A DNA stretch of 64,000 nucleotides, taken from a virus. Taxonomy: Duplodnaviria; Caudoviricetes. The stretch is taken from positions 1-64,000 of the IMG/VR virus record IMGVR_UViG_3300033417_000005; one strand, 5' to 3'. This document shows, piece by piece, positions 1-64,000 of this stretch. The notes beneath the pieces were generated by a model. The model was given only the letters and a program-made list of their open reading frames with translations. It was not told the origin of the DNA and did no database searches. Every line of letters starts with the position of its first letter. Within the stretch, counting starts at the first letter, position 1. The position numbers and the translations under genes were made by a program.

Positions 1-5
1 GCCTC

Positions 6-2780
6 TTGGCTCTTGAAACCGGAGGCAATCTCGCTACGCTGGCCGGTACGGTCGGGGGCACGGAACTGCAAGTAGATATCGTGGCCGTGACGCCGGACCT
101 GATGCTCGGGACTGATTTCAGCAGTGTACTAGGCACGTCCTCCCTAGTGCTGGCTACGCAGGCGGACGACGTGGCGAATACGTCCGACGGTTTGCAGACG
201 ACTAGTTTCGGCTACATGTTTGACGGGACCACGTGGGACCGGGTACGAGGCACTAGCGTCGACGGATTGCTAGTCAACCTCGGCGCGAATAACGACGTTA
301 CCGTGACGGGCTCCGTGACGGCCAATGCGGGGACAAACCTCAACACTAGTCTCCTTGCGCTTGAGGGCGGCGGTAACTTGGCTACGGTCGCGGGCGCGGT
401 GGCGGGAACGGAAATGCAAGTCGACGTCGTGGCGGCGCTTCCGGCTGGCACCAACAACATCGGGGACGTCGACGTGCTGTCGGTTATTCCTGGTACGGGC
501 GCGACGAATCTCGGCAAGGCAGAGGACGGCCCGCACACTTCCGGCGACGTGGGCGTGATGTCGCTTGCGGTGCGGAATGATGCTGGCACTACTCTGGCAG
601 GCCTCGACGGGGATTATGCGCCATTGAGCGTCAATAGCGCGGGCGCGCTCTACGTTACGGGCGGCGGGGGCGGAACAGAGTATGTGGAAGACGACGCGGC
701 ACCCGCAAACCCGACCGCGGCGGCGCTGTCGCTCGTGCGGCAAGACACTCCGGCCGGCCTCACGACTCTCGACGGCGACATCGTGACTGCTCGGGGCACC
801 AATTTTGGCGCAATGTTCTGTCAGGTCATCGACTCGGCTGGCAACTTCATCGATACGTTTGGTGGCAGCGGCGGCACGGCGCAGGCTGATGAATCGTCGT
901 TTACCGAAGGCACGACTTCCATGACTCCCGTCGGCGGAGTCTTTAACGAAACGATTGTCAGTAACCCAACCGAAGATCAAGCAGCCGCCGTGCGTATCAC
1001 GGAGTTTCGGGCATTTCACGTCAACTGCCGCGACTTGTTAGGCAACCAAGCAATTGTACCGGGAACTAACAGCAATCACCTAGGGAAGCTGGAAGACGGA
1101 GTATCGACCAGCGGCGCGACGGGAGTCTTAGCTCTAGTGGTACGGAACGACACACCGGGTACGCTGGTCAGCACGGACGGCGACTATGCTGCGGTGCAAC
1201 AGAACGCAACGGGCGCGCTTTACGTCGACGGGAGTAACTCGACTCAGCCTGTGAGCGGAACCGTGACGGCCAACGCCGGAACGGATCTCAACACTAGTCT
1301 GCTGGCGCTCGAAGGTGGCGGCAATCTCGCGACGATTGCGGGCGCGGTAGCGGGTACGGAAATGCAAGTAGACGTAATTGCGTCATTGCCGGCCGGGACG
1401 AACAATATCGGCGACGTTGACGTGTTGTCGGTCGTGCCCGGGACTGCTGCAACCAATCTCGGTAAGGCTATTGATTCGGCCGCGGGCGCAACCGATACGG
1501 GAGTTGCGTTGCTGGCAATCCGTGACGACGCGTTGACGACCCTGACGCCAATTGACGGAGACTATGTGCCGATACGCGTCAACTCGACTGGAGAGTTGCA
1601 CGTGACAGGTGGCGGCGGCGGGACGGAATACAACGAAGACGACGCGACACCAGCCACAATCGTAGGCGCCGCGACGTTGATGGAACGTGACGACGTACTC
1701 GCGGCCGTGACACCGATAGAAGGCGACTGGATCGCGTTTCGTGGTACGGCTGAGGGGGCGTTGTGGACGCAGGATTTCAACAGCGACGCGATTCTGGCCG
1801 ACACCAGCACAATTGCCGGAGCGGTGAGCGGGACAGAGATGCAAGTTGACGTCGTGGCAGCCTTACCGGCGGGGACAAACAATATCGGCGACGTCGACGT
1901 TCTGACTTTCCCGGCAACGGTTCATTCCGAGGATTTCGACACCGGAGCCGGGACCGACACCACGTTGGCGTTCGGGATTGCGGTCCCGGCGTCGGGCGGG
2001 GCGGTCGTGGTGCCGGGGAGCGCGGCGGGCGGTCTGAAAGTCGATCTCGGCGCTGACAACGACGTGACGATTACGGGTACGGTGACCATTACGGACGATG
2101 GCGCGTTTAATCTAGCGGCCAACGATGGCGTGGACATTGGCGACGTCACCCTCAACAACGGATTTGCGGGCGTGACTGGTGGCGGGGTGGAGGCGACGGC
2201 ACTGCGGGTAACGCTGGCGAGCGATTCCACCGGGCTGGTAAGCGTTGATGATAACGGTGGATCGTTGACGGTCGATCAGGCGACGGCTAGCCTCTTTAAT
2301 GCGCAGGTTGTTGGCGACGTTGCGCACGACGCTGCCGATGCGGGCAATCCGGTTAAGATCGGAGGACGTGCGACAAATGCGGAAATCACCGCACTGGCGA
2401 ATAACGATCGGTCGGACCTGCTGACTGACCTCGTGGGCAAATTGATTGTACGACCGCACGCGCCGCCTGAGTTGACCCTGAACGGGGTGGCGAGCGCAAC
2501 CGGCACGGCCGATACGTCGGTGATTGCCGCGCAGGGGGCGGGGATACGAATCTACGTCACGTCGATTAGCATCGCGAATAGCAGCGCGACGACGGGTACG
2601 ATCGTGGAGATTAAGGACGGCACGACGGTGATTTGGCGTACGATTGCGCGCGCCGAAGGTGGTTCCAACATCACGTTCGATCCGCCGTTGCGATTGACGG
2701 CTAACACGATTCTCAACATGGCTGCGCTGACGGCGGCCACGACTGTTTATTTTTCAGCACACGGTTATTCGGGAGCATAA
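6..2780 (+). CDS. Large repetitive virion decoration/fibre-like protein, 5'-truncated by window edge
   Basis: Frame open from window start. Recurrent blocks NLNTSLLALEGGGNLAT, TEMQVDVVAALPAGTNNIGDVDVL and TNLGKAED; beta-sandwich-like C-terminus; lies ahead of neck genes. Confidence 0.7.
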   Translation: MALETGGNLATLAGTVGGTELQVDIVAVTPDLMLGTDFSSVLGTSSLVLATQADDVANTSDGLQTTSFGYMFDGTTWDRVRGTSVDGLLVNLGANNDVTVTGSVTANAGTNLNTSLLALEGGGNLATVAGAVAGTEMQVDVVAALPAGTNNIGDVDVLSVIPGTGATNLGKAEDGPHTSGDVGVMSLAVRNDAGTTLAGLDGDYAPLSVNSAGALYVTGGGGGTEYVEDDAAPANPTAAALSLVRQDTPAGLTTLDGDIVTARGTNFGAMFCQVIDSAGNFIDTFGGSGGTAQADESSFTEGTTSMTPVGGVFNETIVSNPTEDQAAAVRITEFRAFHVNCRDLLGNQAIVPGTNSNHLGKLEDGVSTSGATGVLALVVRNDTPGTLVSTDGDYAAVQQNATGALYVDGSNSTQPVSGTVTANAGTDLNTSLLALEGGGNLATIAGAVAGTEMQVDVIASLPAGTNNIGDVDVLSVVPGTAATNLGKAIDSAAGATDTGVALLAIRDDALTTLTPIDGDYVPIRVNSTGELHVTGGGGGTEYNEDDATPATIVGAATLMERDDVLAAVTPIEGDWIAFRGTAEGALWTQDFNSDAILADTSTIAGAVSGTEMQVDVVAALPAGTNNIGDVDVLTFPATVHSEDFDTGAGTDTTLAFGIAVPASGGAVVVPGSAAGGLKVDLGADNDVTITGTVTITDDGAFNLAANDGVDIGDVTLNNGFAGVTGGGVEATALRVTLASDSTGLVSVDDNGGSLTVDQATASLFNAQVVGDVAHDAADAGNPVKIGGRATNAEITALANNDRSDLLTDLVGKLIVRPHAPPELTLNGVASATGTADTSVIAAQGAGIRIYVTSISIANSSATTGTIVEIKDGTTVIWRTIARAEGGSNITFDPPLRLTANTILNMAALTAATTVYFSAHGYSGA

Positions 2781-2781
2781 C

Positions 2782-3033
2782 ATGGCCGCCTTGACCGCAG
2801 CACAATTGGCCGAATTGCGTCGAAACATTCAGGCGGAATGGACTACTCCCATTGACTTTGGCAAGCCTACAGCCAATGCGGCTCTTCAGGCAATTGAGGA
2901 CTGGTACGAAGGACAACGTACGGTGGTGAATGGACTGGTTAATACCGCCACGGCCCCGAAAGTCTTCACCGGGGCCGAGAAGAAACTAATAGCCAAACAT
3001 TTTTTAGCTTGGAAGTTCAAGCAAGGCGGATAG
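2782..3033 (+). CDS. Hypothetical virion-module protein
   Basis: 83 aa, tightly packed in the operon. Confidence 0.7.
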   Translation: MAALTAAQLAELRRNIQAEWTTPIDFGKPTANAALQAIEDWYEGQRTVVNGLVNTATAPKVFTGAEKKLIAKHFLAWKFKQGG

Positions 3034-3036
3034 CTT

Positions 3037-3549
3037 ATGGCTACTTTTAGATTGCCGATTCTGGGTTGGGCCACCGCGCCCGACACTAGCGGCAACGTGT
3101 TTTTCGAGCCGTTTAGCATCAAGGCCACAAACGACTTGTGGGGTTCTCAACTGGTCTGCGTGTTCAACGATACGGCAACACGGATCGGCCTGGAGGGGCG
3201 GTTTGCCGTACCGAAGAACTACGTTGGCAGCCCGGCGGTTGTCGTGGTGTGGAGCTCTACGGGCACGGGCGCATTCGACGTCGAGTGGGACTTCGACTAC
3301 CAGGCCGTCGGGGGCGACGACGCGGAAAGTCTGGACCAGACCCCCGCTCAAGAGACAGTCAACGTAAACGACACCGCCCCCAGCGCAATTTGGGAACGGA
3401 TGGAGGCGAGTCTTAGCCTGACGGCGGGCAATTTCGCGGTTGACGATACGGTGTTGTTTGAGTTATTCCGGGACGGGACCGATGCAGGCGACACGATCGC
3501 GGCTGCGGTGGTGCTGTTCGAGCTGTTTTTCCAATACGCGGACGCTTGA
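3037..3549 (+). CDS. Hypothetical beta-rich virion protein
   Basis: 170 aa, 3-nt gaps to both neighbours. Confidence 0.7.
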   Translation: MATFRLPILGWATAPDTSGNVFFEPFSIKATNDLWGSQLVCVFNDTATRIGLEGRFAVPKNYVGSPAVVVVWSSTGTGAFDVEWDFDYQAVGGDDAESLDQTPAQETVNVNDTAPSAIWERMEASLSLTAGNFAVDDTVLFELFRDGTDAGDTIAAAVVLFELFFQYADA

Positions 3550-3552
3550 GTC

Positions 3553-4341
3553 ATGCCTCTGAATTACGCTGACGGTGTTGCGGCCCGGGTCGATCTAGGA
3601 AGCGGTTCGGATATCGACAGCCCGAATCTGCCGGTCCTGACGTGCATGATTTGGTTTTACCCGACGGTTGTCGCCACGTCGCCGACTCAAGTGCTGTGGG
3701 GCAAGAACACGACAAGCTTTGTGGACGGATTTCATTGTACGATCAATCAAGGGTCGATAAGCGGAAACATACAGATCCAGCGAAAGGGAGCTTCCGATAC
3801 CAGGTTCCAAGCCGTGACCGGAACAGTGATTCAAGACCAGTGGAATTTCGTCGCTGGCGTGTATCACGCTATCGATACAAATCCGGGCGGCGCAATCTAC
3901 AAGGGCAGCCTCACGGCCGCCGCGACGGAGCCAAGTTACGCTGTTCAAAACAGCGCGGTTACGAGTTTCAATAACGATTCAGCCGTCCCGCTCTATATTG
4001 GAAATACCAACGGGAACACGGCGCTCGAATTCCGCGGCGACATTGCGGCGTTCGCGATTATCGACCGGGATTTGACACTTGCGGAAGTGGTGGACTGGCA
4101 GTTTCGGCCTCGCGTTATCCCCGGCACGCTGGGGTACTACCGGCTCGGGGCCAACGGGACAGGCACGCAGCCCGATTGGAGCGGGAACGGGCGGGGCGGA
4201 ACCGTGACAGGTGCGACGCTTAGCTCACGTGGAGGCCCGCTGGGACCGTGGTTCGGATATGACGTTGGATTGCAAACCGGGGCCGCCGCTGCGCCGCCCG
4301 CGACGCCGTTCGACATGCTGCCGATGATGGGGGTTGGATAA
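3553..4341 (+). CDS. LamG/concanavalin A-like lectin domain protein
   Basis: LamG-type motifs TCMIWFYP, QWNFVAGVY, LYIGN, FRGDIAAFAIIDRDLTLAEV. Confidence 0.75.
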   Translation: MPLNYADGVAARVDLGSGSDIDSPNLPVLTCMIWFYPTVVATSPTQVLWGKNTTSFVDGFHCTINQGSISGNIQIQRKGASDTRFQAVTGTVIQDQWNFVAGVYHAIDTNPGGAIYKGSLTAAATEPSYAVQNSAVTSFNNDSAVPLYIGNTNGNTALEFRGDIAAFAIIDRDLTLAEVVDWQFRPRVIPGTLGYYRLGANGTGTQPDWSGNGRGGTVTGATLSSRGGPLGPWFGYDVGLQTGAAAAPPATPFDMLPMMGVG

Positions 4342-4373
4342 GAATAAATCTTATCACCTATGGAGGATAGGTG
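4336..4373 (+). promoter_or_regulatory. GGA-loop hairpin occluding an RBS (candidate CsrA site)
   Basis: Stem CACCTAT/ATAGGTG with loop GGAGG. 4336-4367 is 30/32 identical to 33969-34000 upstream of csrA. Confidence 0.55.
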
Positions 4374-4377
4374 CAAT

Positions 4378-4524
4378 ATGTTTCATCCGATGTTTTGGTA
4401 TTACTACCTGTTCGGCGAAAGTGCTTTAGACGTAAAGGTGATAGAAATCGACAGCTGTATTTTCTTAGTAGCTTCTCGGAACGCTTGTACTCAGCGGGTA
4501 GTAGAAATAGATAGCTGTATTTAG
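4378..4524 (+). CDS. Small 48-aa ORF absent from the ORF track
   Basis: ATG at 4378 after GGAGG, TAG at 4522-4524: MFHPMFWYYYLFGESALDVKVIEIDSCIFLVASRNACTQRVVEIDSCI. Confidence 0.55.
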   Translation: MFHPMFWYYYLFGESALDVKVIEIDSCIFLVASRNACTQRVVEIDSCI

Positions 4525-4546
4525 CACCTGGATTTGAGAATCCATA

Positions 4547-4927
4547 ATGCCCTCAATAGAAACAGACTGCCGATTTCAGAAAGCCCTTTTATGGGAGTCG
4601 GCGGAAACGTACGATCGCAAGGGCAACGCCAAGGTGAGTGCAGCCGTGGAACTGGACGTACGATGGGAAAACAAGAGACAAGACATATTGGACCCCGAAG
4701 GCAACACAATCTCCACGGACGCTACGGTGGTCGTAGACCGTGTGATAGCCGTTGGAAGCGTGATGTGGCAAGGCGGTGCGGCCGACGTGCCTGGAACCAG
4801 TGGAATTCCTCCGGGAGACTTTTTGTACGTCGCCGTATTTACCGACATTCCGGATGTCAAAGGAATCGAGCATAGAAGGCGAGTCTTCCTAGTGCGCTCC
4901 ACGGATACGCTGCCTGAAATCGAATAA
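4547..4927 (+). CDS. Head closure/head-tail adaptor protein
   Basis: 126 aa, beta-rich, canonical position before the neck gene. Confidence 0.65.
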   Translation: MPSIETDCRFQKALLWESAETYDRKGNAKVSAAVELDVRWENKRQDILDPEGNTISTDATVVVDRVIAVGSVMWQGGAADVPGTSGIPPGDFLYVAVFTDIPDVKGIEHRRRVFLVRSTDTLPEIE

Positions 4928-4970
4928 CATGGAAACGTATAGAGGTTAGATCCAGGGTTTTCGGAGCAAG

Positions 4971-5285
4971 ATGGAAGGGAGAGACGTTATCATCACAAAC
5001 ACAAGCAATAATGGTCTTCAAGTCATCAGCAAGTGGGTTCTCGGGGTCGCTGGAGTGCTGTTGACTACGTATATGATCGCGGCGGTCACCATTTGGGTTT
5101 CTATGGCTCGGGACATGGCGAGCATAAAAAGTGAATTGAATCAGCTTTCGAGTTATATTCCCTTGATAAGAGAAAGTGATAGAGGGCTGATACGGAGTCA
5201 GGGAAGCATCGAAGCGATACAGGCTGCCTTAGTAAGGATCGATACTAGACTGGCGGAGATTGAAAGGAAACTGGAAAAACCATGA
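4971..5285 (+). CDS. Single-TM plus coiled-coil protein (holin/spanin-like candidate)
   Basis: Hydrophobic WVLGVAGVLLTTYMIAAVTIWV followed by heptads. Confidence 0.5.
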   Translation: MEGRDVIITNTSNNGLQVISKWVLGVAGVLLTTYMIAAVTIWVSMARDMASIKSELNQLSSYIPLIRESDRGLIRSQGSIEAIQAALVRIDTRLAEIERKLEKP

Positions 5286-5695
5286 GCATTGAAGTAGCAG
5301 GCGTACAAAGACTCACCGGGCAGCTTCAAAAGCTGAAGAAACGCTACGGCACGAAATCTCGATACAAGGTAACCGTGGGCTACAGCGCCCCCCACGCCGT
5401 GTTCGTACATGAAAACTTGGAGATGAAGCTGGCGGGGATTCCACGACCGAGCGGTAGAGGAGTATACTGGGGTCGTCCACGCGCGCCGGGACGCAGCAAG
5501 TTTTTAGAAAGTGCGAATCGTGATCGTAGGGTACGAGCGGAAATACGAGAGAGGATTGCGAGTGTCACTAGGAATACAAGGAGCCTAGTACGCGGATTGA
5601 GGGCGGGTGGAATCATACTTCGTGACGCAAGTAATAAACGAGTGCCGGTCGAGTTTGGTGACCTCAAGAGCAGCGCGTTTATAAAGGTGGAGTAA
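5282..5695 (+). CDS. HK97 gp10-like neck/tail completion protein
   Basis: VGYSAPHAVFVHE and KFLE motifs; basic; position. Confidence 0.7.
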   Translation: MSIEVAGVQRLTGQLQKLKKRYGTKSRYKVTVGYSAPHAVFVHENLEMKLAGIPRPSGRGVYWGRPRAPGRSKFLESANRDRRVRAEIRERIASVTRNTRSLVRGLRAGGIILRDASNKRVPVEFGDLKSSAFIKVE

Positions 5696-6144
5696 TGCCT
5701 GGAACTCTGACTCACGCGCCGGAATACATCCTCAGCCGCCTGCTGACATCCCTCGGTTTGGCGCAGGATCCAGACGTGGGCATTACAGCTTGGCCGGTGT
5801 ACTACAGTCAAGAACCAGATCTGCCGGACCGTACAATTACCATCTACGGTACGGACGGAATTGACGACGGCCGGACTATGGTGGACGGGGAGAGGCAAGG
5901 CAGGCATGGGATCCAGCTACGAGTACGAAGTGAGGACTATGACGTGGGGTTCGGCAAAGTGATGGAGCTGGCGATAGCCCTAGACGAGACCGTATACGGC
6001 AATACGGTAGCTGTCGGCGCTGTCACGTATCGCGTACACTCATTTGGTAGAACCAGCGGTCCTATCAGCTTAGGCAAAGATTCCCCAGAAACGAAACGTG
6101 AATTGTTTACACTGAACGGGACGTTGCTCGTTCGCGAAGTGTAA
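5695..6144 (+). CDS. Tail terminator (minor capsid-like) protein
   Basis: EPDLPDRTITIYGT and IQLRVRS patterns; immediately before tail tube. Confidence 0.7.
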   Translation: MPGTLTHAPEYILSRLLTSLGLAQDPDVGITAWPVYYSQEPDLPDRTITIYGTDGIDDGRTMVDGERQGRHGIQLRVRSEDYDVGFGKVMELAIALDETVYGNTVAVGAVTYRVHSFGRTSGPISLGKDSPETKRELFTLNGTLLVREV

Positions 6145-6182
6145 GAGTATAGAAAAGTGATCTTTAACGAGGAGAAAGAATT

Positions 6183-6668
6183 ATGGGCAGCCCTCCAGCA
6201 CCAGCCACAATTTCTTCAAGACTTCCTTTAGGCATCAAGTATGACGACGGGTTTCGTACCCTCATCATCTTCAACGCCAACCCTACCGTCAGCCTTTGGG
6301 AAAAGGTGGTGAAGCCTCCGGGTCTGGAAGGAGGTGATCCGATCGAGACGACCACGATGCACAATATCGCACTGCGTACGTTCGCGCCTCGGCAACTGAA
6401 GACAATGACCAACAGCACGATGACCTGCGCCTATGAGGAGCGAGTGTTTACGCAGTTGTTGGCGCTCATCGACGTGGAGACCACGGTAACTATTGTGTTC
6501 CCAGACGACGCCACCATTGCTTTCTATGGCTTCCTTCAAACCTTTGACCCTCAAGACAACGAGGAAGGAACCCAGCCCGTGGCAAGCTGTGTGATCGTAC
6601 CAACGAATCAGGATCCGGTGGATGGGACCGAACAGAACTTTGTATTGACGGCTAATGTTGGTTCGTAA
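6183..6668 (+). CDS. Major tail tube protein
   Basis: 161 aa; DPIETTTM and FYGFL motifs; upstream of chaperone and tape measure. Confidence 0.75.
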   Translation: MGSPPAPATISSRLPLGIKYDDGFRTLIIFNANPTVSLWEKVVKPPGLEGGDPIETTTMHNIALRTFAPRQLKTMTNSTMTCAYEERVFTQLLALIDVETTVTIVFPDDATIAFYGFLQTFDPQDNEEGTQPVASCVIVPTNQDPVDGTEQNFVLTANVGS

Positions 6669-6698
6669 ATACCCTAAACTGCCTAGCCTGCTGTAATA

Positions 6699-6733
6699 GC
6701 CCGGCCAACCGCTTGCGCCTGTGGTTGGCGGGC
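6699..6733 (+). terminator. Stem-loop after tail tube gene
   Basis: GCCCG-GCCAACC ... GGTTGGC-GGGC inverted repeat; no strong U-tract. Confidence 0.4.
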
Positions 6734-6907
6734 TAAGGTTTAACCCCTTATTTCAGGAGCCCTCAGCCGATGCTCAGCCGCGTTTTGCCTAGTTTACCAG
6801 CAACCATGCCAAAACCGTGCCAACGCTGTGAGCGGGCCGCTGAGGGGCCTTAAATTAAATACCCCCTATTTGTGTAGTTATTACCCAATCGCTTAAGGAG
6901 CCCATTT

Positions 6908-7426
6908 ATGAACGAGACCAACGGAGCCGTAACCGACGCCATGGTGTTCGAGAGCCTGGAGCTGATCCAGGTGGCGGTGAACATCGGGGAAGAAAAGTAC
7001 GTATTGCAAGAGGCGAGTGAAGAAGTCGCCACGGCTTACCAAATTGCCATGATGCGTGGAATGCAAGTGGTGGACGGCAAGGTGCGTGGAACCTTGGCTG
7101 GTCTAGCCGACGCTCAAAGCCTGCTGCTGAGCCGTTGCATTCTTCAATATGGAGTGGACGGGATGCTGTATGCCGTTGAGCGGAATCTGATACGGAGATG
7201 GCCGAGCCGTATTGTGAAGAGACTGTTCGAGAGGCTTACTAAGATCAGTGAAATTGATCAAGAAGGGGATACGGTGAAGCTGGTGCTGCAAAGAGTGCTG
7301 GAAGCCATGGAAGAAGACGACACGGAAGGAAAGGAAGTGGTGCAGACCGCGTTCAATCGTTTCACGAGCACCTTGGAGAACAAACTAAAAAACGCACCAG
7401 TCGGTACACTGGAGGGTTCCGCGTAG
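6908..7426 (+). CDS. Tail assembly chaperone (lambda gpG analogue)
   Basis: Between tube and tape measure; carries a slippery site near its 3' end. Confidence 0.8.
   Translation: MNETNGAVTDAMVFESLELIQVAVNIGEEKYVLQEASEEVATAYQIAMMRGMQVVDGKVRGTLAGLADAQSLLLSRCILQYGVDGMLYAVERNLIRRWPSRIVKRLFERLTKISEIDQEGDTVKLVLQRVLEAMEEDDTEGKEVVQTAFNRFTSTLENKLKNAPVGTLEGSA
7387..7393 (+). promoter_or_regulatory. -1 programmed ribosomal frameshift site A AAA AAC
   Basis: In-frame CTA AAA AAC; the -1 frame is open from here through ORF 7477-7809. Confidence 0.85.
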
Positions 7427-7809
7427 CCAAGACCCTCAAGAAGACTCTCGGTGAGCTGTATGGCTGGCCCCATGTCATGACTCACCGGGAGTTTCTTACT
7501 TGGGAAGAGTGGCTGCGGCAAGAATGGGATCAGCCCTCGCGGACGGACCATTACTTAATGCGTATTGCCATGGAGGTTGCTTGCGTGCTTGCGAAGAATC
7601 CAAAGAAGATCACCATGGATCAGTTCAAGATTCCTTTTGACAAGCCCAGTTCCAAAGGACGTGACATAGCTTCGCTAGAACCGAAGATCAAGATGACAAA
7701 AGAACAAGCGGCCTATGTTGCCAAGCGAATGTGGGCAGGTCGCCTCGGCGTTCCTCTTGAAAAGTTAAACATCATTCCAAAGGACGTTACAATGCTGCGC
7801 AAGGAATAA
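7393..7809 (+). CDS. Frameshift extension of tail chaperone (gpGT analogue)
   Basis: The -1 frame reads RTSRYTGGFRVAKTLKKTLGELYGWPHVMTHREFLTWEEW, a GT-like pattern. Confidence 0.8.
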   Translation, partial: RTSRYTGGFRVAKTLKKTLGELYGWPHVMTHREFLTWEEWLRQEWDQPSRTDHYLMRIAMEVACVLAKNPKKITMDQFKIPFDKPSSKGRDIASLEPKIKMTKEQAAYVAKRMWAGRLGVPLEKLNIIPKDVTMLRKE

Positions 7810-7813
7810 TCTC

Positions 7814-9865
7814 ATGGCGTTCGGAATCGTACAACTCGAATCCTTGGTGGTCAAACTTCTCGGCGACACCGTGGGACTTACCAAGGCTCTAAGCAACGGG
7901 CAAGCGCAGGTAAGCGCCGCTGCGAAAAAGATGGAGGCGGTAGGCGACAGACTTGCCGGTATCAGTACTCGCCTGACCCTAGGAGTAACCGCTCCTCTAA
8001 CCGCTCTCGGCGTGCTGCTGGCTAAGGCGGCGAGTGATGCGGTAGAGGTTACCAACAAGTTCGACGTTAGCTTTCAGGGAATAACTGATAGAGCGAGAGA
8101 TTTAGCGACGGAGCTTGATGAATCTTACGGACTAAGCAGGGTAAGTGCTGAGAAACTTCTAGGAACTACGGGTGACCTTTTGATAGGTTTCGGATTTACT
8201 CGTGAAGCCGCCTTGGACCTAAGTTTCGACGTTCAAAAACTTGCGGTGGACTTGGCCAGCTATACGAATATCGAGGGTGGGGCGGTGGCAGCAAGCCAAA
8301 AGCTGACGCGAGGTTTGTTGGGTGAACGTGAGGCGCTAAAAAGTCTGGACATCGCCATTCTAGAATCTCAAGTAAAGCAACGAGTGGCGACTAATGCGGC
8401 GAATGGACTGACTTTTGCCAGCGACCGGCAAGCGAGAGTGATGGCTACGCTGCAACTCTCCACGGAGCAAAGTCGCAATGCGATAGGAGACTGGGAACGT
8501 ACGAGCCATACCACGGCGAATCAGGCGAGGGAACTGGGGCAAGACCTTGAAGATTTAAGGGTGGAGTTCGGACGGGAGCTGCTGCCCATTATGGCTAAAG
8601 TGCTAAAGAGGGGGAGAGAGTTAACAGCATCATTTAGAGGGCTAAGTACCGGCGCGAAACAGACAATTTTCGCCATCGGGGGGGTTGCAGCCTCACTAGG
8701 ATTGATCGCCGCGGCTACAACGACGGTTATAAGAGCAACTCAAGGCGTTAGGGCTTTCGCTCTTGGGATCGTTTTCCTTGTGAACAAGGTTCTGGCCGCG
8801 GATGTTGCGCTCACGACTTTCAATGGTCTTTTGACGGCGACCGGGGTTACCAGTAAAGCAGCCCTTGCCGGAATCTTAGCGATGCGCGCAGGCATTCTAG
8901 GTCTCGTTGCCGCTCTTTCAGCCTTTATAGGAAACCGGCTGGGAACGATTTTCACGGAATTCTTCGACCCTCAAATTAAGAGAGCTCGGGAACAGACGAG
9001 AAAACTGCTAGGGGAAGCTGCGGCGCTGCAAGCTCGGGTATTTCAGCGCGACGTGTCCGAACGCGGTCTGCCGTTTGCTCAGGCCCGACTTGCTGGACAG
9101 TTTAGGAGCACGGCGGAAGGCCTGAGGATGATGAAGGCCGGGCTGATCGAAGGGGCGGGAGCCGCGAAAGAGATGTCCAAGGAGCTGGAGGCTATCCTCA
9201 AAACGACGGATAAATTTATACGCGACGTTGTATTCTTTGACCTGACTCCAAGACAAAGACAAATTGCTGAACTCGAAGTGGCGGCTCTCTCGCTTCAAGA
9301 AGCCGAGCAGCGAAGAGCGTTTCAGGAGATTCGAATCCTCAAAGCGATGGATGCCGAGCTTACAAAGCTGGAGAGAAACAAGAAACTACGGGAGGAGATT
9401 CTACGAGCGCAGAAAATGGCGACGGAGGAGCAGGAGCGATTGAGAGAGGAGATGTTTGAGGAAGGAAAAGCCTTGGAAGAAAGCGTGTTTACTCCGGTAC
9501 AAAAATTCCAAGCGGAGGTCGCGAGGTTCTTGGAACTGTTTAAGGCCGGTGATCTTAGTAAGCAGGCGTTCGATAAACTGCTAGTCCGGTCACAGCGTGC
9601 TGCTTTCAGTGCTTTGCAAGGCAACGTCGTCACTACTCGGGCGGCCGCGGGTCGCGGTACGCTGGAAGCGCAGCAACGGCTGGAAGAGTTCAGGGCGCGT
9701 ACGAGCGTAGATCCGGCGCGAACGAAGGAAGGCAAAGACATTGAGGCAATCTCCAAGGAAACAAAATTGATACGGGGGCTTGTTGAAAGGTTTCGGGACA
9801 GGCCCGGACAGCCCCCTGTTATCGACATACCGATAGACCTTGAACTGGCTAACTTTAACGGATAA
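7814..9865 (+). CDS. Tape measure protein
   Basis: 683 aa, Ala/Leu-rich helical, directly after the G/GT pair. Confidence 0.9.
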   Translation: MAFGIVQLESLVVKLLGDTVGLTKALSNGQAQVSAAAKKMEAVGDRLAGISTRLTLGVTAPLTALGVLLAKAASDAVEVTNKFDVSFQGITDRARDLATELDESYGLSRVSAEKLLGTTGDLLIGFGFTREAALDLSFDVQKLAVDLASYTNIEGGAVAASQKLTRGLLGEREALKSLDIAILESQVKQRVATNAANGLTFASDRQARVMATLQLSTEQSRNAIGDWERTSHTTANQARELGQDLEDLRVEFGRELLPIMAKVLKRGRELTASFRGLSTGAKQTIFAIGGVAASLGLIAAATTTVIRATQGVRAFALGIVFLVNKVLAADVALTTFNGLLTATGVTSKAALAGILAMRAGILGLVAALSAFIGNRLGTIFTEFFDPQIKRAREQTRKLLGEAAALQARVFQRDVSERGLPFAQARLAGQFRSTAEGLRMMKAGLIEGAGAAKEMSKELEAILKTTDKFIRDVVFFDLTPRQRQIAELEVAALSLQEAEQRRAFQEIRILKAMDAELTKLERNKKLREEILRAQKMATEEQERLREEMFEEGKALEESVFTPVQKFQAEVARFLELFKAGDLSKQAFDKLLVRSQRAAFSALQGNVVTTRAAAGRGTLEAQQRLEEFRARTSVDPARTKEGKDIEAISKETKLIRGLVERFRDRPGQPPVIDIPIDLELANFNG

Positions 9866-9869
9866 ACTG

Positions 9870-10889
9870 ATGGCAGGCACGCTAATCGGCAGAATATTTT
9901 GGTCCTTGTCCCGTAATGACGAGGGACACCGAACGTATACGGTGCGGCATCGGGTGCGTACGTTGCAGACTGACGGTCCTCGTGTAGCGTTTTCTACTCT
10001 TGGTCTGCCCAACATTGGCGACACTTGGAGCTTCGGCAACGATTCGGATCCGTGGGCGTTCTGCCGTCCGGAGATGCGCGTGACGGTGGAGCAGAACACG
10101 GATATTAACCCTTCGAGCGGGGACGGAGGAGGTCCCTATACGTACTGGATTGTGGAACAGATGTTTAGTAGTCGGGCTATAGGAGGCGGGGGTGGAGGAC
10201 CTGCGAGCTGTGCCGATACAACACTCGACAATCCTCTGCTCCAGCCTGCTAGAATTCGCTGGGGCGGGCGCAACGAACGTAAGCTGCAAGAACGGGACAA
10301 GGATGGGAACGCGATTGTCAACAGCGCCTTTGAACAGGTAAAAGGCCCTGAGGTGGAATTTGACGTGAATCGCCCGCAAATCTCCATAGAGCAGAACCGG
10401 GCTGTTTTGGACAACGCCCTCCTGTTTGTAAACTTCGTAAACGATGCGACGCTGTGGGACTACGCCAGCCGCCGTGTGAAACTAGACAACGTAAGCTACG
10501 AACGTAGAGTGTTTGGAACGTGTACCTTCTACTTTGTGCGCACTTTGGAATTCAGTGTTGGAGTGTTCGATACATTCCCGATTGACGAGGGTACGAAAGT
10601 TCTCAACGGCAAATGGCCGGAAGCCGGCGGTGATTGGGAGCTTGTAGACATTGGCGGCAGTCCCCCAGACCCTACGAAACCCAACCACTTCATCCGGGCA
10701 AAGGACCTGAACGATGAAAACTTTCATACCCTTCTAGGAGGAGCCGCCGATCCCGGGGTGCCGCTGCCTGAAGCCGCCGGTGGAGTTGCTCGGGTAATTC
10801 CTCTCGCCGATCCCGACGGAGTAAAATACTATCCGGAGTTCAATTTTGTCAGCCTTGGAATTCCCACGGACTTGGCAGCCCCGACCTAA
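9870..10889 (+). CDS. Tail tip/distal tail protein
   Basis: Follows tape measure; ATG at 9870 preferred over the track start 9840. Confidence 0.55.
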   Translation: MAGTLIGRIFWSLSRNDEGHRTYTVRHRVRTLQTDGPRVAFSTLGLPNIGDTWSFGNDSDPWAFCRPEMRVTVEQNTDINPSSGDGGGPYTYWIVEQMFSSRAIGGGGGGPASCADTTLDNPLLQPARIRWGGRNERKLQERDKDGNAIVNSAFEQVKGPEVEFDVNRPQISIEQNRAVLDNALLFVNFVNDATLWDYASRRVKLDNVSYERRVFGTCTFYFVRTLEFSVGVFDTFPIDEGTKVLNGKWPEAGGDWELVDIGGSPPDPTKPNHFIRAKDLNDENFHTLLGGAADPGVPLPEAAGGVARVIPLADPDGVKYYPEFNFVSLGIPTDLAAPT

Positions 10890-10932
10890 ACGATCAAGTA
10901 AGGACGTAACAATGCTTCGCAAGGAATAACGC

Positions 10933-11367
10933 ATGGCCAACGAAATTAGAATTACTTCCGGTCTTTCCATCAACACTCCAGCCTCCGGGCCTGTACTAAT
11001 AGAGAACTTTTCCGACTCATTTCAGGCGGACATGGCAGGCCGCAAGGGGCCTAGTCCAGGGGCCATTAGCGTCAGTACGGCGGGGACCGACGTTGACTTT
11101 AGCGAGCTGACTACTCCAGCGATATGCCGGATCAAAAATTTGGACGGCACCAACTTTGTGGAGTATGGAATTTGGGACCCGGACAATAGCAAGTTCTTTC
11201 CACTCGGTGAAATTCTCCCGGGCGAAGCGTACGTACTGCGCCTAAGCAGGAACTTGATGGAAGAGTTTGGGACGGGGACAGGAACCACGGGACCGGGAAT
11301 AAACACATTACGGTTCAAAGCGGATACGGCTCCCGTGGTTGTCGTCGTAGACGCCTACGAACTTTAG
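10933..11367 (+). CDS. Hypothetical tail-region protein
   Basis: 144 aa, AAGGA RBS. Confidence 0.65.
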   Translation: MANEIRITSGLSINTPASGPVLIENFSDSFQADMAGRKGPSPGAISVSTAGTDVDFSELTTPAICRIKNLDGTNFVEYGIWDPDNSKFFPLGEILPGEAYVLRLSRNLMEEFGTGTGTTGPGINTLRFKADTAPVVVVVDAYEL

Positions 11368-11378
11368 AGAGGATATCC

Positions 11379-11909
11379 ATGTCCATTGATAATTTCATAG
11401 AACAGGAAAGGGACGTGACAATGCTAGATTCTCTAGAAGCTTCGCAGCTTTGCAAGGAGGGTGAGGCGGCTACAACGGCTCCCTACACGAAGGCGAAACC
11501 GTTCGACCGTTTAACAGTGGTGGAAACCGTCTACTATCAAGCGTATGAAGAGTCGCCGGTTTCTATCGAGTCGAAGTACGAACGGATTTTGCAAACGGTT
11601 CAGGAGCAGGTGTATATTCGTAGGTTGACGGCTACCCAAGAATGGGAGCTCCTGGAGTATGGATGGGTGGAAGATCCCGGCCTAGTTCATATCCAAAACT
11701 TAGAGGGGAAAGGGCCGAGCGATCTGCCCGAACAGGAACGGGCGGCCTTGTCTGACACTCTGCTTCTCCTCGTATCTCATAACAAAACCCTTATCAGTTC
11801 CTGGGTGATACTGGCCGGTGAATCCATGCGTGGACTGCCTCAAGGGGAATTGTTTGTCCGTTCTTTGAATAAGCCCGTACGTTTTACTCTAAGGGCAATT
11901 CCCAAATAA
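11379..11909 (+). CDS. Hypothetical tail-region protein
   Basis: 176 aa, AGAGGA RBS. Confidence 0.65.
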   Translation: MSIDNFIEQERDVTMLDSLEASQLCKEGEAATTAPYTKAKPFDRLTVVETVYYQAYEESPVSIESKYERILQTVQEQVYIRRLTATQEWELLEYGWVEDPGLVHIQNLEGKGPSDLPEQERAALSDTLLLLVSHNKTLISSWVILAGESMRGLPQGELFVRSLNKPVRFTLRAIPK

Positions 11910-11923
11910 AGTTAACGCAGGCA

Positions 11924-13159
11924 ATGGCCACGGCAATACTACTAAGCGAGAACGATAAGAAGTTATTGCAAAAACTCCTAGACGAGTTTCGTACAAGCCG
12001 TCTCGACCAGCTTTTTAACCCGTCGACCGTCGTAAGTCCTTCGGAGTCGGGGTTTTCGCAGCAAGCGAGTGACGTTTACGTAGTGCTGCCTCAAACGGCG
12101 GGCGGAATTCCCGGGTTGACAATGGGCAGTCCTGACGTCGCGGGCAGCGCGGTATGCGACGTCTATCGTATCAACGAATCCGACGAACTGGTGCTTTCCA
12201 CGGGGGGACTCACCAAAAGGGTTTACAACCTTTCCACGACGGACATCCCTCAGGACTACACCTTGGCTAAGAAGCTGAAGGGGGGCCGGTGGGTGGCGGA
12301 ATCCCTAGGCTCTTCCGAAAAGGTGAAGTGGGGGATGGCGACTGAAAACTGGACCAATTCTTCCCCCTGTCCTGGGGTGACAGTCACTCCAGTGGATGAC
12401 TGTAGTGGAACAAATCCTACTCCTGGAACAAGTGACGACGTTGTCGTTTTATTGCCGCGTCGCGCCGAAGGGGATCCTAATGTAGTAGTCAACGACGTGA
12501 TAGCCTACACTACAACAACCGACGGGACCAGCGTCTGCGTCAGCGACTACCTAGACGCCAAGATTGGTTCCGTGATGCTGTGGGCCTTGGCTCAGGGGAG
12601 CATTCCTCCGGGATGGGCGGTGATGGACGGTACGGATAACGCCACCCCGCAAGGAAGCGGTTTGGACCTTAGTGACAAATTTATTCGCGCTGGAAGTGCA
12701 ACAGGGGCGGAAGGCGGAACGGAAACGCACTTTCACGAGTTCGTGGTACAGATTCCGCCGCATACGATCAGTGCAAGCCAGTTGGCGCACACCCACCCGA
12801 TTAGTATTAACATAGACGACCATACGGTGGCTGACCTAGAACATACGCATCAAATCATTGAAGGCACAGCCAACCTCAATGAGGAGATTACAAGTCCCGA
12901 CTTTGGCTTTCCTGAACCGTGCGTTGGTCTGCCTCTGGACCCGGAAGGGTTGGCAGGATCATCCCTACAAGCGGATTGCGATATTCTAGGATCTTGGGGA
13001 CCGCTCTCCCACGTTGTAGACGCCAGCGTACTTTCCGGAGGTCCTAGCGCTGTCACATTGGTTCATACGGGAGGAATAGGAGAGACATCTGCGGAAGAAC
13101 ATTTCCCCCCTTATATCACGATGATCTTTATCGAGCGGATTGACAACAGTGAACCTTAA
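11924..13159 (+). CDS. Tail fibre/baseplate protein with collar-like domain
   Basis: KIGSVMLWA...IPPGWAVMDGT...DLSDKFIRAG collar motif, then His-repeat segments (THFH, AHTH, EHTH). Confidence 0.65.
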   Translation: MATAILLSENDKKLLQKLLDEFRTSRLDQLFNPSTVVSPSESGFSQQASDVYVVLPQTAGGIPGLTMGSPDVAGSAVCDVYRINESDELVLSTGGLTKRVYNLSTTDIPQDYTLAKKLKGGRWVAESLGSSEKVKWGMATENWTNSSPCPGVTVTPVDDCSGTNPTPGTSDDVVVLLPRRAEGDPNVVVNDVIAYTTTTDGTSVCVSDYLDAKIGSVMLWALAQGSIPPGWAVMDGTDNATPQGSGLDLSDKFIRAGSATGAEGGTETHFHEFVVQIPPHTISASQLAHTHPISINIDDHTVADLEHTHQIIEGTANLNEEITSPDFGFPEPCVGLPLDPEGLAGSSLQADCDILGSWGPLSHVVDASVLSGGPSAVTLVHTGGIGETSAEEHFPPYITMIFIERIDNSEP

Positions 13160-13529
13160 GATTGTAGGAGAAATCGAAGATTTGACAAACAGACCGGACA
13201 TGACTCTAGCATGGAACTGGTATAGTCCTCTTATGCTCACCGTTTTGTATTACGTTCGTCATGACCGACCTATAGAAGCCGGAGAACTTTCGAAGTCCCC
13301 GCTGGCGAACTGGAAAAACCGGGCTTGTTACCGTAGAAGGGAAGCGGACAAGCTGTGGCAATTATTTCGGTCTATCAGGGCTCGCGGATATCATCCAAGG
13401 AAAGGCGACGAGATCAAAGTGGCTTATGCAGCAAATAATCTGTGGTTTGTCAACGGCGCTCATCGTGCGGCGGTTCTAAAGGCGATGGCGAGCAAAGTTC
13501 CAGCACTGCTTTTGGAGAACGAGAAGTGA
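13140..13529 (+). CDS. ParB/Srx-like domain protein
   Basis: IKV...VNGAHRAAVL resembles the ParB DGxHR motif. Confidence 0.5.
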   Translation: MTTVNLKIVGEIEDLTNRPDMTLAWNWYSPLMLTVLYYVRHDRPIEAGELSKSPLANWKNRACYRRREADKLWQLFRSIRARGYHPRKGDEIKVAYAANNLWFVNGAHRAAVLKAMASKVPALLLENEK

Positions 13530-13858
13530 CAATTACTTACAAACAGCTAGGGCAGACCAGACCGGCGGGGACGACTGCTGTTACTCACTACACTTGTCCC
13601 GCACTGACTCAAACCATTGTCACGAATCTGATCGTGGCCAATACCAGCGGAAGTCCAGCCACGTTTCGTATATTCCACGACGCAGCCGCAACTACGTTTG
13701 ACGAAAGCACGGCGCTCTATTGGGACATTGCCATCGCTGCTGACGAGTCACTCACGTACGTTTTTCTCGCTAAAATGAATGCGGCGGGAAGTCTCGGAGT
13801 GCGATCTAGTGTAGGCAACGCTTTAACCTTTACCAGCTTTGGAAATGAGATCACATGA
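13526..13858 (+). CDS. Small beta-sandwich virion-type protein
   Basis: GTG overlaps upstream TGA; YTCPALTQTIVTNLIVAN pattern. Confidence 0.6.
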   Translation: MTITYKQLGQTRPAGTTAVTHYTCPALTQTIVTNLIVANTSGSPATFRIFHDAAATTFDESTALYWDIAIAADESLTYVFLAKMNAAGSLGVRSSVGNALTFTSFGNEIT

Positions 13859-14592
13859 TCACTTGGGCCTACGGAGTGACAACCGTACCGAGTCGGGCAT
13901 CCACGCTGTTCCCTCGTACGTTGGAGTCTCTAAAGAAATCTGGATTTGACAAACCTCACTTGTTCGTGGATGGAGCCAGTTATAGCCAAGAGATGGAACG
14001 CTATCTTACGAGGTTCGCCCTGCCCATAACCATTCGGTCTTCTCCCGTACGGTGTTTCGGCAACTGGCTGGTTGCTCTGATAGAACTCCTGATACGGTTT
14101 CCAAACTCTGATCGGTTTGCCATTTTCCAGGACGACTTTGTTACTTATCCAGGACTGCGAAAGTATTTGGACTGGTGTGGATATCCAGACAAGGGGTATC
14201 TGAATCTGTTTACGATGCCGAGTAACAAGGAACACGTGAAAAGAGGCGAGGGCTGGCACGCGAGCAACCAGCTTGGCCGGGGAGGAGTGGCAACGGTATT
14301 CAACCGTGCGGCGGTCACAATTCTAATGCAGCACAAAATAGTAATGGACAACCTGCTGGACGAAGCCAACGGCTGGAAACGACAGGACGGAACCGTGGTC
14401 AACGCACTAAGAAGAGAGGGCTGGACGGAGTACGTGCATCAGCCTAGTCTTGTAGAACACACGGGGTATCCATCCTCGTTTAACAACAAGAAGCAGCCTC
14501 AAAGCATTTCTTTTCGTGGAGAAGAATATGACGTCACCGCGCTCATCGATAACGTCAAGCGATGGGGACCACAAGGTAACTATTCAATTTAA
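13855..14592 (+). CDS. GT-A fold glycosyltransferase
   Basis: FAIFQDDFV metal-binding motif; C-terminal PSLVEHTG. Confidence 0.7.
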   Translation: MITWAYGVTTVPSRASTLFPRTLESLKKSGFDKPHLFVDGASYSQEMERYLTRFALPITIRSSPVRCFGNWLVALIELLIRFPNSDRFAIFQDDFVTYPGLRKYLDWCGYPDKGYLNLFTMPSNKEHVKRGEGWHASNQLGRGGVATVFNRAAVTILMQHKIVMDNLLDEANGWKRQDGTVVNALRREGWTEYVHQPSLVEHTGYPSSFNNKKQPQSISFRGEEYDVTALIDNVKRWGPQGNYSI

Positions 14593-14797
14593 GGGACTGG
14601 GAGACAGGGTGGAACAAGCACTGACCTTGATGGGCGTCACCGAGGAAAGGGTGGCTCGTTGGGTGGGCGGTCCCTGTGGCTGCGACGAACGTAAGGAAAA
14701 GCTAAACCGCCTTGGAAGCTGGGCGAGTAGAATACTGGCAGGAAAAACAAAAAACGCGGTTCTATATCTTAACCAACTTTTAGGAGAAGATCGATGA
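14516..14797 (+). CDS. Small CGC-motif phage protein (start uncertain)
   Basis: GLGDRVE...PCGCDERKEKLN. Confidence 0.6.
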   Translation: MEKNMTSPRSSITSSDGDHKVTIQFKGLGDRVEQALTLMGVTEERVARWVGGPCGCDERKEKLNRLGSWASRILAGKTKNAVLYLNQLLGEDR

Positions 14798-16662
14798 TTA
14801 CCCCTCCCACGCTGCCGAATCTGCCGGAAGACTGGAATGGCGCACCTTTGGGTCTTCTTGACCTGGAAGACATCCCGGTTGACAATACAGTCAATATTCC
14901 AGATGGGGATTCCAATGCGTTCTGGCAAGCCGTAGAAAGCTCTCCCGGAGGAACGGCGGTTGTATTGCCGCCCGGCGATTACCCATTTTCCACTTGCCGT
15001 TGGACTACGAAAAAGGCTCGGCAAGGATGGGTGGTGGTTCGGCCCACGGATTCCGCTTTGCAGGCAATTAAGAATGTGATTGGCAGCCAGGGAAGAATCA
15101 GAGAATCTTTGGCCCCTATGATGCCTCGTATTCACGCTTTTCCCGGAGCGCAAGAAGGATATTTAATTGGGCATCCGAACGCAGACGACCCGACGATCGT
15201 ACATCAAAGAAGTGAGGATAGAAATTTGTTCCTCAGCCACATTAATCTAAACCTGGACATGCAAGGACAGGTGGGCCGGAACATAGGATTCGCGATGAAT
15301 GGAGACGGCATCTACTGCGACCGAGTTTTATTTGGCCGCTTTCAAGCCACGACTGATATGAGAGCGCCTTTAGTGGTCACTCAAGGATACGATCAGGTTT
15401 ACTACGGCTGCACGATGACAGATGCGGCACAGCCTTTAGGGAGCGAACAGCAGGCAGTTCTTTGCCAGCCCCGAACAACTCGCATTTTAATAGACAACTC
15501 ACACATTGACTTTTCCGGGGAGTCCTTGTTCATCAACGGTCACGACCGCATCAGTGGAAAAACTTCCCAGGACATTACGATCCGCAGGTCACTGATAGGA
15601 GACTGGGTCGGGAAGTATATCGGTCATCCCAGGTGGAACTATTCCAAGGCGCTTGTGGAATGGAAGACGGGAGATCGGGTGCTGTTTGAAATGAACGTGA
15701 TCGGCAAGCAGCGCAGCAATCCAGGCGACGGAGGGCAGACCGCTCGGTTTACCGTGTATCGTGCATTCAACAATGCGGGCAAGGACGCCGTGGGACGTGA
15801 CTGGACCATCCGTAGGAATATGTTTCACACCTCTCCCAACGAATTCCAGCTCATGCTTCTTATCGCGTTCTTATCCAACGGAAAAAAGCCGGACGGGCTG
15901 CACCGCATCAGCATCACGGATAATGCTTTCTTCGATATTGCGCCCGGGCACACAAAGAGATCCCCCCTAGAGGTGTTCTTTGCGCAGTGGCTAAAGCATG
16001 ATCCGGACAACGATACGGGGGATGTAGAGATTGCTAGGAATGTTTGGCACTACCCGTCGGCGAAGCCTTTTGGTGCGATGCACGCTATTGGAGATGGAGG
16101 AGGGCTGTTGGCTGCGAATCCCCTCCCAGGCCCGCTGGAAGTGTACGACAACATTATGGACGCTGGAGGCGGCAATTGCCTGCGAAGCTCTGACATGGCG
16201 ACATCCAAACTAGGAGACGCCTTGCTAGATACCATACTGGAAGATCATGACTGGCACCACAACGCCCACGTTCGGGCAAGTGACAACAACTCATTCACTA
16301 GTTCAAAGACCGTAGTTTCCATGCCCGTGGACGTGAAATTTGTGGACCCTGACAGGTTTGACTTCACCCTCCAATCCGGCTCCCCTCTAATTGGTAAAGG
16401 GTCCGATGGAGGAGAGCCTGGAATTCAGCATCCCGCAACATTCAAAACGGACGTGGACCATGCTATCGCCGGTACAGTGGACGACACCCCTATTCTTCCT
16501 CCTCCTCCGCCTCCGAGTGATTTAGAAGACAGAGTAAAAGCATTGGAGGCTGTAGTTCTTAAAATAGGGATGGACTGGATAGATTTGAAGGATACTACAG
16601 CCGCTTTGGCCCGTAAGATTATTAAAATTGAAGACTGGATCGAGGGTTTTAGGAAAGAGTAG
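14794..16662 (+). CDS. Putative parallel beta-helix protein (polysaccharide lyase/tailspike-like) with C-terminal coiled coil
   Basis: Repeating ITIRRS/VLFEMN/WTIRRNMF/ISITDNAF strands; FVDP..FDFTLQSGSPLIGKG cap; Pro linker; LEDRVKALE. Confidence 0.55.
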   Translation: MITPPTLPNLPEDWNGAPLGLLDLEDIPVDNTVNIPDGDSNAFWQAVESSPGGTAVVLPPGDYPFSTCRWTTKKARQGWVVVRPTDSALQAIKNVIGSQGRIRESLAPMMPRIHAFPGAQEGYLIGHPNADDPTIVHQRSEDRNLFLSHINLNLDMQGQVGRNIGFAMNGDGIYCDRVLFGRFQATTDMRAPLVVTQGYDQVYYGCTMTDAAQPLGSEQQAVLCQPRTTRILIDNSHIDFSGESLFINGHDRISGKTSQDITIRRSLIGDWVGKYIGHPRWNYSKALVEWKTGDRVLFEMNVIGKQRSNPGDGGQTARFTVYRAFNNAGKDAVGRDWTIRRNMFHTSPNEFQLMLLIAFLSNGKKPDGLHRISITDNAFFDIAPGHTKRSPLEVFFAQWLKHDPDNDTGDVEIARNVWHYPSAKPFGAMHAIGDGGGLLAANPLPGPLEVYDNIMDAGGGNCLRSSDMATSKLGDALLDTILEDHDWHHNAHVRASDNNSFTSSKTVVSMPVDVKFVDPDRFDFTLQSGSPLIGKGSDGGEPGIQHPATFKTDVDHAIAGTVDDTPILPPPPPPSDLEDRVKALEAVVLKIGMDWIDLKDTTAALARKIIKIEDWIEGFRKE

Positions 16663-16776
16663 AATTGTCCTTTTTGTGGCGACGAGGTTTACGGCATAGC
16701 AAGCCGGTTATAATTTACAGCATAGCGGCTTTGACGTCCGAAGCCGAATTGTTTTTTCTTTAAGTAAGGGAGCAAA

Positions 16777-17118
16777 GTGATGCGAATTTTAGTTTTTGTC
16801 GGCGTTGTGGCTGGTTGTCTTTACGCAGTTGGATCTAGTACGGCGCAGGAGATTCGTCCCGCTCAGCATCCGGTGAGTTTACAAGCGGACGTGGGAGGAG
16901 TTCCGCAGCCGGTGATGGACCCCATGGATCCGGCGCAGTCGGGTAAGGACTCTCCGGTACAAAATGCCAAGCCTTCCCCCGCGCAAAATACTAAGGGCGC
17001 TGGAATTGGCTGCGCCGGGAGTGGACGCTTACTAGGCCATGGACGACTTCGGCTGCGTAATTGGCGACCGTTTCGTATCCTCCGTGAGGCGCGTGCCGCT
17101 CGTCTAGGGGCTTGTTAA
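16777..17118 (+). CDS. Secreted/periplasmic small protein
   Basis: Signal peptide MMRILVFVGVVAGCLYAVGSSTA; basic C-terminus. Confidence 0.6.
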   Translation: MMRILVFVGVVAGCLYAVGSSTAQEIRPAQHPVSLQADVGGVPQPVMDPMDPAQSGKDSPVQNAKPSPAQNTKGAGIGCAGSGRLLGHGRLRLRNWRPFRILREARAARLGAC

Positions 17119-17203
17119 GGCTTTGCGCCTTGCAGGAAAGTGGTGAGGGGAGTTCTTCTAGTCTTTGCCCCTTGCCACTTTTCCTGTTTCTGTAACTATC
17201 ACA

Positions 17204-18334
17204 ATGAATGGAAAATCCAAGATGGACGGTCGTGAATTTCTTACCGCTCGCAAGTGGCTGAAGGATTATGGATATCTTCCTAACGTCTCCTACGCAAGCC
17301 TTGATGCGTTAGACCGTAAAAGCGTGGAGCTGCGTCAAGGAGCGGAGATGGCGCAGAAGTTCTATGGGACAAAATTCATTGGGGAGCCTGACGCAGTAAT
17401 TGGTCCTAGAACCTTGTCAGTGATGGCTGAACCGAGATGCGGATTCCCGGACACGAATTACGATAAGGAGCTATTGCCCAATGCGGCTGGGAGCGGGAGT
17501 TGGCCTGCTGCTTGCCACGAGACTGGAATCAGAGTCTCCATTGACACGAGAAATGCTCCTAGTTGGATGGACGTTGACGCGATATTTGAAATTAGTAAGA
17601 GAGAGTACGCCAAGGTCGGTTGTCTTTTGGTGCGGGTTCCTTATGGGGAATCGGCGCACATTCGGCAAAGTTTCCGTTCCCTTTCCGGTTCTACGATTGG
17701 TCTTGCTGAGTTCAACAATCAAAGCTGTAGCGACAGCGTGTTCAACTATAGGGACCCTAGTTACAATGGAGGAGCTGAGCGCAACGTCAACCTAGATCTT
17801 CACGAGCTAGGGCACAACAACAACTTGGAGCATCGTAGTCAAGGGGGGATCATGCATCCCTCCATTACTTCTTCTCCCAACATGTTTGTTGATTTCGGTC
17901 CCAACATGAACATCATCTATCAGGACCCGAGCTATCAAGACCTGAAGAAACGATATGGAGGACTGCCTATTCCGACAATTCCAATTCCACCAGTACCACC
18001 CGTTCCACCTACACCCATTCCTTTACCACCTGAACCACCGAGGCCTCCTATGCCACCTATTGATTGGAGAGAAATCCTAGCATTTGTTTTGGAAATGATC
18101 AGCTTATGCCGAGCACAAGGCATGAAAGAGCAAAGGATTCGTGAGAACATTCGCAATCCTGGACCCGTGCAAAAGTTCCGGCTGGAAAACCGTGTGCGGA
18201 CCGCCAATTCAATACGGATCCGGGAATGGCGTCGAGTCGCCGACGAAGTGATGGCTCCTTACTACGAATCTGCCAAGGAACTGACAGACGACGATCTGGA
18301 CCGTATGTTTGCAGCCGCCGCGGAAGATGAATAG
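17204..18334 (+). CDS. Matrixin (M10)-like zinc metalloprotease with propeptide
   Basis: WLKDYGYL, cysteine switch PRCGFPD, HELGHNNNLEH, Met-turn IMHP. Confidence 0.8.
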   Translation: MNGKSKMDGREFLTARKWLKDYGYLPNVSYASLDALDRKSVELRQGAEMAQKFYGTKFIGEPDAVIGPRTLSVMAEPRCGFPDTNYDKELLPNAAGSGSWPAACHETGIRVSIDTRNAPSWMDVDAIFEISKREYAKVGCLLVRVPYGESAHIRQSFRSLSGSTIGLAEFNNQSCSDSVFNYRDPSYNGGAERNVNLDLHELGHNNNLEHRSQGGIMHPSITSSPNMFVDFGPNMNIIYQDPSYQDLKKRYGGLPIPTIPIPPVPPVPPTPIPLPPEPPRPPMPPIDWREILAFVLEMISLCRAQGMKEQRIRENIRNPGPVQKFRLENRVRTANSIRIREWRRVADEVMAPYYESAKELTDDDLDRMFAAAAEDE

Positions 18335-18453
18335 CTGAACTGAAGCTGTACTATGGAGTGGATGGCGAGTAAGCCAGTGGGCTATGGAAGGGATTCCCCC
18401 CGTACCACCCATGCAGGTGAGACCCCTGCTCCACTTCTAATTGGAAAGATAAT

Positions 18454-18741
18454 ATGGTTGATACTGGAGACTCCCCCTGCTGCGCCAATTGTTGTTATGC
18501 CTTCAAGGGGGCTGGAATAGGCAACGCGCTGCTGGAATGCCGCTACGAACCACCGAAAGTATTCATGTTTACTATTCCGATGAAGGGGGTGGTTCCAGGA
18601 CAATCCGCCGTTCAAATGCGGTTCCAGTCCAAGTTCCCCGACGTAGATCCAACGCACGTCTGCGGCAAACACCCGCAGTATCCGAGGACAGCTCCTCCCT
18701 TTGCCAAACCTAGTCCGCCTCCACCTCCCCCGAAAAAGTAA
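18454..18741 (+). CDS. Cys-rich small phage protein
   Basis: CANC...CRYEPP...FPDV...CGKH. Confidence 0.6.
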   Translation: MVDTGDSPCCANCCYAFKGAGIGNALLECRYEPPKVFMFTIPMKGVVPGQSAVQMRFQSKFPDVDPTHVCGKHPQYPRTAPPFAKPSPPPPPPKK

Positions 18742-18745
18742 TTCA

Positions 18746-19861
18746 ATGATCGATCAGGGAGTTCCACAAACGATTGATCAGCTTCTTGATCGGCTGGGCC
18801 GGGACAGACGGGTGACTTTGGTTTCCCGCCCTCTCCCCGCTCCTTCTTACACTGGAACGAGTGGAGAGCGAAAGGTGTTTCTAGGCGTAGAATCTATGAG
18901 GCGTCACATGACGGATGAAGGATGGCTGCTTACTATCGGCCTTCAATCCGCGGGATACCATCTGTGGGGCCATGGGTTCGACAACAACCTCACTGACGTA
19001 GAGCAGATAGTGCAACTAGCCTCGCCTGACGTAGTGGCTGTACAAGACAAGCGGGAGTGGGAGGGGCTGACTGGAGACCGAGACGCGAGGAGAGCGCCTG
19101 AACGTTCGAAGGATTGCTTTACACGGATCGACGTCTTGCGATCTAGGAACGATCTATTCAAAGTCACCGTACTGAAAGACTCCCACCAACAGAACCACTA
19201 TCACCGAGCCTCAGCCGAAGAAATGGGGTGTCATGCGTGGATTGTCTACTATCATCCAAGAATTGTACGCCATCTAGCTCCTTATGTACGACCGACTCAC
19301 CTGATTCGCACCCACCATTGCGTGGACGGCGAAGCGATACCCGACTACTGCAAGTATGAGCGGAAGAGCTGTCTGCTTAGTGGAGCAATCGGCGCGGTGT
19401 ATCCCATCCGGCAAGCGTTGCTGAAAAAGCTGGCAACAATTCCGGAACTGGAGTATTGGCCGCATCCCGGTTATCACGCCCACGGGCCCGACACCAGCCG
19501 TTATCTACAACTGCTCTCTCAATACCGGGCGGCAATATGCACGTCGAGTATCTATGGCTATGCCATACGAAAGATTTATGAGGCCACGGCTTGCGGCTGC
19601 GTGGTAATTACGGACCTGCCAAGAGACGACTGCTTGCCGGTAATTGATGAGAATCTTATTAGAATCTCTCCCGGTACGGACAACTTGTGCGTTACTATTC
19701 GCAATCTCATCAAATGGATCGATTGTAACTACTGTCCGGTCAGGCAGCATGCTTTAGCGGAACGATGTAAAGAGTACTACGACTGGCGAGCCGTGGGAAA
19801 CCGGCTGGCGGCAGACGTCGAAGAGTTAAGAAAGGGATACTCCAGTGACGTGGATCGTTAG
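18746..19861 (+). CDS. GT-B fold glycosyltransferase
   Basis: C-terminal YLQLLSQYRAAIC...KIYEATACGC; ATG at 18746 chosen. Confidence 0.7.
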   Translation: MIDQGVPQTIDQLLDRLGRDRRVTLVSRPLPAPSYTGTSGERKVFLGVESMRRHMTDEGWLLTIGLQSAGYHLWGHGFDNNLTDVEQIVQLASPDVVAVQDKREWEGLTGDRDARRAPERSKDCFTRIDVLRSRNDLFKVTVLKDSHQQNHYHRASAEEMGCHAWIVYYHPRIVRHLAPYVRPTHLIRTHHCVDGEAIPDYCKYERKSCLLSGAIGAVYPIRQALLKKLATIPELEYWPHPGYHAHGPDTSRYLQLLSQYRAAICTSSIYGYAIRKIYEATACGCVVITDLPRDDCLPVIDENLIRISPGTDNLCVTIRNLIKWIDCNYCPVRQHALAERCKEYYDWRAVGNRLAADVEELRKGYSSDVDR

Positions 19862-20441
19862 TAAACTGACGAATCGTGAGCAACTGCCTTGCCTGATAAA
19901 ACACAGGCTGGACAAGGGAGTTATTGTGGAGATCGGGACCCATCAAGGTCTCTACAGCCTGCAACTGCTCAAGCAGAGCAGGGGAACAGTGTGCTGTGTC
20001 GACCCCTGGGACAATACTTCAGAAGAGTACATTGAACAAGCACGGATGCTGCCTACTCCTTCTGTTGATCGAAGAGACGACCACAAGCTGACCGTAGAGA
20101 GACTACAGGTATTTGGCGGTCGTGCGCGCATTCTAAAAATGACTAGCTTGCAAGCCTTGGGCCACTTTAGGGACGAAAGCGTTGACCTCGTATATGTAGA
20201 CGGCGATCACAGTTACGAATCCGTGTTGTCTGACCTCACCCAATGGTGGCGGAAGATTCGGTCTGGTGGGTATCTGGCGGGACACGACATTGTTTGTCCC
20301 GGGGAACAGAAAGGCGGCTGGGGACAGACAATCCAGCCCGCCGTACGGCACTTTGTTACTGCGGCGCGGCCTCAAGAGCTTGACGTCTATCTTATCGTTG
20401 ATTGTAACTTTCCTTGGTCCTTCTACATTCAGAAGCCTTAA
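19845..20441 (+). CDS. Class I SAM methyltransferase (Methyltransf_24-like)
   Basis: VEIGTHQG; DLVYVDGDHSYE; GGYLAGHD. Confidence 0.85.
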   Translation: MTWIVSKLTNREQLPCLIKHRLDKGVIVEIGTHQGLYSLQLLKQSRGTVCCVDPWDNTSEEYIEQARMLPTPSVDRRDDHKLTVERLQVFGGRARILKMTSLQALGHFRDESVDLVYVDGDHSYESVLSDLTQWWRKIRSGGYLAGHDIVCPGEQKGGWGQTIQPAVRHFVTAARPQELDVYLIVDCNFPWSFYIQKP

Positions 20442-21398
20442 ATGAACGAAAACCAAGAACGCAAGGCAGCACTTGAAAGTATGAGATATCCTTCCACACG
20501 GCGTCCCGGAGTCTATAGCGGAGGAGTCTTGCAAATTTGGGTAACTCGCGCGTGCGACAAATCTTGCTACGGCTGCACTCAAGGGAGCAATTTACGAGGC
20601 AAGCCGGGAATGATTACCATCGAACAGTTTGAACAAGCCTGCATCAGCCTCATGGAGCCTGAGCCCTACTTCGGCACGATAGGAATGTTTGGGGGCAACC
20701 CCGCGGTTCATCCACAGTTCGAACTACTATGCGAAATCATGAGGGCTCACATTCCAAAGGAGAAATGCGGTTTGTGGTGCAACACCCTTATGGGCAAGGG
20801 AGCGGCGGCTCGTCGTACGTTTAGCCCCGCCCGCAGCAACCTCAACGTTCACTTGGACGAAGCGGCATATCTTGAGTTCAAACGTGACTGGCCGGAGAGT
20901 ATGCCCTTTGGTCTGAGTGACGACAGCCGACACAGCCCGCCCTACGTGGCCTTGAAAGACGTGGTCTACAACGAGGAAGAAAGGTGGAACCTGATCGCAA
21001 ATTGTGACGTCAACAAGTATTGGTCGGCCATGATCTGTGTATTCCGCGGTCAGCTCCGTGGATACTTTTGCGAGATCGCCGGCGCACAAGCCATGCTCCA
21101 TCAGGACGAACCGTTGTATCCAGACACTGGATTGGAGGTTACTCCGGGATGGTGGCAACGGCCGAACGTAGACTTCTACGAACAAGTATCTCACCATTGT
21201 CATAGCTGTGGAGTTCCTCTGCGCGGCTATGGTGAGTTGGCACAAGCGATTGACGGCCGCGAACAAGTAAGCATTACCCATAGCGACGTGTACCGGCCTA
21301 AAATAAAGGGCAGGCGGGTGGACCTGGTTACAAGTCGCAAGCAGCTAGGCGAGCCTTTACAGAATATGGTGGACTATCTGAGGAATGCAAAGAAATGA
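20442..21398 (+). CDS. Radical SAM protein
   Basis: CDKSCYGC (CxxxCxxC); MFGGNP. Confidence 0.8.
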   Translation: MNENQERKAALESMRYPSTRRPGVYSGGVLQIWVTRACDKSCYGCTQGSNLRGKPGMITIEQFEQACISLMEPEPYFGTIGMFGGNPAVHPQFELLCEIMRAHIPKEKCGLWCNTLMGKGAAARRTFSPARSNLNVHLDEAAYLEFKRDWPESMPFGLSDDSRHSPPYVALKDVVYNEEERWNLIANCDVNKYWSAMICVFRGQLRGYFCEIAGAQAMLHQDEPLYPDTGLEVTPGWWQRPNVDFYEQVSHHCHSCGVPLRGYGELAQAIDGREQVSITHSDVYRPKIKGRRVDLVTSRKQLGEPLQNMVDYLRNAKK

Positions 21399-22480
21399 GA
21401 CTGCTAGAAGTGGCTGTGGGAGACCTATGGCCGGGAAGCTACGACATAGACAATCAGCCTCTCTATTGGCCTGAACTGAGCCGGGAGGCGTACGACCGTG
21501 CATTCGAGCAACTAGAACAGAATCCGAATATTGAAGACACACATTTGGAACTGTACCCTATTTGGCACGACTACCTGAGAGGCGTCTACGGAAGAGTTCC
21601 TACGAAACTAGACACCCCTATCCAGGGAAGACTTCAACGGTGGGAGTTCGCCGTTCAGAGATTTCGGGCGATGCAGCAGAGTTTTGCCGCTTACGGCTAT
21701 CAGCCTGAGAGGATTGGCCGGGGAGAACAGTACCTCGCGAGAATTAGCAGTGAAGGACGAGTCTGTATTTATCAAGGCAACAAGCGCGTAGCCTTGTTAC
21801 GAAGGATGAACAAAAACTTCAAGATTCTTATGCAAGTGCTGCCGAGTCTTGGTAACTGGGAGTCTTTCAAACTGGATAAGCTGTACCCTCCGGGAAAGGA
21901 CGAGATTTATCAGCCGCTTGAGCATCCAGACTTTCAGCACTACAAGCCGGCGCAGCCTTGCACGGAACGATGGAAAATGATGGCCCCTTATGTGGAAAAG
22001 AAATCTCCGGGTACTCTTTTGGACCTTGGATGTCATACGGGATGGTTTTGTAGAAGGTTCCAAGAGCTTGGATGGACTACTCTAGGTATTGATTCTTCCA
22101 AACATGAGATACGAATGGCGAATATTATGCAGTCTTGGAGTCCTAGATGTCCCAGCGCCCGCTCTCAGTTTCTAGCGCAATCAGTACAGAACACCTTGGA
22201 TTTCAAGAGAAGTGAGAAATTCGACGCGGTGTTGTGTCTTAGTCTAGTCATGCACTTATTTCCGGAAGAACCCAAGCTGCTCTACTCTTTCCTAGATACA
22301 ATCAGTAAGAACAGTTCCTTGCTGTTCATGGATTGTGGGTGGGGAACGTATGCTAAGAACCTGCCTTTCACGGAAGAGGAGATGGGAGAGGCGATTGCTC
22401 GAAATACCCGATACGAGACGTTCAAGATCTTGGGGCAGTCACAACGCGAGAACCGTCCTTTGTATCTTTTCGAGAGATAA
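21395..22480 (+). CDS. ParB-like N-domain fused to class I SAM methyltransferase
   Basis: IYQGNKRVALL (ParB-like); LLDLGCHTGWF; FDAVLCLSLVMHL. Confidence 0.7.
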   Translation: MRLLEVAVGDLWPGSYDIDNQPLYWPELSREAYDRAFEQLEQNPNIEDTHLELYPIWHDYLRGVYGRVPTKLDTPIQGRLQRWEFAVQRFRAMQQSFAAYGYQPERIGRGEQYLARISSEGRVCIYQGNKRVALLRRMNKNFKILMQVLPSLGNWESFKLDKLYPPGKDEIYQPLEHPDFQHYKPAQPCTERWKMMAPYVEKKSPGTLLDLGCHTGWFCRRFQELGWTTLGIDSSKHEIRMANIMQSWSPRCPSARSQFLAQSVQNTLDFKRSEKFDAVLCLSLVMHLFPEEPKLLYSFLDTISKNSSLLFMDCGWGTYAKNLPFTEEEMGEAIARNTRYETFKILGQSQRENRPLYLFER

Positions 22481-22523
22481 ACAAACATCTAGGACGCCAC
22501 ATAACTTCGTTAGGAGACCTGTG

Positions 22524-23087
22524 ATGAGAGTGTTCGTTGTTGGTACGGGCCGTTGCGGCACTTGCACGTTCTTTCAGGCTTGCAAGCATATCAGCAACTT
22601 TACCACGGATCATGAGGGGAAAAGTGGTCAGCGGGACATTGGAGAGTGGGAATACCCAGACAATCATATTGAAGTCGCCGCGCATCTAGCGATTGCCATG
22701 GGTCACTTGCGGCTCAAGTACCCAGAAGCTCGATGGGTGCATTTGATACGGAACGAGGAGAACTGTGTAAGATCGCTAGTAACCAATTCTCAGGCTCCGT
22801 TAGACTACTTCGCATTGCACTGGCTGCAAGCTTTTCAGTTTAATCCTGTCCGCTGCGCTAGAGTCTTTTACCATTTGGTCAACGACAACATCCGCGCCAT
22901 GCTGCCCCGTGGAAATTATTCCATGACCATCCAGCTTGAAAACATACAGAATGCTTGGCCCGAGTTCTGGTCCTGGATAGAGGCCTCCGGAACGTACTCC
23001 AGCAGCTTGGATACATGGACTCGTAAATACAACAGCACGTATCAAAGGGGCAGGGACGAATGGATACCACAAGGATTCCAGTTATAA
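22524..23087 (+). CDS. Sulfotransferase-like P-loop protein
   Basis: VFVVGTGRCGT and WVHLIRN motifs; AGGAG RBS before ATG at 22524. Confidence 0.65.
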   Translation: MRVFVVGTGRCGTCTFFQACKHISNFTTDHEGKSGQRDIGEWEYPDNHIEVAAHLAIAMGHLRLKYPEARWVHLIRNEENCVRSLVTNSQAPLDYFALHWLQAFQFNPVRCARVFYHLVNDNIRAMLPRGNYSMTIQLENIQNAWPEFWSWIEASGTYSSSLDTWTRKYNSTYQRGRDEWIPQGFQL

Positions 23088-23132
23088 GCCCTGAACACGA
23101 GTCTATCACCAAGTTAAAGAAAGAACTGTCCT

Positions 23133-23906
23133 ATGTATCCCCCTGACCTTGATTTACGAGCGATTCTTGTTTGTGTCGACTACTCGGACATCCTTGCCTT
23201 CACCCTGCCCTACAACCGTCATCATTTTAGCGAAGTGCTGGTGGTTACAACTCCTTGGGATTACGAGTCACAGGTCTATGCTCAGTTAAACAACTGTAGT
23301 TGGTACGCAACGGAATCTTTCTACGACGATGGGGCATCCTTCAACAAATGGAAGGCGTTGGAAGAAGGACTGGACCATATATGCCGACACGGGTGGATTG
23401 TTATCATGGACGCCGACATTCTATGGCCGAAGAAGATACTATGGCAAGACTTTGAATTGGAACAGGGATGTATCTACACCCCGATGCGCAGGGAAAGATG
23501 GCAGCTTAGTTTACCCGTTCCCCTGCAAGAAGACGAGTGGCATCGGTATCCACTGCATGGAAATACCACTGAATGGGCTGGCTGGACACAGATATTTCAC
23601 GCGGAGGATCCCGTACTGGGCAATCCCCCTTGGCACGAAGTGAACTGGAAGCACGCTGGAGGGGCCGACAGCTTCTTCCAGCGCAAGTGGTCCAAGGAAA
23701 ATAAGAAACGTCCCCCGTTTGAAGTCCTCCACTTGGGCGAATGCGGGCGCAACTGGTACGGCCGCACTACCAACTACCTAGACGGCACAACGCCGATAGA
23801 AAAGGATCACAGACTGGCGCAGCTAGCCGCAATGCGCGTGGCGCGTAAAGCCAATCGTTACCACGACGACCCATTCAAGGATGAAAGGATCGGCAACGGT
23901 GACTAA
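23133..23906 (+). CDS. GT-A fold glycosyltransferase
   Basis: WIVIMDADIL (DxD); FNKWKALEEGL. Confidence 0.75.
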   Translation: MYPPDLDLRAILVCVDYSDILAFTLPYNRHHFSEVLVVTTPWDYESQVYAQLNNCSWYATESFYDDGASFNKWKALEEGLDHICRHGWIVIMDADILWPKKILWQDFELEQGCIYTPMRRERWQLSLPVPLQEDEWHRYPLHGNTTEWAGWTQIFHAEDPVLGNPPWHEVNWKHAGGADSFFQRKWSKENKKRPPFEVLHLGECGRNWYGRTTNYLDGTTPIEKDHRLAQLAAMRVARKANRYHDDPFKDERIGNGD

Positions 23907-24002
23907 TTCAATTGCCGCCTCGCCTCAACCTGAGTTAGGGCGTTGTAAGGTGAGGGTGTCTGGTGGCTCCTACCCCTCACGAGGCGGGGCGGTTTGTTGC
24001 CG

Positions 24003-24407
24003 TCAAAAAGGCAGCCGATGCTTTTCAATGCGGTCTTTCCAATGGGCGAGTTCTTGCTTGGTCCACGTTCTAGCCGCTGGATGCTTCATGCGCAGTACGG
24101 CGCAGTCGGGCTTGTAGCCACAATTCTTGTAGGTATCCCACGCCACGTTGCCACACACAAGCAATAGGTGATAGCTAATCCGCTGCAAAGTACGAGCCAG
24201 CCGTTGAGGGTCGGGGGTGCCTTTTTGCTGCGCATTGGCCACTTGTTCCACGCACGCATTGGTGACTAAGAAGTTTGAGTGGCCAATGAGATAGTACAGC
24301 CGGCGACCGCTAAAGTTATTGCGGTTGATTTGAAACAGCGAGGGAGCAATAGGCTGCTTGACGCCCCACATCACTTCCAGCACCACGAGACATTGAATGT
24401 GCATCAT
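24003..24407 (-). CDS. Uracil-DNA glycosylase-like fold protein
   Basis: VTNAC, LLLVCGNVA and KHPAAR motifs. Confidence 0.5.
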   Translation of the reverse strand: MMHIQCLVVLEVMWGVKQPIAPSLFQINRNNFSGRRLYYLIGHSNFLVTNACVEQVANAQQKGTPDPQRLARTLQRISYHLLLVCGNVAWDTYKNCGYKPDCAVLRMKHPAARTWTKQELAHWKDRIEKHRLPF

Positions 24408-25780
24408 TGGACAATCTCCTCATAGAGCTTCGTTACGAGAGGGGTAATTGTGTAGCGCAGTCTGCCTCGCATGGGTCTCCCTCCAAAGTCCGCGCCTGTG
24501 TGGGTCTGTACAACTTTCACCTTGACCAAGAACCGCAGCAGCTTGACCAATTCTCCTTCGCTCTGGTTTAGCCGTACTGCCAGCGCCCCCAGCTCACACC
24601 CTTCCGGATGTTCTCGAAGCAGCTGCACAATCTGTAGCGTAGCCCCACGGCTCGTATCCAAGCACACCTTGCGTATTCGTTGCATTACCTCCTCATCTAC
24701 TTCTTCACGATTCAATACCACGGCCAAACACAGCGACATGCGTATATGCTGGCTTACCAGCCGACTAGCGCATTCACGGGTGGCAGCTTCGGTGACGTTT
24801 GCATTGGGACGCGCTCGCATGTACGCGGTAAACTTGCCGAGCCGTATACAGTAGTCCCTCGCCTTGTTGCTCATCTTTGTGCTTGCCAGCAGCTCTTCCG
24901 CATTTTCGCGCAAATAGTCCACATATCCGCCGGTAAGCCGCATGGCGTTGGCAGTGGCGGCGTCGTATACGCCGTAAGCATTAGCCTCTTCTTCTCCCCT
25001 GCTCATACTTCCCCTTGCTCGGTTGCCGACGTGCAATAGAATTTTGTCTTCTAGCACGTCGCTAATTTGGTCCATAATTACACAGTCCAAGAATCTTTCC
25101 CCCAACTCGCTCGTGTCAATGGCTCGCAGGCTGCTTGTACCGCATAGAATCCAGGTAAGGTTGATCCCCTCGTAGGTCCTACTCATCTTGTTACGATAGT
25201 GAGTACGGCTCACCCGATCATAGATGTCACGGGCCTCGCTAAGAATCTGGCCACGGTTGGGAGCTTGCAGCAGCGTGTCACCATCCTTGACGATCAGGGT
25301 CTTGTTATGGAGTTGTACGAGCAGGCTATTGTCTTCATCTTTCTCCGAACCAAATCCACTATGAAACCCCCGAATGGTGCTCTTGGCCATCACGTACTGA
25401 CCGCTTACGCTCAGGGCTTCGGCCAGTGTGGACTTTCCACAGCTAGGAGGCCCGATAATTTTCACCCAAAGCTGATCCCCCACGGTGCGGGTGCTGGTTA
25501 CGCTCGCCAGCATCACGCTTAAGGCGCAGTCGAGTCCCCGGGTCCAGTACATGGCCTTGCGCCACGCCCCGATCAGCTCGATATAACTAGTGCAAGGGGC
25601 GGGTTGTAAGTTACCTAGTTTACCACCGTTTTTGAGGGCCTCAGGACCGCCGCCAAGCCATTTTGACGGTAACGGGTACAGGTTGCCAAGCAACCACGCC
25701 AAACGCTGCTGAGGCGTCCCTGAGGGGCTTGTTTTTGGGGCTGTATTTTGCTGGGGGGTGCCTTGGCGCACTAAGGGCAT
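24404..25780 (-). CDS. AAA+/MCM-like replicative helicase
   Basis: Walker A GPPSCGKST; LIVKD; ERFL arginine-finger-like motif; winged-helix C-terminus. Confidence 0.7.
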   Translation of the reverse strand: MPLVRQGTPQQNTAPKTSPSGTPQQRLAWLLGNLYPLPSKWLGGGPEALKNGGKLGNLQPAPCTSYIELIGAWRKAMYWTRGLDCALSVMLASVTSTRTVGDQLWVKIIGPPSCGKSTLAEALSVSGQYVMAKSTIRGFHSGFGSEKDEDNSLLVQLHNKTLIVKDGDTLLQAPNRGQILSEARDIYDRVSRTHYRNKMSRTYEGINLTWILCGTSSLRAIDTSELGERFLDCVIMDQISDVLEDKILLHVGNRARGSMSRGEEEANAYGVYDAATANAMRLTGGYVDYLRENAEELLASTKMSNKARDYCIRLGKFTAYMRARPNANVTEAATRECASRLVSQHIRMSLCLAVVLNREEVDEEVMQRIRKVCLDTSRGATLQIVQLLREHPEGCELGALAVRLNQSEGELVKLLRFLVKVKVVQTHTGADFGGRPMRGRLRYTITPLVTKLYEEIVQ

Positions 25781-25810
25781 CTATTTGGTCCTTTAGGTTA
25801 GCTGGGTAAT

Positions 25811-26791
25811 TTAGTTAAGAGGGGCTAGTAGATCGCTGAGGTCGTACCCGTCCTTCAATTCGGGGCTGTAGTTGCAGTCGAGCGTATTACCGTTCCAGCT
25901 CAAATACTGAATCTTCTTAGGTGGGTCGGGGCTGTTCTTAAGCAAGGCGGCAACACGCTTGAGACCTTCCCAAGCAGCGGGTGGAGATTTGTCCTTTGGT
26001 AGATCGTTGTCGTAGAGCAGGTTCACGGTTCCACGGGCAAACAACGCGCACCATTCACGACGAAACACGCTGCAACTCGGCACGGCGTACACGTTGCTCG
26101 TGCTAAACAATTTCTTTCGGTGCTTCTTCATTAGCTCCCAAAATCTCAGCCCGTCCCACAATCCTTCGCATACATAGTGGGCAGTCGCCGCAGGTTTGTA
26201 AAGCGGTCCAAGACCAAACAGTCCGTGGCGCAGGCCGCTCATAGGCAGCAAGAGGGTACGCTTGCGATTTTGAACGTAGCGATACAACTGTTGCAGCTTC
26301 CACTCTAGGGTATAAGCAGGGACCAGCCACTCCCCGGTGAGTACGCTTTTGCAAAGACCCCACTGTTCTAGAGTTTCAGGATTTTCGATACTACGGTGGT
26401 TACACAACGGCAAGTAATCTTTCATGCCGGTGGCCAAACAGCTCGCATCCCACAGCCACCGAATAAAGTCGATTGGATTGCGCAGGTCGCACCCGTGCTT
26501 GCAATTGCACAGTCCGTTTTCGACGTGGATGTAGAATTTCTCACGCTGGCATACGGGACATTCAGCGCGCATCTCATCACCTGTTTGATTGATAAACTGC
26601 ACCCCGTAAGCGGAGTATACGGCGAGCCCTGGCGGCGCAGCGGTCTTGTCGCGGCGCTCCTTCACCCTTTTTCTCATCTTCGTATTTTTCCCAAAATTTT
26701 GAACTCGGCCCGCTAAAACCAGATTACTACGGGTGCTGCAATTGTAAGTGTTTGACGTTAACTTCGTACCTATTAGGATTTCCGGATCCAA
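25811..26791 (-). CDS. DNA primase (zinc finger + TOPRIM); real start possibly 26677
   Basis: CPVC...CNC; VCEGLWDG; LLYDND. Confidence 0.8.
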   Translation of the reverse strand: MDPEILIGTKLTSNTYNCSTRSNLVLAGRVQNFGKNTKMRKRVKERRDKTAAPPGLAVYSAYGVQFINQTGDEMRAECPVCQREKFYIHVENGLCNCKHGCDLRNPIDFIRWLWDASCLATGMKDYLPLCNHRSIENPETLEQWGLCKSVLTGEWLVPAYTLEWKLQQLYRYVQNRKRTLLLPMSGLRHGLFGLGPLYKPAATAHYVCEGLWDGLRFWELMKKHRKKLFSTSNVYAVPSCSVFRREWCALFARGTVNLLYDNDLPKDKSPPAAWEGLKRVAALLKNSPDPPKKIQYLSWNGNTLDCNYSPELKDGYDLSDLLAPLN

Positions 26792-28175
26792 GTTCCAGGA
26801 CGTCTACCCACGTGGTATCATATTCATCCTCAAACGGTTCGCTGACAAGCTGTGCTAAGTAGTGATCGTCTCCATCGTCGTCGCGTACCCACGCTCTATC
26901 ACCCAAGCTCCATCGGTTTTCGTGGTGCTTACGCGCCTTGAACACTCTCTTCGCCTTTTTTGCCTGCGCAGCGGTGTGGCGTCCTTTAACGGCTGCTTGC
27001 GGCGCAGTCTCATTCTCATTAGCCACGAGCTCATCTTCCACCATGTCGACGCCCCCTAAGGTGGGAAGTTCATCAAGGATGCGTGCTCCCTCGTCGCTTG
27101 TGGTATAGTGAATTTCCACGTTTTGAAGGGTGCATTTGCCGGATTCAATCCAGGCGTTCCAGCCATTGCACACGACGGCCATCCTCAGAGAAGCCGGAAC
27201 TACTCCTCCTTCATCGATTAGTTCCGCGATTTTGGTTCTCACGGCGCGAACGACCCCAGCGTTCTGCGCCAAGGCTGTCACGAACTTTTTCGCCTGCTCG
27301 TATTGTTCCAAATTCAGGTTCTCTTCACGCCGGTCAAAACGGTACTTGGCGTAGTCGCTTTTGCTTGCCGCCATCAGGTACATCAGTCCCGCGGTATAGC
27401 CGCAGCTCAGCAGCTTGGCAATCGCATTGGTCTTGCCGTTTTCCACGTATACGTGACGTACACAGTCAACAAGAGTGGGGTGATTGTTCAAGAATTCCTG
27501 GCTGTCGCTATGGGTACGAACGGGAGTCTCGTGGACTGCCTGCGCCCCACTGCGGTGCCACAAGATCTGCACGGCGAATTGCCCCAGCTTCGCCACGCGC
27601 TTACGATGGCCCTTATTCAGGTCGGCAAAGTGTGAGGTACGAAACAGGGCGTCGGCGAAGGTGCTTTCACGAGCGGTGTCGATCGTGTTTTTGATGGCGT
27701 CCGTCTCTTCAATGCCTTTCACGATCAAGGTTTCAATCGTAGGCGGTTTGGTCAAGTGGGCGTACTTCTCCCTCTCAAGCCTCCATGTTTGCTCGGCGAG
27801 AACCAGGGCGGGCAATACGTGCTGTCCACTAAGAATTACTCCGTTCTTGCCGATGATGCGAGTATGGCCGTTAAACTGCCAAGCACCGCGGAGTATGTCG
27901 TGCATGTAGGTAAGAGTACGAGTGTGACTATAAGGACGGTTCGCGGTATTATAGGTACAGCGCACCTTATGCCCTTCCCGGTCCTTAAGCAAAAAGTCCT
28001 CACCAAAGGGTTGATCACCTTCAATCTCCCACCCCAACAGCCGCTTGGCATCCTCGGCGGTAAGACTGTCCCGGCCTGTGCAAGCAACGACTTGCAGCTT
28101 GGGATAGACCGCCTTTCGCCCCGTGGACTTGCCAACGCTTCGCGAGGACTTTTTTCGGTCATTAACGATCGGCAT
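26727..28175 (-). CDS. ParB-like (degenerate DGQHR) protein with C-terminal SH3/Tudor-like domain
   Basis: NRPY...MHDILRGAWQFNG...ILSGQHVL. Confidence 0.55.
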   Translation of the reverse strand: MPIVNDRKKSSRSVGKSTGRKAVYPKLQVVACTGRDSLTAEDAKRLLGWEIEGDQPFGEDFLLKDREGHKVRCTYNTANRPYSHTRTLTYMHDILRGAWQFNGHTRIIGKNGVILSGQHVLPALVLAEQTWRLEREKYAHLTKPPTIETLIVKGIEETDAIKNTIDTARESTFADALFRTSHFADLNKGHRKRVAKLGQFAVQILWHRSGAQAVHETPVRTHSDSQEFLNNHPTLVDCVRHVYVENGKTNAIAKLLSCGYTAGLMYLMAASKSDYAKYRFDRREENLNLEQYEQAKKFVTALAQNAGVVRAVRTKIAELIDEGGVVPASLRMAVVCNGWNAWIESGKCTLQNVEIHYTTSDEGARILDELPTLGGVDMVEDELVANENETAPQAAVKGRHTAAQAKKAKRVFKARKHHENRWSLGDRAWVRDDDGDDHYLAQLVSEPFEDEYDTTWVDVLELGSGNPNRYEVNVKHLQLQHP

Positions 28176-28371
28176 GAGGTTTCCTCCTGTTCTTGGCGAG
28201 GTCTAGCATCACACCGCATACGACGGCTTTTACTGCCTTCGCGGGTTTGGAAGCAGTGGCCTCTAGCAGCAGGGGTTCATAGACTGCTTCGTCTTCGCTG
28301 TAGACAATCCCGTCGGCAAGCTCCGAGTTAGGAATTCCACAGTCCAACGGCAGGCGCAATACTTTCACCAT
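28162..28371 (-). CDS. Hypothetical protein
   Basis: AAGGAG RBS; first gene of the leftward replication arm. Confidence 0.55.
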   Translation of the reverse strand: MVKVLRLPLDCGIPNSELADGIVYSEDEAVYEPLLLEATASKPAKAVKAVVCGVMLDLAKNRRKPHADR

Positions 28372-28560
28372 CTTGGGCTCCTTTCATGGGGTGATTATGG
28401 CGAAGCACCGAAAGCGTTTCACGGCAGTAAGTTACCGCACGGGCATTTTACCAAAAGAGCCTTTCAAACCCTATACCCCACTTTTAGGCCAAAATAAAAA
28501 GTAACTTATGGGGTGTTTACAGACGGCTTCAAAAATGTTATCCTGAAGGGGTTCCTGTCC

Positions 28561-28830
28561 GAAAAAATAATCATATCAATCTTATATATTAACTACTACT
28601 AACCGTATAGAGTCCCGATGAGGGACCCTACTCTCTTCGGTCAGTCTCTCTACTCATCGGTACTCCGAACGGTCACTACTCTACTCTCCTCGGTCCCTCT
28701 ACTCATCTACTCTACTCTTCGTAGTATGGGTACTATGAGCCGATTTTTATCGGCCCTAAGAGGTATATACTACTCTCTATACGGTACGAGTACTCAGGTA
28801 CTCTACTCTAAGGTACTTACTAGGCGCGCG
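28561..28830. repeat. AT-rich tract plus 12 direct TACTC copies (candidate replication origin)
   Basis: TACTC at 28629, 28651, 28661, 28677, 28682, 28700, 28708, 28713, 28771, 28791, 28799 and 28804, all on one strand, in a divergent intergenic gap. Confidence 0.55.
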
Positions 28831-28874
28831 TGCGCGAAGAGGTAATCACTCATACACTCCATACGAGTCACTCT

Positions 28875-29336
28875 ATGCCCATCATTCACTCAAAGAGATC
28901 TGTATACGCAGGGATAGACCCCGGTATGAGCGGTGGGCTCGTCTGTATCGGCCCTCAACTAATCGTTACCCCCATGCCTCCTACCGAAAGAGATATCTGG
29001 GATTGGTTCGAGGCTCTTCCGCCCGTACGTCTGGCCGTGATAGAAAAGGTGCATTCCATGCCCCGACAAGGAGTGGCGAGTACCTTCAAGTTCGGTTGCA
29101 GCTACGGAGGACTGCGCATGGCTCTGATTGCTTCTAAGATCCCATTTCAAGAAGTAACGCCCCAAACTTGGATCAAGGGACTCGGGATTCCCGGTAAGAA
29201 GAAAACTGAATCTGGGACTCAGTGGAAAAATCGTCTCAAGGGCAAAGCGCAGCAATTCTTTCCGCAAGTAGGTGTGACGCTAAAAACGGCGGATGCACTT
29301 TTAATCGCCCGGTACTGCCAAAAAATCGGCAAGTAG
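28875..29336 (+). CDS. ruvC: RuvC-like Holliday junction resolvase
   Basis: GIDPGMSGG, VIEKV, ADALLIA. Confidence 0.85.
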   Translation: MPIIHSKRSVYAGIDPGMSGGLVCIGPQLIVTPMPPTERDIWDWFEALPPVRLAVIEKVHSMPRQGVASTFKFGCSYGGLRMALIASKIPFQEVTPQTWIKGLGIPGKKKTESGTQWKNRLKGKAQQFFPQVGVTLKTADALLIARYCQKIGK

Positions 29337-29355
29337 CGCGGTAAAATGCGTTTAT

Positions 29356-29429
29356 GTTTTCCGCTTACGAAAAGGTGAGCGGCGGATTGAAACACGCTTA
29401 TTTGCGGAAAGAATTGCTGCGCTTTGACC
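29356..29429 (+). CRISPR. Solitary CRISPR repeat (29356-29393) plus 36-nt spacer (29394-29429)
   Basis: GTTTTCCGCTTACGAAAAGGTGAGCGGCGGATTGAAAC; spacer is 32/36 identical to the reverse complement of 29240-29275, with 5' GTC PAM. Confidence 0.85.
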
Positions 29430-29527
29430 ACACGGGGTCAATGGTTTGGATCGTGCGCCCTCTGCTTTGCCGTGCGATCTGATTTTGCGGCCCCGTGTGG
29501 TTCTTACTAATCACCAGGAAAGTCGCG

Positions 29528-29635
29528 ATGAAACCTAGAATGATAATAGATGTGCTTTTGCTGCTGTTAACGTTTGTTTCTCTAGTGGGTATTAGTTTGT
29601 ACAATGTCGTTAGGCTATTGGAGAAATTTCGATGA
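29528..29635 (+). CDS. 35-aa membrane peptide absent from the track
   Basis: AGGA RBS; one hydrophobic helix; ATGA overlap with next gene. Confidence 0.55.
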   Translation: MKPRMIIDVLLLLLTFVSLVGISLYNVVRLLEKFR

Positions 29636-29853
29636 GCAATGAAAATCAAGTGACAGAGGACGAGTCGGACGAGAGTAGGTTTTTGAGAGGCTTTAGAAAG
29701 GCTTCCATCGCGGACTTGGAAAAAGTGGTCCGAAGGGCATTGGTGCTGGAGAAACATACGTACGCTGGGCGCGACACCGCAAGCTCTCTCTACCGTCTGC
29801 GGAAGAGTTTGGAGGGTATTTGGGGCCACGAGTTGCCAGAACTGAAGGAGTGA
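29632..29853 (+). CDS. Hypothetical protein
   Basis: GGAG RBS; coupled to upstream ORF. Confidence 0.6.
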   Translation: MSNENQVTEDESDESRFLRGFRKASIADLEKVVRRALVLEKHTYAGRDTASSLYRLRKSLEGIWGHELPELKE

Positions 29854-29856
29854 AAA

Positions 29857-30267
29857 ATGTGCCTGTCGGTAGCTGTTAATTATCCGGATTGTGTTTTGAG
29901 CAAGGGAGAGCACAAAGGATTTGAGTGGATGGTGGTACACAACGGCCACGGATACCGTTGCGGCTACGTGCGTCTCCCAGTCGGGCATCCGTGGCACGGT
30001 AAGTCTGATTGGGATCTCAACGCGAATGTTCATGGTGGATTGACGTTCTCCGAGCCGGATAAACCGTGTGATGGAGACCGACCGGACAATGCGTGGTGGA
30101 TCGGGTTTGACTGCGCTCATGGGGGCGACGTACCTGACCCGTCCTTGCCGGGGTACACAGACCTCGGGCTTGGGCCAGAGTTTGGAATAGTCCGGACCAC
30201 GGAGTACGTTGAGGAGCAATGTCGAGGCTTGTGCGATCAGGCAAAAGCGCGAGCTCGAAGAGGGTAA
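29857..30267 (+). CDS. Conserved hypothetical phage protein
   Basis: GYRCGYV...HPWHG...VHGGLTFS...WWIGFDCAH. Confidence 0.75.
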   Translation: MCLSVAVNYPDCVLSKGEHKGFEWMVVHNGHGYRCGYVRLPVGHPWHGKSDWDLNANVHGGLTFSEPDKPCDGDRPDNAWWIGFDCAHGGDVPDPSLPGYTDLGLGPEFGIVRTTEYVEEQCRGLCDQAKARARRG

Positions 30268-30324
30268 CTAATCACCTACTTTAGCTACCACAACTTGCTT
30301 GTGTTCAGGGAGTCGGGCGGCGGT

Positions 30325-30867
30325 ATGTCTCAGTTTACGAAACATCTAGAACGGTGGGGAAACTGCGAGCAGTGTGAGCTTCACAAGGTTCGTACGAAGG
30401 TGGTGTTGTGGAGAGGATCCAAGATTCCTTGCGACGTACTCTTTACAGGTGAAGCGCCCGGGCTGACTGAGGACATTGAAGGGCTGCCTTTCACGGGTCC
30501 AGCGGGGCGGCTGCTGGATCAGATTGTAGAGCGGTCGATACCCAATACCTTGTCGGTGGGATTTACAAATCTTATAGCCTGTATTCCGAGAGCCGTACCG
30601 GGTGGAAGCAAGGTGGGAGAACCTCCGCCTTGGGCTATTAAAGCGTGTGCTGATCGGCTGCGCGAGATTATTAAGATTGCGAATCCAGCACGGATTGTTA
30701 CCGTGGGTACGCTGGCGAAGAAGTATTTGCCGAGCAGAAACCTGGAACTGCCCGCCATGGTATCGATTGTCCATCCCGCCGCGATTCTACGGAGCAATCC
30801 CGTACAAAAGGAAGCGGCGATAAGACAGTGTATCATTACTCTAACGGAAATGAGTGAAGATCTATGA
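30325..30867 (+). CDS. Family 4 uracil-DNA glycosylase (Fe-S)
   Basis: CEQCEL; GEAPG..ED..G.PF.G.AGRLL; TNLIACIP; HPAAILR. Confidence 0.9.
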   Translation: MSQFTKHLERWGNCEQCELHKVRTKVVLWRGSKIPCDVLFTGEAPGLTEDIEGLPFTGPAGRLLDQIVERSIPNTLSVGFTNLIACIPRAVPGGSKVGEPPPWAIKACADRLREIIKIANPARIVTVGTLAKKYLPSRNLELPAMVSIVHPAAILRSNPVQKEAAIRQCIITLTEMSEDL

Positions 30868-31904
30868 AAGAGAATCTGCAAACCGTATGGCGCGGTCCTC
30901 ATGAAGACGGTATTACTCAGTCCCTGCTCTCGCGGTTTCTTATGTGCCGTGAACGGTTTCGGGTATTGGTGATAGAGGGTCTGGCTCCTATGGAACAATT
31001 CAATCACCGCCTTGAGTATGGGAACTTTTGGCATATCTGTGAAGAGCATTCGTCAGGTGGAGGAAACTGGACCGCTCCTGTAACGGCTTATGCAAAACAG
31101 CTCGCCCTCAGGTTTCCCGAAAGCAGGGAACAGATTGAACATTGGTGGCGAGTTTGTCTGCGCCAGTTCGAGATCTATGAGGACCTAAAGGGACCTGTAC
31201 GATGCAACAGCCTGATGCAAGAGTTCGTGTTTTCGGTTCCCTATAAACTGCCTTCAGGTCGTACCGTGATTCTACGCGGGAAGTGGGACTCCGTGTTTGG
31301 AGAGGACGACGGTATCTGGCTGCTGGAACACAAAACCAAAGGGACCGTGGACGAGCAGACCATACGACGTCAGTTGACTTTTGATCTGCAAACCATGTTC
31401 TACGTCGTAGCCCTCAAAGAGCATATACGAACCAACACACGAAAGGAGATGAAAGGGAAGAAAGTAGCCGGGGTGCTCTACAACGTAGTGCGCAGGCCGC
31501 TAAGCGGGGGTAAAGGATCTATCAGGCAACATAAAGCAACCAAGAACAAGCCGGGGGAGACGAAGGAACACTTCTACGATCGGGTGGCGAAGATCATTCA
31601 AGAAGACTCGGAGAACTACTTTTTCCGGTGGAAAGTGGTGCTTACGAAGGGAGACGTGGCAGCTTTTAAAAGGAAGTTTTTGAGGCCGATCCTTGAGCAG
31701 TTGTGCGATTGGTGGCATATTCAGGCAACGCTGACGCCTCCGCTTGCTTGGTATAATCGCAGTAATTACACGCACTGGCAAACTCCCTTTGAAGTGTGGA
31801 ATGTTTTGGAGAAGGGAGGCACAACAGACTTGGATGCGTACCTTACCACGGGGAATCGTGCGGGACTTCACAAGGTGAAAACCTTGTTTGGGGAACTTGA
31901 GTAA
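30864..31904 (+). CDS. PD-(D/E)XK exonuclease (Cas4/RecB-like)
   Basis: GKWDSV...LLEHKT; Q...Y motif. Confidence 0.8.
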   Translation: MKENLQTVWRGPHEDGITQSLLSRFLMCRERFRVLVIEGLAPMEQFNHRLEYGNFWHICEEHSSGGGNWTAPVTAYAKQLALRFPESREQIEHWWRVCLRQFEIYEDLKGPVRCNSLMQEFVFSVPYKLPSGRTVILRGKWDSVFGEDDGIWLLEHKTKGTVDEQTIRRQLTFDLQTMFYVVALKEHIRTNTRKEMKGKKVAGVLYNVVRRPLSGGKGSIRQHKATKNKPGETKEHFYDRVAKIIQEDSENYFFRWKVVLTKGDVAAFKRKFLRPILEQLCDWWHIQATLTPPLAWYNRSNYTHWQTPFEVWNVLEKGGTTDLDAYLTTGNRAGLHKVKTLFGELE

Positions 31905-31969
31905 CGCCACGCAGATGGAGGAGCGTGGATAATCACCCATGGACGTTACCATTCTAAAAGGGGAAGGCT

Positions 31970-32563
31970 ATGATGGCAGTGAAGCAGCGTAAGAAGAAAG
32001 AGGGACCTTTGAGCAAGAGAGACCGGATAAGGGAGTATCTGCAAGGCTGTCCTGATCTGAGAAGTATCAACGCGAAGGAAATTGGGCGTATCTTCGGAGC
32101 GAATTCTTCCGAGATTTATAAGGTGCGGAGGGGGATCTATAAGTCTAGGGCGTTCGAGTACACCAATGCAGGTCGCGACGAGATGTTGAAAGAGACGCCC
32201 AAAGAGTTGTCTTGTCGCAAGGAGCCGACGGGTAAGAGAGGAAGAGTACTGGAATACTTGAGAAACCAGCCTGACCTGGCGAACATCAAAGCTAGGGAAA
32301 TCGCGGTGAACTTCGGGGTGCATATTACGGAAGTGTATAGAGCAAGGAAGCTGCTTAGGGAGGAACCAGTCAAGCCACTTCTCCTGAGGTTGTCAGCGCA
32401 GGAACCTTCGGCAACACTCGCGCAGCAATCTCCAGCTTTCAATGGAGCCGGTGACGACGGGGAACTGATTGGCGACCTGGTTGCACTTAACAAGATGGGT
32501 GTCGACAGAGTACGGAGGGCTGTTAAGATCCTGGACCGTTTGAGTATGGAGGATATTCAATGA
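31970..32563 (+). CDS. Protein with two tandem HTH-like repeats
   Basis: RIREYL...AKEIGRIFG...SEIYKVR echoed by RVLEYL...AREIAVNFG...TEVYRAR. Confidence 0.65.
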   Translation: MMAVKQRKKKEGPLSKRDRIREYLQGCPDLRSINAKEIGRIFGANSSEIYKVRRGIYKSRAFEYTNAGRDEMLKETPKELSCRKEPTGKRGRVLEYLRNQPDLANIKAREIAVNFGVHITEVYRARKLLREEPVKPLLLRLSAQEPSATLAQQSPAFNGAGDDGELIGDLVALNKMGVDRVRRAVKILDRLSMEDIQ

Positions 32564-32853
32564 AAAAATCCAGAAGAAGAACGGAACTGCCTAAGGACTA
32601 CGAGCAGTATCTAATTCGGCTTACGGATGAGATCTTCGAACGGGCTTGCGACGAAATGAGCTGGACGTGGAACGAGCTGGCCGACCACGCCAACGTTAGC
32701 CGGAGTGCCGTAGCTCGGCTTGGCAACTACATTACTAAACTTCCTCGGCTTCAGACGTTCTACAAACTGGCAAGTGCGGTTGACATGGACTTGGAACTCG
32801 TAACCAAGCAAGTTGTTAAACTACGGACGGCGGGAAGTTTGAAAGTCGGCTAG
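32560..32853 (+). CDS. XRE-family HTH protein
   Basis: WTWNELADHANVSRSAVARL...PRLQT. Confidence 0.75.
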   Translation: MKKSRRRTELPKDYEQYLIRLTDEIFERACDEMSWTWNELADHANVSRSAVARLGNYITKLPRLQTFYKLASAVDMDLELVTKQVVKLRTAGSLKVG

Positions 32854-32925
32854 TTTCCGCTCGCCAATCAGCGGGCGGCGGATTGAAACAAACTACAGGC
32901 AGTGGGAAAGTTTGAAAGTCGGTTA
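32853..32925 (+). CRISPR. Solitary CRISPR repeat (32853-32889) plus 36-nt spacer (32890-32925)
   Basis: GTTTCCGCTCGCCAATCAGCGGGCGGCGGATTGAAAC; spacer matches 32818-32852 at 30 of 36 positions (1 gap), with 5' GTT PAM. Confidence 0.8.
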
Positions 32926-33068
32926 AAACGATCCCAGCGCGGGTGGGGCGGCGTTTCCAAGCTCTCTCGCTCGCCCGTGCTGGGTTTCACCGGGAGGGAC
33001 TCGGTTTCCGTACTCTGCCGAGTTCCTCCTTTATTGACGCGAAGACTGAGAAAAGGAAAATAGGCAGA

Positions 33069-33974
33069 ATGGTGAAGATAACCAAGGACGTGACAATGGA
33101 CGTTACAAGCAAGCAGCTTCGCAAAGGGTCCGTGAGCGGAAGGAAAAGGAAGTTACAAAGCTCCACGAAATCACAAAGCGTGATAGACCGTATTGCTCCG
33201 ATCAACTTTGGTGAAAACGATGGAATCAAGCTCAACCTCTATGGACGGAGCGGCACCGGGAAGACCACATTGTGGGCCACCTTTCCTAAACCGATACTGG
33301 CGGTGCTGGCTTCCGAATCTAAGACGTCGGGGGAACTTCGGAGCATCAATACTTCCGAGTACCGTAAGACGATCAAGCAAGTGGTGCTGGAAGACTGTGA
33401 CGAAATCGAGGAAATCTGCGCCCACGTGAAAGAAGCAAACTATGCTACTTTGGTATTGGACCACGCCACCGGATTGCAGCACAAGGTTTTGGCTGAAGTT
33501 CTAGGAATTGATAAAGTGCCGGAACAGCTTACTTGGGGGCTCGCCACTCAGTCGCAATACGGTCAGGTGGGGGTACGCATGAAGACTTATTTGCGCGCTC
33601 TGCTAGACGTAGAAATCAACGTGGTGATCGTGGCACAGCAAAGAGAATTTCTTACGGAAGGGGATGAGGGGGCAAGTGAGATTTTAGCTCCGTACGTAGC
33701 GAGCGCCTTGAGCCCGAGCACGTGCGCATGGCTCAACTCCTCGTGCGACTACATTGCACAGACCTACATTAGGGAAGAAACGCTGGAAAAGAAGATCAAG
33801 ATGGGAAAGAAGACACGTATTCGCAAGGTGCGCACGGGCAGCGTACAATTCTGTTTACGGGCTGCACCTCACGCCGTGTATACCACCAAATTTCGCAGAC
33901 CGAAAGGAGGAACGTATCCGGATGTTATTGTAGACCCTGATTATGACAAGATCATGCAAGTCGTGAAAGGATAA
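33069..33974 (+). CDS. AAA_24/Sak4-like ATPase (recombinase)
   Basis: LYGRSGTGKTT; LVLD; VIVAQ; start uncertain. Confidence 0.8.
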   Translation: MVKITKDVTMDVTSKQLRKGSVSGRKRKLQSSTKSQSVIDRIAPINFGENDGIKLNLYGRSGTGKTTLWATFPKPILAVLASESKTSGELRSINTSEYRKTIKQVVLEDCDEIEEICAHVKEANYATLVLDHATGLQHKVLAEVLGIDKVPEQLTWGLATQSQYGQVGVRMKTYLRALLDVEINVVIVAQQREFLTEGDEGASEILAPYVASALSPSTCAWLNSSCDYIAQTYIREETLEKKIKMGKKTRIRKVRTGSVQFCLRAAPHAVYTTKFRRPKGGTYPDVIVDPDYDKIMQVVKG

Positions 33975-34060
33975 GAATAAATCTCATCACCTACGGAGGA
34001 AGTAGACAAGCGACTTCACCTACGGAGCAAGGAAACGAGTTCCATGACCTATGGAGGATA
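33969..34060 (+). promoter_or_regulatory. csrA leader with three ANGGA motifs
   Basis: CTAC-GGAGGAA-GTAG hairpin, CACCTACGGAG and ACCTATGGAGG (the RBS). Confidence 0.55.
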
Positions 34061-34065
34061 AAGAC

Positions 34066-34242
34066 ATGCTGGTGCTAAACCGGAGAAAAGGGGAAAGGAT
34101 TATGATGGGTAAGGACGTCGTAATCACGGTGGTTGACATCCGTGGCCCTGTTGTGCGGCTGGGGATTGAAGCCCCGAAGGAATTGCGGATAGACAGAGAG
34201 GAAGTCCGTGTGCAGCGTTCGAAGAGTGACAAGCCAGTCTAA
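34066..34242 (+). CDS. csrA: Carbon storage regulator CsrA homolog
   Basis: MLVLNRRKGERIMMGKDVVITVVDIRGPVVRLGIEAPKELRIDREEV. Confidence 0.9.
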   Translation: MLVLNRRKGERIMMGKDVVITVVDIRGPVVRLGIEAPKELRIDREEVRVQRSKSDKPV

Positions 34243-34267
34243 CTAATTTTACAAAGGAAACTTGTAC

Positions 34268-35482
34268 ATGGCAAAGACAAGTGCGAAAAAGCTGTTAGGT
34301 CCTAAGTTCAAAAAGCTGTTTGCGAAGAAGCGCGTGGAGGAGATCAGCCTGGAAGACTTCGGAGGCGGTGGGAATCTCCCGGATGGGATTGAAAATGGGG
34401 TGGCCAAGCTGGTGTCCATTAAGATTGGGGCTTATGGAGAGAGCACAACTTTGGCGGGCAAGCCATTCTTCATGCTACGGGGAGTAACCGTTGCCCCTGC
34501 CACACATGAGGGACTCAAGGTGCGGGGTATCCAAGAGAGTTTCGTGCTGGAACCATTGTGCGACACTTCGGGACGTAAACGTGAGACGGAGGAGGAGCAT
34601 ATCGACTACATGCTTGCCGTGTTGCAGCAGTTCGGGGTGGACACCGGCGAGATTGATGCGGAAGAGCTGGAGGAGGAAGACTTTTTTGCGGAGCTGATTG
34701 CCGACGGCGTCTACTTCCGCTTCCGCACCTGGAAAGGCAGGCCCTCCGATCAGTTTCCCAACCCTCGGGTTAATATTGAATTCTTAGGAGCCTGTGAGTA
34801 CGAGGAGGGAGAAGACGACATAGTCGCGGAAGAAGTGGAGGACGACACCCCCGAGGAAGACGAGGACGAGGAACCGGATTGGGAAAAGAACGACCGAAAA
34901 GGCAAGCGAAGTGCTGGTACGTCCAAGGGTACTCCTACGAAGAAGCCCGTCAAAGGACGTGACAATGCTGCGCAAGCAAAGGGGAAAAAGAAACCGCCTC
35001 CTGAAGATGAAGATGAAGAAGAAGACGAAGAGGCTGACTATTCCGATGTAACCGACCTTGACTTGCTGTCGGAACTCGCTGAAGATCAAGACGACATAGC
35101 GGCGAGGGAGAGGCTGGTCGAGCTGGGCGTGGAAGCGGGGCTGAGTAAGAAGAAACTCGAAGCCCTCGACAGTTGGTACGACGTGGCCGCGGCGATTGAT
35201 GAAGCGGGTGAAGAAGATGAGAATGAGGATGAGGATGGGGACGATGAAGACGAAGATGAAGACGAAGATGAAGATGAAGATGAAGACGAAGATGAAGAAG
35301 AGGGCCGTGAATTAGTGCCGGAGAAGGGCCAAGGGTGGCAATACAAGCCGCCGGGAGCTCGTAAGAAGATCCCCTGCGTTGTCACCGCCGTTGCCGCACG
35401 GCGTAAAACTTGTACCCTCAAGGGAAAGGATGGAAAGATATACAAGGACGTAACGTGGGCTGCCCTCATGAGTGGCAGGTAA
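34268..35482 (+). CDS. Putative ssDNA-binding protein with long acidic region
   Basis: Follows the Sak4-like gene; beta-rich N-domain, D/E runs, small C-terminal beta domain. Confidence 0.55.
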   Translation: MAKTSAKKLLGPKFKKLFAKKRVEEISLEDFGGGGNLPDGIENGVAKLVSIKIGAYGESTTLAGKPFFMLRGVTVAPATHEGLKVRGIQESFVLEPLCDTSGRKRETEEEHIDYMLAVLQQFGVDTGEIDAEELEEEDFFAELIADGVYFRFRTWKGRPSDQFPNPRVNIEFLGACEYEEGEDDIVAEEVEDDTPEEDEDEEPDWEKNDRKGKRSAGTSKGTPTKKPVKGRDNAAQAKGKKKPPPEDEDEEEDEEADYSDVTDLDLLSELAEDQDDIAARERLVELGVEAGLSKKKLEALDSWYDVAAAIDEAGEEDENEDEDGDDEDEDEDEDEDEDEDEDEEEGRELVPEKGQGWQYKPPGARKKIPCVVTAVAARRKTCTLKGKDGKIYKDVTWAALMSGR

Positions 35483-35730
35483 CGCGATTTCTACGCCGTA
35501 CGGCGCACTCCCAGTCTTCCGGATGAGATGGGACGGGGGATTAGGGTGATTGCCCCACCGCGCCGTACGGTTTTTTGCTGCGCCAAGGACGTTACATTGC
35601 TGCGCCAAGGTGCAAGCCTGCTTCTAAGCCCCTCAGCCGCACCGTACAGGGCCTAAACCGGCTTTGGCTGCCCCCAGCTGCCATAAACCGCCAACTAGCG
35701 CCACATGGCGGCTGAGAGGCTCTCAGGGGC

Positions 35731-35758
35731 TTGTAAGAGTGGGCAGTTAGGGTAAAAT
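35731..35758 (+). promoter_or_regulatory. Sigma70-like promoter for the polymerase operon
   Basis: TTGTAA-16 bp-TAAAAT. Confidence 0.5.
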
Positions 35759-35799
35759 AGGGGGCATAGCCAGTATCCCACACATTGCGCAGGTCCACC

Positions 35800-35970
35800 A
35801 TGCCCAAGTTGCCGCCAGATAGAAACAAGCGCTCTAAGCGATGCGTCGCTTGCAGCGGTACAGGAAAAAGCAGTAAGGGTCAGGAGTGCAGGCCCTGTCA
35901 AGGAAAAGGTGTGAGGATTGTTGTTCGATGGACGCGCGACGGTGAAGCAATAAGGAGAGAGCGGGAATGA
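35800..35970 (+). CDS. Small DnaJ-type zinc-finger protein
   Basis: CVACSGTG...CRPCQGKG. Confidence 0.65.
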   Translation: MPKLPPDRNKRSKRCVACSGTGKSSKGQECRPCQGKGVRIVVRWTRDGEAIRRERE

Positions 35971-37964
35971 TGCGGTCGCTAGACACCGAGACTACGGGCG
36001 TAGACCTGTGGCATGGGGCCAAGCCGTTCTTCGTGACCTTTTGTGATGAGAAGGATCACATTACGTATTTTGAGTGGGAAGTTGATCCACATACCCGAGA
36101 GCCGCGGGTGAAGCGTAAGGACTTGACGGCAATCCAAGAGCTGATCGACGACTCGGAAACGCTCGTACTCCAAAACCCCAAGTTCGACTATCAGGCTCTG
36201 CAAACGGTGTTTGAAGGTCGGCTGCGATGGGAATGGAGCAAAGTACGCGATACGCTGCTGGCCGGTCATCTTATCAACAGTCTGGAACCCCACAACCTGA
36301 CCGACATGGTTTCCAAATACCTGGGCCTAGATATTCAACCCTACGAAAAGGATCTCCAAGCTGCTTCTGAAGAAGCGAGAAGATATGCACGCAGTCATTA
36401 CCCCGAATGGAGAATCGCGAAAGCTGGCCTCGCCGAAATGCCAAGCGCCGGAGGCAAGGTGTGGAAGTTCGACACCTGGCTGCCTAAGACGCTGGCGAAA
36501 TCTGAGGGGATGCTTACAACCCATCCATATCACACGGCGCTCCGAAAATACGGAAATATCGACAGCACCTGCACTCTAGCCTTGTATAAAAGACAGCGCG
36601 CATTGTTACGAGAGAAAGGACTTTGGAAAATCTACAAGCATAGACTCAAGGTGCTTCCTATCGTAGTTCACATGGAACAGTGCGGAGTGCATCTGAGCAA
36701 GCATAGACTGCAAAAGCTGTACGAGGAATATACGCGGGAAAGTGAGAGAGCCGGAAAAACGTGCGTACGGATTGCTAAGAAGTATGGAGCTGATCTGACA
36801 TTGCCTAAGAGCGGGGTGAACAACAGCCTGCGAGCCACAATCTTTGATCACCTGAAACTGAGCCCCCTGAATCTTAGCAGACGTACGGGGGAGCCGAGCC
36901 TGAACCAAACGGTGCTGGAAGAATATGGGGAACTCCTAAAGGAGGACGATCCTCGGCTAAAGTTCATCCAAGCTCTTCAAGCCAAACGCAAGCGCGATAC
37001 GGCGATGGTGTATATGGAGGCTTATAAGCGATTTTGGCTTAAGGAAAGTGGAAGTTACCTACTGCATCCTAGTCTGAACCCCACGGGTACTCACACGTTG
37101 CGGTGGTCGAGCAGCCGGCCGAACGAACAGAACATCAGCAAAAAGGAGGGCTTCAACCTCCGCTATTGCTTCGGTCCCGCCCAAGGAAGAGAGTGGTGGT
37201 CCCTCGATGCGCAGAACATAGAGCTCAGGATTCCCGCGTACGAAGCAAATGAAACCGATCTGGTATACGTATTCGATCATCCGGAGGAGGCTCCTTACTT
37301 TGGCAGCTATCATCTGGTCGTGGCTGATCTGCTGCATCCAAAACTGTTCAAAGAGTACGGCGCAGCGTTCAAAAAGAAGTTCTCCAGTACGTGGTATCAA
37401 TGGCTGAAAAATGGAAACTTTGCGGTTATCTACGGGTGTCAGCAACGGAAGGCGGATATCACGTACCACGTAGTTGGAGCGTACGAAAAGATTCGGAGAA
37501 GGTTTCCAAAGATCGCCGCGCTGGCCGACTATCAAATTCGTTATGCAAGAGAGCGCGGCTACGTGGAAACCATTCCTGACCGAAGTTTAGGGCAGCAACG
37601 GGGCTACCCGTTATACTGCGTTCGGGGTGGTCGCACGGGGTATACGAACGATGTAAGCCCTACGTTGCCGCTTAATTACCACGTCCAAGGAACGGCCATG
37701 CAATGGATGCAGAATGGTATGATCCGATGCTACGACATCCTAAACAGGTGGAACCGTGAAGATTCAGCGGTGCAATACTTCATGATAATGCAAGTGCATG
37801 ACGAGCTTGTATTCGACTTTCCGAAAAGCACCATGGCCGAAAGCCTGAAAAGAATACAACGGATCAAGAGAGCGATGGAAAAGGGAGGAGAGGACATTGG
37901 TGTGCCCACGACGGTGGGAGTGGAATATCATCCCCATAACTGGAGTGAAGGTGAAACATGCTAG
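35967..37964 (+). CDS. polA: Family A DNA polymerase with 3'-5' exonuclease
   Basis: LDTETTG; motif A DAQNIELR; motif B KNGNFAVIYG; motif C QVHDELVF. Confidence 0.95.
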   Translation: MMRSLDTETTGVDLWHGAKPFFVTFCDEKDHITYFEWEVDPHTREPRVKRKDLTAIQELIDDSETLVLQNPKFDYQALQTVFEGRLRWEWSKVRDTLLAGHLINSLEPHNLTDMVSKYLGLDIQPYEKDLQAASEEARRYARSHYPEWRIAKAGLAEMPSAGGKVWKFDTWLPKTLAKSEGMLTTHPYHTALRKYGNIDSTCTLALYKRQRALLREKGLWKIYKHRLKVLPIVVHMEQCGVHLSKHRLQKLYEEYTRESERAGKTCVRIAKKYGADLTLPKSGVNNSLRATIFDHLKLSPLNLSRRTGEPSLNQTVLEEYGELLKEDDPRLKFIQALQAKRKRDTAMVYMEAYKRFWLKESGSYLLHPSLNPTGTHTLRWSSSRPNEQNISKKEGFNLRYCFGPAQGREWWSLDAQNIELRIPAYEANETDLVYVFDHPEEAPYFGSYHLVVADLLHPKLFKEYGAAFKKKFSSTWYQWLKNGNFAVIYGCQQRKADITYHVVGAYEKIRRRFPKIAALADYQIRYARERGYVETIPDRSLGQQRGYPLYCVRGGRTGYTNDVSPTLPLNYHVQGTAMQWMQNGMIRCYDILNRWNREDSAVQYFMIMQVHDELVFDFPKSTMAESLKRIQRIKRAMEKGGEDIGVPTTVGVEYHPHNWSEGETC

Positions 37965-38842
37965 CGAAGCGCTGTAACGTCCAGGATCTAAAAAGTATGT
38001 ACGGGCTGAAGAATTTGGATGTCTTCTTCTATTGGATTGGTGAAAGAGAAAAGATACGCCGGGCCAAGGAAGCGGGAGAGCCTAAGCCTTGGACCGAGGA
38101 TCCGATACTGCAAAAGTACAGATTCTGCAACGTCCGGAGAATGGACGACCGAGTAAGCAGGTGGCTCTTCGACCGCTGGTACGAGCCGGAATTTGATTGC
38201 TCGAATATGCTTACGGCGTGTACGATCGCTCGGCTGCTCAATCTGCCGGAGTCGTTGGAGGCTATTGGTTTTCCAAGACAGTGGAAACCGCACCGAGTAG
38301 AAAAGATACTGGAAGAGAGGAAAAAGCAGGGCTGCAAAACCTTCAACTCCGCCTACATAATCACCGGCTGCTTCGGGGGAAGTAAGATCCATCAAGTAGT
38401 CTGGTGGATTACGCAGCCTATTCACAAAGATCGCCACAAAATTGTGGATCGTACGAGCATGCGAGCTACTTGGCAAAATCTGCTGGCGTACCCCGGCATC
38501 AAGTCATTTCTAGCCGGGCAGATTGTGGCTGACCTGAGATGGGCGATCAACCACGAGTGGAAGGACCAATACACGTGGGCTCCTCTAGGACCGGGAAGCC
38601 GTAGAGGAATGAACAGGCTGCTCGAAAGACCGAAAAGTCGGGGGATGGGACAAGAAGAGTTTGATGGATACTTTGGGTCGCTGATCGAGGAAGGAAAAGA
38701 CAGGGACGGGTGGGTGCTGGCTGAAACTATGGAACGGATGGAGGCGATCGACTGGCAAAACTGCTTGTGCGAATTCGACAAGTATATGAGAGCCCTGACG
38801 GGACAAGGCAAGCCGAAACAGAAATATGCGGGGGTAGAATGA
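37958..38842 (+). CDS. 5-hydroxymethyluracil DNA kinase (aGPT-Pplase1 family)
   Basis: PWTEDPILQKYRFCNVRRMDDRVSRW; FLAGQIVADL; GPGSRRG; QNCLCEFDKY. Confidence 0.85.
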   Translation: MLAKRCNVQDLKSMYGLKNLDVFFYWIGEREKIRRAKEAGEPKPWTEDPILQKYRFCNVRRMDDRVSRWLFDRWYEPEFDCSNMLTACTIARLLNLPESLEAIGFPRQWKPHRVEKILEERKKQGCKTFNSAYIITGCFGGSKIHQVVWWITQPIHKDRHKIVDRTSMRATWQNLLAYPGIKSFLAGQIVADLRWAINHEWKDQYTWAPLGPGSRRGMNRLLERPKSRGMGQEEFDGYFGSLIEEGKDRDGWVLAETMERMEAIDWQNCLCEFDKYMRALTGQGKPKQKYAGVE

Positions 38843-39840
38843 ATATCAACCTGTTCTATTTAAGCGACGCACGCTACGGGGGTCACGTCACCTTTACCGT
38901 GCATCTAATGCTCGGACTGCGGGCTGTCGGTGCCTCGGCGTCGCTCTACAAGGTAGGTAAGAACACGGAAGACAAATGGCGTGACTTCGGTTACGGTAGA
39001 TTGTATCAAAACATTTCGCTAGTGGATGCTTGCAGGCTGTGCAAAAGCAAGCGCAGCGTCACTTTGGTTGTGGCAACCAACAAGCCGTGCGCGCAGGCGA
39101 TCAACGCCATGATAGATGCGGGGGCTAGAGCGGTGATCCATGATCCTGGTGAGTTTAAGCGAGGATGGAATTGGCAGAAGGTGCAGCGGCCTATTGTAAT
39201 CCGTGAGAGTATGCTCTCCTGGTTTGAGGACGCCGTGTTCCTGCTCCACCCTTACGATCCGTTGTTCGGTAAGATATTCGTAGCTCCAACGGAGGAATGG
39301 GCGGCGGTAAGCACGAGTAGAATAGATTTTGACAAGCACACGGAAATCTTGCTTGACGCGAATAGACTGCTTGATAAGAAAGACAGGATACAAATTTATG
39401 GGTTTGAAAATAGAATCTATACACGGTTTAACGTCGTACCTAAGTACCCGGAATGGCGGCAGTCCGTATGCAAGTATCCGAGAAAACTGCGTTACGCCGT
39501 GAGGCAGCTCTGTCACAAGGCTGCGTTCAGTTGCGACATGTCCATTATCAAAGGCGACGGTGGAGGCACGCAATATACGTTTTTGGAGGCGATAGACGCC
39601 GGGTGCGCCCTCGTTCTGAATCGCGGGTGGATTATCGACAATCACGTAATGAACCCCGACAGCAACTGTTTTGCGGTGTCCGATGGGGAACAGCTTGCCG
39701 GGCTCATCAAAGAGTACACACGAGGCTCGAAGATAATGCGCCGTAGGGTTGAAAGAAGAAGGATCAAGGCCCGCCGATTGCTGGACAAGCACCTTGCCCG
39801 GAAAGTAGCCGTTTCTTGGAAGGAGGAGTTACATGACTGA
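38839..39840 (+). CDS. GT-B fold glycosyltransferase
   Basis: YGGHVTF N-motif; DGGGTQYTFLEAIDAG resembles the GT4 ExxGxxxxEA motif; ATGA coupling to the kinase. Confidence 0.7.
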   Translation: MNINLFYLSDARYGGHVTFTVHLMLGLRAVGASASLYKVGKNTEDKWRDFGYGRLYQNISLVDACRLCKSKRSVTLVVATNKPCAQAINAMIDAGARAVIHDPGEFKRGWNWQKVQRPIVIRESMLSWFEDAVFLLHPYDPLFGKIFVAPTEEWAAVSTSRIDFDKHTEILLDANRLLDKKDRIQIYGFENRIYTRFNVVPKYPEWRQSVCKYPRKLRYAVRQLCHKAAFSCDMSIIKGDGGGTQYTFLEAIDAGCALVLNRGWIIDNHVMNPDSNCFAVSDGEQLAGLIKEYTRGSKIMRRRVERRRIKARRLLDKHLARKVAVSWKEELHD

Positions 39841-40624
39841 CGTCTACATCGCCCCGTTTTTTCGTAGATCGGGTGGACACGCCGTGCTTCATTGGCTCGG
39901 GGCGGGCTACAGCAACTACACGCTGGTAAGCGAGATTCCAGTAACTTATCGTCCATTGAAGAGATTCAGCAATGTAGAATGGAATGTCGACGCAGTGTTC
40001 TTTGCCGTGGAGGATAAGTTTATCGCTCCTAGAAGCAAGGAGTTGACTAGTCTTTTGGACACTTACCCGATAAAGAACCCAACAAGAGTGTTTCACGTGT
40101 CCATCGTTCGGGATGCGTACAACGCCTGCGCAAGCAGAATGCGCATTAGCGACAATTGGCTATGGCGGAGAAGAAGCCGGGGGTTGCCCGACGCTCCCGA
40201 CAGCTACTATCCCGTCCATGGCTACAACTCGCGGCTTCCCGCTCTGTGGCGGTCTATAGTGGAGCAGAGCATGGAGGAACTGTCTAGTCATGCCTTGATG
40301 GTAAACTTCAACAAATGGGCTAGAAGCGACGAGTATCGTTACAATTTATGCAAATGCTTTGGGCTGAAACATCTAAAATGTGAGAAAGGAAAGGAGCGGG
40401 TTACGAGGGAAGGAGGAGGAAGCAGCTTTACGGGTACGACTAAAATGCCCGAGCATTGGGAGCTCAAAAATAGATGGCTGGGATACGCCAAGGACCCGAG
40501 GCTTTTAGAGGTCGTGCTGAATAAAGAAATCAGAGAGATAAATAAGCAAGTTTTCGGCTGGTCCCTTCGACGAAACCGCGATGGAGACATTGAGAGTGAG
40601 GAGTGGCCCTGGGCAGCCTCTTAG
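39833..40624 (+). CDS. Sulfotransferase-like protein
   Basis: RRSGGHAVLHWL; SIVRDAYNACASR. Confidence 0.5.
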   Translation: MTDVYIAPFFRRSGGHAVLHWLGAGYSNYTLVSEIPVTYRPLKRFSNVEWNVDAVFFAVEDKFIAPRSKELTSLLDTYPIKNPTRVFHVSIVRDAYNACASRMRISDNWLWRRRSRGLPDAPDSYYPVHGYNSRLPALWRSIVEQSMEELSSHALMVNFNKWARSDEYRYNLCKCFGLKHLKCEKGKERVTREGGGSSFTGTTKMPEHWELKNRWLGYAKDPRLLEVVLNKEIREINKQVFGWSLRRNRDGDIESEEWPWAAS

Positions 40625-40648
40625 GACACAAATGAAAGGGTCTAAAAG

Positions 40649-40852
40649 ATGATTCCAAGCCTTGATGAATTGATATTACGCCTACGCCGGGACGTGCCGC
40701 ACCGGGACTCTATGTATGAACTTGCCCGACAAGTAGCGGGCTGTGAAAGGGGAACGGATGGGCTGCCCGTAAACACCGTGCGCTTTGCGTTCCAGTGTTT
40801 GGTTGTGCTGCTTAAACACGTTGAAAACGACCCTAAGAATCCGGAAAACTGA
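40649..40852 (+). CDS. Hypothetical protein
   Basis: 67 aa within operon. Confidence 0.5.
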   Translation: MIPSLDELILRLRRDVPHRDSMYELARQVAGCERGTDGLPVNTVRFAFQCLVVLLKHVENDPKNPEN

Positions 40853-40853
40853 C

Positions 40854-41612
40854 ATGAAATCTAAGATTCTAATCGTGACCCGAGGCAGGCCGTGGCATAA
40901 GCAATCTACAGCTCAGGCGCTCATGGAGGCTGACATCCCTTTCACCTTTATCCGCACTTTGGGAGACGAAGTATCCTTGTTCTGCGCAAGGCGTAAGACG
41001 TCCGCCATCTGGGTCGACGCTTCGAACATCGCGGTGAAACGACAGAAGGTGCTGCAACTCTACAAACGGTTCATCATGCTCGACGACGACCTGTCGTTCC
41101 AAAGGGTAGTTGAAGGCAAGGCGGTAAAGGCGGCCCCCGATGAGCTGGAGGCTTTATTCGCTCTCATGGATCAGTGCTTAAATACTCATGCTCTAGTCGG
41201 CCTGGAAAACCGTTTCATGATCCAGAACAAGGAGCAGCCGTTCAACAGCAAGTGGGGGAAGATGATCCACGCAGTAGGCGTAAATAAGAAGTTCTTAAAA
41301 GGCAACGAGCGGTACAGCCGCGTACCCGGCCATGAAGACATTGACTTCTTTTTGCAAGTGGCGATGAATAAGTGCCCCGTGATCATGATCTCCAAATATA
41401 CCCATAGCGACGCCGGGAACTTTTATCGGCCGGGAGGATGCAGTACGTGGAGAAACAAAGAGAATGACCACGAGCAAGCCCGCAAGCTCCAATCTCTGTG
41501 GCCGAGTATTATTACTCTCTATCCGGGAAAAGACGGAATTACTAGAGTCAAAGGAAACTGGAAAAAGGTGAGGGAACATAATGCCTCCGCTGCACAAAAA
41601 ACCAAAATCTGA
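40854..41612 (+). CDS. GT-A glycosyltransferase (TET-associated/TAGT-like)
   Basis: IVTRGRP; FIMLDDDL; EDIDFFLQ; GGCSTWR. Confidence 0.75.
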   Translation: MKSKILIVTRGRPWHKQSTAQALMEADIPFTFIRTLGDEVSLFCARRKTSAIWVDASNIAVKRQKVLQLYKRFIMLDDDLSFQRVVEGKAVKAAPDELEALFALMDQCLNTHALVGLENRFMIQNKEQPFNSKWGKMIHAVGVNKKFLKGNERYSRVPGHEDIDFFLQVAMNKCPVIMISKYTHSDAGNFYRPGGCSTWRNKENDHEQARKLQSLWPSIITLYPGKDGITRVKGNWKKVREHNASAAQKTKI

Positions 41613-42558
41613 CTACGTTCAGCATCCTCCGTTTTGTATTCAAATTGAGCTGACTGAAGGATGCAATTTACGGTGTACTTTCTGCGGCCTCAACGGAATC
41701 CGTGGCAAGGAAAACAACTTCAAGTTCCTTTCGGTCAGTCTGGCTTCAAGAATTGCCAAGCTGATCCGTAAAGATCGGTGGACCTCCCGGATCGAGTTTG
41801 CCATGCACGGAGAGCCAAGTGTAAATCCAGACTTGGTGGAGATTCTTAGGGTCTTTCGCCGTAGACTTCCCAACCATCATCTGATGATGACCAGCAACGG
41901 GGCGGGGTTTCTAAGAGAGACCACGAAGACGGTCGATGAATGCCTACGCTATTTGAACGTGCTTGCCTTGGACGATTACGAGGGAGTGAGTATTGTGACC
42001 AAGGTGATGCGCAGCTACAACGGCAAGCATAAGCCAGTGTACTATCCTTCCAGCAAGCATGGCAACCCGCATCGTAGGAGGAAACTGAGCGAGCATGACC
42101 TCGTGGTAGTGCAAGACATAGAACAGGCTACGCAAGGCACTCATAGCAGCTTGAACAATCATTGTGGCTGTGGCTCACCGAAGAACGACAGTGCCATGGG
42201 CAAGCGGTGCGCTAAACCGTTCCGGGAGATGTCGATACGGTGGGACGGCTTCGTGGCTCTGTGCTGCAACGACTGGAGGGGGTACTACAAGTGCGGTCAC
42301 GTAGAAGACAAGACCTTGGAACAGATATGGCAAAGCGCGGAGTTCATGGCCGCCCGGAGAAGACTGATACTTGGGAAGAGGGACTTCGGGCCTTGCGAAG
42401 GCTGCGACGCCCTGAGCTACCGACCGGGGCTGCTGCCGGATCAGAGGGGAAAGGTGCATCTGCCTGAGCCTAGCAGGGCCGACGAAGAGACCATTGCCAA
42501 GGCGCTGTTTGGAGCTTCCTACACGCTGCCCGTACTACGAGAGTGGGAGAGCGCATAA
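41581..42558 (+). CDS. Radical SAM/SPASM protein
   Basis: CNLRCTFC; HGEPSVNP; CAKPF...DGFVALCCNDW...IWQS...CEGC. Confidence 0.9.
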   Translation: MPPLHKKPKSDYVQHPPFCIQIELTEGCNLRCTFCGLNGIRGKENNFKFLSVSLASRIAKLIRKDRWTSRIEFAMHGEPSVNPDLVEILRVFRRRLPNHHLMMTSNGAGFLRETTKTVDECLRYLNVLALDDYEGVSIVTKVMRSYNGKHKPVYYPSSKHGNPHRRRKLSEHDLVVVQDIEQATQGTHSSLNNHCGCGSPKNDSAMGKRCAKPFREMSIRWDGFVALCCNDWRGYYKCGHVEDKTLEQIWQSAEFMAARRRLILGKRDFGPCEGCDALSYRPGLLPDQRGKVHLPEPSRADEETIAKALFGASYTLPVLREWESA

Positions 42559-42607
42559 AAATAGCCCGGCAACTCCACCGGGCTGTAAAACCTTGTGACG
42601 TTCCTTA

Positions 42608-43018
42608 CTACTTGGTCTTAACGCTCCTTCCTTCCTTAGTCAGAAACAACACCATGCCTCCCTCTTCCATGCTTTCCCGAGCTATCAAGCCTCGGGCTCG
42701 TAGGGAAAGACAGGGTGCTTTTGAGGCGTTGGCCCATACGTCCTCACGGGGGACGCCTCGCGCCGCGCTGAAGGCTTTCTGTTCCTTGAGGTAGGCGAGC
42801 ACTTCCAGCTCACCACTTGTCAGCTCAGCATCTTCGAGCTCGTCGGCTAAAGCGGCCACCCGATCTACACGGGGGAGAGGCTCTTTCACCGGCTGGGGCT
42901 TCTTCTTCTTTCCCTTTTTCTCCGGTACACTTTCACTTACGGGGGCGTTACTGCTCGAAGACTCGCGCTTTCTCCGTACGCGCTTTTTGTCCGTACCTGT
43001 TTCAGATCCAGTCGCCAT
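42608..43018 (-). CDS. Winged-helix DNA-binding protein (paralog of 56806-57252)
   Basis: VLAYLKEQ...REDVW...CLSLRARG...LFLT; GAGGAG RBS. Confidence 0.7.
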   Translation of the reverse strand: MATGSETGTDKKRVRRKRESSSSNAPVSESVPEKKGKKKKPQPVKEPLPRVDRVAALADELEDAELTSGELEVLAYLKEQKAFSAARGVPREDVWANASKAPCLSLRARGLIARESMEEGGMVLFLTKEGRSVKTK

Positions 43019-43080
43019 GATGTGGCTCCTCAAAAAAGAATAGTGGGGTGTTTAGGCTTTAGCAAGCCTTACTAATGGCC

Positions 43081-43109
43081 AGCCTACCAAGGAAGTTGTC
43101 ACTTTGCAA
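43081..43109 (-). promoter_or_regulatory. Early-type promoter P1
   Basis: TTGCAA-17-TAGGCT on the minus strand. Confidence 0.6.
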
Positions 43110-43157
43110 GGGGTAAAATGCCAAAAAAGAAAAACTTTTTAGCGAAGGAGATTTCCC

Positions 43158-43706
43158 GTGATTTCAAGGATCTTTGTGGACCTGGACGACGTACTGGTGG
43201 ACTTTCGGGGAGGCGCAATTCGGCTGCATGGGTGGGATCCGGCGGATTGCCGACCCGAAATGTGGGATATGTGTGAGTCGAGAGGAGTAACACAAGAAGA
43301 TTTTTGGAAACCTATTGATGAAGCCGGAGAAGACTTTTGGTACTTGCTGCAACCCCATCCTTGGATACACGAAGTCATAGAACTGGTGGAAAGGCACGTG
43401 GGTGAGGAGTGGTACATAGTCACCTCGCCGAGCAGGCACGTTAGCTCTTACGTTGGCAAGCTAAAATGGGTCAAGGCGTGGTTTGGCGCACAGTTTGACA
43501 GGATGATTCCAATGACGCATAAACACCTGCTGGCGGATTATGACAGAGTGCTAATCGACGACAGCCCGGATAACATTCTGGAATTTAATAATGCCGGAGG
43601 AATTGGAATTTTGTTTCCAAACGTCGGCAACAGTCTGCATGAACAGGCGCACAGTCCGATGGACCACGTTGAGGAAATCTTAACGCGGATAATGCAACAG
43701 GAGTAA
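43158..43706 (+). CDS. HAD 5'(3')-deoxyribonucleotidase
   Basis: IFVDLDDVLVDF; IVTSP; LIDDSPDN. Confidence 0.85.
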   Translation: MISRIFVDLDDVLVDFRGGAIRLHGWDPADCRPEMWDMCESRGVTQEDFWKPIDEAGEDFWYLLQPHPWIHEVIELVERHVGEEWYIVTSPSRHVSSYVGKLKWVKAWFGAQFDRMIPMTHKHLLADYDRVLIDDSPDNILEFNNAGGIGILFPNVGNSLHEQAHSPMDHVEEILTRIMQQE

Positions 43707-43712
43707 ATTAAA

Positions 43713-44900
43713 ATGGAACTCGTTTTTAAAGACGTAAACGATGCGTTTGCCGTGCTGGTTGAAATGGTGTTGAAAAACCAGATAGGAACCACGAAAACCA
43801 CGAGCCGAGCGGGCGACGTTATTGCCATCAACGAGCCGATGCTGATCACGTATGAAAATCCTTGCCATCGGGTGCTGTTCAACCCCTTGCGCGACTGTAA
43901 CTGTTTCTTCCAGTTGTACGAAGCCCTTTGGATGCTGGCCGGTCGTAACGACGTATCACCTCTGGCGTACTACAACCGGAGAATGACTGAGTTTAGTGAC
44001 GACGGCAAAACCCTCAACGGTGCGTATGGATATCGATGGAGAACTAAGCCGAGAATGCCTTGGACCGACCTGTACGGTGCTAGTCCTGCAAAATTCGCGG
44101 AAGTTCATTGCGGTCCGGTTCGGCGAGTTGACCAGCTAGATATCTTAGTCGACCACCTGAAGAAAACTCCCAACAGCCGACGTGCGGTTCTCCAAATGTG
44201 GGACGTGGAGGACGACCTTTTGAAAATAGATGAATCGAAGGACGTGAGTTGTAATCTCTCAGTCATGTTCAGCCTGAGGCAAGGAAGGTGTGAAGTCTGT
44301 GACGATTACCGAGGCCCGGATCAGGACTGTCCCGCATGCAACAGCGAGTCCCCCACGTTCTTGGACATGACGGTTACGAACCGCAGCAACGACATGATTT
44401 GGGGAATGCTAGGTGCTAACGTGGTACACTTTAGTTTCCTTCTTGAATACATAGCGGCGCGGCTGGGGGCGAGCGTTGGCCGGTATCACCAGTTCACCAA
44501 CAACCTTCACGTCTATACGAGTAACTGGCTGCCTCGTAAGTGGCTGAGCGTGTACGGTCAGTATCGCACGATGTACAGTCCGCCCAATACGCGGTACGAA
44601 GACCTTGCTTCGCTCGTGCCCCTCGTTGTAGACCCGGAACGGTTTGATCGTGAACTGCCTGAGTTTGTGGAAAGGCATAGTAAGGACGCGACCGGTGTTG
44701 CTTACAAACTCAACAGTGAACCGTTCTTGCAAAACGTGGCACAGCCTCTGTGTACCGCGTTCCATTACCACAAGCGTCGTCAGTATGCGGATGCCATGAG
44801 TGTAGTTCAGGAAATCCTAGCGGACGATTGGCGGATCGTTGCTACGGATTGGATCCGGAAACGGCGCTCGAAGTATGAGAGCAAAGGTAATAATGCCTAG
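43713..44900 (+). CDS. Thymidylate synthase homolog, probable dUMP hydroxymethylase
   Basis: GAYGYRWR; NSRRAVLQMWD; DVSCN; RSNDMIWGMLGAN; NLHVY. Confidence 0.85.
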   Translation: MELVFKDVNDAFAVLVEMVLKNQIGTTKTTSRAGDVIAINEPMLITYENPCHRVLFNPLRDCNCFFQLYEALWMLAGRNDVSPLAYYNRRMTEFSDDGKTLNGAYGYRWRTKPRMPWTDLYGASPAKFAEVHCGPVRRVDQLDILVDHLKKTPNSRRAVLQMWDVEDDLLKIDESKDVSCNLSVMFSLRQGRCEVCDDYRGPDQDCPACNSESPTFLDMTVTNRSNDMIWGMLGANVVHFSFLLEYIAARLGASVGRYHQFTNNLHVYTSNWLPRKWLSVYGQYRTMYSPPNTRYEDLASLVPLVVDPERFDRELPEFVERHSKDATGVAYKLNSEPFLQNVAQPLCTAFHYHKRRQYADAMSVVQEILADDWRIVATDWIRKRRSKYESKGNNA

Positions 44901-45651
44901 ACTAGTCAAAACTTGTGAGCTATGTGGAGGGGAGTTTAAGGCTGTAAGAAGAACTAGAAGATTTTGTTCCCGAGAGTGCTCTAGCAGGCGTGCTAGACCT
45001 AAGAAGCCTAGACTAGGCAAAATTTGCGAGTTCTGTGGAGAAAAATACAAAACTCTAAACAGCGATCGAAGATTTTGTTCTCATGAGTGTGCTGGTAGGG
45101 TGAACGCTCGCGGTAAGACTAGAAGACCGCCGACTACACAAGAGATAGAAGAGAAGTTTTGGAGTAGAGCGGCCAAACGAAAGAAGGGGTGTTGGAAGTG
45201 GACAGGTGGGAAGAACGGAGTAGGCTACGGAATATTTAGGGGCAGGTGCGCGCACCGATTTTCTTACGAACTGCTCGTAGGAGCCATCCCTGAGGGATTG
45301 TTTGTCTGCCATACCTGCGACAACCGGGAATGTGTTAATCCTAAACATCTGTTTGTCGGGACTCAGCAAGACAACATGTCCGATATGCGGGCGAAGGGAC
45401 GTGGGCATTGTCATCCGAAGGGGACAGTGTGGGGGATGAGTAAGATGGTCCAAAAGAATCCAGAATTGGTACAAGGAGAGAGAAATGGAAGGCATAAGCT
45501 GACGGAAGACGACGTTAGAGAAATTAGAAAGAGATTTAGGCAGTACGCTTATAGAAGGAGTAATGCTAAGCAGTTGGCTAGGGAATTTGGTGTTTGTAAA
45601 AACGCGATTTATCAGATTATAAGAAAGGCAGCATGGGGTCATGTCAAATAA
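44875..45651 (+). CDS. HNH homing endonuclease with N-terminal zinc ribbons
   Basis: Two CxxC...CSxxC repeats; VCHTCDNRECVNPKHL; C-terminal HTH. Confidence 0.85.
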   Translation: MRAKVIMPRLVKTCELCGGEFKAVRRTRRFCSRECSSRRARPKKPRLGKICEFCGEKYKTLNSDRRFCSHECAGRVNARGKTRRPPTTQEIEEKFWSRAAKRKKGCWKWTGGKNGVGYGIFRGRCAHRFSYELLVGAIPEGLFVCHTCDNRECVNPKHLFVGTQQDNMSDMRAKGRGHCHPKGTVWGMSKMVQKNPELVQGERNGRHKLTEDDVREIRKRFRQYAYRRSNAKQLAREFGVCKNAIYQIIRKAAWGHVK

Positions 45652-46192
45652 GCAATATGCGCCGGTAAAGACAAAGCGTGACTTCGTAAGGCGCTATCAA
45701 AATCACGAATTCGGCAACCGCGCCCCTACTTGGGATACGATAGAAGAGTTTAAGAAAAGCGATTGCAAGGGACTGGTGCATATCCGAAACCGTAATGCGG
45801 GCGGGATTACTTTTTACGACTTAACTAGAGAGGAAGCCATACGGCGGTGGAGTATTCTTGAGCCGAAAGAATTTTATATTTCTTTGATGGCCCCCACGAA
45901 AAAGACAATTCTTCAGGGAGAGTTGACTATCTCGGATTCCGAAGGTTTAACAGGACTGGTTACCACGGTTGCCAAGCCAATGCGAATTGCTCTAGCGGAG
46001 AAGGCTACGCAGGTGCGGGGTGTTTTTGTGAATGCTTTGCTAAGGACAATGCTCTGTCCGAACTCCTATGACTGGACAATGACACTGCTCGACCGCTATC
46101 CAGGTCACGTGATCGAATTCACTACGTTCTCTTGCGACTGGGGTACTCTGCCCGGATTCAACACGGTGTGGTGGGAAGTGAGAGACTTTTAG
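45641..46192 (+). CDS. Hypothetical protein (possible ATP-grasp-like remnant)
   Basis: C-terminal VIEFTTF...TVWWEVRDF; fold guess only. Confidence 0.55.
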   Translation: MSNKQYAPVKTKRDFVRRYQNHEFGNRAPTWDTIEEFKKSDCKGLVHIRNRNAGGITFYDLTREEAIRRWSILEPKEFYISLMAPTKKTILQGELTISDSEGLTGLVTTVAKPMRIALAEKATQVRGVFVNALLRTMLCPNSYDWTMTLLDRYPGHVIEFTTFSCDWGTLPGFNTVWWEVRDF

Positions 46193-46209
46193 TCTAACCG
46201 GAGAGGAAG

Positions 46210-46461
46210 ATGAACATTGAAAAGAAAAAGCTGTTTGATCCAGTTTATCAGGAGATTGAATTGAAATCAAGAAAGATGGCGAGGGAAATTCGCTGCCTGT
46301 GCCCGGAGTGCAAGACGGTCGTAAATGATCAAATTGTGAAGAATCTAGCGGCTGCTGAATTGAGCGGCACTGATTTGTTAGGACAATGTCCCGCTTGTTT
46401 GGCGAGCTTTACGCTGCGGGCGACTATTAAATGCAGAAAAACCTCAAGAGTGGATTATTGA
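46210..46461 (+). CDS. Zinc-ribbon protein
   Basis: CPEC...CPAC. Confidence 0.6.
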   Translation: MNIEKKKLFDPVYQEIELKSRKMAREIRCLCPECKTVVNDQIVKNLAAAELSGTDLLGQCPACLASFTLRATIKCRKTSRVDY

Positions 46462-46464
46462 TTG

Positions 46465-46504
46465 TTTCGGTCCATTTCGGTCCATTTCGGTCGGTTTCGG
46501 TCGG
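46465..46504 (+). repeat. Tandem (TTTCGGTCCA)2(TTTCGGTCGG)2
   Basis: Read directly. Confidence 0.85.
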
Positions 46505-46584
46505 TATTGGTGTGACGAGTGGCCCGAACTCGTGGAGTATGCGAACGTGGTTGACGCCGATTGACAAATTAAAAGGAGCGTAAC

Positions 46585-46872
46585 GTGGCAGAAGACCGCA
46601 TTAAAAATACCGAAGATGCGATGGCGACTATCGAAGACGCGATGGCGACTATCGAAGACGCGATGGCGATTCTTGACGGCATAGTGAAGGTTTTTCCGTC
46701 GATTGAAAACCGCTTGGCCGCATCGGAGTGGGCAATTGGAATACTCAAAGCAGAAATGGTTGACGTTACGTCACAAGTTGTGCTTTCGATGGGCCGGATA
46801 ACCGATATCGATAGGACGCATCAAATTATCGCGCAGCAGCTCCGTCTTGTGGCGGATTCGTTGGAACAATGA
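46585..46872 (+). CDS. Coiled-coil protein with three EDAMA(T) repeats
   Basis: AAGGAG RBS; 21-bp tandem at 46612-46674. Confidence 0.65.
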   Translation: MAEDRIKNTEDAMATIEDAMATIEDAMAILDGIVKVFPSIENRLAASEWAIGILKAEMVDVTSQVVLSMGRITDIDRTHQIIAQQLRLVADSLEQ

Positions 46873-47226
46873 ACGTCAGTGATCTTTGCAATCAGGTTTA
46901 AGGGCCGTAGGTGCGTGCTAGCGCTAGGGGGCCTCAGTGGCCCTTAGCCGTACACACCGGGCTAGGGCAGTGTTACCTGCCCCCACAAGCAAGCGCAGCG
47001 CTGTAACGCCCCTAGCGTAGGGCAGGGCGTAAATGGGGCCGCCTCAGTGGCCCTCAGCCGTACGCGCCTAGGGGCAGGCGTGGTATTACTGCCCCTTAGC
47101 AAACGTGCGTTAGGGCGCAAATGAGGGGCCGTGAGGGGCAAGCACCTTGCGCAGCAATTGTTACGCCCTTTGGCGCATAAAAACACCCCCACGGGCACTA
47201 CTACATAAGGGGGTATATTAACGGTG

Positions 47227-47490
47227 TCAGATAATGTTCTCTTCTACAAACTCAACAAAGCCTAGCCGTTGGGCGATCTTTCCCAGGTCGAAGTGATCCT
47301 TGTGCCGGTCCCAAAACCCACGGCAACAAAGAGCCTTGGAGTGATGGCAAATACGCCAGCCGTTGAAGTGTCCTTTCATGAGTGGATTAGCGATCTGTTT
47401 CTCCAAGGCTTGTAGGTCTAGAGGGGAATCTGCACGGTAGATGCAGGTGGCGCACTGTTTAGCTTGAACTTTCATAGATTTCTGTTTCAT
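47227..47490 (-). CDS. Cys-rich hypothetical early protein
   Basis: CATCIYR...CHHS...CCRGFW. Confidence 0.65.
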   Translation of the reverse strand: MKQKSMKVQAKQCATCIYRADSPLDLQALEKQIANPLMKGHFNGWRICHHSKALCCRGFWDRHKDHFDLGKIAQRLGFVEFVEENII

Positions 47491-47681
47491 CCAATAGCCT
47501 TGCTGGCGCGTACGTGTTCTTCTGGATCCAATGATCGCAGGTGCCGAATGCGTTGGGAAAAATACTCTCCCGATTCATCTTGGAAGATCGGGTCGCCGAC
47601 AGGGGCGAATCTCCACTTGTAGAGTAGTTGCTCGTACGACATTGCGTCAATATACATCTTCAGTTCGTCAGTCAGTTTCAT
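47487..47681 (-). CDS. Hypothetical early protein
   Basis: GAGGA RBS; coupled to neighbour. Confidence 0.65.
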   Translation of the reverse strand: MKLTDELKMYIDAMSYEQLLYKWRFAPVGDPIFQDESGEYFSQRIRHLRSLDPEEHVRASKAIG

Positions 47682-47970
47682 TGGTCGAGTCCTCGCGTAG
47701 TGGCATGGGAAAGAAGGATACTGATGCCGTTGGCGTAAAACCCCACTCTTCTTTCCAGGCTATGAGCTCTTCTTCGGAATTCATTACTCTTGCCCCATGC
47801 AGTCCGCTGTTAAGTCGTCCCGCTTGCCAATCAGCGTGTTTCGCGGGACCGAATATAATAATCACGTGGTCGTCGAATTTTGTCTTTCCTCGTTCCACTT
47901 CCTTCCATCCAAAGCCATAGTAGTCTTGGCATGCTTCCGGGTGACGGGTAATAATTGTGATCCATGTCAT
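47668..47970 (-). CDS. Hypothetical early protein
   Basis: AAGGAG RBS before ATG at 47970. Confidence 0.6.
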   Translation of the reverse strand: MTWITIITRHPEACQDYYGFGWKEVERGKTKFDDHVIIIFGPAKHADWQAGRLNSGLHGARVMNSEEELIAWKEEWGFTPTASVSFFPMPLREDSTNETD

Positions 47971-47989
47971 GGTTTGAAACTCCTTGTCT

Positions 47990-48223
47990 TTAAGCGGATT
48001 CTTCTTGGAAGGAGAACAGTACACGTTTTGTAATGGCGCAATAATTCCTGGGTTCCCTCGTTTCGGAAATCAGATCGCTGATTACCTCCATAGCTTGCCA
48101 AGGATGGGAGATGGGTTTGGTGATGAGGCGGTAACTAAGTCCGTTCATCGATTCTCGTCGAGCTACAGCGTATTGCTTTTCACTGATCTGCACGATAATG
48201 AGTGGTTGGAGTACATTGTTCAT
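47990..48223 (-). CDS. Hypothetical early protein
   Basis: 77 aa, colinear with neighbours. Confidence 0.5.
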   Translation of the reverse strand: MNNVLQPLIIVQISEKQYAVARRESMNGLSYRLITKPISHPWQAMEVISDLISETREPRNYCAITKRVLFSFQEESA

Positions 48224-48398
48224 AGCTAAATACTCTTAGGGTGGTGATTAGGACGTGACAAGCTAAAGCAGGACGTGTGCACTATGACGTTACAATTCGA
48301 AGACTCATGCTTCGTTAGGAAATGGCCGGTTTTAATGGGACCGGCCGAACCCCAAGCTGACAGCCCTACGAGGCGTCCTGCCTTGGCTTGATGACCCC

Positions 48399-48647
48399 TT
48401 AGGGGGCGTCCTTGCTGCCGACCACGGTTAGGATGACGTTGGCCTGCGCCTTTACGGGGACGTCACCTACCATGACGACGAACTTGTCGTTGGTGAACCA
48501 GCCGAAAGAACCAGAGCTGAATTCCTTGGGGCTGGCAATGGCCTCTTTACCACTGATTGAGAGCAGCAGCGGCTTGGCCTGTTCGGCAAACTCCGCATGG
48601 GTAAGGGGGCATTTGTTCTCCTTCTTCACTTCACTTTTCTTTGCCAT
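48399..48647 (-). CDS. Conserved hypothetical phage protein
   Basis: AAGGAG RBS; FSSGSFGWF motif. Confidence 0.7.
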   Translation of the reverse strand: MAKKSEVKKENKCPLTHAEFAEQAKPLLLSISGKEAIASPKEFSSGSFGWFTNDKFVVMVGDVPVKAQANVILTVVGSKDAP

Positions 48648-48697
48648 GTTATGGCTCCTTCTAAAGGGAGGTTAGGGGTGTACTGCGTTATTGTACC

Positions 48698-48958
48698 TTA
48701 GTACCTAGTGATGAGATAAATGGTGATTGTGGGCACCAAGAGTATGAGGGCCGCCCAGAATACAAAACCCACGATCAGGCACGCAATATCGGCACGTCGT
48801 GAGGCTCGCTTCCGCACCAGCTGGCGATACTCTTCGGTTATCTCGCCAACAATGGCCTTCTGCTCGGCAACGTACTTCTCGAACTCGGCGCTGGTTATCC
48901 GAGGGCCTTGCACGGGGGGAGGTGTTACGGTCGTGGACGTTACAATTCGAGGACTCAT
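48698..48958 (-). CDS. Small membrane protein
   Basis: AAGGAG RBS; C-terminal TM segment. Confidence 0.65.
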   Translation of the reverse strand: MSPRIVTSTTVTPPPVQGPRITSAEFEKYVAEQKAIVGEITEEYRQLVRKRASRRADIACLIVGFVFWAALILLVPTITIYLITRY

Positions 48959-49108
48959 GGCGTTACTCCTTCGTTAAGGGCTTTGGAACAGGCAAGGAAG
49001 AACAAGAACAAATGGTATCCTAACCATAGCATGAGGACGGCTAGGGTAAGATTTGCACCTGCGCCGATTAACTGGAGCATGACCTCAAGAAGGTTGGGTT
49101 CCTCGTGT

Positions 49109-49480
49109 TTACTTTCCATCTTTCTTCTCCGATACTACTTTAGGGTGATTGCCCGACCTGTCTTGAAACGCATAGAACCTGCGGGCTTGCCTGGCTCTTG
49201 CGAAGTGCTTCGTTACTCTTTTTCCGTTTTGGCTGTATTCCACCGTTACCGCCGGAGCGCGGGTGCTGATGGGGAGGCGTGGAGTTCCACGAGGCCATCC
49301 TGTGAGTTTGCGCTTGGCATAAGCGAGGACGCTCCGCCGCTCGATTTGCCAGCACTCCATACCTAGTTCGTCCACCCAGACGAGCTCCGCTTGAATGTGG
49401 CCCTGCTTAATGAGCCACCGTACGTGACGGGGGTGGCTGTTGAGTAAGCGGGCGGCCATGACTGCGGTAATCGTTTTCAC
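49109..49480 (-). CDS. Excisionase/MerR-like HTH protein
   Basis: GTG start with AAGGAG; AARLLNSHPRHVRWLIKQGHIQA. Confidence 0.65.
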   Translation of the reverse strand: MKTITAVMAARLLNSHPRHVRWLIKQGHIQAELVWVDELGMECWQIERRSVLAYAKRKLTGWPRGTPRLPISTRAPAVTVEYSQNGKRVTKHFARARQARRFYAFQDRSGNHPKVVSEKKDGK

Positions 49481-49821
49481 GTGACTTCTCCTTTCTGCGA
49501 AGCAATCTTTAGCTTTTCTTGAATGGGATATACGACGCCTCGTATTTTCAGTTCGAGCACGGCGTCGAGTGGAATGCTGCGGTACGCCTGTTTTTGTACG
49601 TCCCACACGGTAAGCAGGTTGTGCTCTTCAGGGTTGTAGGCCAGCCCTTTTCCTTGCGCAGCATTGTCACGTCCTTTGAGGTCCTTGGCCACCCCCAAAC
49701 GGCATACCATGCGCCGAGGCTGCCCGTCAGTCCGCTTGATAAACAGGCAGCTGAATATCGTGGCTCCTGCTTTGTTGACAATCAGCCGTTTGGCTTTGGA
49801 GGTTTTACTTTTCTTCTTCAT
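49477..49821 (-). CDS. SH3/WYL-like fold phage protein
   Basis: FIKRTDGQPRRM...VWDVQKQAYRSIPL. Confidence 0.7.
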   Translation of the reverse strand: MKKKSKTSKAKRLIVNKAGATIFSCLFIKRTDGQPRRMVCRLGVAKDLKGRDNAAQGKGLAYNPEEHNLLTVWDVQKQAYRSIPLDAVLELKIRGVVYPIQEKLKIASQKGEVT

Positions 49822-50134
49822 TGATCATCTCCCTAGTTATCCACCTGCCAAGCCAGCCTTTTCGACCATCGAATAGGTCACCTAGAAATTCACTGAGTTC
49901 CTGTAACGGCGGATCCTGTTTCACCAGCGCTTCGAGTTCACTATGCTCTCCCGCGGCAAGAGTACAGATTGCCTCCTTGTCGGGCAGCCGGTCCGCCAAC
50001 TTACTGAGGCGAGTGGTAAGTAGCTCAGGCAAGGCATGCACGATGGAATGGTAAGGGTTTACGCCACGCACGAGGTCGCCGTAGTTGTCCTCGCATAGCT
50101 CTTCTAGCAGCAGCAGCAGATTTTCACTAATCAT
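49805..50134 (-). CDS. Hypothetical protein, paralog of 50396-50725
   Basis: Shared VNPY, LADR, KQDPPL and DLFDG blocks. Confidence 0.75.
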   Translation of the reverse strand: MISENLLLLLEELCEDNYGDLVRGVNPYHSIVHALPELLTTRLSKLADRLPDKEAICTLAAGEHSELEALVKQDPPLQELSEFLGDLFDGRKGWLGRWITREMINEEEK

Positions 50135-50412
50135 TATTTCTCTCCTTTTTCTAAAACGCGGTATAGGTCCTCCGCCCATTGGTCGTAGGTTTGGTTCCTT
50201 GGTACGCCGATCCAGATCCATAGGGTGCGCATTGTTTGGGCAACCGCCTTCGTGCTTAGGTGGTCGTCTACAACAGCGGTTACGATGCGTTCTAAAATCT
50301 CTTCTTTGGGGGTACGCATACCAGCTTTGCTCATTTGTTGCAGCACCGTGCGCCTTACGCGACTGCGTGAGGACGTTACAACGCTGCGCGAGGTTTTACT
50401 TTTCTTCTTCAT
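50134..50412 (-). CDS. Hypothetical protein
   Basis: MKKKSKTS start shared with 49477-49821. Confidence 0.6.
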   Translation of the reverse strand: MKKKSKTSRSVVTSSRSRVRRTVLQQMSKAGMRTPKEEILERIVTAVVDDHLSTKAVAQTMRTLWIWIGVPRNQTYDQWAEDLYRVLEKGEK

Positions 50413-50725
50413 TGAGAATCTCCGGGGTTATCCACTTGCTAAGCCAGCCTTCCTCTCCATCGAATAGATCATTTAGAAAGTCATTGAGTTGCCGCAATGG
50501 CGGATCCTGCTTAATCACCTCTTCCTGTTCGCTATACTCTCCCCAGGCGAGGGTTAATACCGTGGCCGTGTCTGGCATCCGGTCCGCCAACGTACTGAGA
50601 TGCGTGGTAAGTGGATCAGGCAAGGCGTACATGACGAAAAAGTAAGGATTTACGTGAGGCGAGAGGTCGCCCCATTGTTCTTTGTATAACTCTTCTATTA
50701 TCAGTTGCAGGTTTTTACTAATCAT
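50396..50725 (-). CDS. Hypothetical protein, paralog of 49805-50134
   Basis: End-to-end similarity to the paralog. Confidence 0.75.
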   Translation of the reverse strand: MISKNLQLIIEELYKEQWGDLSPHVNPYFFVMYALPDPLTTHLSTLADRMPDTATVLTLAWGEYSEQEEVIKQDPPLRQLNDFLNDLFDGEEGWLSKWITPEILNEEEK

Positions 50726-50931
50726 GATTGGGTTTCCAGTCTGTGGCAAATGTGCTCTACTATAGACGCTAGCCGTTCTAGTGTCTCGTCGTCAGTATAC
50801 TCTTGCATCACCTTGGCTATACTGTGTACACTCAGCCCGTCCTCGATGCCGTTTGCTATGGGCTTGCAAGGTATTGTCACACCAGCTCGCTGTAGTTCTT
50901 CTCGTATCACTGTATACGTTCTAATATCCAT
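50722..50931 (-). CDS. Hypothetical early protein
   Basis: GGAG RBS; C-terminus resembles that of 50921-51328. Confidence 0.6.
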   Translation of the reverse strand: MDIRTYTVIREELQRAGVTIPCKPIANGIEDGLSVHSIAKVMQEYTDDETLERLASIVEHICHRLETQS

Positions 50932-51328
50932 TTGAGGTCTCCAGTCGGTGGTAAATGCGTTCAGCCAATTCCGTGCAAGTTATTTCTAGCGGCTGGCCGA
51001 TTATGCCGCTCCACTTTTGAATAAAGCACCCCACGTCGCAGGCCGATAAATGGTCTTCAATTAACTGTGCCACTTCTTCTATTGGGTTGGGGTACCGGTG
51101 GTCTAACCCGGCAAGTTTGAACTCTTTCTTGACTGCTTTTCTAATTTTCCTGTTCATCTTTACTCTCTCTCTTTCTAAGGTGCGTTCTTCGGGACGTGAC
51201 ATGACTTCGTCAGGATGGCGCTCCAAGTAACAAGCGTGGCAATCCTGTTCGTGCCGTTTGCCTTCCGCGTAGGTGCTAAAGGGCTCGCCACAGGCGGCCA
51301 CATAAACGTCGGTGTAATTCCAGCTCAT
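50921..51328 (-). CDS. Hypothetical early protein
   Basis: AGGAG RBS. Confidence 0.65.
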   Translation of the reverse strand: MSWNYTDVYVAACGEPFSTYAEGKRHEQDCHACYLERHPDEVMSRPEERTLERERVKMNRKIRKAVKKEFKLAGLDHRYPNPIEEVAQLIEDHLSACDVGCFIQKWSGIIGQPLEITCTELAERIYHRLETSNGY

Positions 51329-51363
51329 AATTGTGTCTCCTGTAAAGGGTGTTGTGGAGGGGG

Positions 51364-51651
51364 CTAGGTAACGGGGTCGTCAGTTCCTTCGTAGCACCAA
51401 TATCCTTTGTCGTCGTCGCCCATGGTGTAAAGATATAGGCGTTCGGCAACGGTGTCGTAGACGTGTACGTTGTCGTAGTCGTACCATGTTTTGTCGTCCA
51501 TCATACGGTTTATGTGGGCGTCACACTCACTCAGCGTATCGTACATGGCGAGTACCTCGCGATTAGGGCCGAGGTGCCCGATTACCGCAAAGCGTTTTGC
51601 TTTGTCAACATTGGCGGGGCTGGTGTTAAACCTAATCATTTTCTTCGACAT
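51364..51651 (-). CDS. Hypothetical early protein, paralog of 51802-52065
   Basis: KRFAV...EVLAMY.TLSECDA. Confidence 0.75.
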   Translation of the reverse strand: MSKKMIRFNTSPANVDKAKRFAVIGHLGPNREVLAMYDTLSECDAHINRMMDDKTWYDYDNVHVYDTVAERLYLYTMGDDDKGYWCYEGTDDPVT

Positions 51652-51731
51652 TTCATTTCTCCTTTGTGCGTGGGGGTGTTTTGGGGCGGCCTACACTCCG
51701 TCCCCGTGGGGGCGCTTTTGGCCCTACATAT

Positions 51732-51760
51732 AGCCTAGCACAGCGGCTAAAGGAATGCAA
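51732..51760 (-). promoter_or_regulatory. Early-type promoter P2
   Basis: TTGCAT-17-TAGGCT with TG extension. Confidence 0.65.
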
Positions 51761-51801
51761 GGGGTGAAATGCAGTTTTTTGCATGCGATAAATGGGGGTA
51801 A

Positions 51802-52065
51802 TTATTCGATAACGGGTTCGTTGGTGTCTTCGTAGCACCACCCTCCTCCCCCCTTATCATAGAGGCATAGATGTTCGGTAAGGCAGTCGTATAGGTTTAC
51901 ATTGTCGTATTCCTGGATTTCACCGTCCTCACACATGCCCTCTATATAGGCGTCACACTCACTTAGAGTTTCGTACATGGCGAGTACCTCGCAATCAGTG
52001 TCGATGTAGCCGAGGACTGCAAAGCGTTTTGTGGGTTCCACGGTTTCGCCTTCAAGCCTGATCAT
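51802..52065 (-). CDS. Hypothetical early protein, paralog of 51364-51651
   Basis: Shared motifs with the paralog. Confidence 0.75.
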   Translation of the reverse strand: MIRLEGETVEPTKRFAVLGYIDTDCEVLAMYETLSECDAYIEGMCEDGEIQEYDNVNLYDCLTEHLCLYDKGGGGWCYEDTNEPVIE

Positions 52066-52092
52066 TAGGCTGTCCTTTCTTTAAGTTGGATG

Positions 52093-52728
52093 TTACAGCG
52101 CTGCGCTTGGTACGTTTCGTAAAGCAGCCTCAAATACTTGATAGAGATATTCTTTGACGTCGTTGCGGTTTGGCCCGCTGATCTTTAACTCAAAGTCATT
52201 GGTCAGGCTGGGGCGCACCGTGCAGACATGGAAAGTCCATCCGTCGTACATGCCCACTTCATTCGTATGATGATAGCCGAAGCGCAGTACGAGTTTGTTG
52301 GCGTTGCTGCGTTCCAGGTCGAAAACAACCTCGTCGTCGACACCACTGCCATGAGGCAGCCACTCAGCAACTAGCTCTTTGATTTCTTGTTCATGCTTCT
52401 CCTTCCATTCAAGGTTGTTGGACTCGACACAGGTAAGGCGCGCCTGGCAAAGGATGGCCAGTGCTTGGTACAGGGGGCCTGTCTTCTTGGGGGAAGCGTA
52501 AAAGAGTTTGTTTCCATTCATAATTCGTGCAACAACGTGCCAGTTGTATTCAATGGAGGGAATGGTGACGTCAATAGGTGCAATCGTCGCGAATGTGTTT
52601 TTTCTTCCGGTGACTCTTGCGGGATATTCAATTCCACCGATAGTAAGCCAGCATTCTTGTCCTGCAAACTTTTTCGCAAGATTTCTGGTTTCGTAAACCG
52701 TTGGCCGCAGTCTTGTGTTCCAGCTCAT
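52093..52728 (-). CDS. Hypothetical early protein
   Basis: 211 aa; LPHGSGVD...YHH...G.YDGW. Confidence 0.7.
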   Translation of the reverse strand: MSWNTRLRPTVYETRNLAKKFAGQECWLTIGGIEYPARVTGRKNTFATIAPIDVTIPSIEYNWHVVARIMNGNKLFYASPKKTGPLYQALAILCQARLTCVESNNLEWKEKHEQEIKELVAEWLPHGSGVDDEVVFDLERSNANKLVLRFGYHHTNEVGMYDGWTFHVCTVRPSLTNDFELKISGPNRNDVKEYLYQVFEAALRNVPSAAL

Positions 52729-53030
52729 TGTTCTTTCCTTTCAAGAGAGACCTCAATAACTATTCGATCGATACATACGGGCCAGCGCTGCGATTGCCCT
52801 GCTTTCCACGAGTTTTCGAGTTGTAACCCCCACCTTCGTATCAACGGCGGCACGAGTCTCCAAGCCGACCTTTCCACGCCTTCGTGCCCCCAAGCGATAA
52901 AGTTTCCTCGGTGAATTAAAACACCCTCGGAGGTGGAGGCGGTGGCGACATAGTCAAGCTGACGCGGTCCTTCGACAAATATGTCCTCGGGCCACGAATC
53001 TGGATCGATATAATTAACTTTCACTTCCAT
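52725..53030 (-). CDS. Hypothetical early protein
   Basis: AAGGA RBS; coupled to neighbour. Confidence 0.6.
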   Translation of the reverse strand: MEVKVNYIDPDSWPEDIFVEGPRQLDYVATASTSEGVLIHRGNFIAWGHEGVERSAWRLVPPLIRRWGLQLENSWKAGQSQRWPVCIDRIVIEVSLERKEQ

Positions 53031-53040
53031 GGGGGGTTCC

Positions 53041-53259
53041 TTAATAGTTGACGTTCACGGTTTTCGTGAGCTTGGCATAGCGAATGCTGTACCGTTCGCC
53101 TTTGTTGGACTTCCGGGCATCTTCGATAGAGGTGTACCGGCCGTCGTCCGGGTGGAAGGCGCAAGCAATTATGAAGTCCTTGTTTTCTTGCCAATCCTTC
53201 TTTACGGCGGCGGCGTTCGTGTAATCACGGTTGTAGGCGGGTATTAAGGTCACGTACAT
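53041..53259 (-). CDS. Conserved hypothetical phage protein
   Basis: TLIPAYNRDY motif; AAGGAG RBS. Confidence 0.7.
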   Translation of the reverse strand: MYVTLIPAYNRDYTNAAAVKKDWQENKDFIIACAFHPDDGRYTSIEDARKSNKGERYSIRYAKLTKTVNVNY

Positions 53260-53284
53260 GATTTCATTTCTCCTTTGTGTTAAA

Positions 53285-53518
53285 TCAGTCTTCGTGGCGG
53301 CCCCAGGCATTTTCGTATTCCGCTAGGGTGTCCTCCAGTCTTACAAACAGCTCTTCGACCTCCGTAGTATCCATTCGTACGAGCAGGTCCTTGGCGCGCG
53401 TGCCTGCGATAGGCCAGCGTTCCGATGGAAGCTGCTGCTTGATCATGGCTGTTAATAGGTCGTCGATCGCCACGGCCATGGGGGCGGTTTGTGCGAATTT
53501 ACCAGGGTTTGTACTCAT
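53285..53518 (-). CDS. Hypothetical early protein
   Basis: AAGGAG RBS before ATG at 53518. Confidence 0.65.
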   Translation of the reverse strand: MSTNPGKFAQTAPMAVAIDDLLTAMIKQQLPSERWPIAGTRAKDLLVRMDTTEVEELFVRLEDTLAEYENAWGRHED

Positions 53519-53620
53519 TTCATTTCTCCTTGTGGGTGTTACAACGCTTCGCGAGGTGTTGTGTACTCCGTCCCCGTGGGTGCCACATTGTGTGGCGGCC
53601 AAGGCACGGGGCCAACCTAT

Positions 53621-53649
53621 AGCCTAGCATACCGGCTAAAGGGATACAA
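53621..53649 (-). promoter_or_regulatory. Early-type promoter P3
   Basis: TTGTAT-17-TAGGCT; spacer near-identical to P2. Confidence 0.65.
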
Positions 53650-53754
53650 GGGGTAAAATGGCGGTATATAATGGTATTGGGTGTAAAACAAAATTGGATG
53701 CGGACGTAAGGTAAATAGTGATAAAACCCTGAAACAAGATTGGAGAATTGTAGA

Positions 53755-54012
53755 ATGCGAGACATCCAGCCTAATGTGGAAGAAGACCAAATTTTGGAGC
53801 GGTTGCGTAACGTGGAAGAAGACCGAATGATGAAATGGTTTGCGTACGTGCATCTGCCGGATAATCTCCGGATCATTAGCAGCCCGTTCCACGATCTAGC
53901 TCATGATCTTTGCAGGAGGATCGATCCTGGCCCGGAACGTACCGTCATGCTGCGGAAACTGTTGGAGTCGAAAGACGCGGCTGTCCGGGCCGTGGTGCAT
54001 CCGGGAGGATAA
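53755..54012 (+). CDS. Small helical-hairpin phage protein (possible Acb2/Tad1-like)
   Basis: F.Y.HLP...S.PF.DLA...GPERTVMLRKLLESKDAAVRA. Confidence 0.6.
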   Translation: MRDIQPNVEEDQILERLRNVEEDRMMKWFAYVHLPDNLRIISSPFHDLAHDLCRRIDPGPERTVMLRKLLESKDAAVRAVVHPGG

Positions 54013-54055
54013 GAGCGAGTCTTCTAATTGTTTTTCATGATCTACGGAGGAAGTC

Positions 54056-54325
54056 ATGGGTCGTATTAAATGGCACGGTTCGTGTGATGCCAAGCGTCAA
54101 AGTCCCCTTGCTAAACACATTGGATCGCAGCTGCTTAGGGCTCGAGAAAAACATCAATTGACAATTCGGGAAACTGCGAAGAGAGTGGGCATATCCAACG
54201 CATTTGTCTGCCAAATCGAAAATGGCCAAAGCGTCCCAGGCGCCGAGATTCTTTGGAAGCTGTCGAGAACGTTTGACGTTCCGGTAACTTATTGGTTTCG
54301 TGGATTCACGGACGATAATGGCTAA
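54056..54325 (+). CDS. XRE-family HTH repressor-like protein
   Basis: LTIRETAKRVGISNAFVCQIENG..VP. Confidence 0.8.
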   Translation: MGRIKWHGSCDAKRQSPLAKHIGSQLLRAREKHQLTIRETAKRVGISNAFVCQIENGQSVPGAEILWKLSRTFDVPVTYWFRGFTDDNG

Positions 54326-54343
54326 TTACCCCGGAGGCTGATA

Positions 54344-54661
54344 ATGGTCCGCGAAACTATGGTGTGGGAACCAGAATATCCACTGCCGAAATTGACAGCC
54401 GAAGACCGTCAAGCCTTGAATGAAATTGATATCAACAAAATAATTGCCAGCGTGGTGGCGGAGATGCCGCCCGAGGACGTTACAACGCTTCGCGAACAAC
54501 AAAAACCATGGAAGGTGACCGATACGTTCGGTAACACAATTCAGCGATACAAAACTAAATCGGATGCATTAGCGTCGTGCATTGCTAGAAATCTACTCGC
54601 GAGGGAGATGGGATTGTGGATGAGGTATCGCGTTGCGAGAGATCAAGGGTGGGACGAGTGA
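54344..54661 (+). CDS. Hypothetical protein
   Basis: GGAGG RBS. Confidence 0.6.
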   Translation: MVRETMVWEPEYPLPKLTAEDRQALNEIDINKIIASVVAEMPPEDVTTLREQQKPWKVTDTFGNTIQRYKTKSDALASCIARNLLAREMGLWMRYRVARDQGWDE

Positions 54662-54710
54662 TCTAAATAATGCTGCGCGACGCGATTTTTTGTCGTAAAA
54701 AGGTGCAATA

Positions 54711-55061
54711 ATGACAGACTCAGAAAACTTAAGGAGTTTTAAAATGACTGATTTGCAACGAGGTTTTCGCGACGCGATTCACGTTCCGTTCATAATCGTT
54801 TCTTGCGACAGCGAATTGCAGCCCGGCGACAAAATTTCTTTGCGGCACGATGATAAGTGCGTGCTTTGGCAAGGATCTAACTACGAACCTGATTGGCACG
54901 GCGTGGCTGAACCGTTTCGGCTCACGAAAATACCTGCGGGCGAATTGTTTGCCTGCTTTATCCGCAAGGACTGTTTTTCAGGACTGACGCACAACTTTAA
55001 AATCGAGGTCAACGACCACGGAGGGACCGACACGTGCCACAAAGTTTGCGACATCTTTTAA
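54711..55061 (+). CDS. Hypothetical protein
   Basis: RDAIHV...GVAEPF pattern. Confidence 0.6.
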   Translation: MTDSENLRSFKMTDLQRGFRDAIHVPFIIVSCDSELQPGDKISLRHDDKCVLWQGSNYEPDWHGVAEPFRLTKIPAGELFACFIRKDCFSGLTHNFKIEVNDHGGTDTCHKVCDIF

Positions 55062-55076
55062 AAAGGAGTCAGGAAA

Positions 55077-55388
55077 ATGAACAAACTCCCAACCGGAAAG
55101 CTGACTCCTAGATCGAATGAATTTGTCAGCGGAATCCGTATGACCGGAGCATTCGGCCAGCCCGACGGATTCGGTTCTGTACTGCGGTGCATAGTCACGA
55201 AAGATGGCAGCGCGCAATTTACGATGTATATTCGGAACGAACACCGAGACGGTGAACAAGGGATCGATTTTTGGACGGTTGCTCTGGACAACGAGCAAAG
55301 GGGCATTTTGGCGCGATGGCTGAGCACAACGGGGCACGATCCAACGTTGGTGGAATATATTCACGACGAGGAATCTGTCAAGGGATGA
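55077..55388 (+). CDS. Hypothetical protein
   Basis: AGGA RBS. Confidence 0.6.
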   Translation: MNKLPTGKLTPRSNEFVSGIRMTGAFGQPDGFGSVLRCIVTKDGSAQFTMYIRNEHRDGEQGIDFWTVALDNEQRGILARWLSTTGHDPTLVEYIHDEESVKG

Positions 55389-56133
55389 TCACGATCTTAC
55401 GGGTGGCGCGACGAGATTTTTTGGCGCAAAAAGTTGAATATGTGACTCATTGACTCATGGAAAAACCAAAACTTACTTCGCGAGAAATGCTTCGTCGTGA
55501 CAACGCTCCACGTGGAAGACGGATTTTAAAAAATCGTGGTGCCCCACCCGCACACCACCCTTCTTAGGATAAAGAAAAGAATATTCTTTGTAAAGTATAG
55601 AGAATCTAATCTTAAGCATAAGTTCTTATTCTCTCTAGAAAGAGAAAGAAAAGAAGAGATACGATTTTATTCAGTAAAAAGAAGACTTCTTCTCTTAGAA
55701 AGATCAAAGAATCTTTGTAAAAAGTAAGACTTCTTCTTTTAGAAAGAAAAGAAATTTGAGTTCTTCTTTTGAAAAGAAAAAAGTTTCCGTCTTGGGTGTG
55801 CGCGTACGCGCGAGGAATCCGCTTTTGATTTCGTTTCGGTCCATGAACTTTGATTTCCGTTCGTTCCTAGATTCTTATCTTCGATTCAGTTTACCTGGAT
55901 CCTAGATTCTTATCTTCGATTCAGTTTATCTGGATCCATCTTTTCGGTTCTTATGTTTTGATTTCCATTCGTTCCAAAGTTTCGGTCCAAAGTTTTTGAT
56001 TTCGTTTCGTTCTTAGCCTTGGAATTTGGATCATCCATCTTTTCGGTTCTTGAGTTTTGATTTCCATTCGTTCGCGTTCCAAGATGTGGAAAGAATTTGA
56101 ACTTCCACTTTTGCGAAACGTGCCCGCAACGAT

Positions 56134-56183
56134 TTGGATTGGATTGGATTGGATTGGATTGGATTGGATTGGATTGGATTGGA
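56134..56183 (+). repeat. (TTGGA)10 microsatellite
   Basis: Ten perfect units. Confidence 0.95.
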
Positions 56184-56546
56184 AATGGAAGATGAATGAA
56201 AACCCTTGGCCGGAAAACGATTTGTGAATGCAAGCGCAGCGCTGTAACGTCCAAGAAACGGGGTACTTCTAAATACCTCAAAAGTGGCAAATAATCTACC
56301 AGTTTGTTAAGCTAGGCAAACCTAGGCTGAGGGGCCCAAATTTGCGACCTCACGCACTTTGCCGGGTTTTGGCATAAAACTAGCCACTTGCCATTTTAGG
56401 ACGTCAGATCCTAAATTTGGGTCCCTGAGGACAAATTAAAAAGCAAACCGCATTGCCAATTGCCAAACCTGAATTTTCAAAACGCTCTGTACAGCGTACC
56501 CTTCGCCTCGTAGCGACATAGCCCCATTGCCCCGTATGTCGGCTCG

Positions 56547-56591
56547 TTTCGGTCCAATTCTTTTCGGTCCAATTCTTTTCGGTCCAATTCT
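56547..56591 (+). repeat. (TTTCGGTCCAATTCT)3 tandem repeat
   Basis: Read directly. Confidence 0.9.
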
Positions 56592-56755
56592 TCATACTTG
56601 GCTTTCTCATCCACGCCCCTGCACATACTTCCATTTTTCAGCTACACTCTTTATACCACTTCTAGGGGGTTAGGTACCCCCACCTCAGGGGGGCCACTAC
56701 TAGGGGGTATGCCACCCCCACTAGGGTAGTGTACGTTTGTACAAAGCAGGTGCAT

Positions 56756-56782
56756 AAAAAACCCGGCCCGCCTTGGCCGGGT
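56756..56782 (-). terminator. Rho-independent terminator
   Basis: ACCCGGCC-AAGGCG-GGCCGGGT-TTTTT on the minus strand, just after the stop at 56806. Confidence 0.8.
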
Positions 56783-56805
56783 AGTGTACCAACGTACACT
56801 AGGGG

Positions 56806-57252
56806 TTAGCTGATTGTTGGCCCCCAATTAGGCGCCGCGCTTTTGGTGGCAGCACCAGCACCAGCACCAGCACCAGCACCAGCCGTTGCCTTAGGTGCTT
56901 TAGCCTTACGCGCGGCCTTGGCTTTGGGGGCTTTGCCTGTTAGGTACAACCCCATTTGCGGCGTACGGCCAACCACGCCCATGGCCCGCAGCGTTAGGCA
57001 AGCTACTTGGCTGGTGCCCGGTGCCAGCCATACTTGGGTGCGTGTAACCGCCTTGGCCGCGTTAACTGCCCCCTGCGCCTTTAAGTACGCCAACACGGCG
57101 GTTTGTGCCGCCAGTAGCTTGGCACTAGGCTTGGCCGTTAGCGTGCCTACCAAATCCAGCTGCTTGGCCGTAATGCCATTACCCGCCACCGTAGCCGCCG
57201 CCTTGCCTACAACCGCCGTACCCGTACCCTTACTTTGCTTTGCGTTAGCCAT
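56806..57252 (-). CDS. Basic Lys/Ala-rich winged-helix protein, likely first-expressed
   Basis: VLAYLKAQ...RTQVW...CLTLRAMG...LYLT; 1 Asp and 0 Glu; own promoter and terminator. Confidence 0.75.
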   Translation of the reverse strand: MANAKQSKGTGTAVVGKAAATVAGNGITAKQLDLVGTLTAKPSAKLLAAQTAVLAYLKAQGAVNAAKAVTRTQVWLAPGTSQVACLTLRAMGVVGRTPQMGLYLTGKAPKAKAARKAKAPKATAGAGAGAGAGAATKSAAPNWGPTIS

Positions 57253-57376
57253 TTTGCTAACCCCTATAGCAACGTGTGGTGCATGGCCAACCATAGCCAG
57301 CCCACAACAACCACGGCCAGCCCGCCGTGGCCAGCCCCACACACGGTTGGCCAACACAGCCAACCCACACACATAA

Positions 57377-57404
57377 AGTATAGCCTACCCCGCGGCTAGT
57401 GCAA
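57377..57404 (-). promoter_or_regulatory. Early-type promoter P4
   Basis: CCCC-TTGCAC-16-TATACT, also containing TAGGCT. Confidence 0.6.
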
Positions 57405-57948
57405 GGGGTACGCACAAAATTTTACAAAAAAGATTTTGGAAGTTTGGCATAAGGAATGCGTACCATAGTGTACGGCTATACAGTGTACACAATTACATCT
57501 AGGTATACAGCTGTGCACTACTGTACGGATGTACTTGGATTGGATTTGGCGGTTCGCGGCTGGTGCGGAGAATCGTGGTCTTGCCCCTACCCTACGTCGT
57601 GCATTTTTGGATCAAAATCTGCCCCTTAGCCACGTCGTGTATTCATGAGTCTTCGAATTGTAACGTCCTAGCGAAGCTATGTTACGTCCTTGGATCAAGA
57701 TCAGCCCATTTCACTCACTCTTTCGTTCACTGAGGGAAAAATTTGCTCCTATTTCGCGAGTCCTTGAAAATCTAGCGAAGCTAGCTCGAGCGAAATGAGG
57801 GACCGGTTGTGAGTTGTTTTTCACTAAAAAATCGCGATCTCGAAAATTTTCTCTCGTACCCGAGGGCTTTTTATAGTGTACGAATGTATACTGTTGTTGA
57901 ACCGAAGATTCTGTGTAAAATGGGGGTATTTACGCTCTGGAGCAAGGT

Positions 57949-58596
57949 ATGGCGAAGAAATTGAAGTTTCTATCTAAAGCTCACAAACAAGAGCTTCGGC
58001 ACAAGCAATACGCCGACGAGTACCTCGCCAACGGGATGAACGCTCTCAAAGCCGCCAAATCCTGTCGGTACAAAGGTCTCGGTCCTATCAACAGTTCTTC
58101 CGTAGTCGAGTACATCGAGGAGCAGTTGCAAAACCGCAGCGAACACAACATCCTCCGTAGACGTCAAATCATCGCCAAACTGCGCCGGGTCGTAGACTTC
58201 AACCTCATGTCGGCGATATCTGCTTCCAAACGCAAACGTGGATTCATAGAAATTACTCCGGAAGCTTATGATACAATAGCTGAGGAAATCGGGGATTGCG
58301 TAACGGAAGTAGAAACAGTCACAAAACAAAACGGAGACGTTGAAACTTCAATCGTGCGCATTAAACTGATGTCCAAGGAGAAAATGCTCGAACTCGAAAT
58401 GAAATACTTGGGCATGCTGGTTGAAAGACACGAAGTAGATCAAAGAGTCACCATCGACTGGGAGCAGCTCCTTGCGCCCACGGAACAGCTTAGGGAAATG
58501 GAAAACACGGTGGAAGGTCGGGTATTGGCCTACGAAACCCTAACGGCGGACGACCCCCACGGCGACGTCAACAAATCGCTCTTGGAGGACAAATAG
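57949..58596 (+). CDS. terS: Terminase small subunit
   Basis: YADEYLANGMNALKAA HTH; KEKMLEL...KYLGM; upstream of terL. Confidence 0.8.
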   Translation: MAKKLKFLSKAHKQELRHKQYADEYLANGMNALKAAKSCRYKGLGPINSSSVVEYIEEQLQNRSEHNILRRRQIIAKLRRVVDFNLMSAISASKRKRGFIEITPEAYDTIAEEIGDCVTEVETVTKQNGDVETSIVRIKLMSKEKMLELEMKYLGMLVERHEVDQRVTIDWEQLLAPTEQLREMENTVEGRVLAYETLTADDPHGDVNKSLLEDK

Positions 58597-58697
58597 CGCG
58601 AGTCTTCGAGCTTATTCCGAAGGACGTGACATAACTTCGTTAGGAACTCGTAATTGACAAGTGTGAATAACAACAACAACAAAAGCAGGAGACCGTC

Positions 58698-58811
58698 ATG
58701 CAAAAAGCATTAGAAAATTTTCTGTTTGGACTGTGTTTTGGGATGGGATTCCTTGTCGCGCAGGCGGTGTTGAATTTTATCGTGTCGCTGTTAGGTGGTG
58801 GGAGGACGTAA
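58698..58811 (+). CDS. 37-aa membrane peptide absent from the track
   Basis: AGGAG RBS; MQKALENFLFGLCFGMGFLVAQAVLNFIVSLLGGGRT. Confidence 0.6.
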   Translation: MQKALENFLFGLCFGMGFLVAQAVLNFIVSLLGGGRT

Positions 58812-58857
58812 CAATAGGCGCAGGTTTTTAGGGTAAAAAATCGCCTCGCGCCAAAAA

Positions 58858-60387
58858 ATGAGCGATCAGTGTAAAATCGTCGATCCCATTCGCTTCGCCA
58901 AGCTGCTGTGGCCTCACGTGACCTTTTACAGGGAACAGCGGGAGATCATCTACAGCGTAGCTAGGAATGACGAAACATTCTGCGTAGCTGGCAACGCCCT
59001 GGGTAAGGACTTCGTGGCGGCCTTTATCGCCCTTTGGTGGATGTGCTCACGTCGTCCCGCACGGGCGGTGACCACAAGCGTCAAGTACGAACAACTGAAT
59101 GACGTGCTGTGGGGTGAAATCCGATGGTTCCTTCGTACGGCCAAGTACCCGCTCCCAATCGAGTACACGCACAATTGCATTTATCAAGTCGACGGCAACG
59201 GAAAACGTCTTCCTAAAAGCGAACTCGTGGCTCAAGTGGCGGCGAAGGGCGAAGGTCTCCTCGGTCGTCACCTCCCGATGGTCCAAAACGTTCCAAGAAC
59301 CCTCGCCATATTCGATGAAGCCAGCGGCATTGACGACGTGACGTACAACTCATGCCTTACTTGGGCTCACACGCGCCTCGTAATCGGCAATCCGTGGCCC
59401 TGCACCAACTTCTTCTACAAGGGAATCAAGGAGGGAGATCAAAAGAGCACCACTCACGAAAAGCTCTGGCGCAGGGTGATCAAGGTGAAGGCCGAACACA
59501 GTCCCAACGTGCTGCTCGCCCAAAAGGAGATCAACGAAGGAAAGAAGCCTTCCCACACCATACTCATCCCAGGAGTCAAGTCGTACGCCGACTACGTAAA
59601 GCATCGGGCTACCTGGGACAAGATCATGCAGTGTATCGGTCTTGACGCTGAGTTCTATGAAGGGGCGGAGAACCTGATGTTTCCACCGGAATGGCTCAAC
59701 CAAGCCGAGATCAATGCCACGAATAGAACCCTAAGGCCCGACACTCGTAAGACCATGGGGGTAGACCCTGCCGAAGGAGGAGACGAGACGGTATGGACAG
59801 TAATCGATGAAACGGGAATACTAGAAATCCAGGCCCAACGGACAAGCGACACCACGCAAGTTCCGAATGTTACCCAAGCCCTGATTGTCAAGTACCGGAT
59901 AGAGCCGGAAGACGTGGTATTCGACCGTGGTGGAGGAGGCAAGGAACATGCGGACGTACTCCGCGCAAGGGATCTGGCCGTACGCACCGTGGCATTCGGT
60001 GAGAGCGCCAGCGCCCCCGACCGGTTCAGTAGATACCTGCGAGCTCCAGAACAGAAGGTTAAGGAAGCCGAGCACTTCTATGTGTACAAAAACAGAAGAT
60101 CGGAAATGTACGGCCTTTTACGCCTGTTCCTCAATCCCAATTCCGGGTATAATTTTAGCATCCCGGCTAGGTACGGCGAGCTTCGCAAGCAATTGAGTCC
60201 GCTGCCTCTGCTCTACGACGGAGAGGGTCGTCTGGCTTTGCCGCCGAAACGAATTGTGCAACAAAACAGCACCCGCCCGAGTATGACCAAGATATGCGGG
60301 GGAAGCCCCGATCATGCCGACAGCCTCGTGCTCGCTCTCTACTCCCTCGTGTATGAAGAGAATGCCTTTGAAGTTACGATGATGTAA
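58858..60387 (+). CDS. terL: Terminase large subunit
   Basis: GNALGKD Walker A; IFDEASG Walker B; GVDPAEGGDETV nuclease motif. Confidence 0.9.
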   Translation: MSDQCKIVDPIRFAKLLWPHVTFYREQREIIYSVARNDETFCVAGNALGKDFVAAFIALWWMCSRRPARAVTTSVKYEQLNDVLWGEIRWFLRTAKYPLPIEYTHNCIYQVDGNGKRLPKSELVAQVAAKGEGLLGRHLPMVQNVPRTLAIFDEASGIDDVTYNSCLTWAHTRLVIGNPWPCTNFFYKGIKEGDQKSTTHEKLWRRVIKVKAEHSPNVLLAQKEINEGKKPSHTILIPGVKSYADYVKHRATWDKIMQCIGLDAEFYEGAENLMFPPEWLNQAEINATNRTLRPDTRKTMGVDPAEGGDETVWTVIDETGILEIQAQRTSDTTQVPNVTQALIVKYRIEPEDVVFDRGGGGKEHADVLRARDLAVRTVAFGESASAPDRFSRYLRAPEQKVKEAEHFYVYKNRRSEMYGLLRLFLNPNSGYNFSIPARYGELRKQLSPLPLLYDGEGRLALPPKRIVQQNSTRPSMTKICGGSPDHADSLVLALYSLVYEENAFEVTMM

Positions 60388-60388
60388 T

Positions 60389-60688
60389 ATGGCTCGCTCA
60401 ACAAAAAACGAATGTTCGACACGAATCGGTGAAGAGATCGGGGTTGTCCGCGCCCCACGGGAGGTGATCGAACGGGTTATGCTCACTAGTATTACTCACC
60501 AGGGAAAGGCGGCGATCCTTCTTACGGAGAGTGAACTCAACGAGCTGATCCGGCTGCTCGGCGGCTACCACGGTCCCGACATGGCGTTGAAGAGGCAGTG
60601 GGTGGAAGATCTACAATCTCTCAACAAACAAACTTTCAAAAAACGAAAGAAGAAGGAAGCAAATCGTGAAAACTCAAATACGAGATAA
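60389..60688 (+). CDS. Hypothetical protein
   Basis: Between terL and portal. Confidence 0.55.
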   Translation: MARSTKNECSTRIGEEIGVVRAPREVIERVMLTSITHQGKAAILLTESELNELIRLLGGYHGPDMALKRQWVEDLQSLNKQTFKKRKKKEANRENSNTR

Positions 60689-62291
60689 GAAAACAGGTCG
60701 TTTTACTGATGACGGGAACGGGCATTATGGGATCAAGTTCGACTCGGCAAAGGAACTGCAACAATTCGAGGAGATTGTAGCAAATGCTCTGGTAAGCCGT
60801 CAAGAGTTCTTCAAGTCGTTCACTGATCCGAGAAGGGATATCGACGACGAATGCGGGTATCCTCGTACGGAAACCTTGGAGGTCGAAGACTACCGGGAAA
60901 TGTACGACAAGGAAAGCGTGGCTGCGCGAACGGTGAACGTGCTTCCCGAGGAGAGCTGGCAAGTACAGCCCCGAGTGTTTGAAACCGAAGACGTGGATAA
61001 CATAACTCCATTTGAGGAAGACTGGGCGGAGCTTCCCAAGTCGCTGCGAGGGAGAAGCTGGTATCAGGATGAAGAAGGAAACCCGGTATGGGAACTGCTC
61101 AAACGAGTAGACATCCTGAGTGGTATCGGTTCTTACGGCATCCTGCTGTTTGGTCTCGACGACCTCGACGTCAATCAGCCTCTGACGACCCCCGTTGCCG
61201 GTGTGGAAGAGATGATGGTTGATCCTGAAAGCAAAATATCTCCTTCGCGGCATAGGCTTCTGTTTGTAAGAGCATTCGATCAGTCCCTCGTACGAATAAG
61301 TCGCTTTAACACCGATCGGTCGCACCCTCGGCACGGATTGCCTGAGATTTATGCCGTAACGCTCAACGATCCTAGGAACAACGTACAAGGAGCGATCGGT
61401 ATCGACACGGCTACCGTTGACGTGCATTGGACCCGGGTGTTGCACGTCGCCGACAACCTCGGAAGCAGCGAAGTCTTTGGCGTCCCGCGTCAGCAGCAAG
61501 TATTCAATCGGCTGTACGATTTACGGAAAACCTACGGCGGCAGCGCCGAAATGTATTGGCGAGGAGCATTTCCCGGCCTCTCTATCGAATCCCATCCTCA
61601 ATTGGGAGCCTCAGTTTCTCTGAACAAAGATGCGATTCGCAGCCAAATGGAACAATACTTTAATGGACTTCAAAGATATCTGGCGGTGGTGGGGGCAAGC
61701 GTCAAGTCCATCGCTCCTCAAGTTGTGGAGCCGAGTAAGCATATCGACCAATACATCACGGCGATCTGCATCCTTCTCGGGGTTCCCAAGCGTGTGTTCA
61801 TGGGGACTGAACGTGGGCAGCTGGCATCCGGCCAAGACGACAAGACCTGGAATGACCGACTGATGAAAAGGCACAAGTCCTATCTTACGCCCAAGCTCAC
61901 TGTACCTTTCATAGATCGTCTTATCGCTTATGGGGTGCTGCGGGAACCGGAGGGATATAGCGTGGTATGGCCCGATCTCAACAATCTCACCGATCAAGAG
62001 AAAGCTGAAGTGGCCGGTAAACGAACCGAGAGCTTGGCCAAGTACGTGGCGGGCGACGTGGAAACCATCATCACTCCCGTCGATTATCTAGTTCGTATCA
62101 TAGGCTTCAGTCCGGAAGAAGCTCATGCCATCGTGGAAGCGGCGGAGGAAGCGGCCGAAGAAAAAGCGATTGAAGAGGGACGTGACAATGCTTTGCAAGA
62201 AGATGAAGTTCGTGTTAGAGGCTTCAATCCGGAAGATGAAGAAGGTGATGAAACAGGTGAAGAAGATGAAGATGAAGAAGATGAAGAATAA
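60666..62291 (+). CDS. Portal protein (DUF1073-like)
   Basis: VHWTRVLH; G.P; GVPKRVFMG; WPDL; position. Confidence 0.85.
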   Translation: MKTQIRDKKTGRFTDDGNGHYGIKFDSAKELQQFEEIVANALVSRQEFFKSFTDPRRDIDDECGYPRTETLEVEDYREMYDKESVAARTVNVLPEESWQVQPRVFETEDVDNITPFEEDWAELPKSLRGRSWYQDEEGNPVWELLKRVDILSGIGSYGILLFGLDDLDVNQPLTTPVAGVEEMMVDPESKISPSRHRLLFVRAFDQSLVRISRFNTDRSHPRHGLPEIYAVTLNDPRNNVQGAIGIDTATVDVHWTRVLHVADNLGSSEVFGVPRQQQVFNRLYDLRKTYGGSAEMYWRGAFPGLSIESHPQLGASVSLNKDAIRSQMEQYFNGLQRYLAVVGASVKSIAPQVVEPSKHIDQYITAICILLGVPKRVFMGTERGQLASGQDDKTWNDRLMKRHKSYLTPKLTVPFIDRLIAYGVLREPEGYSVVWPDLNNLTDQEKAEVAGKRTESLAKYVAGDVETIITPVDYLVRIIGFSPEEAHAIVEAAEEAAEEKAIEEGRDNALQEDEVRVRGFNPEDEEGDETGEEDEDEEDEE

Positions 62292-62592
62292 GAGTCTAAG
62301 ACTTCGGCAAGCCGCCGTTTTCGCTTACGTGCAAGGCACCCTCGAAGAATTAAGCGAGGCGCGCATGGTAGTTTTGGAAGGGGTGGAGCTGACCCCTTTT
62401 GGAAGAACGCTGTTTGAAGAGTTGAGGAGATGCGGCTTTAGTCCAACGGACGAAGAGATCAACGCGGCGTTTGCCACAGCTTATGCGGGATTTGCCGACG
62501 AGGAACAGTGGCGACTTGGGGCAAAGCTAGTACGAAACTGTAGAGACAACCCAAAGCTGATCGAGATGTATACGGCCTACAAATACAACTAG
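62281..62592 (+). CDS. Hypothetical protein
   Basis: ATG at 62281, overlapping the portal end. Confidence 0.55.
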   Translation: MKNKSLRLRQAAVFAYVQGTLEELSEARMVVLEGVELTPFGRTLFEELRRCGFSPTDEEINAAFATAYAGFADEEQWRLGAKLVRNCRDNPKLIEMYTAYKYN

Positions 62593-62607
62593 GCGAAAGC
62601 AGCAATC

Positions 62608-63402
62608 ATGCCAATCATGCGTTGTAAGAAAGAAGGTACGCTCGGCTGGAAGTTCGGCAGCGGCGGCAAATGCTACACCGGAGCCGGTGCCAAGGCGAAA
62701 GCAAAGCAGCAAGGCCGAGCGATACAAGCGAGCGGATTTGTCGATAACGCGAAACGAAGCAGCAATACAAACCTGCTACGCGCCGACCCTACTCGTAGCG
62801 CTGGTCTGCGCCGTAGGGCTCGTAGTAAGATAAAGAAGGCAATGGCCGATCTAGAATTTTCAAATTTACTCGGTCATTCCTCTGTCTATCTATTAAACGA
62901 CCCCATTACCAAAGCGTACACGAAAGGAGTTACCCGTTCGTTCGATCAAGTACGGTTATTCCAAAGTATCCATCACGAAATTGAACGTGAAGAGTTCATG
63001 CGGTTTGTGCCGTACAATTCAGCCATTCAAAGACTTCACGCTCGCGTTTCCAACGAGCTTCGAGGAATCTTTCAATCCTTGCAGCACATCCAAGTGCGTA
63101 CGGAAATTGAGGCCGAAGAGAAAGATCAATCAGAATCTAAGCAGCGAGCGATTCTGCGCCGAAGGATCAGAAAACTGCAAACCCGAGCTATGACAGTTGT
63201 GGATACGGAAATCGTGCGCGCCTTTGTACGAGGGCAGCTTGATGGCTTTGTACCTCTCCAAGTACAAAAGGTCAGGATCCGTCCGGAACAAGGATGCAGA
63301 GAGTGCGCCAAAGCATCCAAATCGGTGTTTACCCTCAAACAAGCTCAAGACGTTCTTCCACTCCATCCTCTTTGTCGCTGCATCTTCACACCCCATGACT
63401 AA
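62608..63402 (+). CDS. Head morphogenesis protein (SPP1 gp7/Mu F-like)
   Basis: CREC...LPLHPLCRC. Confidence 0.8.
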   Translation: MPIMRCKKEGTLGWKFGSGGKCYTGAGAKAKAKQQGRAIQASGFVDNAKRSSNTNLLRADPTRSAGLRRRARSKIKKAMADLEFSNLLGHSSVYLLNDPITKAYTKGVTRSFDQVRLFQSIHHEIEREEFMRFVPYNSAIQRLHARVSNELRGIFQSLQHIQVRTEIEAEEKDQSESKQRAILRRRIRKLQTRAMTVVDTEIVRAFVRGQLDGFVPLQVQKVRIRPEQGCRECAKASKSVFTLKQAQDVLPLHPLCRCIFTPHD

Positions 63403-63649
63403 AAACGGCCATACAAAAACCGAAGCTGCGATTTTCAACATGCTAAGCGACGGTCTGTCGCATAGTCGTAAAGAGTTGATGACCTGTTTGTGGGATGAAC
63501 TCGCCGGTCGTTGTTCGCTGCAAGTGCATATCTACAATCTGCGCAGAAAACTGCCTCCGGGGGAAGCCATTATCTGCACAGCTCGGGGAGGCACGTATGG
63601 GTATCAGCACGTGAGGCTTCTGCACAATCCGTATGACGGGAAGAATTAA
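63395..63649 (+). CDS. OmpR-like winged-helix protein
   Basis: SRKELMTCLWD...LQVHIYNLRRKL...RG..Y. Confidence 0.7.
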   Translation: MTKNGHTKTEAAIFNMLSDGLSHSRKELMTCLWDELAGRCSLQVHIYNLRRKLPPGEAIICTARGGTYGYQHVRLLHNPYDGKN

Positions 63650-63715
63650 ACGCATTCGGTTAAACTCTCTAGTATTCCCTTGCAGATAGAATCTTCAATG
63701 ACTAGATTGAGGGGC

Positions 63716-64000
63716 ATGCTCAATCTAACGGTAAACCTCGTCGGCAAAGCGCGCCGCGCCACCTTGCACGGAAGGGAATACCTCGTAGCTCCCGCAGTCA
63801 TGATTGTGCCGGGAGTGCTCGACGGCAGCAAGGGTCCCCTCCTCTACGAGCTCGAAGAGATTAGGAACAGCACTCCTCGGTGGAACTACATTCCTATCAC
63901 GTATAACCACCCGTTTGACGAGCAAGGGCAGGCGATCAGCGCCCGCAGCCCTGGAGTTCTCGACAAGATAGGACTGGGAGTGGTGCTCAACTCTCACACG
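63716..64000 (+). CDS. Prohead protease/DUF2213-like protein, 3'-truncated
   Basis: Open from ATG at 63716 to the window end; GREYLVAP and PITYNHP. Confidence 0.7.
   Translation, partial: MLNLTVNLVGKARRATLHGREYLVAPAVMIVPGVLDGSKGPLLYELEEIRNSTPRWNYIPITYNHPFDEQGQAISARSPGVLDKIGLGVVLNSHT

Follow-up and report, generated by a model that had tools for sequence, protein, structure and literature searches.

A phage gene followed by a single CRISPR-type repeat and by a spacer-sized, imperfect copy of its own end raises the question of whether a virus without cas genes may supply guides to the CRISPR machinery of its host. The window analysed here (64,000 nt) covers the first 64 kb of an IMG/VR virus record of 72,616 bp that was rated complete by CheckV. 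The sequence-only reading of this DNA had proposed, next to ruvC, a cas-less unit of one CRISPR-type repeat and one spacer. In agreement with this proposal, tblastn searches with six I-C Cas proteins detected no cas homologue in the 72.6-kb phage genome (best E 0.08), and a second unit was identified behind a gene encoding a helix-turn-helix (HTH) protein. A hairpin-plus-handle search of the whole phage genome revealed no further units beyond these two. Both are located within a plus-strand replication and recombination module, the genes of which encode a RuvC-like resolvase, a UDG-family protein, a PD-(D/E)XK nuclease, two HTH proteins, a Sak4-like annealing protein and DNA polymerase I. The phage polymerase is ~24% identical to those of isolated phages, no close cultured relative was found, and no tRNA genes were found in the phage.

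Structure of the two units

Unit 1 follows the gene for a RuvC-like Holliday junction resolvase (28875-29336, plus strand; alternative GTG start at 28830), assigned from the open reading frame list, a PHROG match (phrog_1770, E 2e-19) and JGI homologues named RuvC. The 38-nt repeat R1 (29356-29393, plus strand) starts 20 nt past the ruvC stop codon and, as first described, folds into a hairpin, with an 8-bp stem containing one G.U pair, a 6-nt loop and an 11-nt tail, CGGATTGAAAC. The TAAAAT box pointed out upstream of R1 is indeed present (29342-29347), but a sigma-70 scan called no promoter at this position, and the box is instead contained in a small terminator-like hairpin after the ruvC stop (29335-29352, plus strand), the T-run of which extends into R1. 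The 36-nt spacer S1 (29394-29429, plus strand) is antisense to the ruvC codons for G/V-KAQQFFPQ-VG/IS-V, and its similarity to ruvC sets in at the repeat/spacer junction and extends over 36 nt. A very stable compound hairpin (29426-29502, plus strand; RNA fold -64 kcal/mol, z -4.5) begins in the last 4 nt of S1 and occupies the position of a second repeat.

The phage's own mismatched copy of the S1 target, X1, lies inside ruvC (29240-29275, minus strand; 32/36 identity). Unit 1 is inverted relative to X1, with 80 nt between the unit and this copy. The match, the mismatches at spacer positions 3, 5, 8 and 34 and the GTC flank on the protospacer strand (29276-29278) were all reproduced by script, as was the placement of mismatches 3, 5 and 8 in the PAM-proximal seed; three of the four self-mismatches thus fall at spacer positions 1-8 (P ~0.03). 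The local alignment of S1 with X1 scored 52 (maximum of 24 in 200 shuffles), and a repeat search recovered the same similarity as inverted-repeat arms of 37 nt (29240-29276 and 29393-29429; 89% complementary). Three of the four mismatches would be G.U or G.T wobbles and become G.U pairs in RNA; if co-transcribed, ruvC 29243-29276 and S1 are predicted to form a 34-bp helix (-138.5 kcal/mol, z -9.8). The spacer had also been said to read like a homolog in the ruvC frame. It does so: S1 is in frame and translates as VKAQQFFPQISV where the phage's own gene encodes GKAQQFFPQVGV, and it alters only residues that vary among RuvC homologues.

Unit 2 follows a gene for an XRE-type HTH protein of 97 aa (32560-32853, plus strand; Pfam HTH_3, E 8e-5), the stop codon of which abuts the 37-nt repeat R2 (32853-32889, plus strand), so that R2 begins 0 nt after it. 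R2 has the 5' end GTTTCCGC and the 3' end GCGGCGGATTGAAAC of the array family described below, and an 8-bp stem with one G.U pair and a 6-nt loop. The own copy of the target, X2 (32818-32853, plus strand), consists of the final 11 codons and the stop codon of the HTH gene and is flanked on its 5' side by GTT (32815-32817). The spacer S2 (32890-32925, plus strand) is a direct copy of X2 that differs by six transitions and one extra A in a run at positions 18-20 (alignment score 39, shuffle maximum 24). Unit 2 therefore has the layout X-repeat-X', in which both 36-nt copies are flush against R2 and in direct orientation. S2 has a 1-nt insertion relative to any in-frame allele; after removal of one A it reads KLQAVGSLKVG-stop, and the phage's own sequence is KLRTAGSLKVG-stop. 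The closest relative found of the HTH protein, P0122 (80% identity), is encoded on a 589-nt ENA contig, and the residues at which S2 departs from the phage's own reading also vary in P0122. S2 is in sense orientation, and no pairing with the mRNA of its gene is possible. It is followed by a long hairpin (32933-32984) and by an intrinsic-terminator-like hairpin with a T-run (32992-33030); the whole region (32933-33036, plus strand) is predicted to fold with -86 kcal/mol (z -3.7).

Each cassette thus consists of one repeat, one 36-nt segment and then a very stable hairpin or terminator, with each 36-nt segment copying the end of the gene directly upstream at 83-89% identity. In a whole-genome search, S1 and S2 each matched solely the neighbouring gene. 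Neither unit has a leader, and no degenerate second repeat was detected behind S1 or S2 by eye or by pattern search, the hairpins found there being unrelated. Nine of the 10 substitutions in S1 and S2 are transitions. Judged from their sequences, the two spacers plausibly look like homologous alleles of the adjacent gene.

Repeat family and CRISPR subtype

The use of the term repeat for R1 is justified by the second copy at 32853-32889 and by the true arrays that its family forms elsewhere. R1 and R2 share a 15-nt 3' end and belong to a real CRISPR family, GTTTCCGC-N14-GCGGCGGATTGAAAC, the array repeats of which agree in their first 8 and last 15 nt. The 5' and 3' parts of this family were matched at 13 loci in a metagenome scan, with true arrays at seven of them. 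These arrays contain 3-22 repeats of 37 nt and spacers of 33-39 nt; the similarity in both units is 36 nt long, which is the family spacer length. In an alignment of 15 family members, 17 columns were invariant and all were retained in R1 and R2, the stems of which are kept through G.U-preserving changes. The family stem covaries, with 93% of cells paired and a covariation of 0.415 (0.150 in shuffles; none of 500 shuffles reached as high a value). Full conservation of the repeats beside spacers that differ from the gene copies by 11-17% indicates either selection on the repeats or a very recent capture. No Rfam family was found at the gathering threshold, CRISPR-DR9 scoring 17 bits, far under it.

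Three independent family arrays adjoin type I-C cas genes: the array L075, from the Deinococcus MAG JAGLBK01 (Cas3, Cas5c, a weak Cas8c, Cas7/Csd2, Cas4 and Cas1c), L152 (Cas1c and Cas2) and L158 (Csd2, Cas4, Cas1c and Cas2). Cas1c scored 415-476 bits at the three loci, over the cut-off of 385, whereas the I-D Cas1 model remained under its cut-off of 385 at all three (256-275 bits). In both units, the distance from the hairpin to the end of the repeat is 11 nt, with a stem ...GCGG followed by CGGATTGAAAC. Type I-C systems have no Cas6, and processing is carried out by Cas5 (preprint 10.1101/2020.06.15.151498; PMC10651486). The 11-nt tail corresponds to Cas5c geometry rather than to the 8 nt of a Cas6 handle, and cleavage would be expected at this point. 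The assignment to Cas6 and type I-D in the sequence-only reading is therefore not supported, given the I-C cas genes at three arrays and the hairpin-to-end distance. The GTH PAM proposed with it does not agree with the canonical I-C PAM, 5'-TTC (preprint 10.1101/2020.06.15.151498), and the GT shared by the GTC and GTT flanks (chance ~1 in 16) is weak evidence for another PAM. Cas8c at L075 scored under its model cut-off (160 vs 219 bits), which makes a non-canonical PAM conceivable.

Matching the repeat to arrays, which had been suggested as a way to host and subtype, yielded subtype I-C through the family arrays, but the JGI metagenome scan turned up no array whose repeat equals R1 or R2; the best array repeats matched R1 at 31/38 and R2 at 33/37 positions, and all differences were in the stem-loop. 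A scan of genome contigs gave, among the matches listed, mostly chance single matches and one Deinococcus MAG, and the family pattern was present in 2 of 364 genomes of the phylum of this MAG. PLSDB plasmids provided nothing useful for the host repeat. No spacers against the phage were found in the family arrays, and no protospacers of the family spacers were found in IMG/VR or among GenBank phages. The sole family protospacer found is a self-match in the Deinococcus MAG, flanked by TCC.

Proposed guide cassettes and alternative explanations

The explanation that we prefer, although we give it slightly less than an even chance, is that the units are leaderless, cas-less, one-repeat mini-arrays that load the type I-C Cascade of the host against alleles of sibling phages. 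We infer a mechanism in which each cassette would be transcribed together with its upstream gene or just behind it, and in which host Cas5c would cut at the 3' base of the repeat hairpin, giving the 11-nt handle CGGAUUGAAAC. The 36-nt guide would be bound by host Cas7, Cas8c and Cas11, with the downstream hairpin capping its 3' end, and the complex would recruit Cas3 to co-infecting sister phages with the guide-matching allele. The allele of the carrier would be spared by its seed mismatches (3, 5 and 8 in unit 1) and possibly also by the non-TTC flank. Guide and immune allele lie within ~150 nt, so recombination between siblings could not part the weapon from its antidote. A single repeat would also prevent the loss of the spacer through repeat-repeat recombination; spacer loss of this type is a discussed cost of arrays (PMC7099407).

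This guide function is suggested by the real repeat family, its I-C context, the similarity that runs from the junction through 36 nt, the allele-like spacers and the absence of cas genes. It would require that I-C Cascade accept a guide without a 3' repeat hairpin. Efficient guiding would be disfavoured by the 1-nt insertion in S2, beyond which, from about position 19 on, pairing would be out of register, and by the predicted 34-bp helix with ruvC, in which S1 would be held if unit 1 is co-transcribed with that gene. The wobble-type mismatches in unit 1 would protect the carrier poorly, and imperfect self-matches carry a risk of primed adaptation against the carrier (PMC7099407). No exact match for S1, for S2 or for the core common to S1 and X1 was found in IMG/VR, and the best RuvC relative among 5.8 billion proteins was 69% identical; a RuvC-based locus search likewise gave none above this value. 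Sibling targeting is therefore a proposed function. The repeat is absent from ~61%-identical RuvC relatives (L003 and L004) and from three related records of ~70 kb.

Virus-borne mini-arrays and lone repeats are already known, and the units are a known kind of element in an unusual one-repeat layout. The portogloboviruses SPV1 and SPV2 carry virus-borne mini-CRISPR arrays (Medvedeva et al. 2019, PMC6858448), and the phage mini-arrays of Faure et al. 2019 are leaderless in the accounts given of them (PMC6858448, PMC7099407, PMC11656645). The pattern invoked at the outset, a viral mini-array directed against related viruses, has thus been published (PMC6858448). As in these mini-arrays, the phage studied here lacks cas genes and has repeats of a cellular family with one or two spacers. 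In mini-arrays, the spacer corresponds to the array-adjacent gene in related viruses and the carrier's own locus is point-mutated; our own sites are mutated too, with four mismatches in unit 1 and six mismatches plus an indel in unit 2. However, mini-arrays have at least two repeats flanking one or two spacers, whereas only a single repeat is present in each unit, with a strong hairpin or terminator in place of the second. Mini-array spacers match close viruses at or near 100%; for the units studied here, no sister virus with a perfect target was found in IMG/VR, and the nearest RuvC and HTH proteins are 69% and 80% identical. The own copy and spacer of unit 2, both flush on R2, are a further difference. 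The units also differ from SPV1 and SPV2 in belonging to subtype I-C in a bacterial phage and in having a repeat identical to that of no array found. They would act like a virus-borne mini-array, which is a plausible function, yet depart from the two-repeat layout.

The proximity of the mini-array to the targeted gene has been reported for SPV1, SPV2 and phage mini-arrays and was called "unclear" (PMC6858448). Linkage of the guide to an immune allele would explain why the neighbouring gene is the target; if guiding is true, weapon and immunity allele would be held together by linkage, which would account for this proximity rule. In phage homing and marker exclusion, for example by the Seg and Tev endonucleases of T4, the weapon is likewise encoded beside its target site, and the carrier's site is resistant owing to sequence differences. 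Their tight linkage would permit spread by recombinational repair. Unlike in these systems, the nuclease here would be host Cascade-Cas3 with a phage RNA guide, and homing is a proposal. We consider it quite improbable that the cassettes were born when an I-C-cut phage genome was repaired off the host array, which would have turned a host spacer into a phage guide against unmutated siblings, with homing-like spread. Array-templated repair would explain the flush gene-end, repeat and gene-end-copy layout of unit 2, and a gene-drive-like spread would follow if the guide cuts the allele beside its own insertion site. The units are a clean pair for testing, since each combines a single repeat with an allele-like guide of exactly spacer size and a terminator. 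If they guide host Cascade, type I-C would accept single-repeat guides, which would be useful for tool design.

The alternative that fares best, although we regard it as unlikely, is that the units are decoys of the RNA anti-CRISPR (Racr) type, in which the lone repeats, transcribed behind the upstream ORFs, would bind host Cas5c and Cas7 in dead-end complexes and the spacer-like copies would be no more than a footprint of acquisition. Each unit is of known subtype, non-coding, situated behind an ORF and part of a mobile element, which is how solitary repeat units are defined. The layout equals that of RacrIC1, which has been validated: a solitary I-C repeat lies 11 nt behind an ORF with which it is co-transcribed, so that its position is intergenic or in the 3'-UTR (Camara-Wilpert et al. 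2023, PMC10651486). R1 and R2 begin 20 and 0 nt past stop codons. Like Racrs, the units belong to a phage that lacks cas genes, and terminators follow them. The indel in S2 and the possible sequestration of S1 in a helix also favour a decoy, as do other lone family repeats that have no neighbour-like spacers (metagenome contigs L149 and L160, and twice in the viral record G005). However, decoys leave unexplained why both units carry a copy of the adjacent gene of exactly spacer length, and no Racr has been reported to need or carry such a copy. Moreover, no acr gene was recognised near the units with the general families of Pfam and PHROG, and inhibition would be a prediction of this reading. 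If the units are nothing but decoys, the flanking copies would still record the capture of repeats from host arrays by the phage.

It is distinctly unlikely, in our estimation, that the units are inert or young recombination scars, in which a repeat was gained from a host I-C array with a spacer from this phage lineage. By one route, the array would have served as template for the repair of a genome cut by Cas3, and copying from both broken ends would have run across the spacer into the identical repeats on either side, leaving a gene end, a repeat and a copy of the gene end. Unit 2 has exactly this X-repeat-X' arrangement, flush and in direct orientation, and its spacer contains a frameshifting insertion such as drift would give. 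A weaker echo of the same layout was observed at L159, where a 16-nt duplicate includes the stop codon of the upstream gene (TGA vs TAA; p ~0.05). Neither unit possesses a leader, and recombination with host arrays has been put forward as a source of new spacers for phage mini-arrays (PMC6858448, PMC7099407). However, the repair route cannot yield unit 1, with its inverted orientation and its distance of 80 nt to the copy, and the repeats keep every invariant position and their stems while the spacers differ by 11-17%. In addition, the searches yielded no donor array that contains R1 or R2.

Regulation by RNA, either independent of Cas proteins or directed at the phage itself, appears highly unlikely. 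The RNA of unit 1 would pair with the 3' end of the ruvC mRNA, as an antisense RNA or an RNase III processing site, or Cascade would repress the phage's own genes without cutting. The predicted ruvC/S1 helix (z -9.8), in which three of the four mismatches become G.U pairs, is consistent with this possibility, and crRNA-like regulators with partial matches are known (preprint 10.1101/2024.12.27.630466). CreA of CreTA and crlRNAs (preprints 10.1101/2024.01.05.574328 and 10.1101/2024.12.27.630466) resemble our units in combining a degenerate or lone repeat with a spacer-like segment that partially matches a nearby gene region. However, these regulators are encoded by the host and directed at promoters, and what they retain is the PAM-proximal part of the match, the distal part being lost; unit 1 shows the reverse and matches the 3' end of a coding sequence. 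S2, being sense, cannot pair with the mRNA of its own gene, and the conserved CRISPR repeat would be left unexplained. Finally, a Cas6-processed type I-D crRNA with a GTH PAM is scarcely credible: both own-copy flanks start with GT and Cas6 systems, too, typically have an 8-nt end such as ATTGAAAC, but all three cas contexts of the family are I-C, the stem ends 11 rather than 8 nt before the repeat end, and the one family protospacer found is flanked by TCC, not GTN.

Other repeats in the phage genome and at family loci

Several other repeats were observed in the window. The intergenic stretch between a divergent gene of 482 aa and ruvC (28618-28845) is dense in short repeats of the TACTC/GGTACT type (family D19) and could correspond to iterons or to a divergent promoter region. 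A dispersed motif of ~25-30 nt with the core GGACGTKACA..GCTKCGC occurs in more than 12 copies between 7655 and 62205, on both strands and partly within genes (for example at 7780-7809, 10900-10929, 34953-34982 and, in reverse, 49650-49678), and may be a phage-specific promoter or regulator site. Long codon repeats of the GAAGAT/GAAGAC type (34800-35330 and 62219-62303) encode acidic Asp/Glu tracts in two ORFs. The pentanucleotide TTGGA forms a tandem array of ~13 copies at 56124-56188, with other short direct repeats nearby (55676-56073). At the start of the window (1-2200), an ORF of 925 aa contains a coding repeat of 70-220 nt in 3-4 diverged copies, 71-81% identical to the reference copy, and probably encodes a repetitive tail-fibre-like protein.

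Further observations concern the loci of the repeat family. In the array of 22 repeats at L151, one stem pair is disrupted by an A (A.C) in 14 consecutive repeats and intact, with a paired G, in the remaining eight, such that a single array contains two repeat variants. One spacer of the L075 array matches perfectly positions 546-579 of L029, a different contig from the MAG that carries this array. The matched site, flanked by TCC, is located ~400 nt away from a second array and is a possible self-target of the type I-C array of this Deinococcus MAG. The lone family repeat of L159 (1460-1538, reverse strand), on a contig from Hainich groundwater, lies between two 16-nt near-duplicates and is followed by hairpins. 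Two lone repeats very close to R2 (L176 and L178) were found 1.2 kb apart in the viral record IMGVR_UViG_3300036768_000632, at ~31.4 and 32.6 kb; they have the stem ends of R2, a CGATCA loop and a conserved upstream region of ~45 nt, and each is antisense to the 3' end of a gene.

Follow-up and report, generated by a model that had tools for sequence, protein, structure and literature searches.

The DNA analysed here (the window) is a 64,000-nt stretch of the genome of a 72-kb phage. It contains two solitary type I-C CRISPR repeats, and after each come a single spacer-length copy of the adjoining gene and then a hairpin. The hairpin arms quoted in the initial annotation of this DNA are present where it placed them, and the common design that it described, a repeat, a 36-nt spacer and a stem without a second repeat, is seen in both units.

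Unit 1 lies downstream of a gene for a RuvC-like Holliday junction resolvase (28830–29336, plus strand; PHROG 1770, E = 3e-19; homologues are named RuvC), the final gene ahead of the unit. The repeat (29356–29393, plus strand) starts 19 nt past the stop codon of this gene, belongs to the type I-C family (covariance model R1, 49.4 bits, E = 3e-11) and, in the repeat alignment, has an 8-bp stem and an intact 11-nt 5′-handle region. Spacer 1 (29394–29429, plus strand; 36 nt) is antisense to ruvC and starts exactly at the repeat junction; its last 4 nt lie within hairpin 1 (29426–29502, plus strand), which is two-tiered. Unit 2 follows two HTH genes (31970–32563 and 32560–32853, plus strand; Pfam HTH_3 and HTH_28), and the first base of its repeat (32853–32889, plus strand; R1, 53.8 bits, E = 1.5e-12) is the last base of the HTH gene stop codon. 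Spacer 2 (32890–32925, plus strand; 36 nt) has the same sense as the 3′ end of the HTH gene. By folding, it is followed on the plus strand by hairpin 2A (32933–32984) and by hairpin 2B with a U-rich tail (32992–33036; the hairpin itself at 32992–33030), a terminator-like end of the operon formed by the HTH genes and unit 2. Hairpin 2B was not mentioned in the initial annotation. The stretch from 31970 onward, HTH genes and unit 2 together, is an inserted module: the exonuclease and Sak4 genes flank it here but are adjacent to each other in the relatives L007, L008, L010 and L012. Both units are located at operon ends, with promoter-like sites after them: a −10-like motif past hairpin 1 (at about 29505–29515), which recurs before other genes, and a sigma-70-like site after hairpin 2B (33034–33061, from a promoter scan).

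The repeats and their type I-C relatives

In a Pirellulaceae MAG, the repeat family occurs as a 38-repeat array beside cas2, cas1c, cas4 and a Csd2 fragment. The Cas1c protein of this MAG matches TIGR03640 at 482 bits, against a cut-off of 385 bits; Csd1 was not found in the MAG, and effector genes are missing there. When 14 repeats of the family are aligned, no variation is seen in the first 8 nt or the last 15 nt, save at one position in the 5′ tail, and the upper stem covaries, with five pairs changed on both sides (none of 500 shuffles reaches the observed score). In both phage units, the 4 basal base pairs and all 11 tail (handle) bases are unchanged. Cas5c recognises the cut site and the downstream 11-nt 5′ handle, not the loop (PMC8524198). 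Judged from the alignment, the phage repeats retain just those parts that are read by Cas5c.

The phage repeats are only about 75–80% identical to any host repeat found. The 106 host-array spacers gave chance-level matches or none against the window and the related phage loci, so there is no direct host link; a PAM search with three leader-proximal host spacers found no protospacer in IMG/VR. Across the 151 genomes of a Pirellulaceae sample, the covariance model detected only the known array, two related I-C-family arrays and one doubtful singleton (L040, inside an ORF). Neither Csd2 (Cas7) nor Cas3 is encoded in the 72.6-kb phage record. A scan of IMG/VR with the repeat family returned no match outside the phage’s own record, related phages (L004–L018, 45–61% amino-acid identity) have no units at the matching places, and Rfam lists no family over 29200–33100. 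Two singleton repeats found elsewhere, L030 and L031, have the same order of repeat, spacer and hairpin, and a third, L019, has neither spacer nor hairpin. The initial annotation had made its proposal depend on homologous units keeping their stems, and on this the evidence is mixed, with the hairpin retained in L030 and L031 and absent from L019. Two further pattern matches (L020 and L032) were set aside, being located in or against coding sequence.

What might lone repeats do in a phage that has no cas genes? Each is a CRISPR-like repeat on a mobile element with no other repeat within 100 bp, the definition of a solitary repeat; mini-arrays are defined as one or two spacers with at least two flanking repeats, and there is one repeat per unit here. 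Solitary repeats of this kind could be RNA anti-CRISPR (Racr) decoys that bind Cas5c/Cas7 in dead-end complexes, with the sequence after the repeat a passenger (e.g., a once-integrated spacer) and the hairpins plain terminators. This explanation is possible, if on balance unlikely. In its favor, the repeats keep the Cas5c-read parts in a phage devoid of cas genes, singleton L019 consists of a repeat with no spacer or hairpin, and unit 2 comes after a pair of HTH genes in an accessory module, which are placed as aca-type regulators are in anti-CRISPR loci. RacrIC1, in particular, is likewise a solitary I-C-type repeat without cas genes, directly after a gene with which it is co-transcribed (Camara-Wilpert et al. 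2023, PMC10651486), as the phage units probably are with theirs. However, no known acr gene is adjacent to the phage units, and Racr action needs no spacer, whereas each repeat here is followed by a tract of canonical length with a clear source.

Hairpins and the missing second repeat

When run without filters across the entire window, the covariance model, built from the 14 repeats, recovers the two known repeats alone, with no further match near them at E values up to 10. In local alignments, neither repeat shows a significant match to the 200 nt that follow it (p = 0.78 and 0.15). Thus, the claim that a hairpin stands in place of a second repeat holds for both units. There is, nevertheless, a trace in unit 2: an exact 8-mer of the repeat 3′ arm recurs 73 nt (37 + 36) downstream, at 32946–32953, in the 5′ arm of hairpin 2A (p ~0.005 by shuffling). 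Because this recurrence is in register, at +73, hairpin 2A probably lies over the remains of a decayed second repeat. No such relic is present in unit 1.

The relic raises the possibility that the units are what decay has left of former mini-arrays, or of a recombination event with a host array, and that they are now functionless and followed by chance gene-end terminators. Single-repeat units can indeed be mini-arrays with a decayed distal repeat (Shmakov et al., 10.1101/2023.03.03.530964), and gene-end hairpins are common in this phage. Nonetheless, we consider simple decay quite improbable: the 11 handle bases and 4 basal pairs are kept and the upper stems differ by compensating changes, which indicates selection rather than decay, and the same arrangement is found at two places in this genome as well as in L030 and L031.

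The hairpins themselves are strong. As RNA, 29425–29505 folds into a 14-bp outer and a 12-bp inner stem (−41.7 kcal/mol, z = −5.5; none of 200 shuffles is as stable), and 32930–33035 folds into hairpin 2A plus the 14-bp hairpin 2B (together −60 kcal/mol, z = −6.0). Both regions are among the ~5 most stable of 6,400 sliding 80-nt windows. Rho-independent terminators are GC-rich hairpins with a U tract immediately after them; UUAUU comes after hairpin 2B, no clean U tract is present at hairpins 1 and 2A, and a simple terminator scan listed none of the three. Strong hairpins at gene ends are not a feature of the CRISPR units alone, because 6–8 of the phage’s ~39 intergenic gaps hold hairpins of −38 kcal/mol or below. 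Since equally strong hairpins close several other intergenic gaps, the stems are most simply explained as operon-end terminators that serve as the RNA 3′ end, not as a special ruler. The distances from repeat to stem in four units (26, 32, 38 and 43 nt) are suggestive of a 6-nt Cas7 ruler, but with n = 4 and fuzzy stem edges this idea was rejected.

Spacers and their source genes

In both units, the homology tract starts exactly at the repeat–spacer junction and runs for 36 nt, the modal spacer length of the repeat family (range, 33–39 nt). These 36-nt tracts look like true spacers. Spacer 1 corresponds to a mismatched protospacer within ruvC (29240–29276, minus strand; 33/37 identical, alignment p < 0.002), with which it forms inverted repeat I1; the two differ at guide positions 3, 5, 8 and 34, and the residues encoded by spacer 1 (Ile, Ser) are at naturally variable RuvC positions. 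Spacer 2 corresponds to a diverged copy (32818–32853, plus strand; 30/36 with a 1-nt gap, alignment p < 0.002) made up of the final 11 codons of the HTH_3 gene and its stop codon. Nine of the ten differences from the phage’s own copies are transitions. Each spacer is therefore a diverged copy of the adjacent gene, in agreement with the earlier suggestion that the units are placed beside the genes they match. The Racr explanation leaves these junction-exact 36-nt copies of a gene within 0–116 nt unexplained in both units, and by our estimate two such adjacencies would arise by random draw from a 72-kb genome with a probability of ~1e-5.

The only spacer matches found, across IMG/VR, a protein collection and GenBank phages, are the phage’s own diverged copies. 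Specifically, scanning IMG/VR with the spacer 1 core and with spacer 2 gave no match outside the phage’s own record; no rival allele was found in the protein collection, where the closest RuvC is 69% identical and the closest HTH protein (P0122, encoded on a 589-bp ENA contig) 80%; and BLAST of both units against GenBank phages gave nothing meaningful and no target allele.

The flanks at the PAM position of the phage’s own copies are GTC for spacer 1 and GTT for spacer 2. At the ruvC site this position is fixed as GTN by a conserved Thr codon: the flank is GTN in 107 of 120 homologues and TTC in none. I-C systems normally need a TTC PAM, and the GTN flank, as read from these homologues, argues against canonical I-C interference at the ruvC site, unless this I-C variant uses another PAM. 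For a Racr decoy, a non-TTC flank would be irrelevant.

The units could also be regulators, either Cracr-type RNAs whose spacers match, in part, the promoter of a host cas or toxin gene, or RNAs that act in cis on the phage’s own genes. Viral CracrVA1 has the same layout of one repeat, one spacer and a terminator (Liu et al., 10.1101/2024.10.29.618823). If the two are co-transcribed, spacer 1 and the ruvC message can pair as an RNA duplex of 34 bp; all three seed differences in unit 1 are G-U compatible, and the transcript from ruvC to the hairpin folds with this duplex (−140 kcal/mol, z = −10). By contrast, spacer 2 runs in the sense of the HTH gene and cannot pair with that message, and in the phage’s own DNA the copies are mismatched in the seed and flanked by sequences other than TTC. 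For a Cracr, the PAM-proximal match to the promoter of a host cas or toxin gene must span at least nine bases, and 18-nt seed searches of the only host-like genome, which is without effector genes and may not be the host’s, gave chance-level matches. We regard regulation as very unlikely.

A proposed single-repeat crRNA gene

Our preferred explanation, to which we assign a probability of roughly 45%, is that each unit is a single-repeat gene, with no cas genes, encoding a type I-C crRNA-like RNA and located in the 3′ untranslated end of one of two phage operons. Each unit would be transcribed together with its upstream gene, and host Cas5c would cut at the 3′ base of the repeat stem, leaving an RNA in which the 36-nt guide is preceded by an 11-nt 5′ handle and followed by a structured 3′ tail. 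The strong hairpin would stop transcription or block 3′ exonucleases, supplying the 3′ end that is otherwise given by a second repeat; these hairpins would be the operons’ own end hairpins, the first of unit 2 lying over the decayed second repeat. Host Cascade loaded with such RNAs may be aimed at variant alleles of the neighboring gene in rival phages, which is the outcome we favor, or simply be withheld from host crRNAs.

Could a type I system work with a single repeat? Type I-C Cascade has a Cas7 head and no Cas6 at the crRNA 3′ end, and its 3′ stem-loop is held by no protein (PMC7684278). Because nothing binds this stem-loop, the second repeat would be dispensable, and it is plausible, by analogy with known I-C complexes, that one repeat, a guide and a 3′ hairpin make a complete crRNA gene. 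The initial annotation’s idea of a defined minimal crRNA cassette is thus workable in type I-C biology. Its view of the stems as a purpose-built part fares less well, given their operon-end position, the similar hairpins elsewhere and repeat-to-stem distances that vary from 26 to 43 nt.

The units are a stripped-down form of known phage-borne CRISPR RNAs. First, CracrVA1, like host CreR, is a cas-less unit with one repeat, one guide and a rho-independent terminator hairpin in place of the second repeat, and it depends on host Cas processing, as is predicted for the phage units. CracrVA1, however, is type V-A, in which a 5′ repeat is all that Cas12a needs, and its guide shows a partial match to a host cas promoter, whereas the phage guides resemble their own neighboring genes. 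The type I Cracrs of the same study keep flanking repeat-like elements (Liu et al., 10.1101/2024.10.29.618823), which the phage units do not have. Second, spacers of viral mini-arrays match loci of related viruses close to the array, and the carrier’s own loci are mutated (Medvedeva et al. 2019, PMC6858448). The mini-arrays of SPV1 and SPV2 resemble the phage units in this respect and in having no cas genes. They differ in being archaeal, with a repeat–spacer–repeat structure, leaders and 100% matches to a known co-occurring rival (PMC6858448), while the phage units are bacterial and type I-C, with one repeat plus a hairpin, no rival found, and a source 0–116 nt away.

What are the implications? 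First, if the RNAs are processed and loaded as proposed, type I-C would need only one repeat and any 3′ stem for a working guide. Second, the units would in that case be the smallest natural type I guide genes, useful for compact I-C tools. Third, published mini-array searches, which look for two repeats, and Racr searches, which ignore the spacer, would both misfile such units. Fourth, a guide paired with a mismatched copy of its source gene sharpens the question, raised for archaeal viruses by Medvedeva et al., of why viral spacers target array-adjacent sites, a question that could be tested here with two defined 150-nt cassettes.

A further reading, which we consider improbable, is that the units are homing cassettes dependent on host Cas proteins, in effect a natural RNA-guided gene drive from one phage to another. 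For unit 2 and, apparently, metagenomic contig L030, ~73 nt comprising the recoded last codons and one repeat would have inserted at the stop codon, turning the original gene end, 3′ UTR and terminator into the spacer and 3′ hairpin. The crRNA would direct host Cascade–Cas3 to cut “empty” sites in co-infecting relatives, and the rival would then receive a copy of the cassette together with its linked immune allele through the phage’s exonuclease, Sak4 and RuvC. In the intronless homing of T-even phages, free-standing homing endonuclease genes offer a parallel: the nuclease is encoded beside the gene that it cuts in relatives, and the carrier’s copy differs at the site. In the phage units, by analogy, specificity would instead come from an RNA guide that borrows host Cascade–Cas3. 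A separate proposal for their origin, insertion of a repeat-sized fragment by Cas1–Cas2 with a 36–37-nt target duplication, fits unit 2 and L030 but was rejected because in unit 1 the copy is inverted and 116 nt away. The units lie among the phage’s recombination genes (exonuclease, Sak4 and RuvC).

Type I-C repeats shared with a Pirellulaceae array

The phage has two intact type I-C repeats (29356–29393 in unit 1; 32853–32889 in unit 2), each followed by a tract resembling a true spacer and then by hairpins, each placed at an operon end, and neither with a second repeat, save for an 8-nt trace in unit 2. When one genome of each species was scanned, the repeat family was found again as an array of 38 copies in a Pirellulaceae MAG (L003), where the array adjoins cas2, Cas1, cas4 and a C-terminal piece of Cas7/Csd2. 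The Cas1 beside the array scores 482 bits with the NCBI model for type I-C, above its cut-off of 385 bits. Csd1 was not found in this MAG, whose effector genes may have been lost or left out of the assembly. Its Cas7/Csd2 (6884–7174, minus strand) is reduced to the last 96 residues and abuts an unrelated metal-binding gene fragment, with cas4-cas1-cas2 retained, which reflects either loss of the effector module or an assembly join. A metagenome scan yielded further arrays of the family and some singletons. In a second Pirellulaceae genome (L040), the repeat model has a single match (1501–1538, minus strand; 37 bits), antisense within a 437-aa ORF; it could be a chance hit or mark a solitary repeat hidden there.

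In the alignment of 14 family repeats, the initial 8 nt and the final 15 nt are unchanging except for one position in the 5′ tail. The upper stem covaries: five pairs have changes in both partners, 93.7% of cells are paired, and 0 of 500 shuffles reach the score. Whether compared with each other or with host repeats, the phage repeats differ only in the upper stem and loop, the part of an I-C repeat that Cas5c does not read (PMC8524198). Structurally, I-C Cascade has a seventh Cas7 as its head and lacks a Cas6 on the 3′ end (PMC7684278). From this published biology, we infer that a downstream I-C repeat is needed only to make the 3′ end, for which a terminator or nuclease-blocking hairpin could substitute.

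Does the repeat-spacer-stem design, which the initial annotation described for the two units, extend to other members of the family? It recurs in two singletons. In L030 (groundwater, 1.5 kb), the repeat immediately follows a stop codon, with a 7-bp hairpin 26 nt past it and a long terminator hairpin next; the start of its tract matches the gene's last codons at 12 of 13 positions, which is suggestive only (p 0.09 contig-wide). In L031, a degenerate repeat is followed by 38 nt and a small hairpin, and adjoins a 129-aa ORF whose translation, judged by eye, resembles the C-terminal portion of a DnaB-type helicase. In a third singleton (L019), however, the repeat leads at once into a ribosome site and gene, and the repeat-to-stem distance is not fixed (26, 32, 38 or 43 nt). 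Thus, the layout recurs without being universal.

Spacers that match the neighboring genes

The spacer 1 tract (29394–29429) is the reverse complement of ruvC positions 29240–29276 (33 of 37 identical; p<0.002), and the spacer 2 tract (32890–32925) repeats, in direct orientation, the final 11 codons and the stop of the HTH gene, from which it differs by five mismatches and a 1-nt gap (p<0.002). Both homology tracts start exactly at the repeat junction and are 36 nt long, the modal length in the family arrays (range 33–39 nt), which argues that they are true spacers rather than casual duplications. Of the ten differences that separate the spacers from the copies in the phage's genes, nine are transitions, as diverged homologues would show. 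In the ruvC frame, spacer 1 reads Ile-Ser where the phage RuvC has Val-Gly; these positions vary among 120 homologues, and the flanking motif is conserved.

The usual type I-C PAM is TTC. At the PAM position, the phage's own copies are flanked by GTC and GTT; the ruvC-site flank is fixed by a Thr codon that 107 of 120 homologues share, and TTC would arise in none of the 120, making the PAM the weak point of a guide reading. None of the host-array spacers tried had a protospacer in the collections searched. If ruvC and unit 1 are co-transcribed, spacer 1 (pairing over 29393–29426) is predicted to form a 34-bp RNA duplex with the coding end of the ruvC message (29243–29276), enclosing the repeat hairpin, since all seed differences in spacer 1 are G-U compatible.

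Hairpins and operon ends

Folded as RNA, the stretch 29425–29505 gives hairpin 1, which has two tiers (−41.7 kcal/mol; z −5.5), and 32930–33035 forms hairpin A (32933–32984) and a 14-bp hairpin B (32992–33030) with UUAUU after it (joint z −6.0). Both regions rank in the top ~5 for stability among 6,400 overlapping 80-nt segments of the window, and the arms quoted in the initial annotation lie where it placed them. Of the ~39 intergenic gaps on a rough gene map, 6–8 contain hairpins at least as stable as −38 kcal/mol, so strong end-hairpins are a habit of this phage genome.

A covariance model built on the alignment of the 14 family repeats, run over the whole window with filters off, scored only the two known repeats, at 49.4 (unit 1) and 53.8 bits (unit 2), and found nothing near either, even at E 10. 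Local alignment of each repeat with its 200 nt downstream was non-significant, and in unit 1 the in-register position shows no repeat trace. The proposal that a hairpin stands instead of a second repeat therefore holds for unit 1. For unit 2 it holds as far as a full repeat is concerned, but an exact 8-mer from the repeat 3′ arm recurs in register at +73 nt (37+36), in the 5′ arm of hairpin A (p ~0.005), suggesting that a final trace of the second repeat has been absorbed into the hairpin.

Unit 1 begins 19 nt past the stop of the RuvC-like resolvase gene (28830–29336), and the first base of unit 2 is the final base of an HTH stop codon. Hairpin 1 is followed by a −10-like motif common to sites ahead of other genes, and a sigma-70-like site lies between hairpin B and the Sak4-like AAA_24 gene (33069–33974). 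With a gene stop before it and a promoter-like site after its hairpin, each unit sits between an operon's last gene and the operon end. The 8-nt motif TAATCACC follows a −10-like hexamer at several sites 12–50 nt upstream of start codons (29508, the copy after hairpin 1, 30269, 31930, 38358 and 50512 on the plus strand; 28397 and 48250 on the minus strand) and is probably part of phage or host promoters.

Between the resolvase gene and a UDG-family gene (30295–30867) lie three small ORFs; a PD-(D/E)XK exonuclease gene (30864–31904) and two HTH genes (31970–32563; 32560–32853) follow. The exonuclease and Sak4 genes are contiguous in four related phages (L007, L008, L010 and L012); in the remaining relatives another small gene separates them, or the contig is cut there. 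No relative examined has HTH genes or a unit at this locus, which argues that the two HTH genes, unit 2 and its hairpins are an inserted module. Likewise, no RuvC-bearing relative examined has a unit after the RuvC gene.

Other features of the region include three tandem 29-nt units (33987–34073) in the gap between the Sak4 gene and the following ORF. TACTC-rich direct repeats (28641–28809), adjoining a divergent intergenic gap, cluster just upstream of and inside the small ORF preceding ruvC and may mark an iteron or an origin-like element. A ~24-nt asymmetric motif (core AGGACGTKACA, with a GC-rich half after it) is dispersed in the window in ~22 copies, both in intergenic gaps and within genes (for example, at 7656, 7781, 10901, 33085, 34954, 35586 and, on the minus strand, 49652–49675); one copy lies immediately past unit 2, barely inside the Sak4 gene.

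Guides, decoys or relics

How might the units act? Each would be co-transcribed with its upstream gene and cut by Cas5c, and the product, consisting of a handle, a guide and a 3′ end shielded by the hairpin, would be loaded into host Cascade. The source record (72,616 bp, of which the window is the initial 64 kb) is complete according to CheckV; it gave no match for Cas7/Csd2 or Cas3, the control for the Cas5d search gave no match, and the window has no tRNA genes. We put the probability that the units are processed, Cascade-loaded guide RNAs aimed at rival alleles of the neighboring gene at roughly 45%. That the same RNA acts solely as an RNA anti-CRISPR (Racr) decoy seems rather unlikely, and most of what remains goes to a relic or a regulator. 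RacrIC1 is a lone I-C repeat after a gene (PMC10651486), as in both phage units.

The viral type V-A RNA CracrVA1 and the host CreR consist of a single repeat followed by a spacer and then a terminator (10.1101/2024.10.29.618823). Both phage units resemble this layout, with a hairpin in the terminator's position, although CracrVA1 is type V-A and the phage units are I-C. In SPV1 and SPV2, viral spacers match nearby loci of sister viruses and the carrier's own locus is mutated, with the reason for the proximity left open (PMC6858448); the likeness here is a spacer source locus near the unit and a differing carrier copy. Finally, Shmakov et al. suggest that single-repeat units may be mini-arrays with a decayed distal repeat (10.1101/2023.03.03.530964). 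The repeat-spacer-terminator layout, lone I-C repeats and viral spacers for nearby loci are already known, and decay of a distal repeat has been proposed before. The present case is marked by its type (I-C), by two units in one phage and by a spacer source 0–116 nt away, and one of its units is midway between a mini-array and the single-repeat form.

Follow-up and report, generated by a model that had tools for sequence, protein, structure and literature searches.

A solitary type I-C CRISPR repeat followed by a self-like, spacer-length tract in an uncultured phage: a possible one-repeat form of the virus-borne mini-CRISPR

Virus-borne mini-CRISPR arrays have been described in the portogloboviruses SPV1 and SPV2 (Medvedeva 2019, PMC6858448). 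In close relatives, their spacers find matches near the array or in adjacent genes, and the loci of the carriers themselves bear point mutations (PMC6858448). Mini-arrays without cas genes or leaders are also known from phages, and the reason for the proximity of guide and target has been stated as unclear (PMC6858448, PMC7099407). Further examples from phages and prophages are those of Faure 2019, which we take from the summaries given in PMC6858448, PMC11656645 and PMC7099407. RNA anti-CRISPRs (Racrs) are solitary repeats located on mobile elements, outside any array, and are defined without a meaningful spacer; RacrIC1 belongs to type I-C (Camara-Wilpert 2023, PMC10651486). The build of CracrVA1 combines one degenerate repeat with a spacer-like tract and a terminator (Liu et al., bioRxiv 10.1101/2024.10.29.618823). 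Cracrs match the promoters of host cas or toxin genes over at least 9 PAM-proximal bases and, as do the host CreA/CreR RNAs, employ host Cas proteins.

The DNA analysed here, referred to as the window, is the first 64 kb (64,000 nucleotides) of the 72,616-bp IMG/VR virus record IMGVR_UViG_3300033417_000005, an uncultured phage (Caudoviricetes) whose record is rated complete. The whole record contains two copies of a 37-nt CRISPR repeat, at 29357–29393 and 32853–32889, both on the + strand, whereas chance would produce none (0 in 100 shuffles). Each is followed by a spacer-length tract, and the resulting units are numbered 1 and 2. The features of both are as follows:

29357–29429, + strand: unit 1, a repeat (29357–29393) followed by a 36-nt tract (29394–29429), of the same build as unit 2
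32502–32529, + strand: sigma-70-like promoter match (9 of 12 consensus positions plus a TG extension; a consensus match only), the possible start of a transcript covering gene and repeat
32560–32853, + strand: gene for a 97-aa HTH_3 (XRE-type) protein (Pfam HTH_3, E = 7.9e-5, 23.1 bits against a cut-off of 23)
32815–32817, + strand: GTT at the PAM position of the phage's own copy of the guide sequence, differing from the canonical type I-C PAM, TTC
32853–32889, + strand: repeat of unit 2, a solitary 37-nt type I-C CRISPR repeat that fits the family pattern with 0 mismatches
32890–32925, + strand: 36-nt spacer-like tract, a diverged direct copy of 32818–32852 (30 of 36 alignment columns)
32933–32984, + strand: strong hairpin 7 nt 3' of the tract (−33.5 kcal/mol, z −4.0), a possible 3' cap in place of a second repeat
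32992–33036, + strand: terminator-like end, with a 14-bp hairpin (−25.3 kcal/mol, z −3.5) and a U-rich run after it
33084–33098, + strand: perfect copy, found by motif scan, of a dispersed 15-nt motif, opening the Sak4-csrA unit

The repeat of unit 2 lies at the stop codon of the HTH gene, as had been noticed in a sequence-only reading of this DNA, its first base being the last base of that codon. It forms an 8-bp stem (32857–32864 with 32871–32878) and ends in an 11-nt 3' tail (32879–32889), the expected crRNA 5' handle. In type I-C systems, the 11-nt repeat tail becomes the crRNA 5' handle once Cas5 has cut. Cas5 is the processing enzyme of this type (PMC7049708). The phage's own copy of the guide sequence makes up the last 35 nt of the HTH gene (32818–32852). 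The HTH protein has a single relative (80% identity) among 5.8 billion proteins, and none was retrieved for its gene from the JGI metagenome collection. The terminator-like hairpin at 32992–33036 is absent from a simple terminator scan because its loop is longer than 8. From the promoter match, the hairpins and the downstream motif, the HTH gene and unit 2 appear to make up a single short transcription unit. The 15-nt motif also has a weak copy at 31939–31953, ahead of the preceding HTH gene. A second, degenerate repeat 3' of the tract was considered and rejected: local alignments of either phage repeat or of a host repeat against the 120–130 nt downstream scored no better than shuffles, and the hairpin at 32933–32984 has no significant similarity to the repeat (P 0.27–0.56). 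Unit 1 has no second repeat either.

Unit 2 shares with the mini-CRISPRs of SPV1 and SPV2 the absence of viral cas genes, a host-type repeat, a single spacer that resembles the neighbouring gene, a mutated own copy and the lack of a host-like leader. Five substitutions and one indel, most of them PAM-proximal, separate the carrier's own site from the guide. However, known mini-arrays have at least two repeats, whereas unit 2 has just one, with no second repeat within 130 nt and a phage hairpin in the place of the distal repeat. It also differs from them in that its repeat is 76–89% identical, rather than identical, to known host repeats, in that its family is of type I-C and comes from Planctomycetota-like hosts, and in that IMG/VR yielded no sister phage carrying a perfect target. 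With RacrIC1 and other solitary repeat units, it has in common a solitary type I-C phage repeat on a mobile element, outside any array and behind a small gene, probably on one transcript. In contrast to Racrs, both copies studied here have a spacer-length, self-like tract. The build of unit 2 is that of CracrVA1, and the same use of host Cas proteins is proposed for it, but its tract matches the end of one of the phage's own genes, has no match in four candidate host cas loci and pairs with its own site over 7 nt beside a GTT flank. Silencing of host cas genes in the manner of Cracrs gained no support from the host cas loci examined; a 9–12-nt guide seed is absent from the cas loci of four MAGs and from metagenome cas loci, none of these being a proven host.

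The repeat family was searched for by an exact-pattern scan of 185,579 species genomes and then by a metagenome scan. Among the species genomes, we detected a 38-repeat array in a Pirellulaceae MAG (G001), a 95-repeat array in a MAG labelled Actinomycetota (G002) and single copies in two Planctomycetota or Pirellulales MAGs, while the metagenomes yielded about seven more arrays and several solitary copies. The Pirellulaceae array is adjoined by cas1, cas4 and a Cas7/Csd2 fragment, and the 95-repeat array by cas1, cas8c (E 2e-49) and cas5d (E 2e-12). These neighbouring genes identify the family as a DNA-targeting type I-C, and a somewhat divergent one, since the Cas5d and Cas8c matches of the 95-repeat locus score below curated cut-offs. 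The proposals, made from the sequence, that unit 2 is a cas-less CRISPR unit of the same repeat family as unit 1 and that its type targets DNA rather than RNA are supported by the pattern match, by the lack of cas genes on the phage and by the cas5d, cas8c, cas7, cas4 and cas1 genes beside the arrays. One of the two guides is sense to its target and the other antisense, which also fits DNA targeting, a process that is blind to orientation.

Pairing in the 8-bp stem reaches 97.5% over 15 distinct members of the family, where 22 changes affect both sides of a pair, a result reached by 0 of 500 shuffles, and the four variable pairs covary. Between the two phage units, where covariation had first been noticed, it comes to one compensatory pair, two further changes being one-sided. 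The 11-nt tail is identical across the members, in columns that had been fixed beforehand by the search pattern. The repeat of unit 2 is 33/37 identical to a repeat behind cas1-cas2 in a metagenome locus (L212), that of unit 1 is 31/37 identical to the repeat of a further locus (L191), and the two phage repeats agree at 28 of 37 positions. No array with exactly the phage repeat was found in the 185,579 species genomes or in the metagenome scan. Rfam gave no match at gathering score, the sole weak one being CRISPR-DR9 on unit 1 (E = 4). Spacers of the family arrays are mostly 32–37 nt long, 36 nt being common, and both phage tracts are 36 nt long and start at the first base 3' of the repeat. 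Unit 2 therefore consists of a genuine solitary repeat of type I-C and a self-like tract of spacer length.

Other members of the family occur in varied settings. In the Pirellulaceae MAG (L105:885-1175), the cas operon beside the 38-repeat array seems eroded, with a 96-aa C-terminal Cas7/Csd2 fragment, cas4 and cas1 left, followed by unrelated genes. One metagenome I-C locus has a degenerate repeat between cas1 and cas2, just 5' of the cas2 start (L193:875-911), and another has one lone repeat after cas1-cas2, an 'empty' array (L212:2063-2099). Two Planctomycetota MAGs carry mini-arrays on contigs distinct from those with cas1 (L086 / G003:C125:16871-16903 and L090 / G004:C388:784-817), each consisting of one good repeat, a spacer of ~33–36 nt and one degenerate repeat; these may be crRNA-like regulators of the host. 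A solitary repeat of the same family directly follows a TGA stop codon on the minus strand of an ENA metagenome contig (L205:1380-1538), and is followed by a 15-nt copy of the gene's last four codons, ending in TAA; the flanking match measures 16–18 nt and is out of register. This locus looks like a target-site duplication around a single repeat and fits none of the models tried. Finally, a longer-looped repeat of this I-C family occurs in a pair of IMG/VR phages (38-kb contigs L035, at 4186–4260, and L021); its own 3' tail is reiterated two and a half times after it, and no spacer is present. This element lies immediately 5' of a csrA-like gene and downstream of a good −35/−10 promoter match. 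A CsrA-binding role for the GGA in the repeat tail, which this phage pair had prompted, was dropped, as the same tail is the invariant handle in true host arrays.

The tract of unit 2 aligns to 32818–32852 with 30 matches, 5 mismatches and 1 gap, the first 7 nt being matched throughout, exactly as initially reported. The mismatches fall at guide positions 8, 10, 12, 14 and 34, and an extra A lies in the run at 18–20. In the tract, synonymous changes leave the last five codons and the stop preserved, but because of the extra A its full length cannot correspond in frame to the end of a homologous gene. The tract of unit 1 is the reverse complement of 29240–29275, inside a RuvC-like gene that stops 20 nt 5' of the repeat, with guide mismatches at positions 3, 5, 8 and 34. 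Local self-match scores are 40 for unit 2 and 52 for unit 1, whereas 1,940 other 36-mers from this genome average 17; elsewhere, scores of at least 40 were reached only in tandem-repeat zones. All five substitutions in unit 2, and eight of the nine in both units together, are transitions. Type I interference is blocked by mismatches in guide positions 1–14, and these positions hold seven of the nine substitutions (P = 0.021), the pattern expected if self-targeting were selected against.

The unit 1 tract is followed by a hairpin (29426–29502; −41.2 kcal/mol, z −5.5) that begins within its last 4 nt. If co-transcribed, the 3' part of the RuvC-like gene and the unit 1 tract would form a duplex of ~34 bp enclosing the repeat hairpin (29220–29530; fold z −7.6), and this RNA duplex could mask the guide or serve as an RNase III site.

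The flanks of the own sites are GTT at 32815–32817, as the sequence-only reading had given it, and GTC for unit 1, but their proposed role as PAMs is unsupported. The type I-C systems studied so far read the PAM 5'-TTC (PMC8406640, PMC7913775), and neither flank is TTC. It had also been argued that two independent GTH PAMs speak against chance. This argument carries little weight: at the unit 1 site, a Thr codon that is conserved throughout the RuvC family dictates G and T at PAM positions −3 and −2, so that two GT flanks are weak evidence (about 1 in 16). For the same reason, relatives cannot offer TTC at the unit 1 site. As the own flanks are not TTC, the guides would be active only if this divergent I-C variant reads another PAM. 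We searched for the PAM of the family, and for a link to a host, with 188 spacers from family arrays, and none matched the phage, ~200 loci or the four MAGs.

Both units lie within a conserved replication module. The backbone RuvC-UDG-exonuclease-Sak4-(CsrA)-ORF-PolA is common to ~25 IMG/VR phages, and in the closest relative RuvC, UDG, exonuclease and Sak4 are separated by just 15–33 nt. In the studied phage, the gap between RuvC and UDG contains unit 1, a 73-aa ORF and a MazG-like gene, and that between exonuclease and Sak4 contains two HTH genes and unit 2. The extra genes of both gaps have no homologue in the loci of relatives, with the exception of an HTH protein, 50% identical, located elsewhere in one contig. 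No repeat of this kind was detected in 92 related IMG/VR loci (12 Sak4 loci and 80 RuvC loci). Units 1 and 2 are thus lineage-specific accessory elements at the edges of inserts within the module. The nearest relatives of the phage have protein identities of at most 66%; cultured phages gave no DNA match, and Sak4 identity there is at most 37%. No tyrosine integrase was found in the phage.

Perfect protospacers in relatives had been suggested as a check on the unit. None was found in IMG/VR with degenerate patterns covering both alleles, nor was any relative with a perfect or better target. A relaxed repeat pattern retrieved only coding look-alikes from IMG/VR, apart from the phage pair mentioned above. 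A plain local duplication had been named as the outcome that would speak against a guide. This check gave a divided result: no relative with the unit or with a perfect protospacer was found, and the tract length of 36 nt, the bias of the mismatches towards the seed and the published cases still speak against a plain duplication.

We tentatively favour unit 2 as a one-repeat form of the virus-borne mini-CRISPR, which may direct the type I-C Cascade of the host against the allele of the adjacent gene found in sister phages. The small HTH gene and the repeat would be transcribed together, and host Cas5 would cut at the 3' base of the repeat hairpin. In the resulting RNA, the 11-nt handle and the 36-nt guide would be followed by a hairpin that the phage encodes and that stands in for the second repeat. 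On this guide RNA, host Cas7 and Cas8 would assemble, and the complex, with Cas3, would attack co-infecting sister phages whose end of the adjacent gene matches the guide. The carrier would be spared, its own copy differing at guide positions 8, 10, 12 and 14, being shifted by 1 nt in register and lacking a TTC flank. A live guide is favoured by the true I-C family repeat with its covarying stem and intact 11-nt tail, by tracts whose length and start fit the spacer range of the family, by the concentration of substitutions in positions 1–14, by the stable hairpin after each tract and by the published SPV1/SPV2 pattern of adjacent targets and mutated own loci. It is weakened by the lack of a second repeat, which deprives the RNA of a repeat-derived 3' hairpin, by the 1-nt indel, by the GTT and GTC flanks and by the failure to find either a relative with a perfect target or an array with the exact repeat. 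As interviral use of host CRISPR has already been described, the one-repeat format is most likely a variant of that strategy and not a new kind.

A less likely but credible alternative is an RNA anti-CRISPR, in which the candidate repeat RNA, co-transcribed with the HTH gene, would soak up host Cas5 and Cas7 into useless complexes while the tract is filler from acquisition. The repeat is solitary with no cas genes nearby, and its position at the stop codon of a small gene recalls RacrIC1, which lies 11 nt behind acrIC5 on one bicistronic RNA (PMC10651486). HTH neighbours of this type are found in anti-CRISPR operons, two copies with different stems could suit two host variants, and the IMG/VR phage pair has a repeat of the same family without any spacer. 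Such a decoy leaves unexplained why each of the two tracts is exactly 36 nt long, begins where the repeat stops, copies the gene nearest upstream and has its mismatches biased towards the seed, and a self-like guide would be a liability because of priming. In another alternative, the phage would once have recombined, through spacer–protospacer homology, into a host array with a spacer acquired from its own lineage, and would have left it by repeat–repeat recombination; we regard an inert scar of this sort, with no current function, as improbable. This route predicts a gene end, one repeat and a host spacer in a row, the exact geometry of unit 2, where the own copy abuts the repeat start and the spacer copy the repeat end, both of them spacer-length and in direct orientation. 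Spacer–protospacer recombination is documented (Varble 2019, as cited in PMC7099407), a recombinational route has been proposed for leaderless phage mini-arrays (PMC6858448), the phage encodes Sak4, an exonuclease and RuvC, and the predominance of transitions is that of ordinary divergence. The same route cannot yield the order seen at unit 1, which is inverted and 80 nt from its copy, nor would it produce the short, out-of-register flanking copy of 16–18 nt in the ENA metagenome contig. Furthermore, selection is suggested by the seed bias and by a handle kept intact in both diverged copies, and the own site lacks the TTC expected of an adaptation-derived spacer.

The match of guide positions 1–7 to the own site had raised the possibility of repression or a roadblock through partial binding. 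In this scenario, resembling crlRNA or CreA, host Cascade would bind the end of the HTH gene without cutting it and block read-through into Sak4-csrA. Regulatory crRNA-like RNAs with partial matches exist, phages included (bioRxiv 10.1101/2024.10.29.618823), and in the ENA metagenome contig the first 16 nt 3' of the solitary same-family repeat match the DNA just upstream. Nevertheless, known regulators need at least 9–11 PAM-proximal pairs and a proper PAM, while unit 2 offers 7 pairs and GTT, and unit 1 is mismatched at three seed positions (3, 5 and 8). Unit 2 is already set apart from Sak4 by a hairpin resembling a terminator and by a separate motif, and the available host cas loci contain no seed match. 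Self-regulation is accordingly very improbable.

A further extension of the preferred interpretation, the interviral guide, is that units 1 and 2 jointly form a CRISPR-guided homing module that replaces alleles, for which we see only a slight chance. The target PAM sides of the two units face each other across a 3.6-kb stretch (29240–32852). In a co-infecting sister phage, host Cas3 would degrade the DNA inward from both targets, and repair from the immune carrier, via the conserved RuvC and Sak4 flanks and with the phage's Sak4, exonuclease and RuvC, would transfer the entire accessory block with its guides to the rival. Such a module, if real, would explain why the guides sit beside their own targets.

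If the RNA of unit 2 is processed and loaded, one repeat with its guide and a hairpin would suffice to run a type I system, making for a very compact guide format. It would then also follow that lytic-type phages of Planctomycetota-like hosts turn host CRISPR on their sister phages, and the locus would provide a second, clean example of the unexplained closeness of guide and target known from SPV1 and SPV2. If it is a mere decoy or scar, unit 2 adds one more solitary repeat unit.

Other repeated sequences were observed in the phage. The dispersed 15-nt motif has 26 sites within 3 mismatches where 5 are expected (for example, at 7780, 33084, 34953, 35585 and 49662), mostly on the + strand and with many copies close to the starts of genes; a role as a promoter or operator of the phage is probable. 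The csrA gene (34051–34242) encodes a typical CsrA sequence, and CsrA belongs to the conserved backbone in ~10 related IMG/VR phages. Three tandem 29-nt units precede and overlap the gene (33987–34242), each carrying GGA motifs, and look like CsrA self-binding sites. A tandem-repeat cluster at 55680–56185 comprises a 22-nt unit, a 35-nt unit (97% identity) and (TTGGA)x10.

Follow-up and report, generated by a model that had tools for sequence, protein, structure and literature searches.

In hypermodified phages, 5-hydroxymethyl-dU (hmU) in DNA is converted in a sequence-specific manner (PMC5889632, PMC8989533), and the restriction sites that resist cleavage in M6, ViI and PhiW-14 DNA suggest that the kinase prefers TG/TC, with the M6 kinase acting on TG (PMC6449724). 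Phage T-dioxygenases likewise differ in context, as 5mYOX97 prefers NTC and another enzyme prefers NTG; they provide an experimental precedent for post-replicative T modification confined to 5'-TC-3' (PMC13229309). Such marks can alter transcription: phosphorylated hmU templates, i.e. templates with a charged 5-substituent, turn off transcription by E. coli RNA polymerase (PMC6457204). The phage described here is uncultured and is represented by an IMG/VR record of 72,616 bp that comes from soil metagenomes and is judged complete; the window is the whole stretch presented, bases 1-64000 of that record. Like M6, ViI, PhiW-14, SP10 and PaMx11 (PMC5889632, PMC8989533, PMC6449724), it encodes a thymidylate synthase (TS) homologue, a HMUDK helical domain, a radical-SAM enzyme and a nucleotidase. 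In M6-type systems only part of T is modified, in a dinucleotide context proposed to be TG/TC, and the same is expected here. The M6-type papers do not report a modification-free island, and the M6 genome is without one, whereas the present phage carries a transcription unit from which one dinucleotide and its complement have been almost completely removed.

Dinucleotide counts delimit this TC/GA-purged island at 56686-57431. Its 746 nt contain two TC/GA sites, one GA (56812-56813) and one TC (57155-57156), where about 90-97 are expected (P < 1e-30); base composition of the island itself gives an expectation of 40 + 50. The original prediction had counted one GA and one TC in 56687-57431 against roughly 90 expected, and had placed promoter, gene and terminator inside the island with an AGGGG ribosome binding site (RBS); an exact recount agrees, and all of these elements were located on the minus strand. 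The dinucleotide scan that it proposed revealed that the three longest TC/GA-free runs in the whole 72,616-bp genome sit side by side in the island (127 + 343 + 277 nt, 56685-57432). At the genome density of 0.131 TC/GA sites per nt, approximately 1e-13 runs of at least 277 nt would be expected. There is no depletion outside the island, with genome-wide observed/expected ratios of 1.01 for TC and 1.07 for GA. No other complementary dinucleotide class forms a comparable island anywhere in the genome, except for CC/GG in an AT-rich low-complexity stretch, and the genomes of two complete distant relatives contain no such run for any class. GC content is 0.61 in the island versus 0.52 genome-wide, and the island includes a short GCACCA tandem repeat. 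Contigs from three soil-metagenome studies, two besides this record, contain the identical island, and an assembly artefact is excluded because the same sequence recurs without a difference in the two further studies. No similar DNA was found in cultured phages, Rfam and tRNA searches returned no matches, and no tyrosine integrase was found in the genome.

The island contains what is, by its sequence, a sigma-70-type unit, with promoter hexamers, RBS, open reading frame (ORF) and intrinsic terminator following in order on the minus strand. The -35-like hexamer TTGCAC (57399-57404, minus), with an A/T-rich tract ahead of it that extends up to 57431, matches TTGACA, whose GA is excluded, at only 3/6 positions. 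The -10-like hexamer TATACT (57377-57382, minus) follows after a 16-nt spacer, and transcription probably starts near 57370. A G/T-rich leader of ~118 nt (57253-57370, minus), with TGGCCA repeats and a hairpin at 57336-57315, leads to the AGGGG RBS (57261-57265, minus) and a 148-aa coding sequence (P0001; 56806-57252, minus) with its ATG at 57252 and TAA at 56808-56806. The intrinsic terminator (56761-56782, minus) combines an 8-bp GC stem with a downstream TTTTTT, and no other site in 12.5 kb resembles a terminator as closely. The purge continues beyond the predicted transcript at both ends, 61 nt upstream (57371-57431) and 75 nt past the terminator (56686-56760), with 0 sites in these ~136 nt; since these non-transcribed flanks are also TC/GA-free, the constraint acts on double-stranded DNA rather than on the transcript.

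The surroundings of the unit are rich in repeats. A 28-nt hairpin repeat (GGGGG-N7-CCCCC) is present twice at the left island edge (56656-56721, plus), and an inverted pair of exact TAGTGTACG sites (56727-56801, with starts at 56727 and, inverted, 56793) encloses the terminator. Two more exact copies lie at 57466-57474 and 57874-57882 and there are none elsewhere in the window, i.e. the four copies flank the unit and look operator-like. The left neighbour of the island is a non-coding repeat/iteron block of ~1.1 kb (55540-56640). Few parts of the genome are as dense in TC/GA sites as this block, with 17-22 sites per 100 nt at 55601-56200, and its AT-rich core (55567-55787) is CC/GG-free. To the right, the small terminase gene terS begins at 57949, which places the island 0.5 kb upstream of it, and terL begins at 58858.

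The purge has left its imprint on codons and amino acids alike. Serine in the P0001 gene is encoded solely by AGY, and GGA, AGA, CGA, CTC, GTC and TTC codons are absent. In a simulation of 20,000 draws, in which the actual P0001 protein was encoded with synonymous codons taken from the phage's own usage, 34.2 +/- 4.3 TC/GA sites were obtained with a minimum of 18, compared to the 2 observed, demonstrating that codon choice is forced and excluding chance. The protein itself is basic and rich in Ala, Lys and Gly, with 1 Asp and 0 Glu, and is laid out as a winged-helix-like core (residues 48-105), an H1-like AKAPK tail and a GA-repeat of varying length. There is weak evidence, drawn from models, that the fold is winged-helix-like. 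The AF2 model has a mean pLDDT of 58, the core being near 77 with the order H-H-H-E-E, and the top Foldseek matches are all winged helix-turn-helix (wHTH) proteins (TubR, ScpB, MarR and Zur), albeit weak ones (E >= 0.09); no match in the PDB reached E <= 0.001. Pfam gave no match for the winged-helix-like protein. An Atlas structure search with its paralogue, P0005, returned small wHTH clusters at TM 0.66-0.72.

P0005 is a protein of ordinary composition encoded inside the hypermodification cluster (42608-43018, minus; 136 aa, 21 Asp/Glu, 59 TC/GA sites). The two proteins are a paralogue pair with 38% identity over 89 aa (E 6e-14), and the promoter of the P0005 gene belongs to the class seen in the island (ACCCCTTGCA...TAGGCT, ~43113-43081); the gene also has its own terminator. 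The P0001 family is tiny, with seven matches in a HMMER profile search of 1.8e9 representative proteins. Two of its members, P0003 (1 Asp, 0 Glu) and P0006 (0 Asp/Glu), are orthologues of the island copy at 53-61% identity, whereas P0005, P0007 and P0009 have ordinary acidic composition. The near absence of Asp and Glu from both P0003 and P0006 indicates that the acid-free state is conserved across diverged phages. A purge of their genes at the DNA level is only implied by the missing acidic residues; peptide and DNA-pattern scans of viral and metagenome contig collections for the orthologue genes gave no matches. A basic DNA-binding protein may also be acid-poor for reasons of its own, which counts against attributing its composition to the purge.

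The genes around the paralogue form a thymidine-hypermodification set. P0004 (37958-38842, plus) is a HMUDK_hel protein (Pfam PF18723, E 4.4e-44, 151 bits versus a cut-off of 25) without a P-loop, and is a homologue of M6 gp55 and PaMx11 gp50, with which it shares 30-34% identity; homologues of P0004 occur in 307 phage records, mostly ViI-like, M6-like and PaMx11-like. It is followed by modification genes specific to this phage (38767-42558, plus), namely two genes whose products have no family match in Pfam or PHROG (38767-39840 and 39833-40624, both plus), a DNA glycosyltransferase gene identified by profile match (TAGT / phrog_842, E 6e-21; 40785-41612, plus) and a radical-SAM/SPASM enzyme gene, also a profile match (41581-42558, plus). 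The first two products also gave no tblastn match in phages, which leaves the labels 'GT-B' for the 38767-39840 product and 'sulfotransferase-like' for the 39833-40624 product without support. Further along are a profile match to an NT5C-type deoxypyrimidine nucleotidase (43158-43706, plus) and the TS homologue (43713-44900, plus; Pfam Thymidylat_synt 1.7e-20, phrog_5131 1e-89), which adjoins a polymerase gene. Alignment of the TS homologue with the CMP hydroxymethylase MilA puts the Asn in RSNDMIWGMLGAN opposite the MilA Asp; Asn at this base-specifying position predicts an enzyme of dUMP type, probably a hydroxymethylase.

Several components known from other modification systems were sought in this genome. 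The P-loop 5-HMUDK kinase was not detected by tblastn with M6 gp54 and PaMx11 gp49, a search that does match one of the relatives (G002), and the cluster proteins contain no Walker A motif. M6 gp51 and PaMx11 gp46, representing the aGPT-Pplase / amino-acid:DNA transferase, gave no significant tblastn match in the genome and there was no Pfam match either. There were no matches in the genome to Tet_JBP (PF12851) or ParB (PF02195), and none to T7-type RNA polymerase (PF00940), for which the control likewise gave none. A genome-wide search for the TGT-family transglycosylase DpdA (PF01702) of 7-deazaguanine DNA modification, which has a GA context in phage CAjan, gave no match at E <= 1, with the control found in 14/14 genomes; the original prediction had seen no 7-deazaguanine genes here, and this is upheld for DpdA/TGT. 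Its premise of a hypermodification has indirect support, as a TS homologue, HMUDK_hel, TAGT glycosyltransferase, rSAM-SPASM and NT5C are all encoded, while its description of a 5-HMUDK phage stands for the helical-domain protein but fails for the P-loop kinase domain. These genes make it very probable that the phage synthesises hmU DNA, which an uncharacterised glycosyltransferase-type route then decorates.

Context was sought in palindromes. Under-representation z-scores of palindromes were regressed on their content of TA, TC, TG and TT, using 6-mers alone for the regression and adding 4-mers, for 80 palindromes in all, in the permutation test. Six-base palindromes are under-represented genome-wide in this phage (mean z -1.1), and TC-containing ones are less avoided (TC +0.79, t 2.1, permutation p 0.035), with TG at -0.03. 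In M6 the coefficient for TG is +2.96 (t 5.3), and recovery of its reported TG context indicates that the test works. For the relatives, TG is +1.6 (t 3.0) in G006 and +0.8 in G002, with no context signal in the palindrome regression for G001. The signal points weakly to TC in this phage and to TG in relatives, and a TC context of the modification is suggested by this weak statistic (p 0.035 with 80 palindromes) together with analogy to other phages.

By counts, a second, weaker TC/GA-poor stretch occurs at 46892-47227, with 6 sites versus 44 expected, and is non-coding. It contains two GA-free copies of a dispersed 24-nt motif, AGGACGTKACA-N-GCTKCGC (46989-47012 and 47145-47168, minus), in which the usual GGAC is changed to GGGC; there is no credible ORF and RNA folding is not significant (z -1.2). 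Four smaller patches (6627-6909, 25574-25818, 35533-35817 and 53496-53737) were considered as promoter-linked and rejected as evidence, as other dinucleotide classes give equally weak patches and two of the four proved to be homologous promoter modules.

The explanation favoured here, which is given about an even chance of being correct, is that the island is a cassette which escapes the TC-context thymine hypermodification of its own phage and is usable by, for example, host RNA polymerase. In its favour are the extent of the purge, the forced codon choice, the paralogue pair and acid-free orthologues, the hypermodification genes and their co-occurrence with the island, the palindrome result and the GA-free motif copies. 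The phage would build its DNA with 5-hydroxymethyl-dU replacing T, and hmU would be converted to a bulky derivative, probably glycosylated, solely where C follows T. One self-contained host-type unit without TC on either strand would then be the sole plain DNA in a decorated genome, and major-groove readers, foremost the host sigma-70 RNA polymerase, could use it unaided; a regulator that binds the flanking TAGTGTACG sites would perhaps also need plain island DNA. The product of the unit would be a basic winged-helix DNA-binding protein, the recoded twin of the copy in the modification cluster, and P0001 would have an early task in starting or regulating the modified genome. We infer the TC context, the block to polymerase, the early timing and the role of the protein. 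Against this reading, the same-class promoters at 43113 and 51764 contain TC/GA and would need another explanation if the mark blocks initiation; the searches for a P-loop 5-HMUDK, an aGPT-Pplase/transferase or a TET/JBP enzyme that might set the context, all without a match, also count against it.

Two improbable alternatives should be weighed against an unmodified cassette. In the first, the purge would evade a TC/GA-directed host weapon, e.g. a TC-preferring deaminase, a DarT-type ADP-ribosyltransferase or a short-motif nuclease, such that the first-needed gene stays an intact template and its product is an anti-defence or DNA-coating protein. A constraint that acts at the DNA level, symmetrically over both strands, would fit such a weapon, as would a host-type promoter in front of a very basic DNA-binding-like product, and TC-directed DNA toxins exist, including DddA-type deaminases and Thermus DarT with the motif TNTC. 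However, protecting 1% of the genome would be useless for the other 99% unless the damage were reversible, and no defence specific for a bare dinucleotide is known. P0001 has no anti-defence family match, relatives from similar soil samples are without the island, and the island goes with the phage-specific modification cluster rather than with any known host trait.

The second alternative, to which only a small probability is likewise assigned, holds that the island is mainly a cis-acting platform that has to be unmodified to be bound by a protein, i.e. a packaging start, a transcription-activated origin or an operator array, and that the gene was recoded as a by-product. Its position 0.5 kb upstream of terS and beside the 1.1-kb iteron/AT-rich block is suggestive, the four exact TAGTGTACG sites are confined to the surroundings of the island and flank the unit, and the purge reaches past the transcript at both ends. 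Nevertheless, the limits of the purge are those of promoter and terminator plus short flanks, while the repeat block is TC/GA-rich; 745 bp would make an unusually long binding site, and acid-free orthologues in two other contigs tie the constraint to the gene itself. A constraint at the RNA level is considered very unlikely. Here the transcript would avoid GA/UC to escape an endoribonuclease or repressor, such as GGA-binding CsrA or a GGAG-cutting RegB-type enzyme, which would suit the AGGGG rather than AGGAG RBS and an mRNA with a single GA and a single UC, but both reverse-complementary dinucleotides are missing to the same degree, as expected of a constraint on double-stranded DNA, the ~136 nt flanking the predicted transcript have no site either and the second TC/GA-poor stretch is without a convincing gene or structure. 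Finally, chance, local composition, low complexity, foreign origin or assembly artefact, for which the higher GC content (0.61 vs 0.52) and the short GCACCA repeat could be cited, has next to no probability, being refuted by the 90 expected sites, identity in three studies, the codon simulation and the two complete distant-relative genomes without such a run for any class.

The distribution of the island is narrow. It is absent from four relatives, G001, G002 and G006 among them, and from phage M6, and no island was found in 25 IMG/VR loci with a homologue of the 38767 protein. G001, G002 and G006, whose TerL proteins are 42-48% identical, have neither the island nor the glycosyltransferase cluster nor either of the winged-helix genes; compared with them, the cluster, both winged-helix copies and the island co-occur solely in this phage. 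G002 instead carries the full M6-like set, including the P-loop kinase (gp54) and the amino-acid:DNA transferase (gp51). The absence of an island from M6, a proven hypermodifier, and from the 25 loci indicates that the device is not general.

A broader proposal, offered tentatively, is that phages with context-specific hypermodification carry a 'bootstrap' gene, i.e. a host-readable cassette with the target dinucleotide erased. It would encode a DNA-binding pioneer factor, in this phage the winged-helix twin of a cluster gene, through which the host machinery gains a first foothold on a genome that it could not read otherwise. A literature search turned up no account of transcription units or islands purged of a dinucleotide. 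If the proposal is correct, the erased dinucleotide would allow the context of modification in an uncultured phage to be read from sequence alone, backed by the palindrome-relief test, and the modification would be a built-in temporal transcription switch as well as a shield. DNA hypermodification would then shape the expression and protein sequence of its own phage, beyond nuclease resistance. Furthermore, the first gene needed by a hypermodified phage would be identified, and a small winged-helix family would be tied to a new glycosyltransferase-type thymidine pathway.

Several known systems share features with this phage and its island. The M6-type phages share the core genes, but here there is no P-loop kinase or aGPT-Pplase/transferase and glycosyltransferase-type genes are found instead. 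T-dioxygenase clusters encode a DNA-binding helper, with TET-associated glycosyltransferases downstream (PMC13229309); in contrast, this phage has no Tet_JBP or ParB_N and hmU is predicted to be made before replication by the TS homologue. Restriction-site avoidance in phages likewise reflects selection against a short DNA word, but here the effect is local (1% of the genome), total and at the dinucleotide level, strips Asp and Glu from a protein, and spares the word elsewhere, where it is used freely. The early region of T7 with ocr and the first-step-transfer of T5 are similar in being self-contained units with a host-type promoter and terminator and a small product presumably needed early, and we know of no compositional purge described for either. 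The vertebrate CpG islands are also promoter-linked, unmodified and defined by one modification-target dinucleotide, as the present island would be; they retain the target dinucleotide and are shielded from the enzyme, whereas here the putative target has been deleted from the sequence.

The context of thymidine modification was approached by regressing palindrome under-representation against the four T-contexts (TA, TC, TG and TT) in the whole genomes of phage M6 (L042 and L043), the uncultured relatives G006 and G002, and the present soil phage, G000. For M6 the regression returns TG (t 5.3), matching the context reported for its kinase; it also returns TG in G006 and G002, and TC in G000. 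Palindrome regression may offer a cheap guess at the T-modification context from sequence alone.

Within the TC/GA-purged island, a GCACCA tandem repeat (56850-56889) encodes the (Gly-Ala)n tract of the winged-helix-like island protein and its copy number differs among samples, with P0010-P0012 having one Ala-Gly unit fewer. The island promoter shares its class, ACCCCTTGCA...TAGGCTATA, with two homologous minus-strand promoter-leader modules at 51764-51720 and 53660-53610, which are 84% identical over 52 nt and are predicted to drive small genes on that strand in the accessory region. Also on the minus strand, a near-consensus sigma-70 promoter is predicted at 55381-55354 (TTGACA-16-TATATT, 11/12), antisense to the end of ORF 55077-55388.

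A 1.1-kb non-coding block (55540-56640) resembles an origin or a packaging region; it contains an AT-rich stretch without CC or GG (55567-55787), direct repeats of 35 nt and 41 nt, three copies of TTTCGGTCCAATTCT and ~11 tandem GGATT units (56134-56188), the last being a break point in assemblies from other runs. A further repeat is found at the contig ends (1-200 and 72480-72616), where the last ~130 nt copy positions ~70-200 with a few mismatches, within a tail-fibre-like ORF of 924 aa whose reading frame runs open at the start of the contig. The contig looks like an assembly that was circularly closed through an internal repeat.

An asymmetric 24-nt motif, AGGACGTKACA-NN-GCTKCGC-NAGG, is dispersed over ~22 sites in the window (for example 7781, 10901, 34954, 49652 on the minus strand, and 58621). 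Most copies lie on the gene strand, and the 3' end frequently forms the RBS of the following gene, while other copies fall within genes; the core is a small palindrome with covarying arms (TAGC/GCTA, TAAC/GTTA, TGAC/GTCA). The motif might act as a promoter specific to the phage, mark a site of processing or bind a protein, and in the last case the winged-helix proteins, i.e. the island protein and its paralog, are perhaps the candidate ligands.

After the tail genes, at 17165-23906, comes another cluster of tailoring-type genes. It encodes a glycosyltransferase-like protein, Methyltransf_24, a radical SAM protein and a class I methyltransferase, along with one weak match of sulfotransferase type; parts of it recur in G002 and G006, and its target may be either DNA or a virion sugar. 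G002 (L011-L014) carries homologues of the full M6 5-NedU pathway (gp51, 52, 53, 54, 55 and 58) at ~27400-37700. From this set, G000 and its relative G001 retain only the homologues of gp55, the helical-domain protein HMUDK_hel, and gp58, the thymidylate synthase homologue; the helical-domain protein is thus kept even without the kinase, and may serve a separate function.
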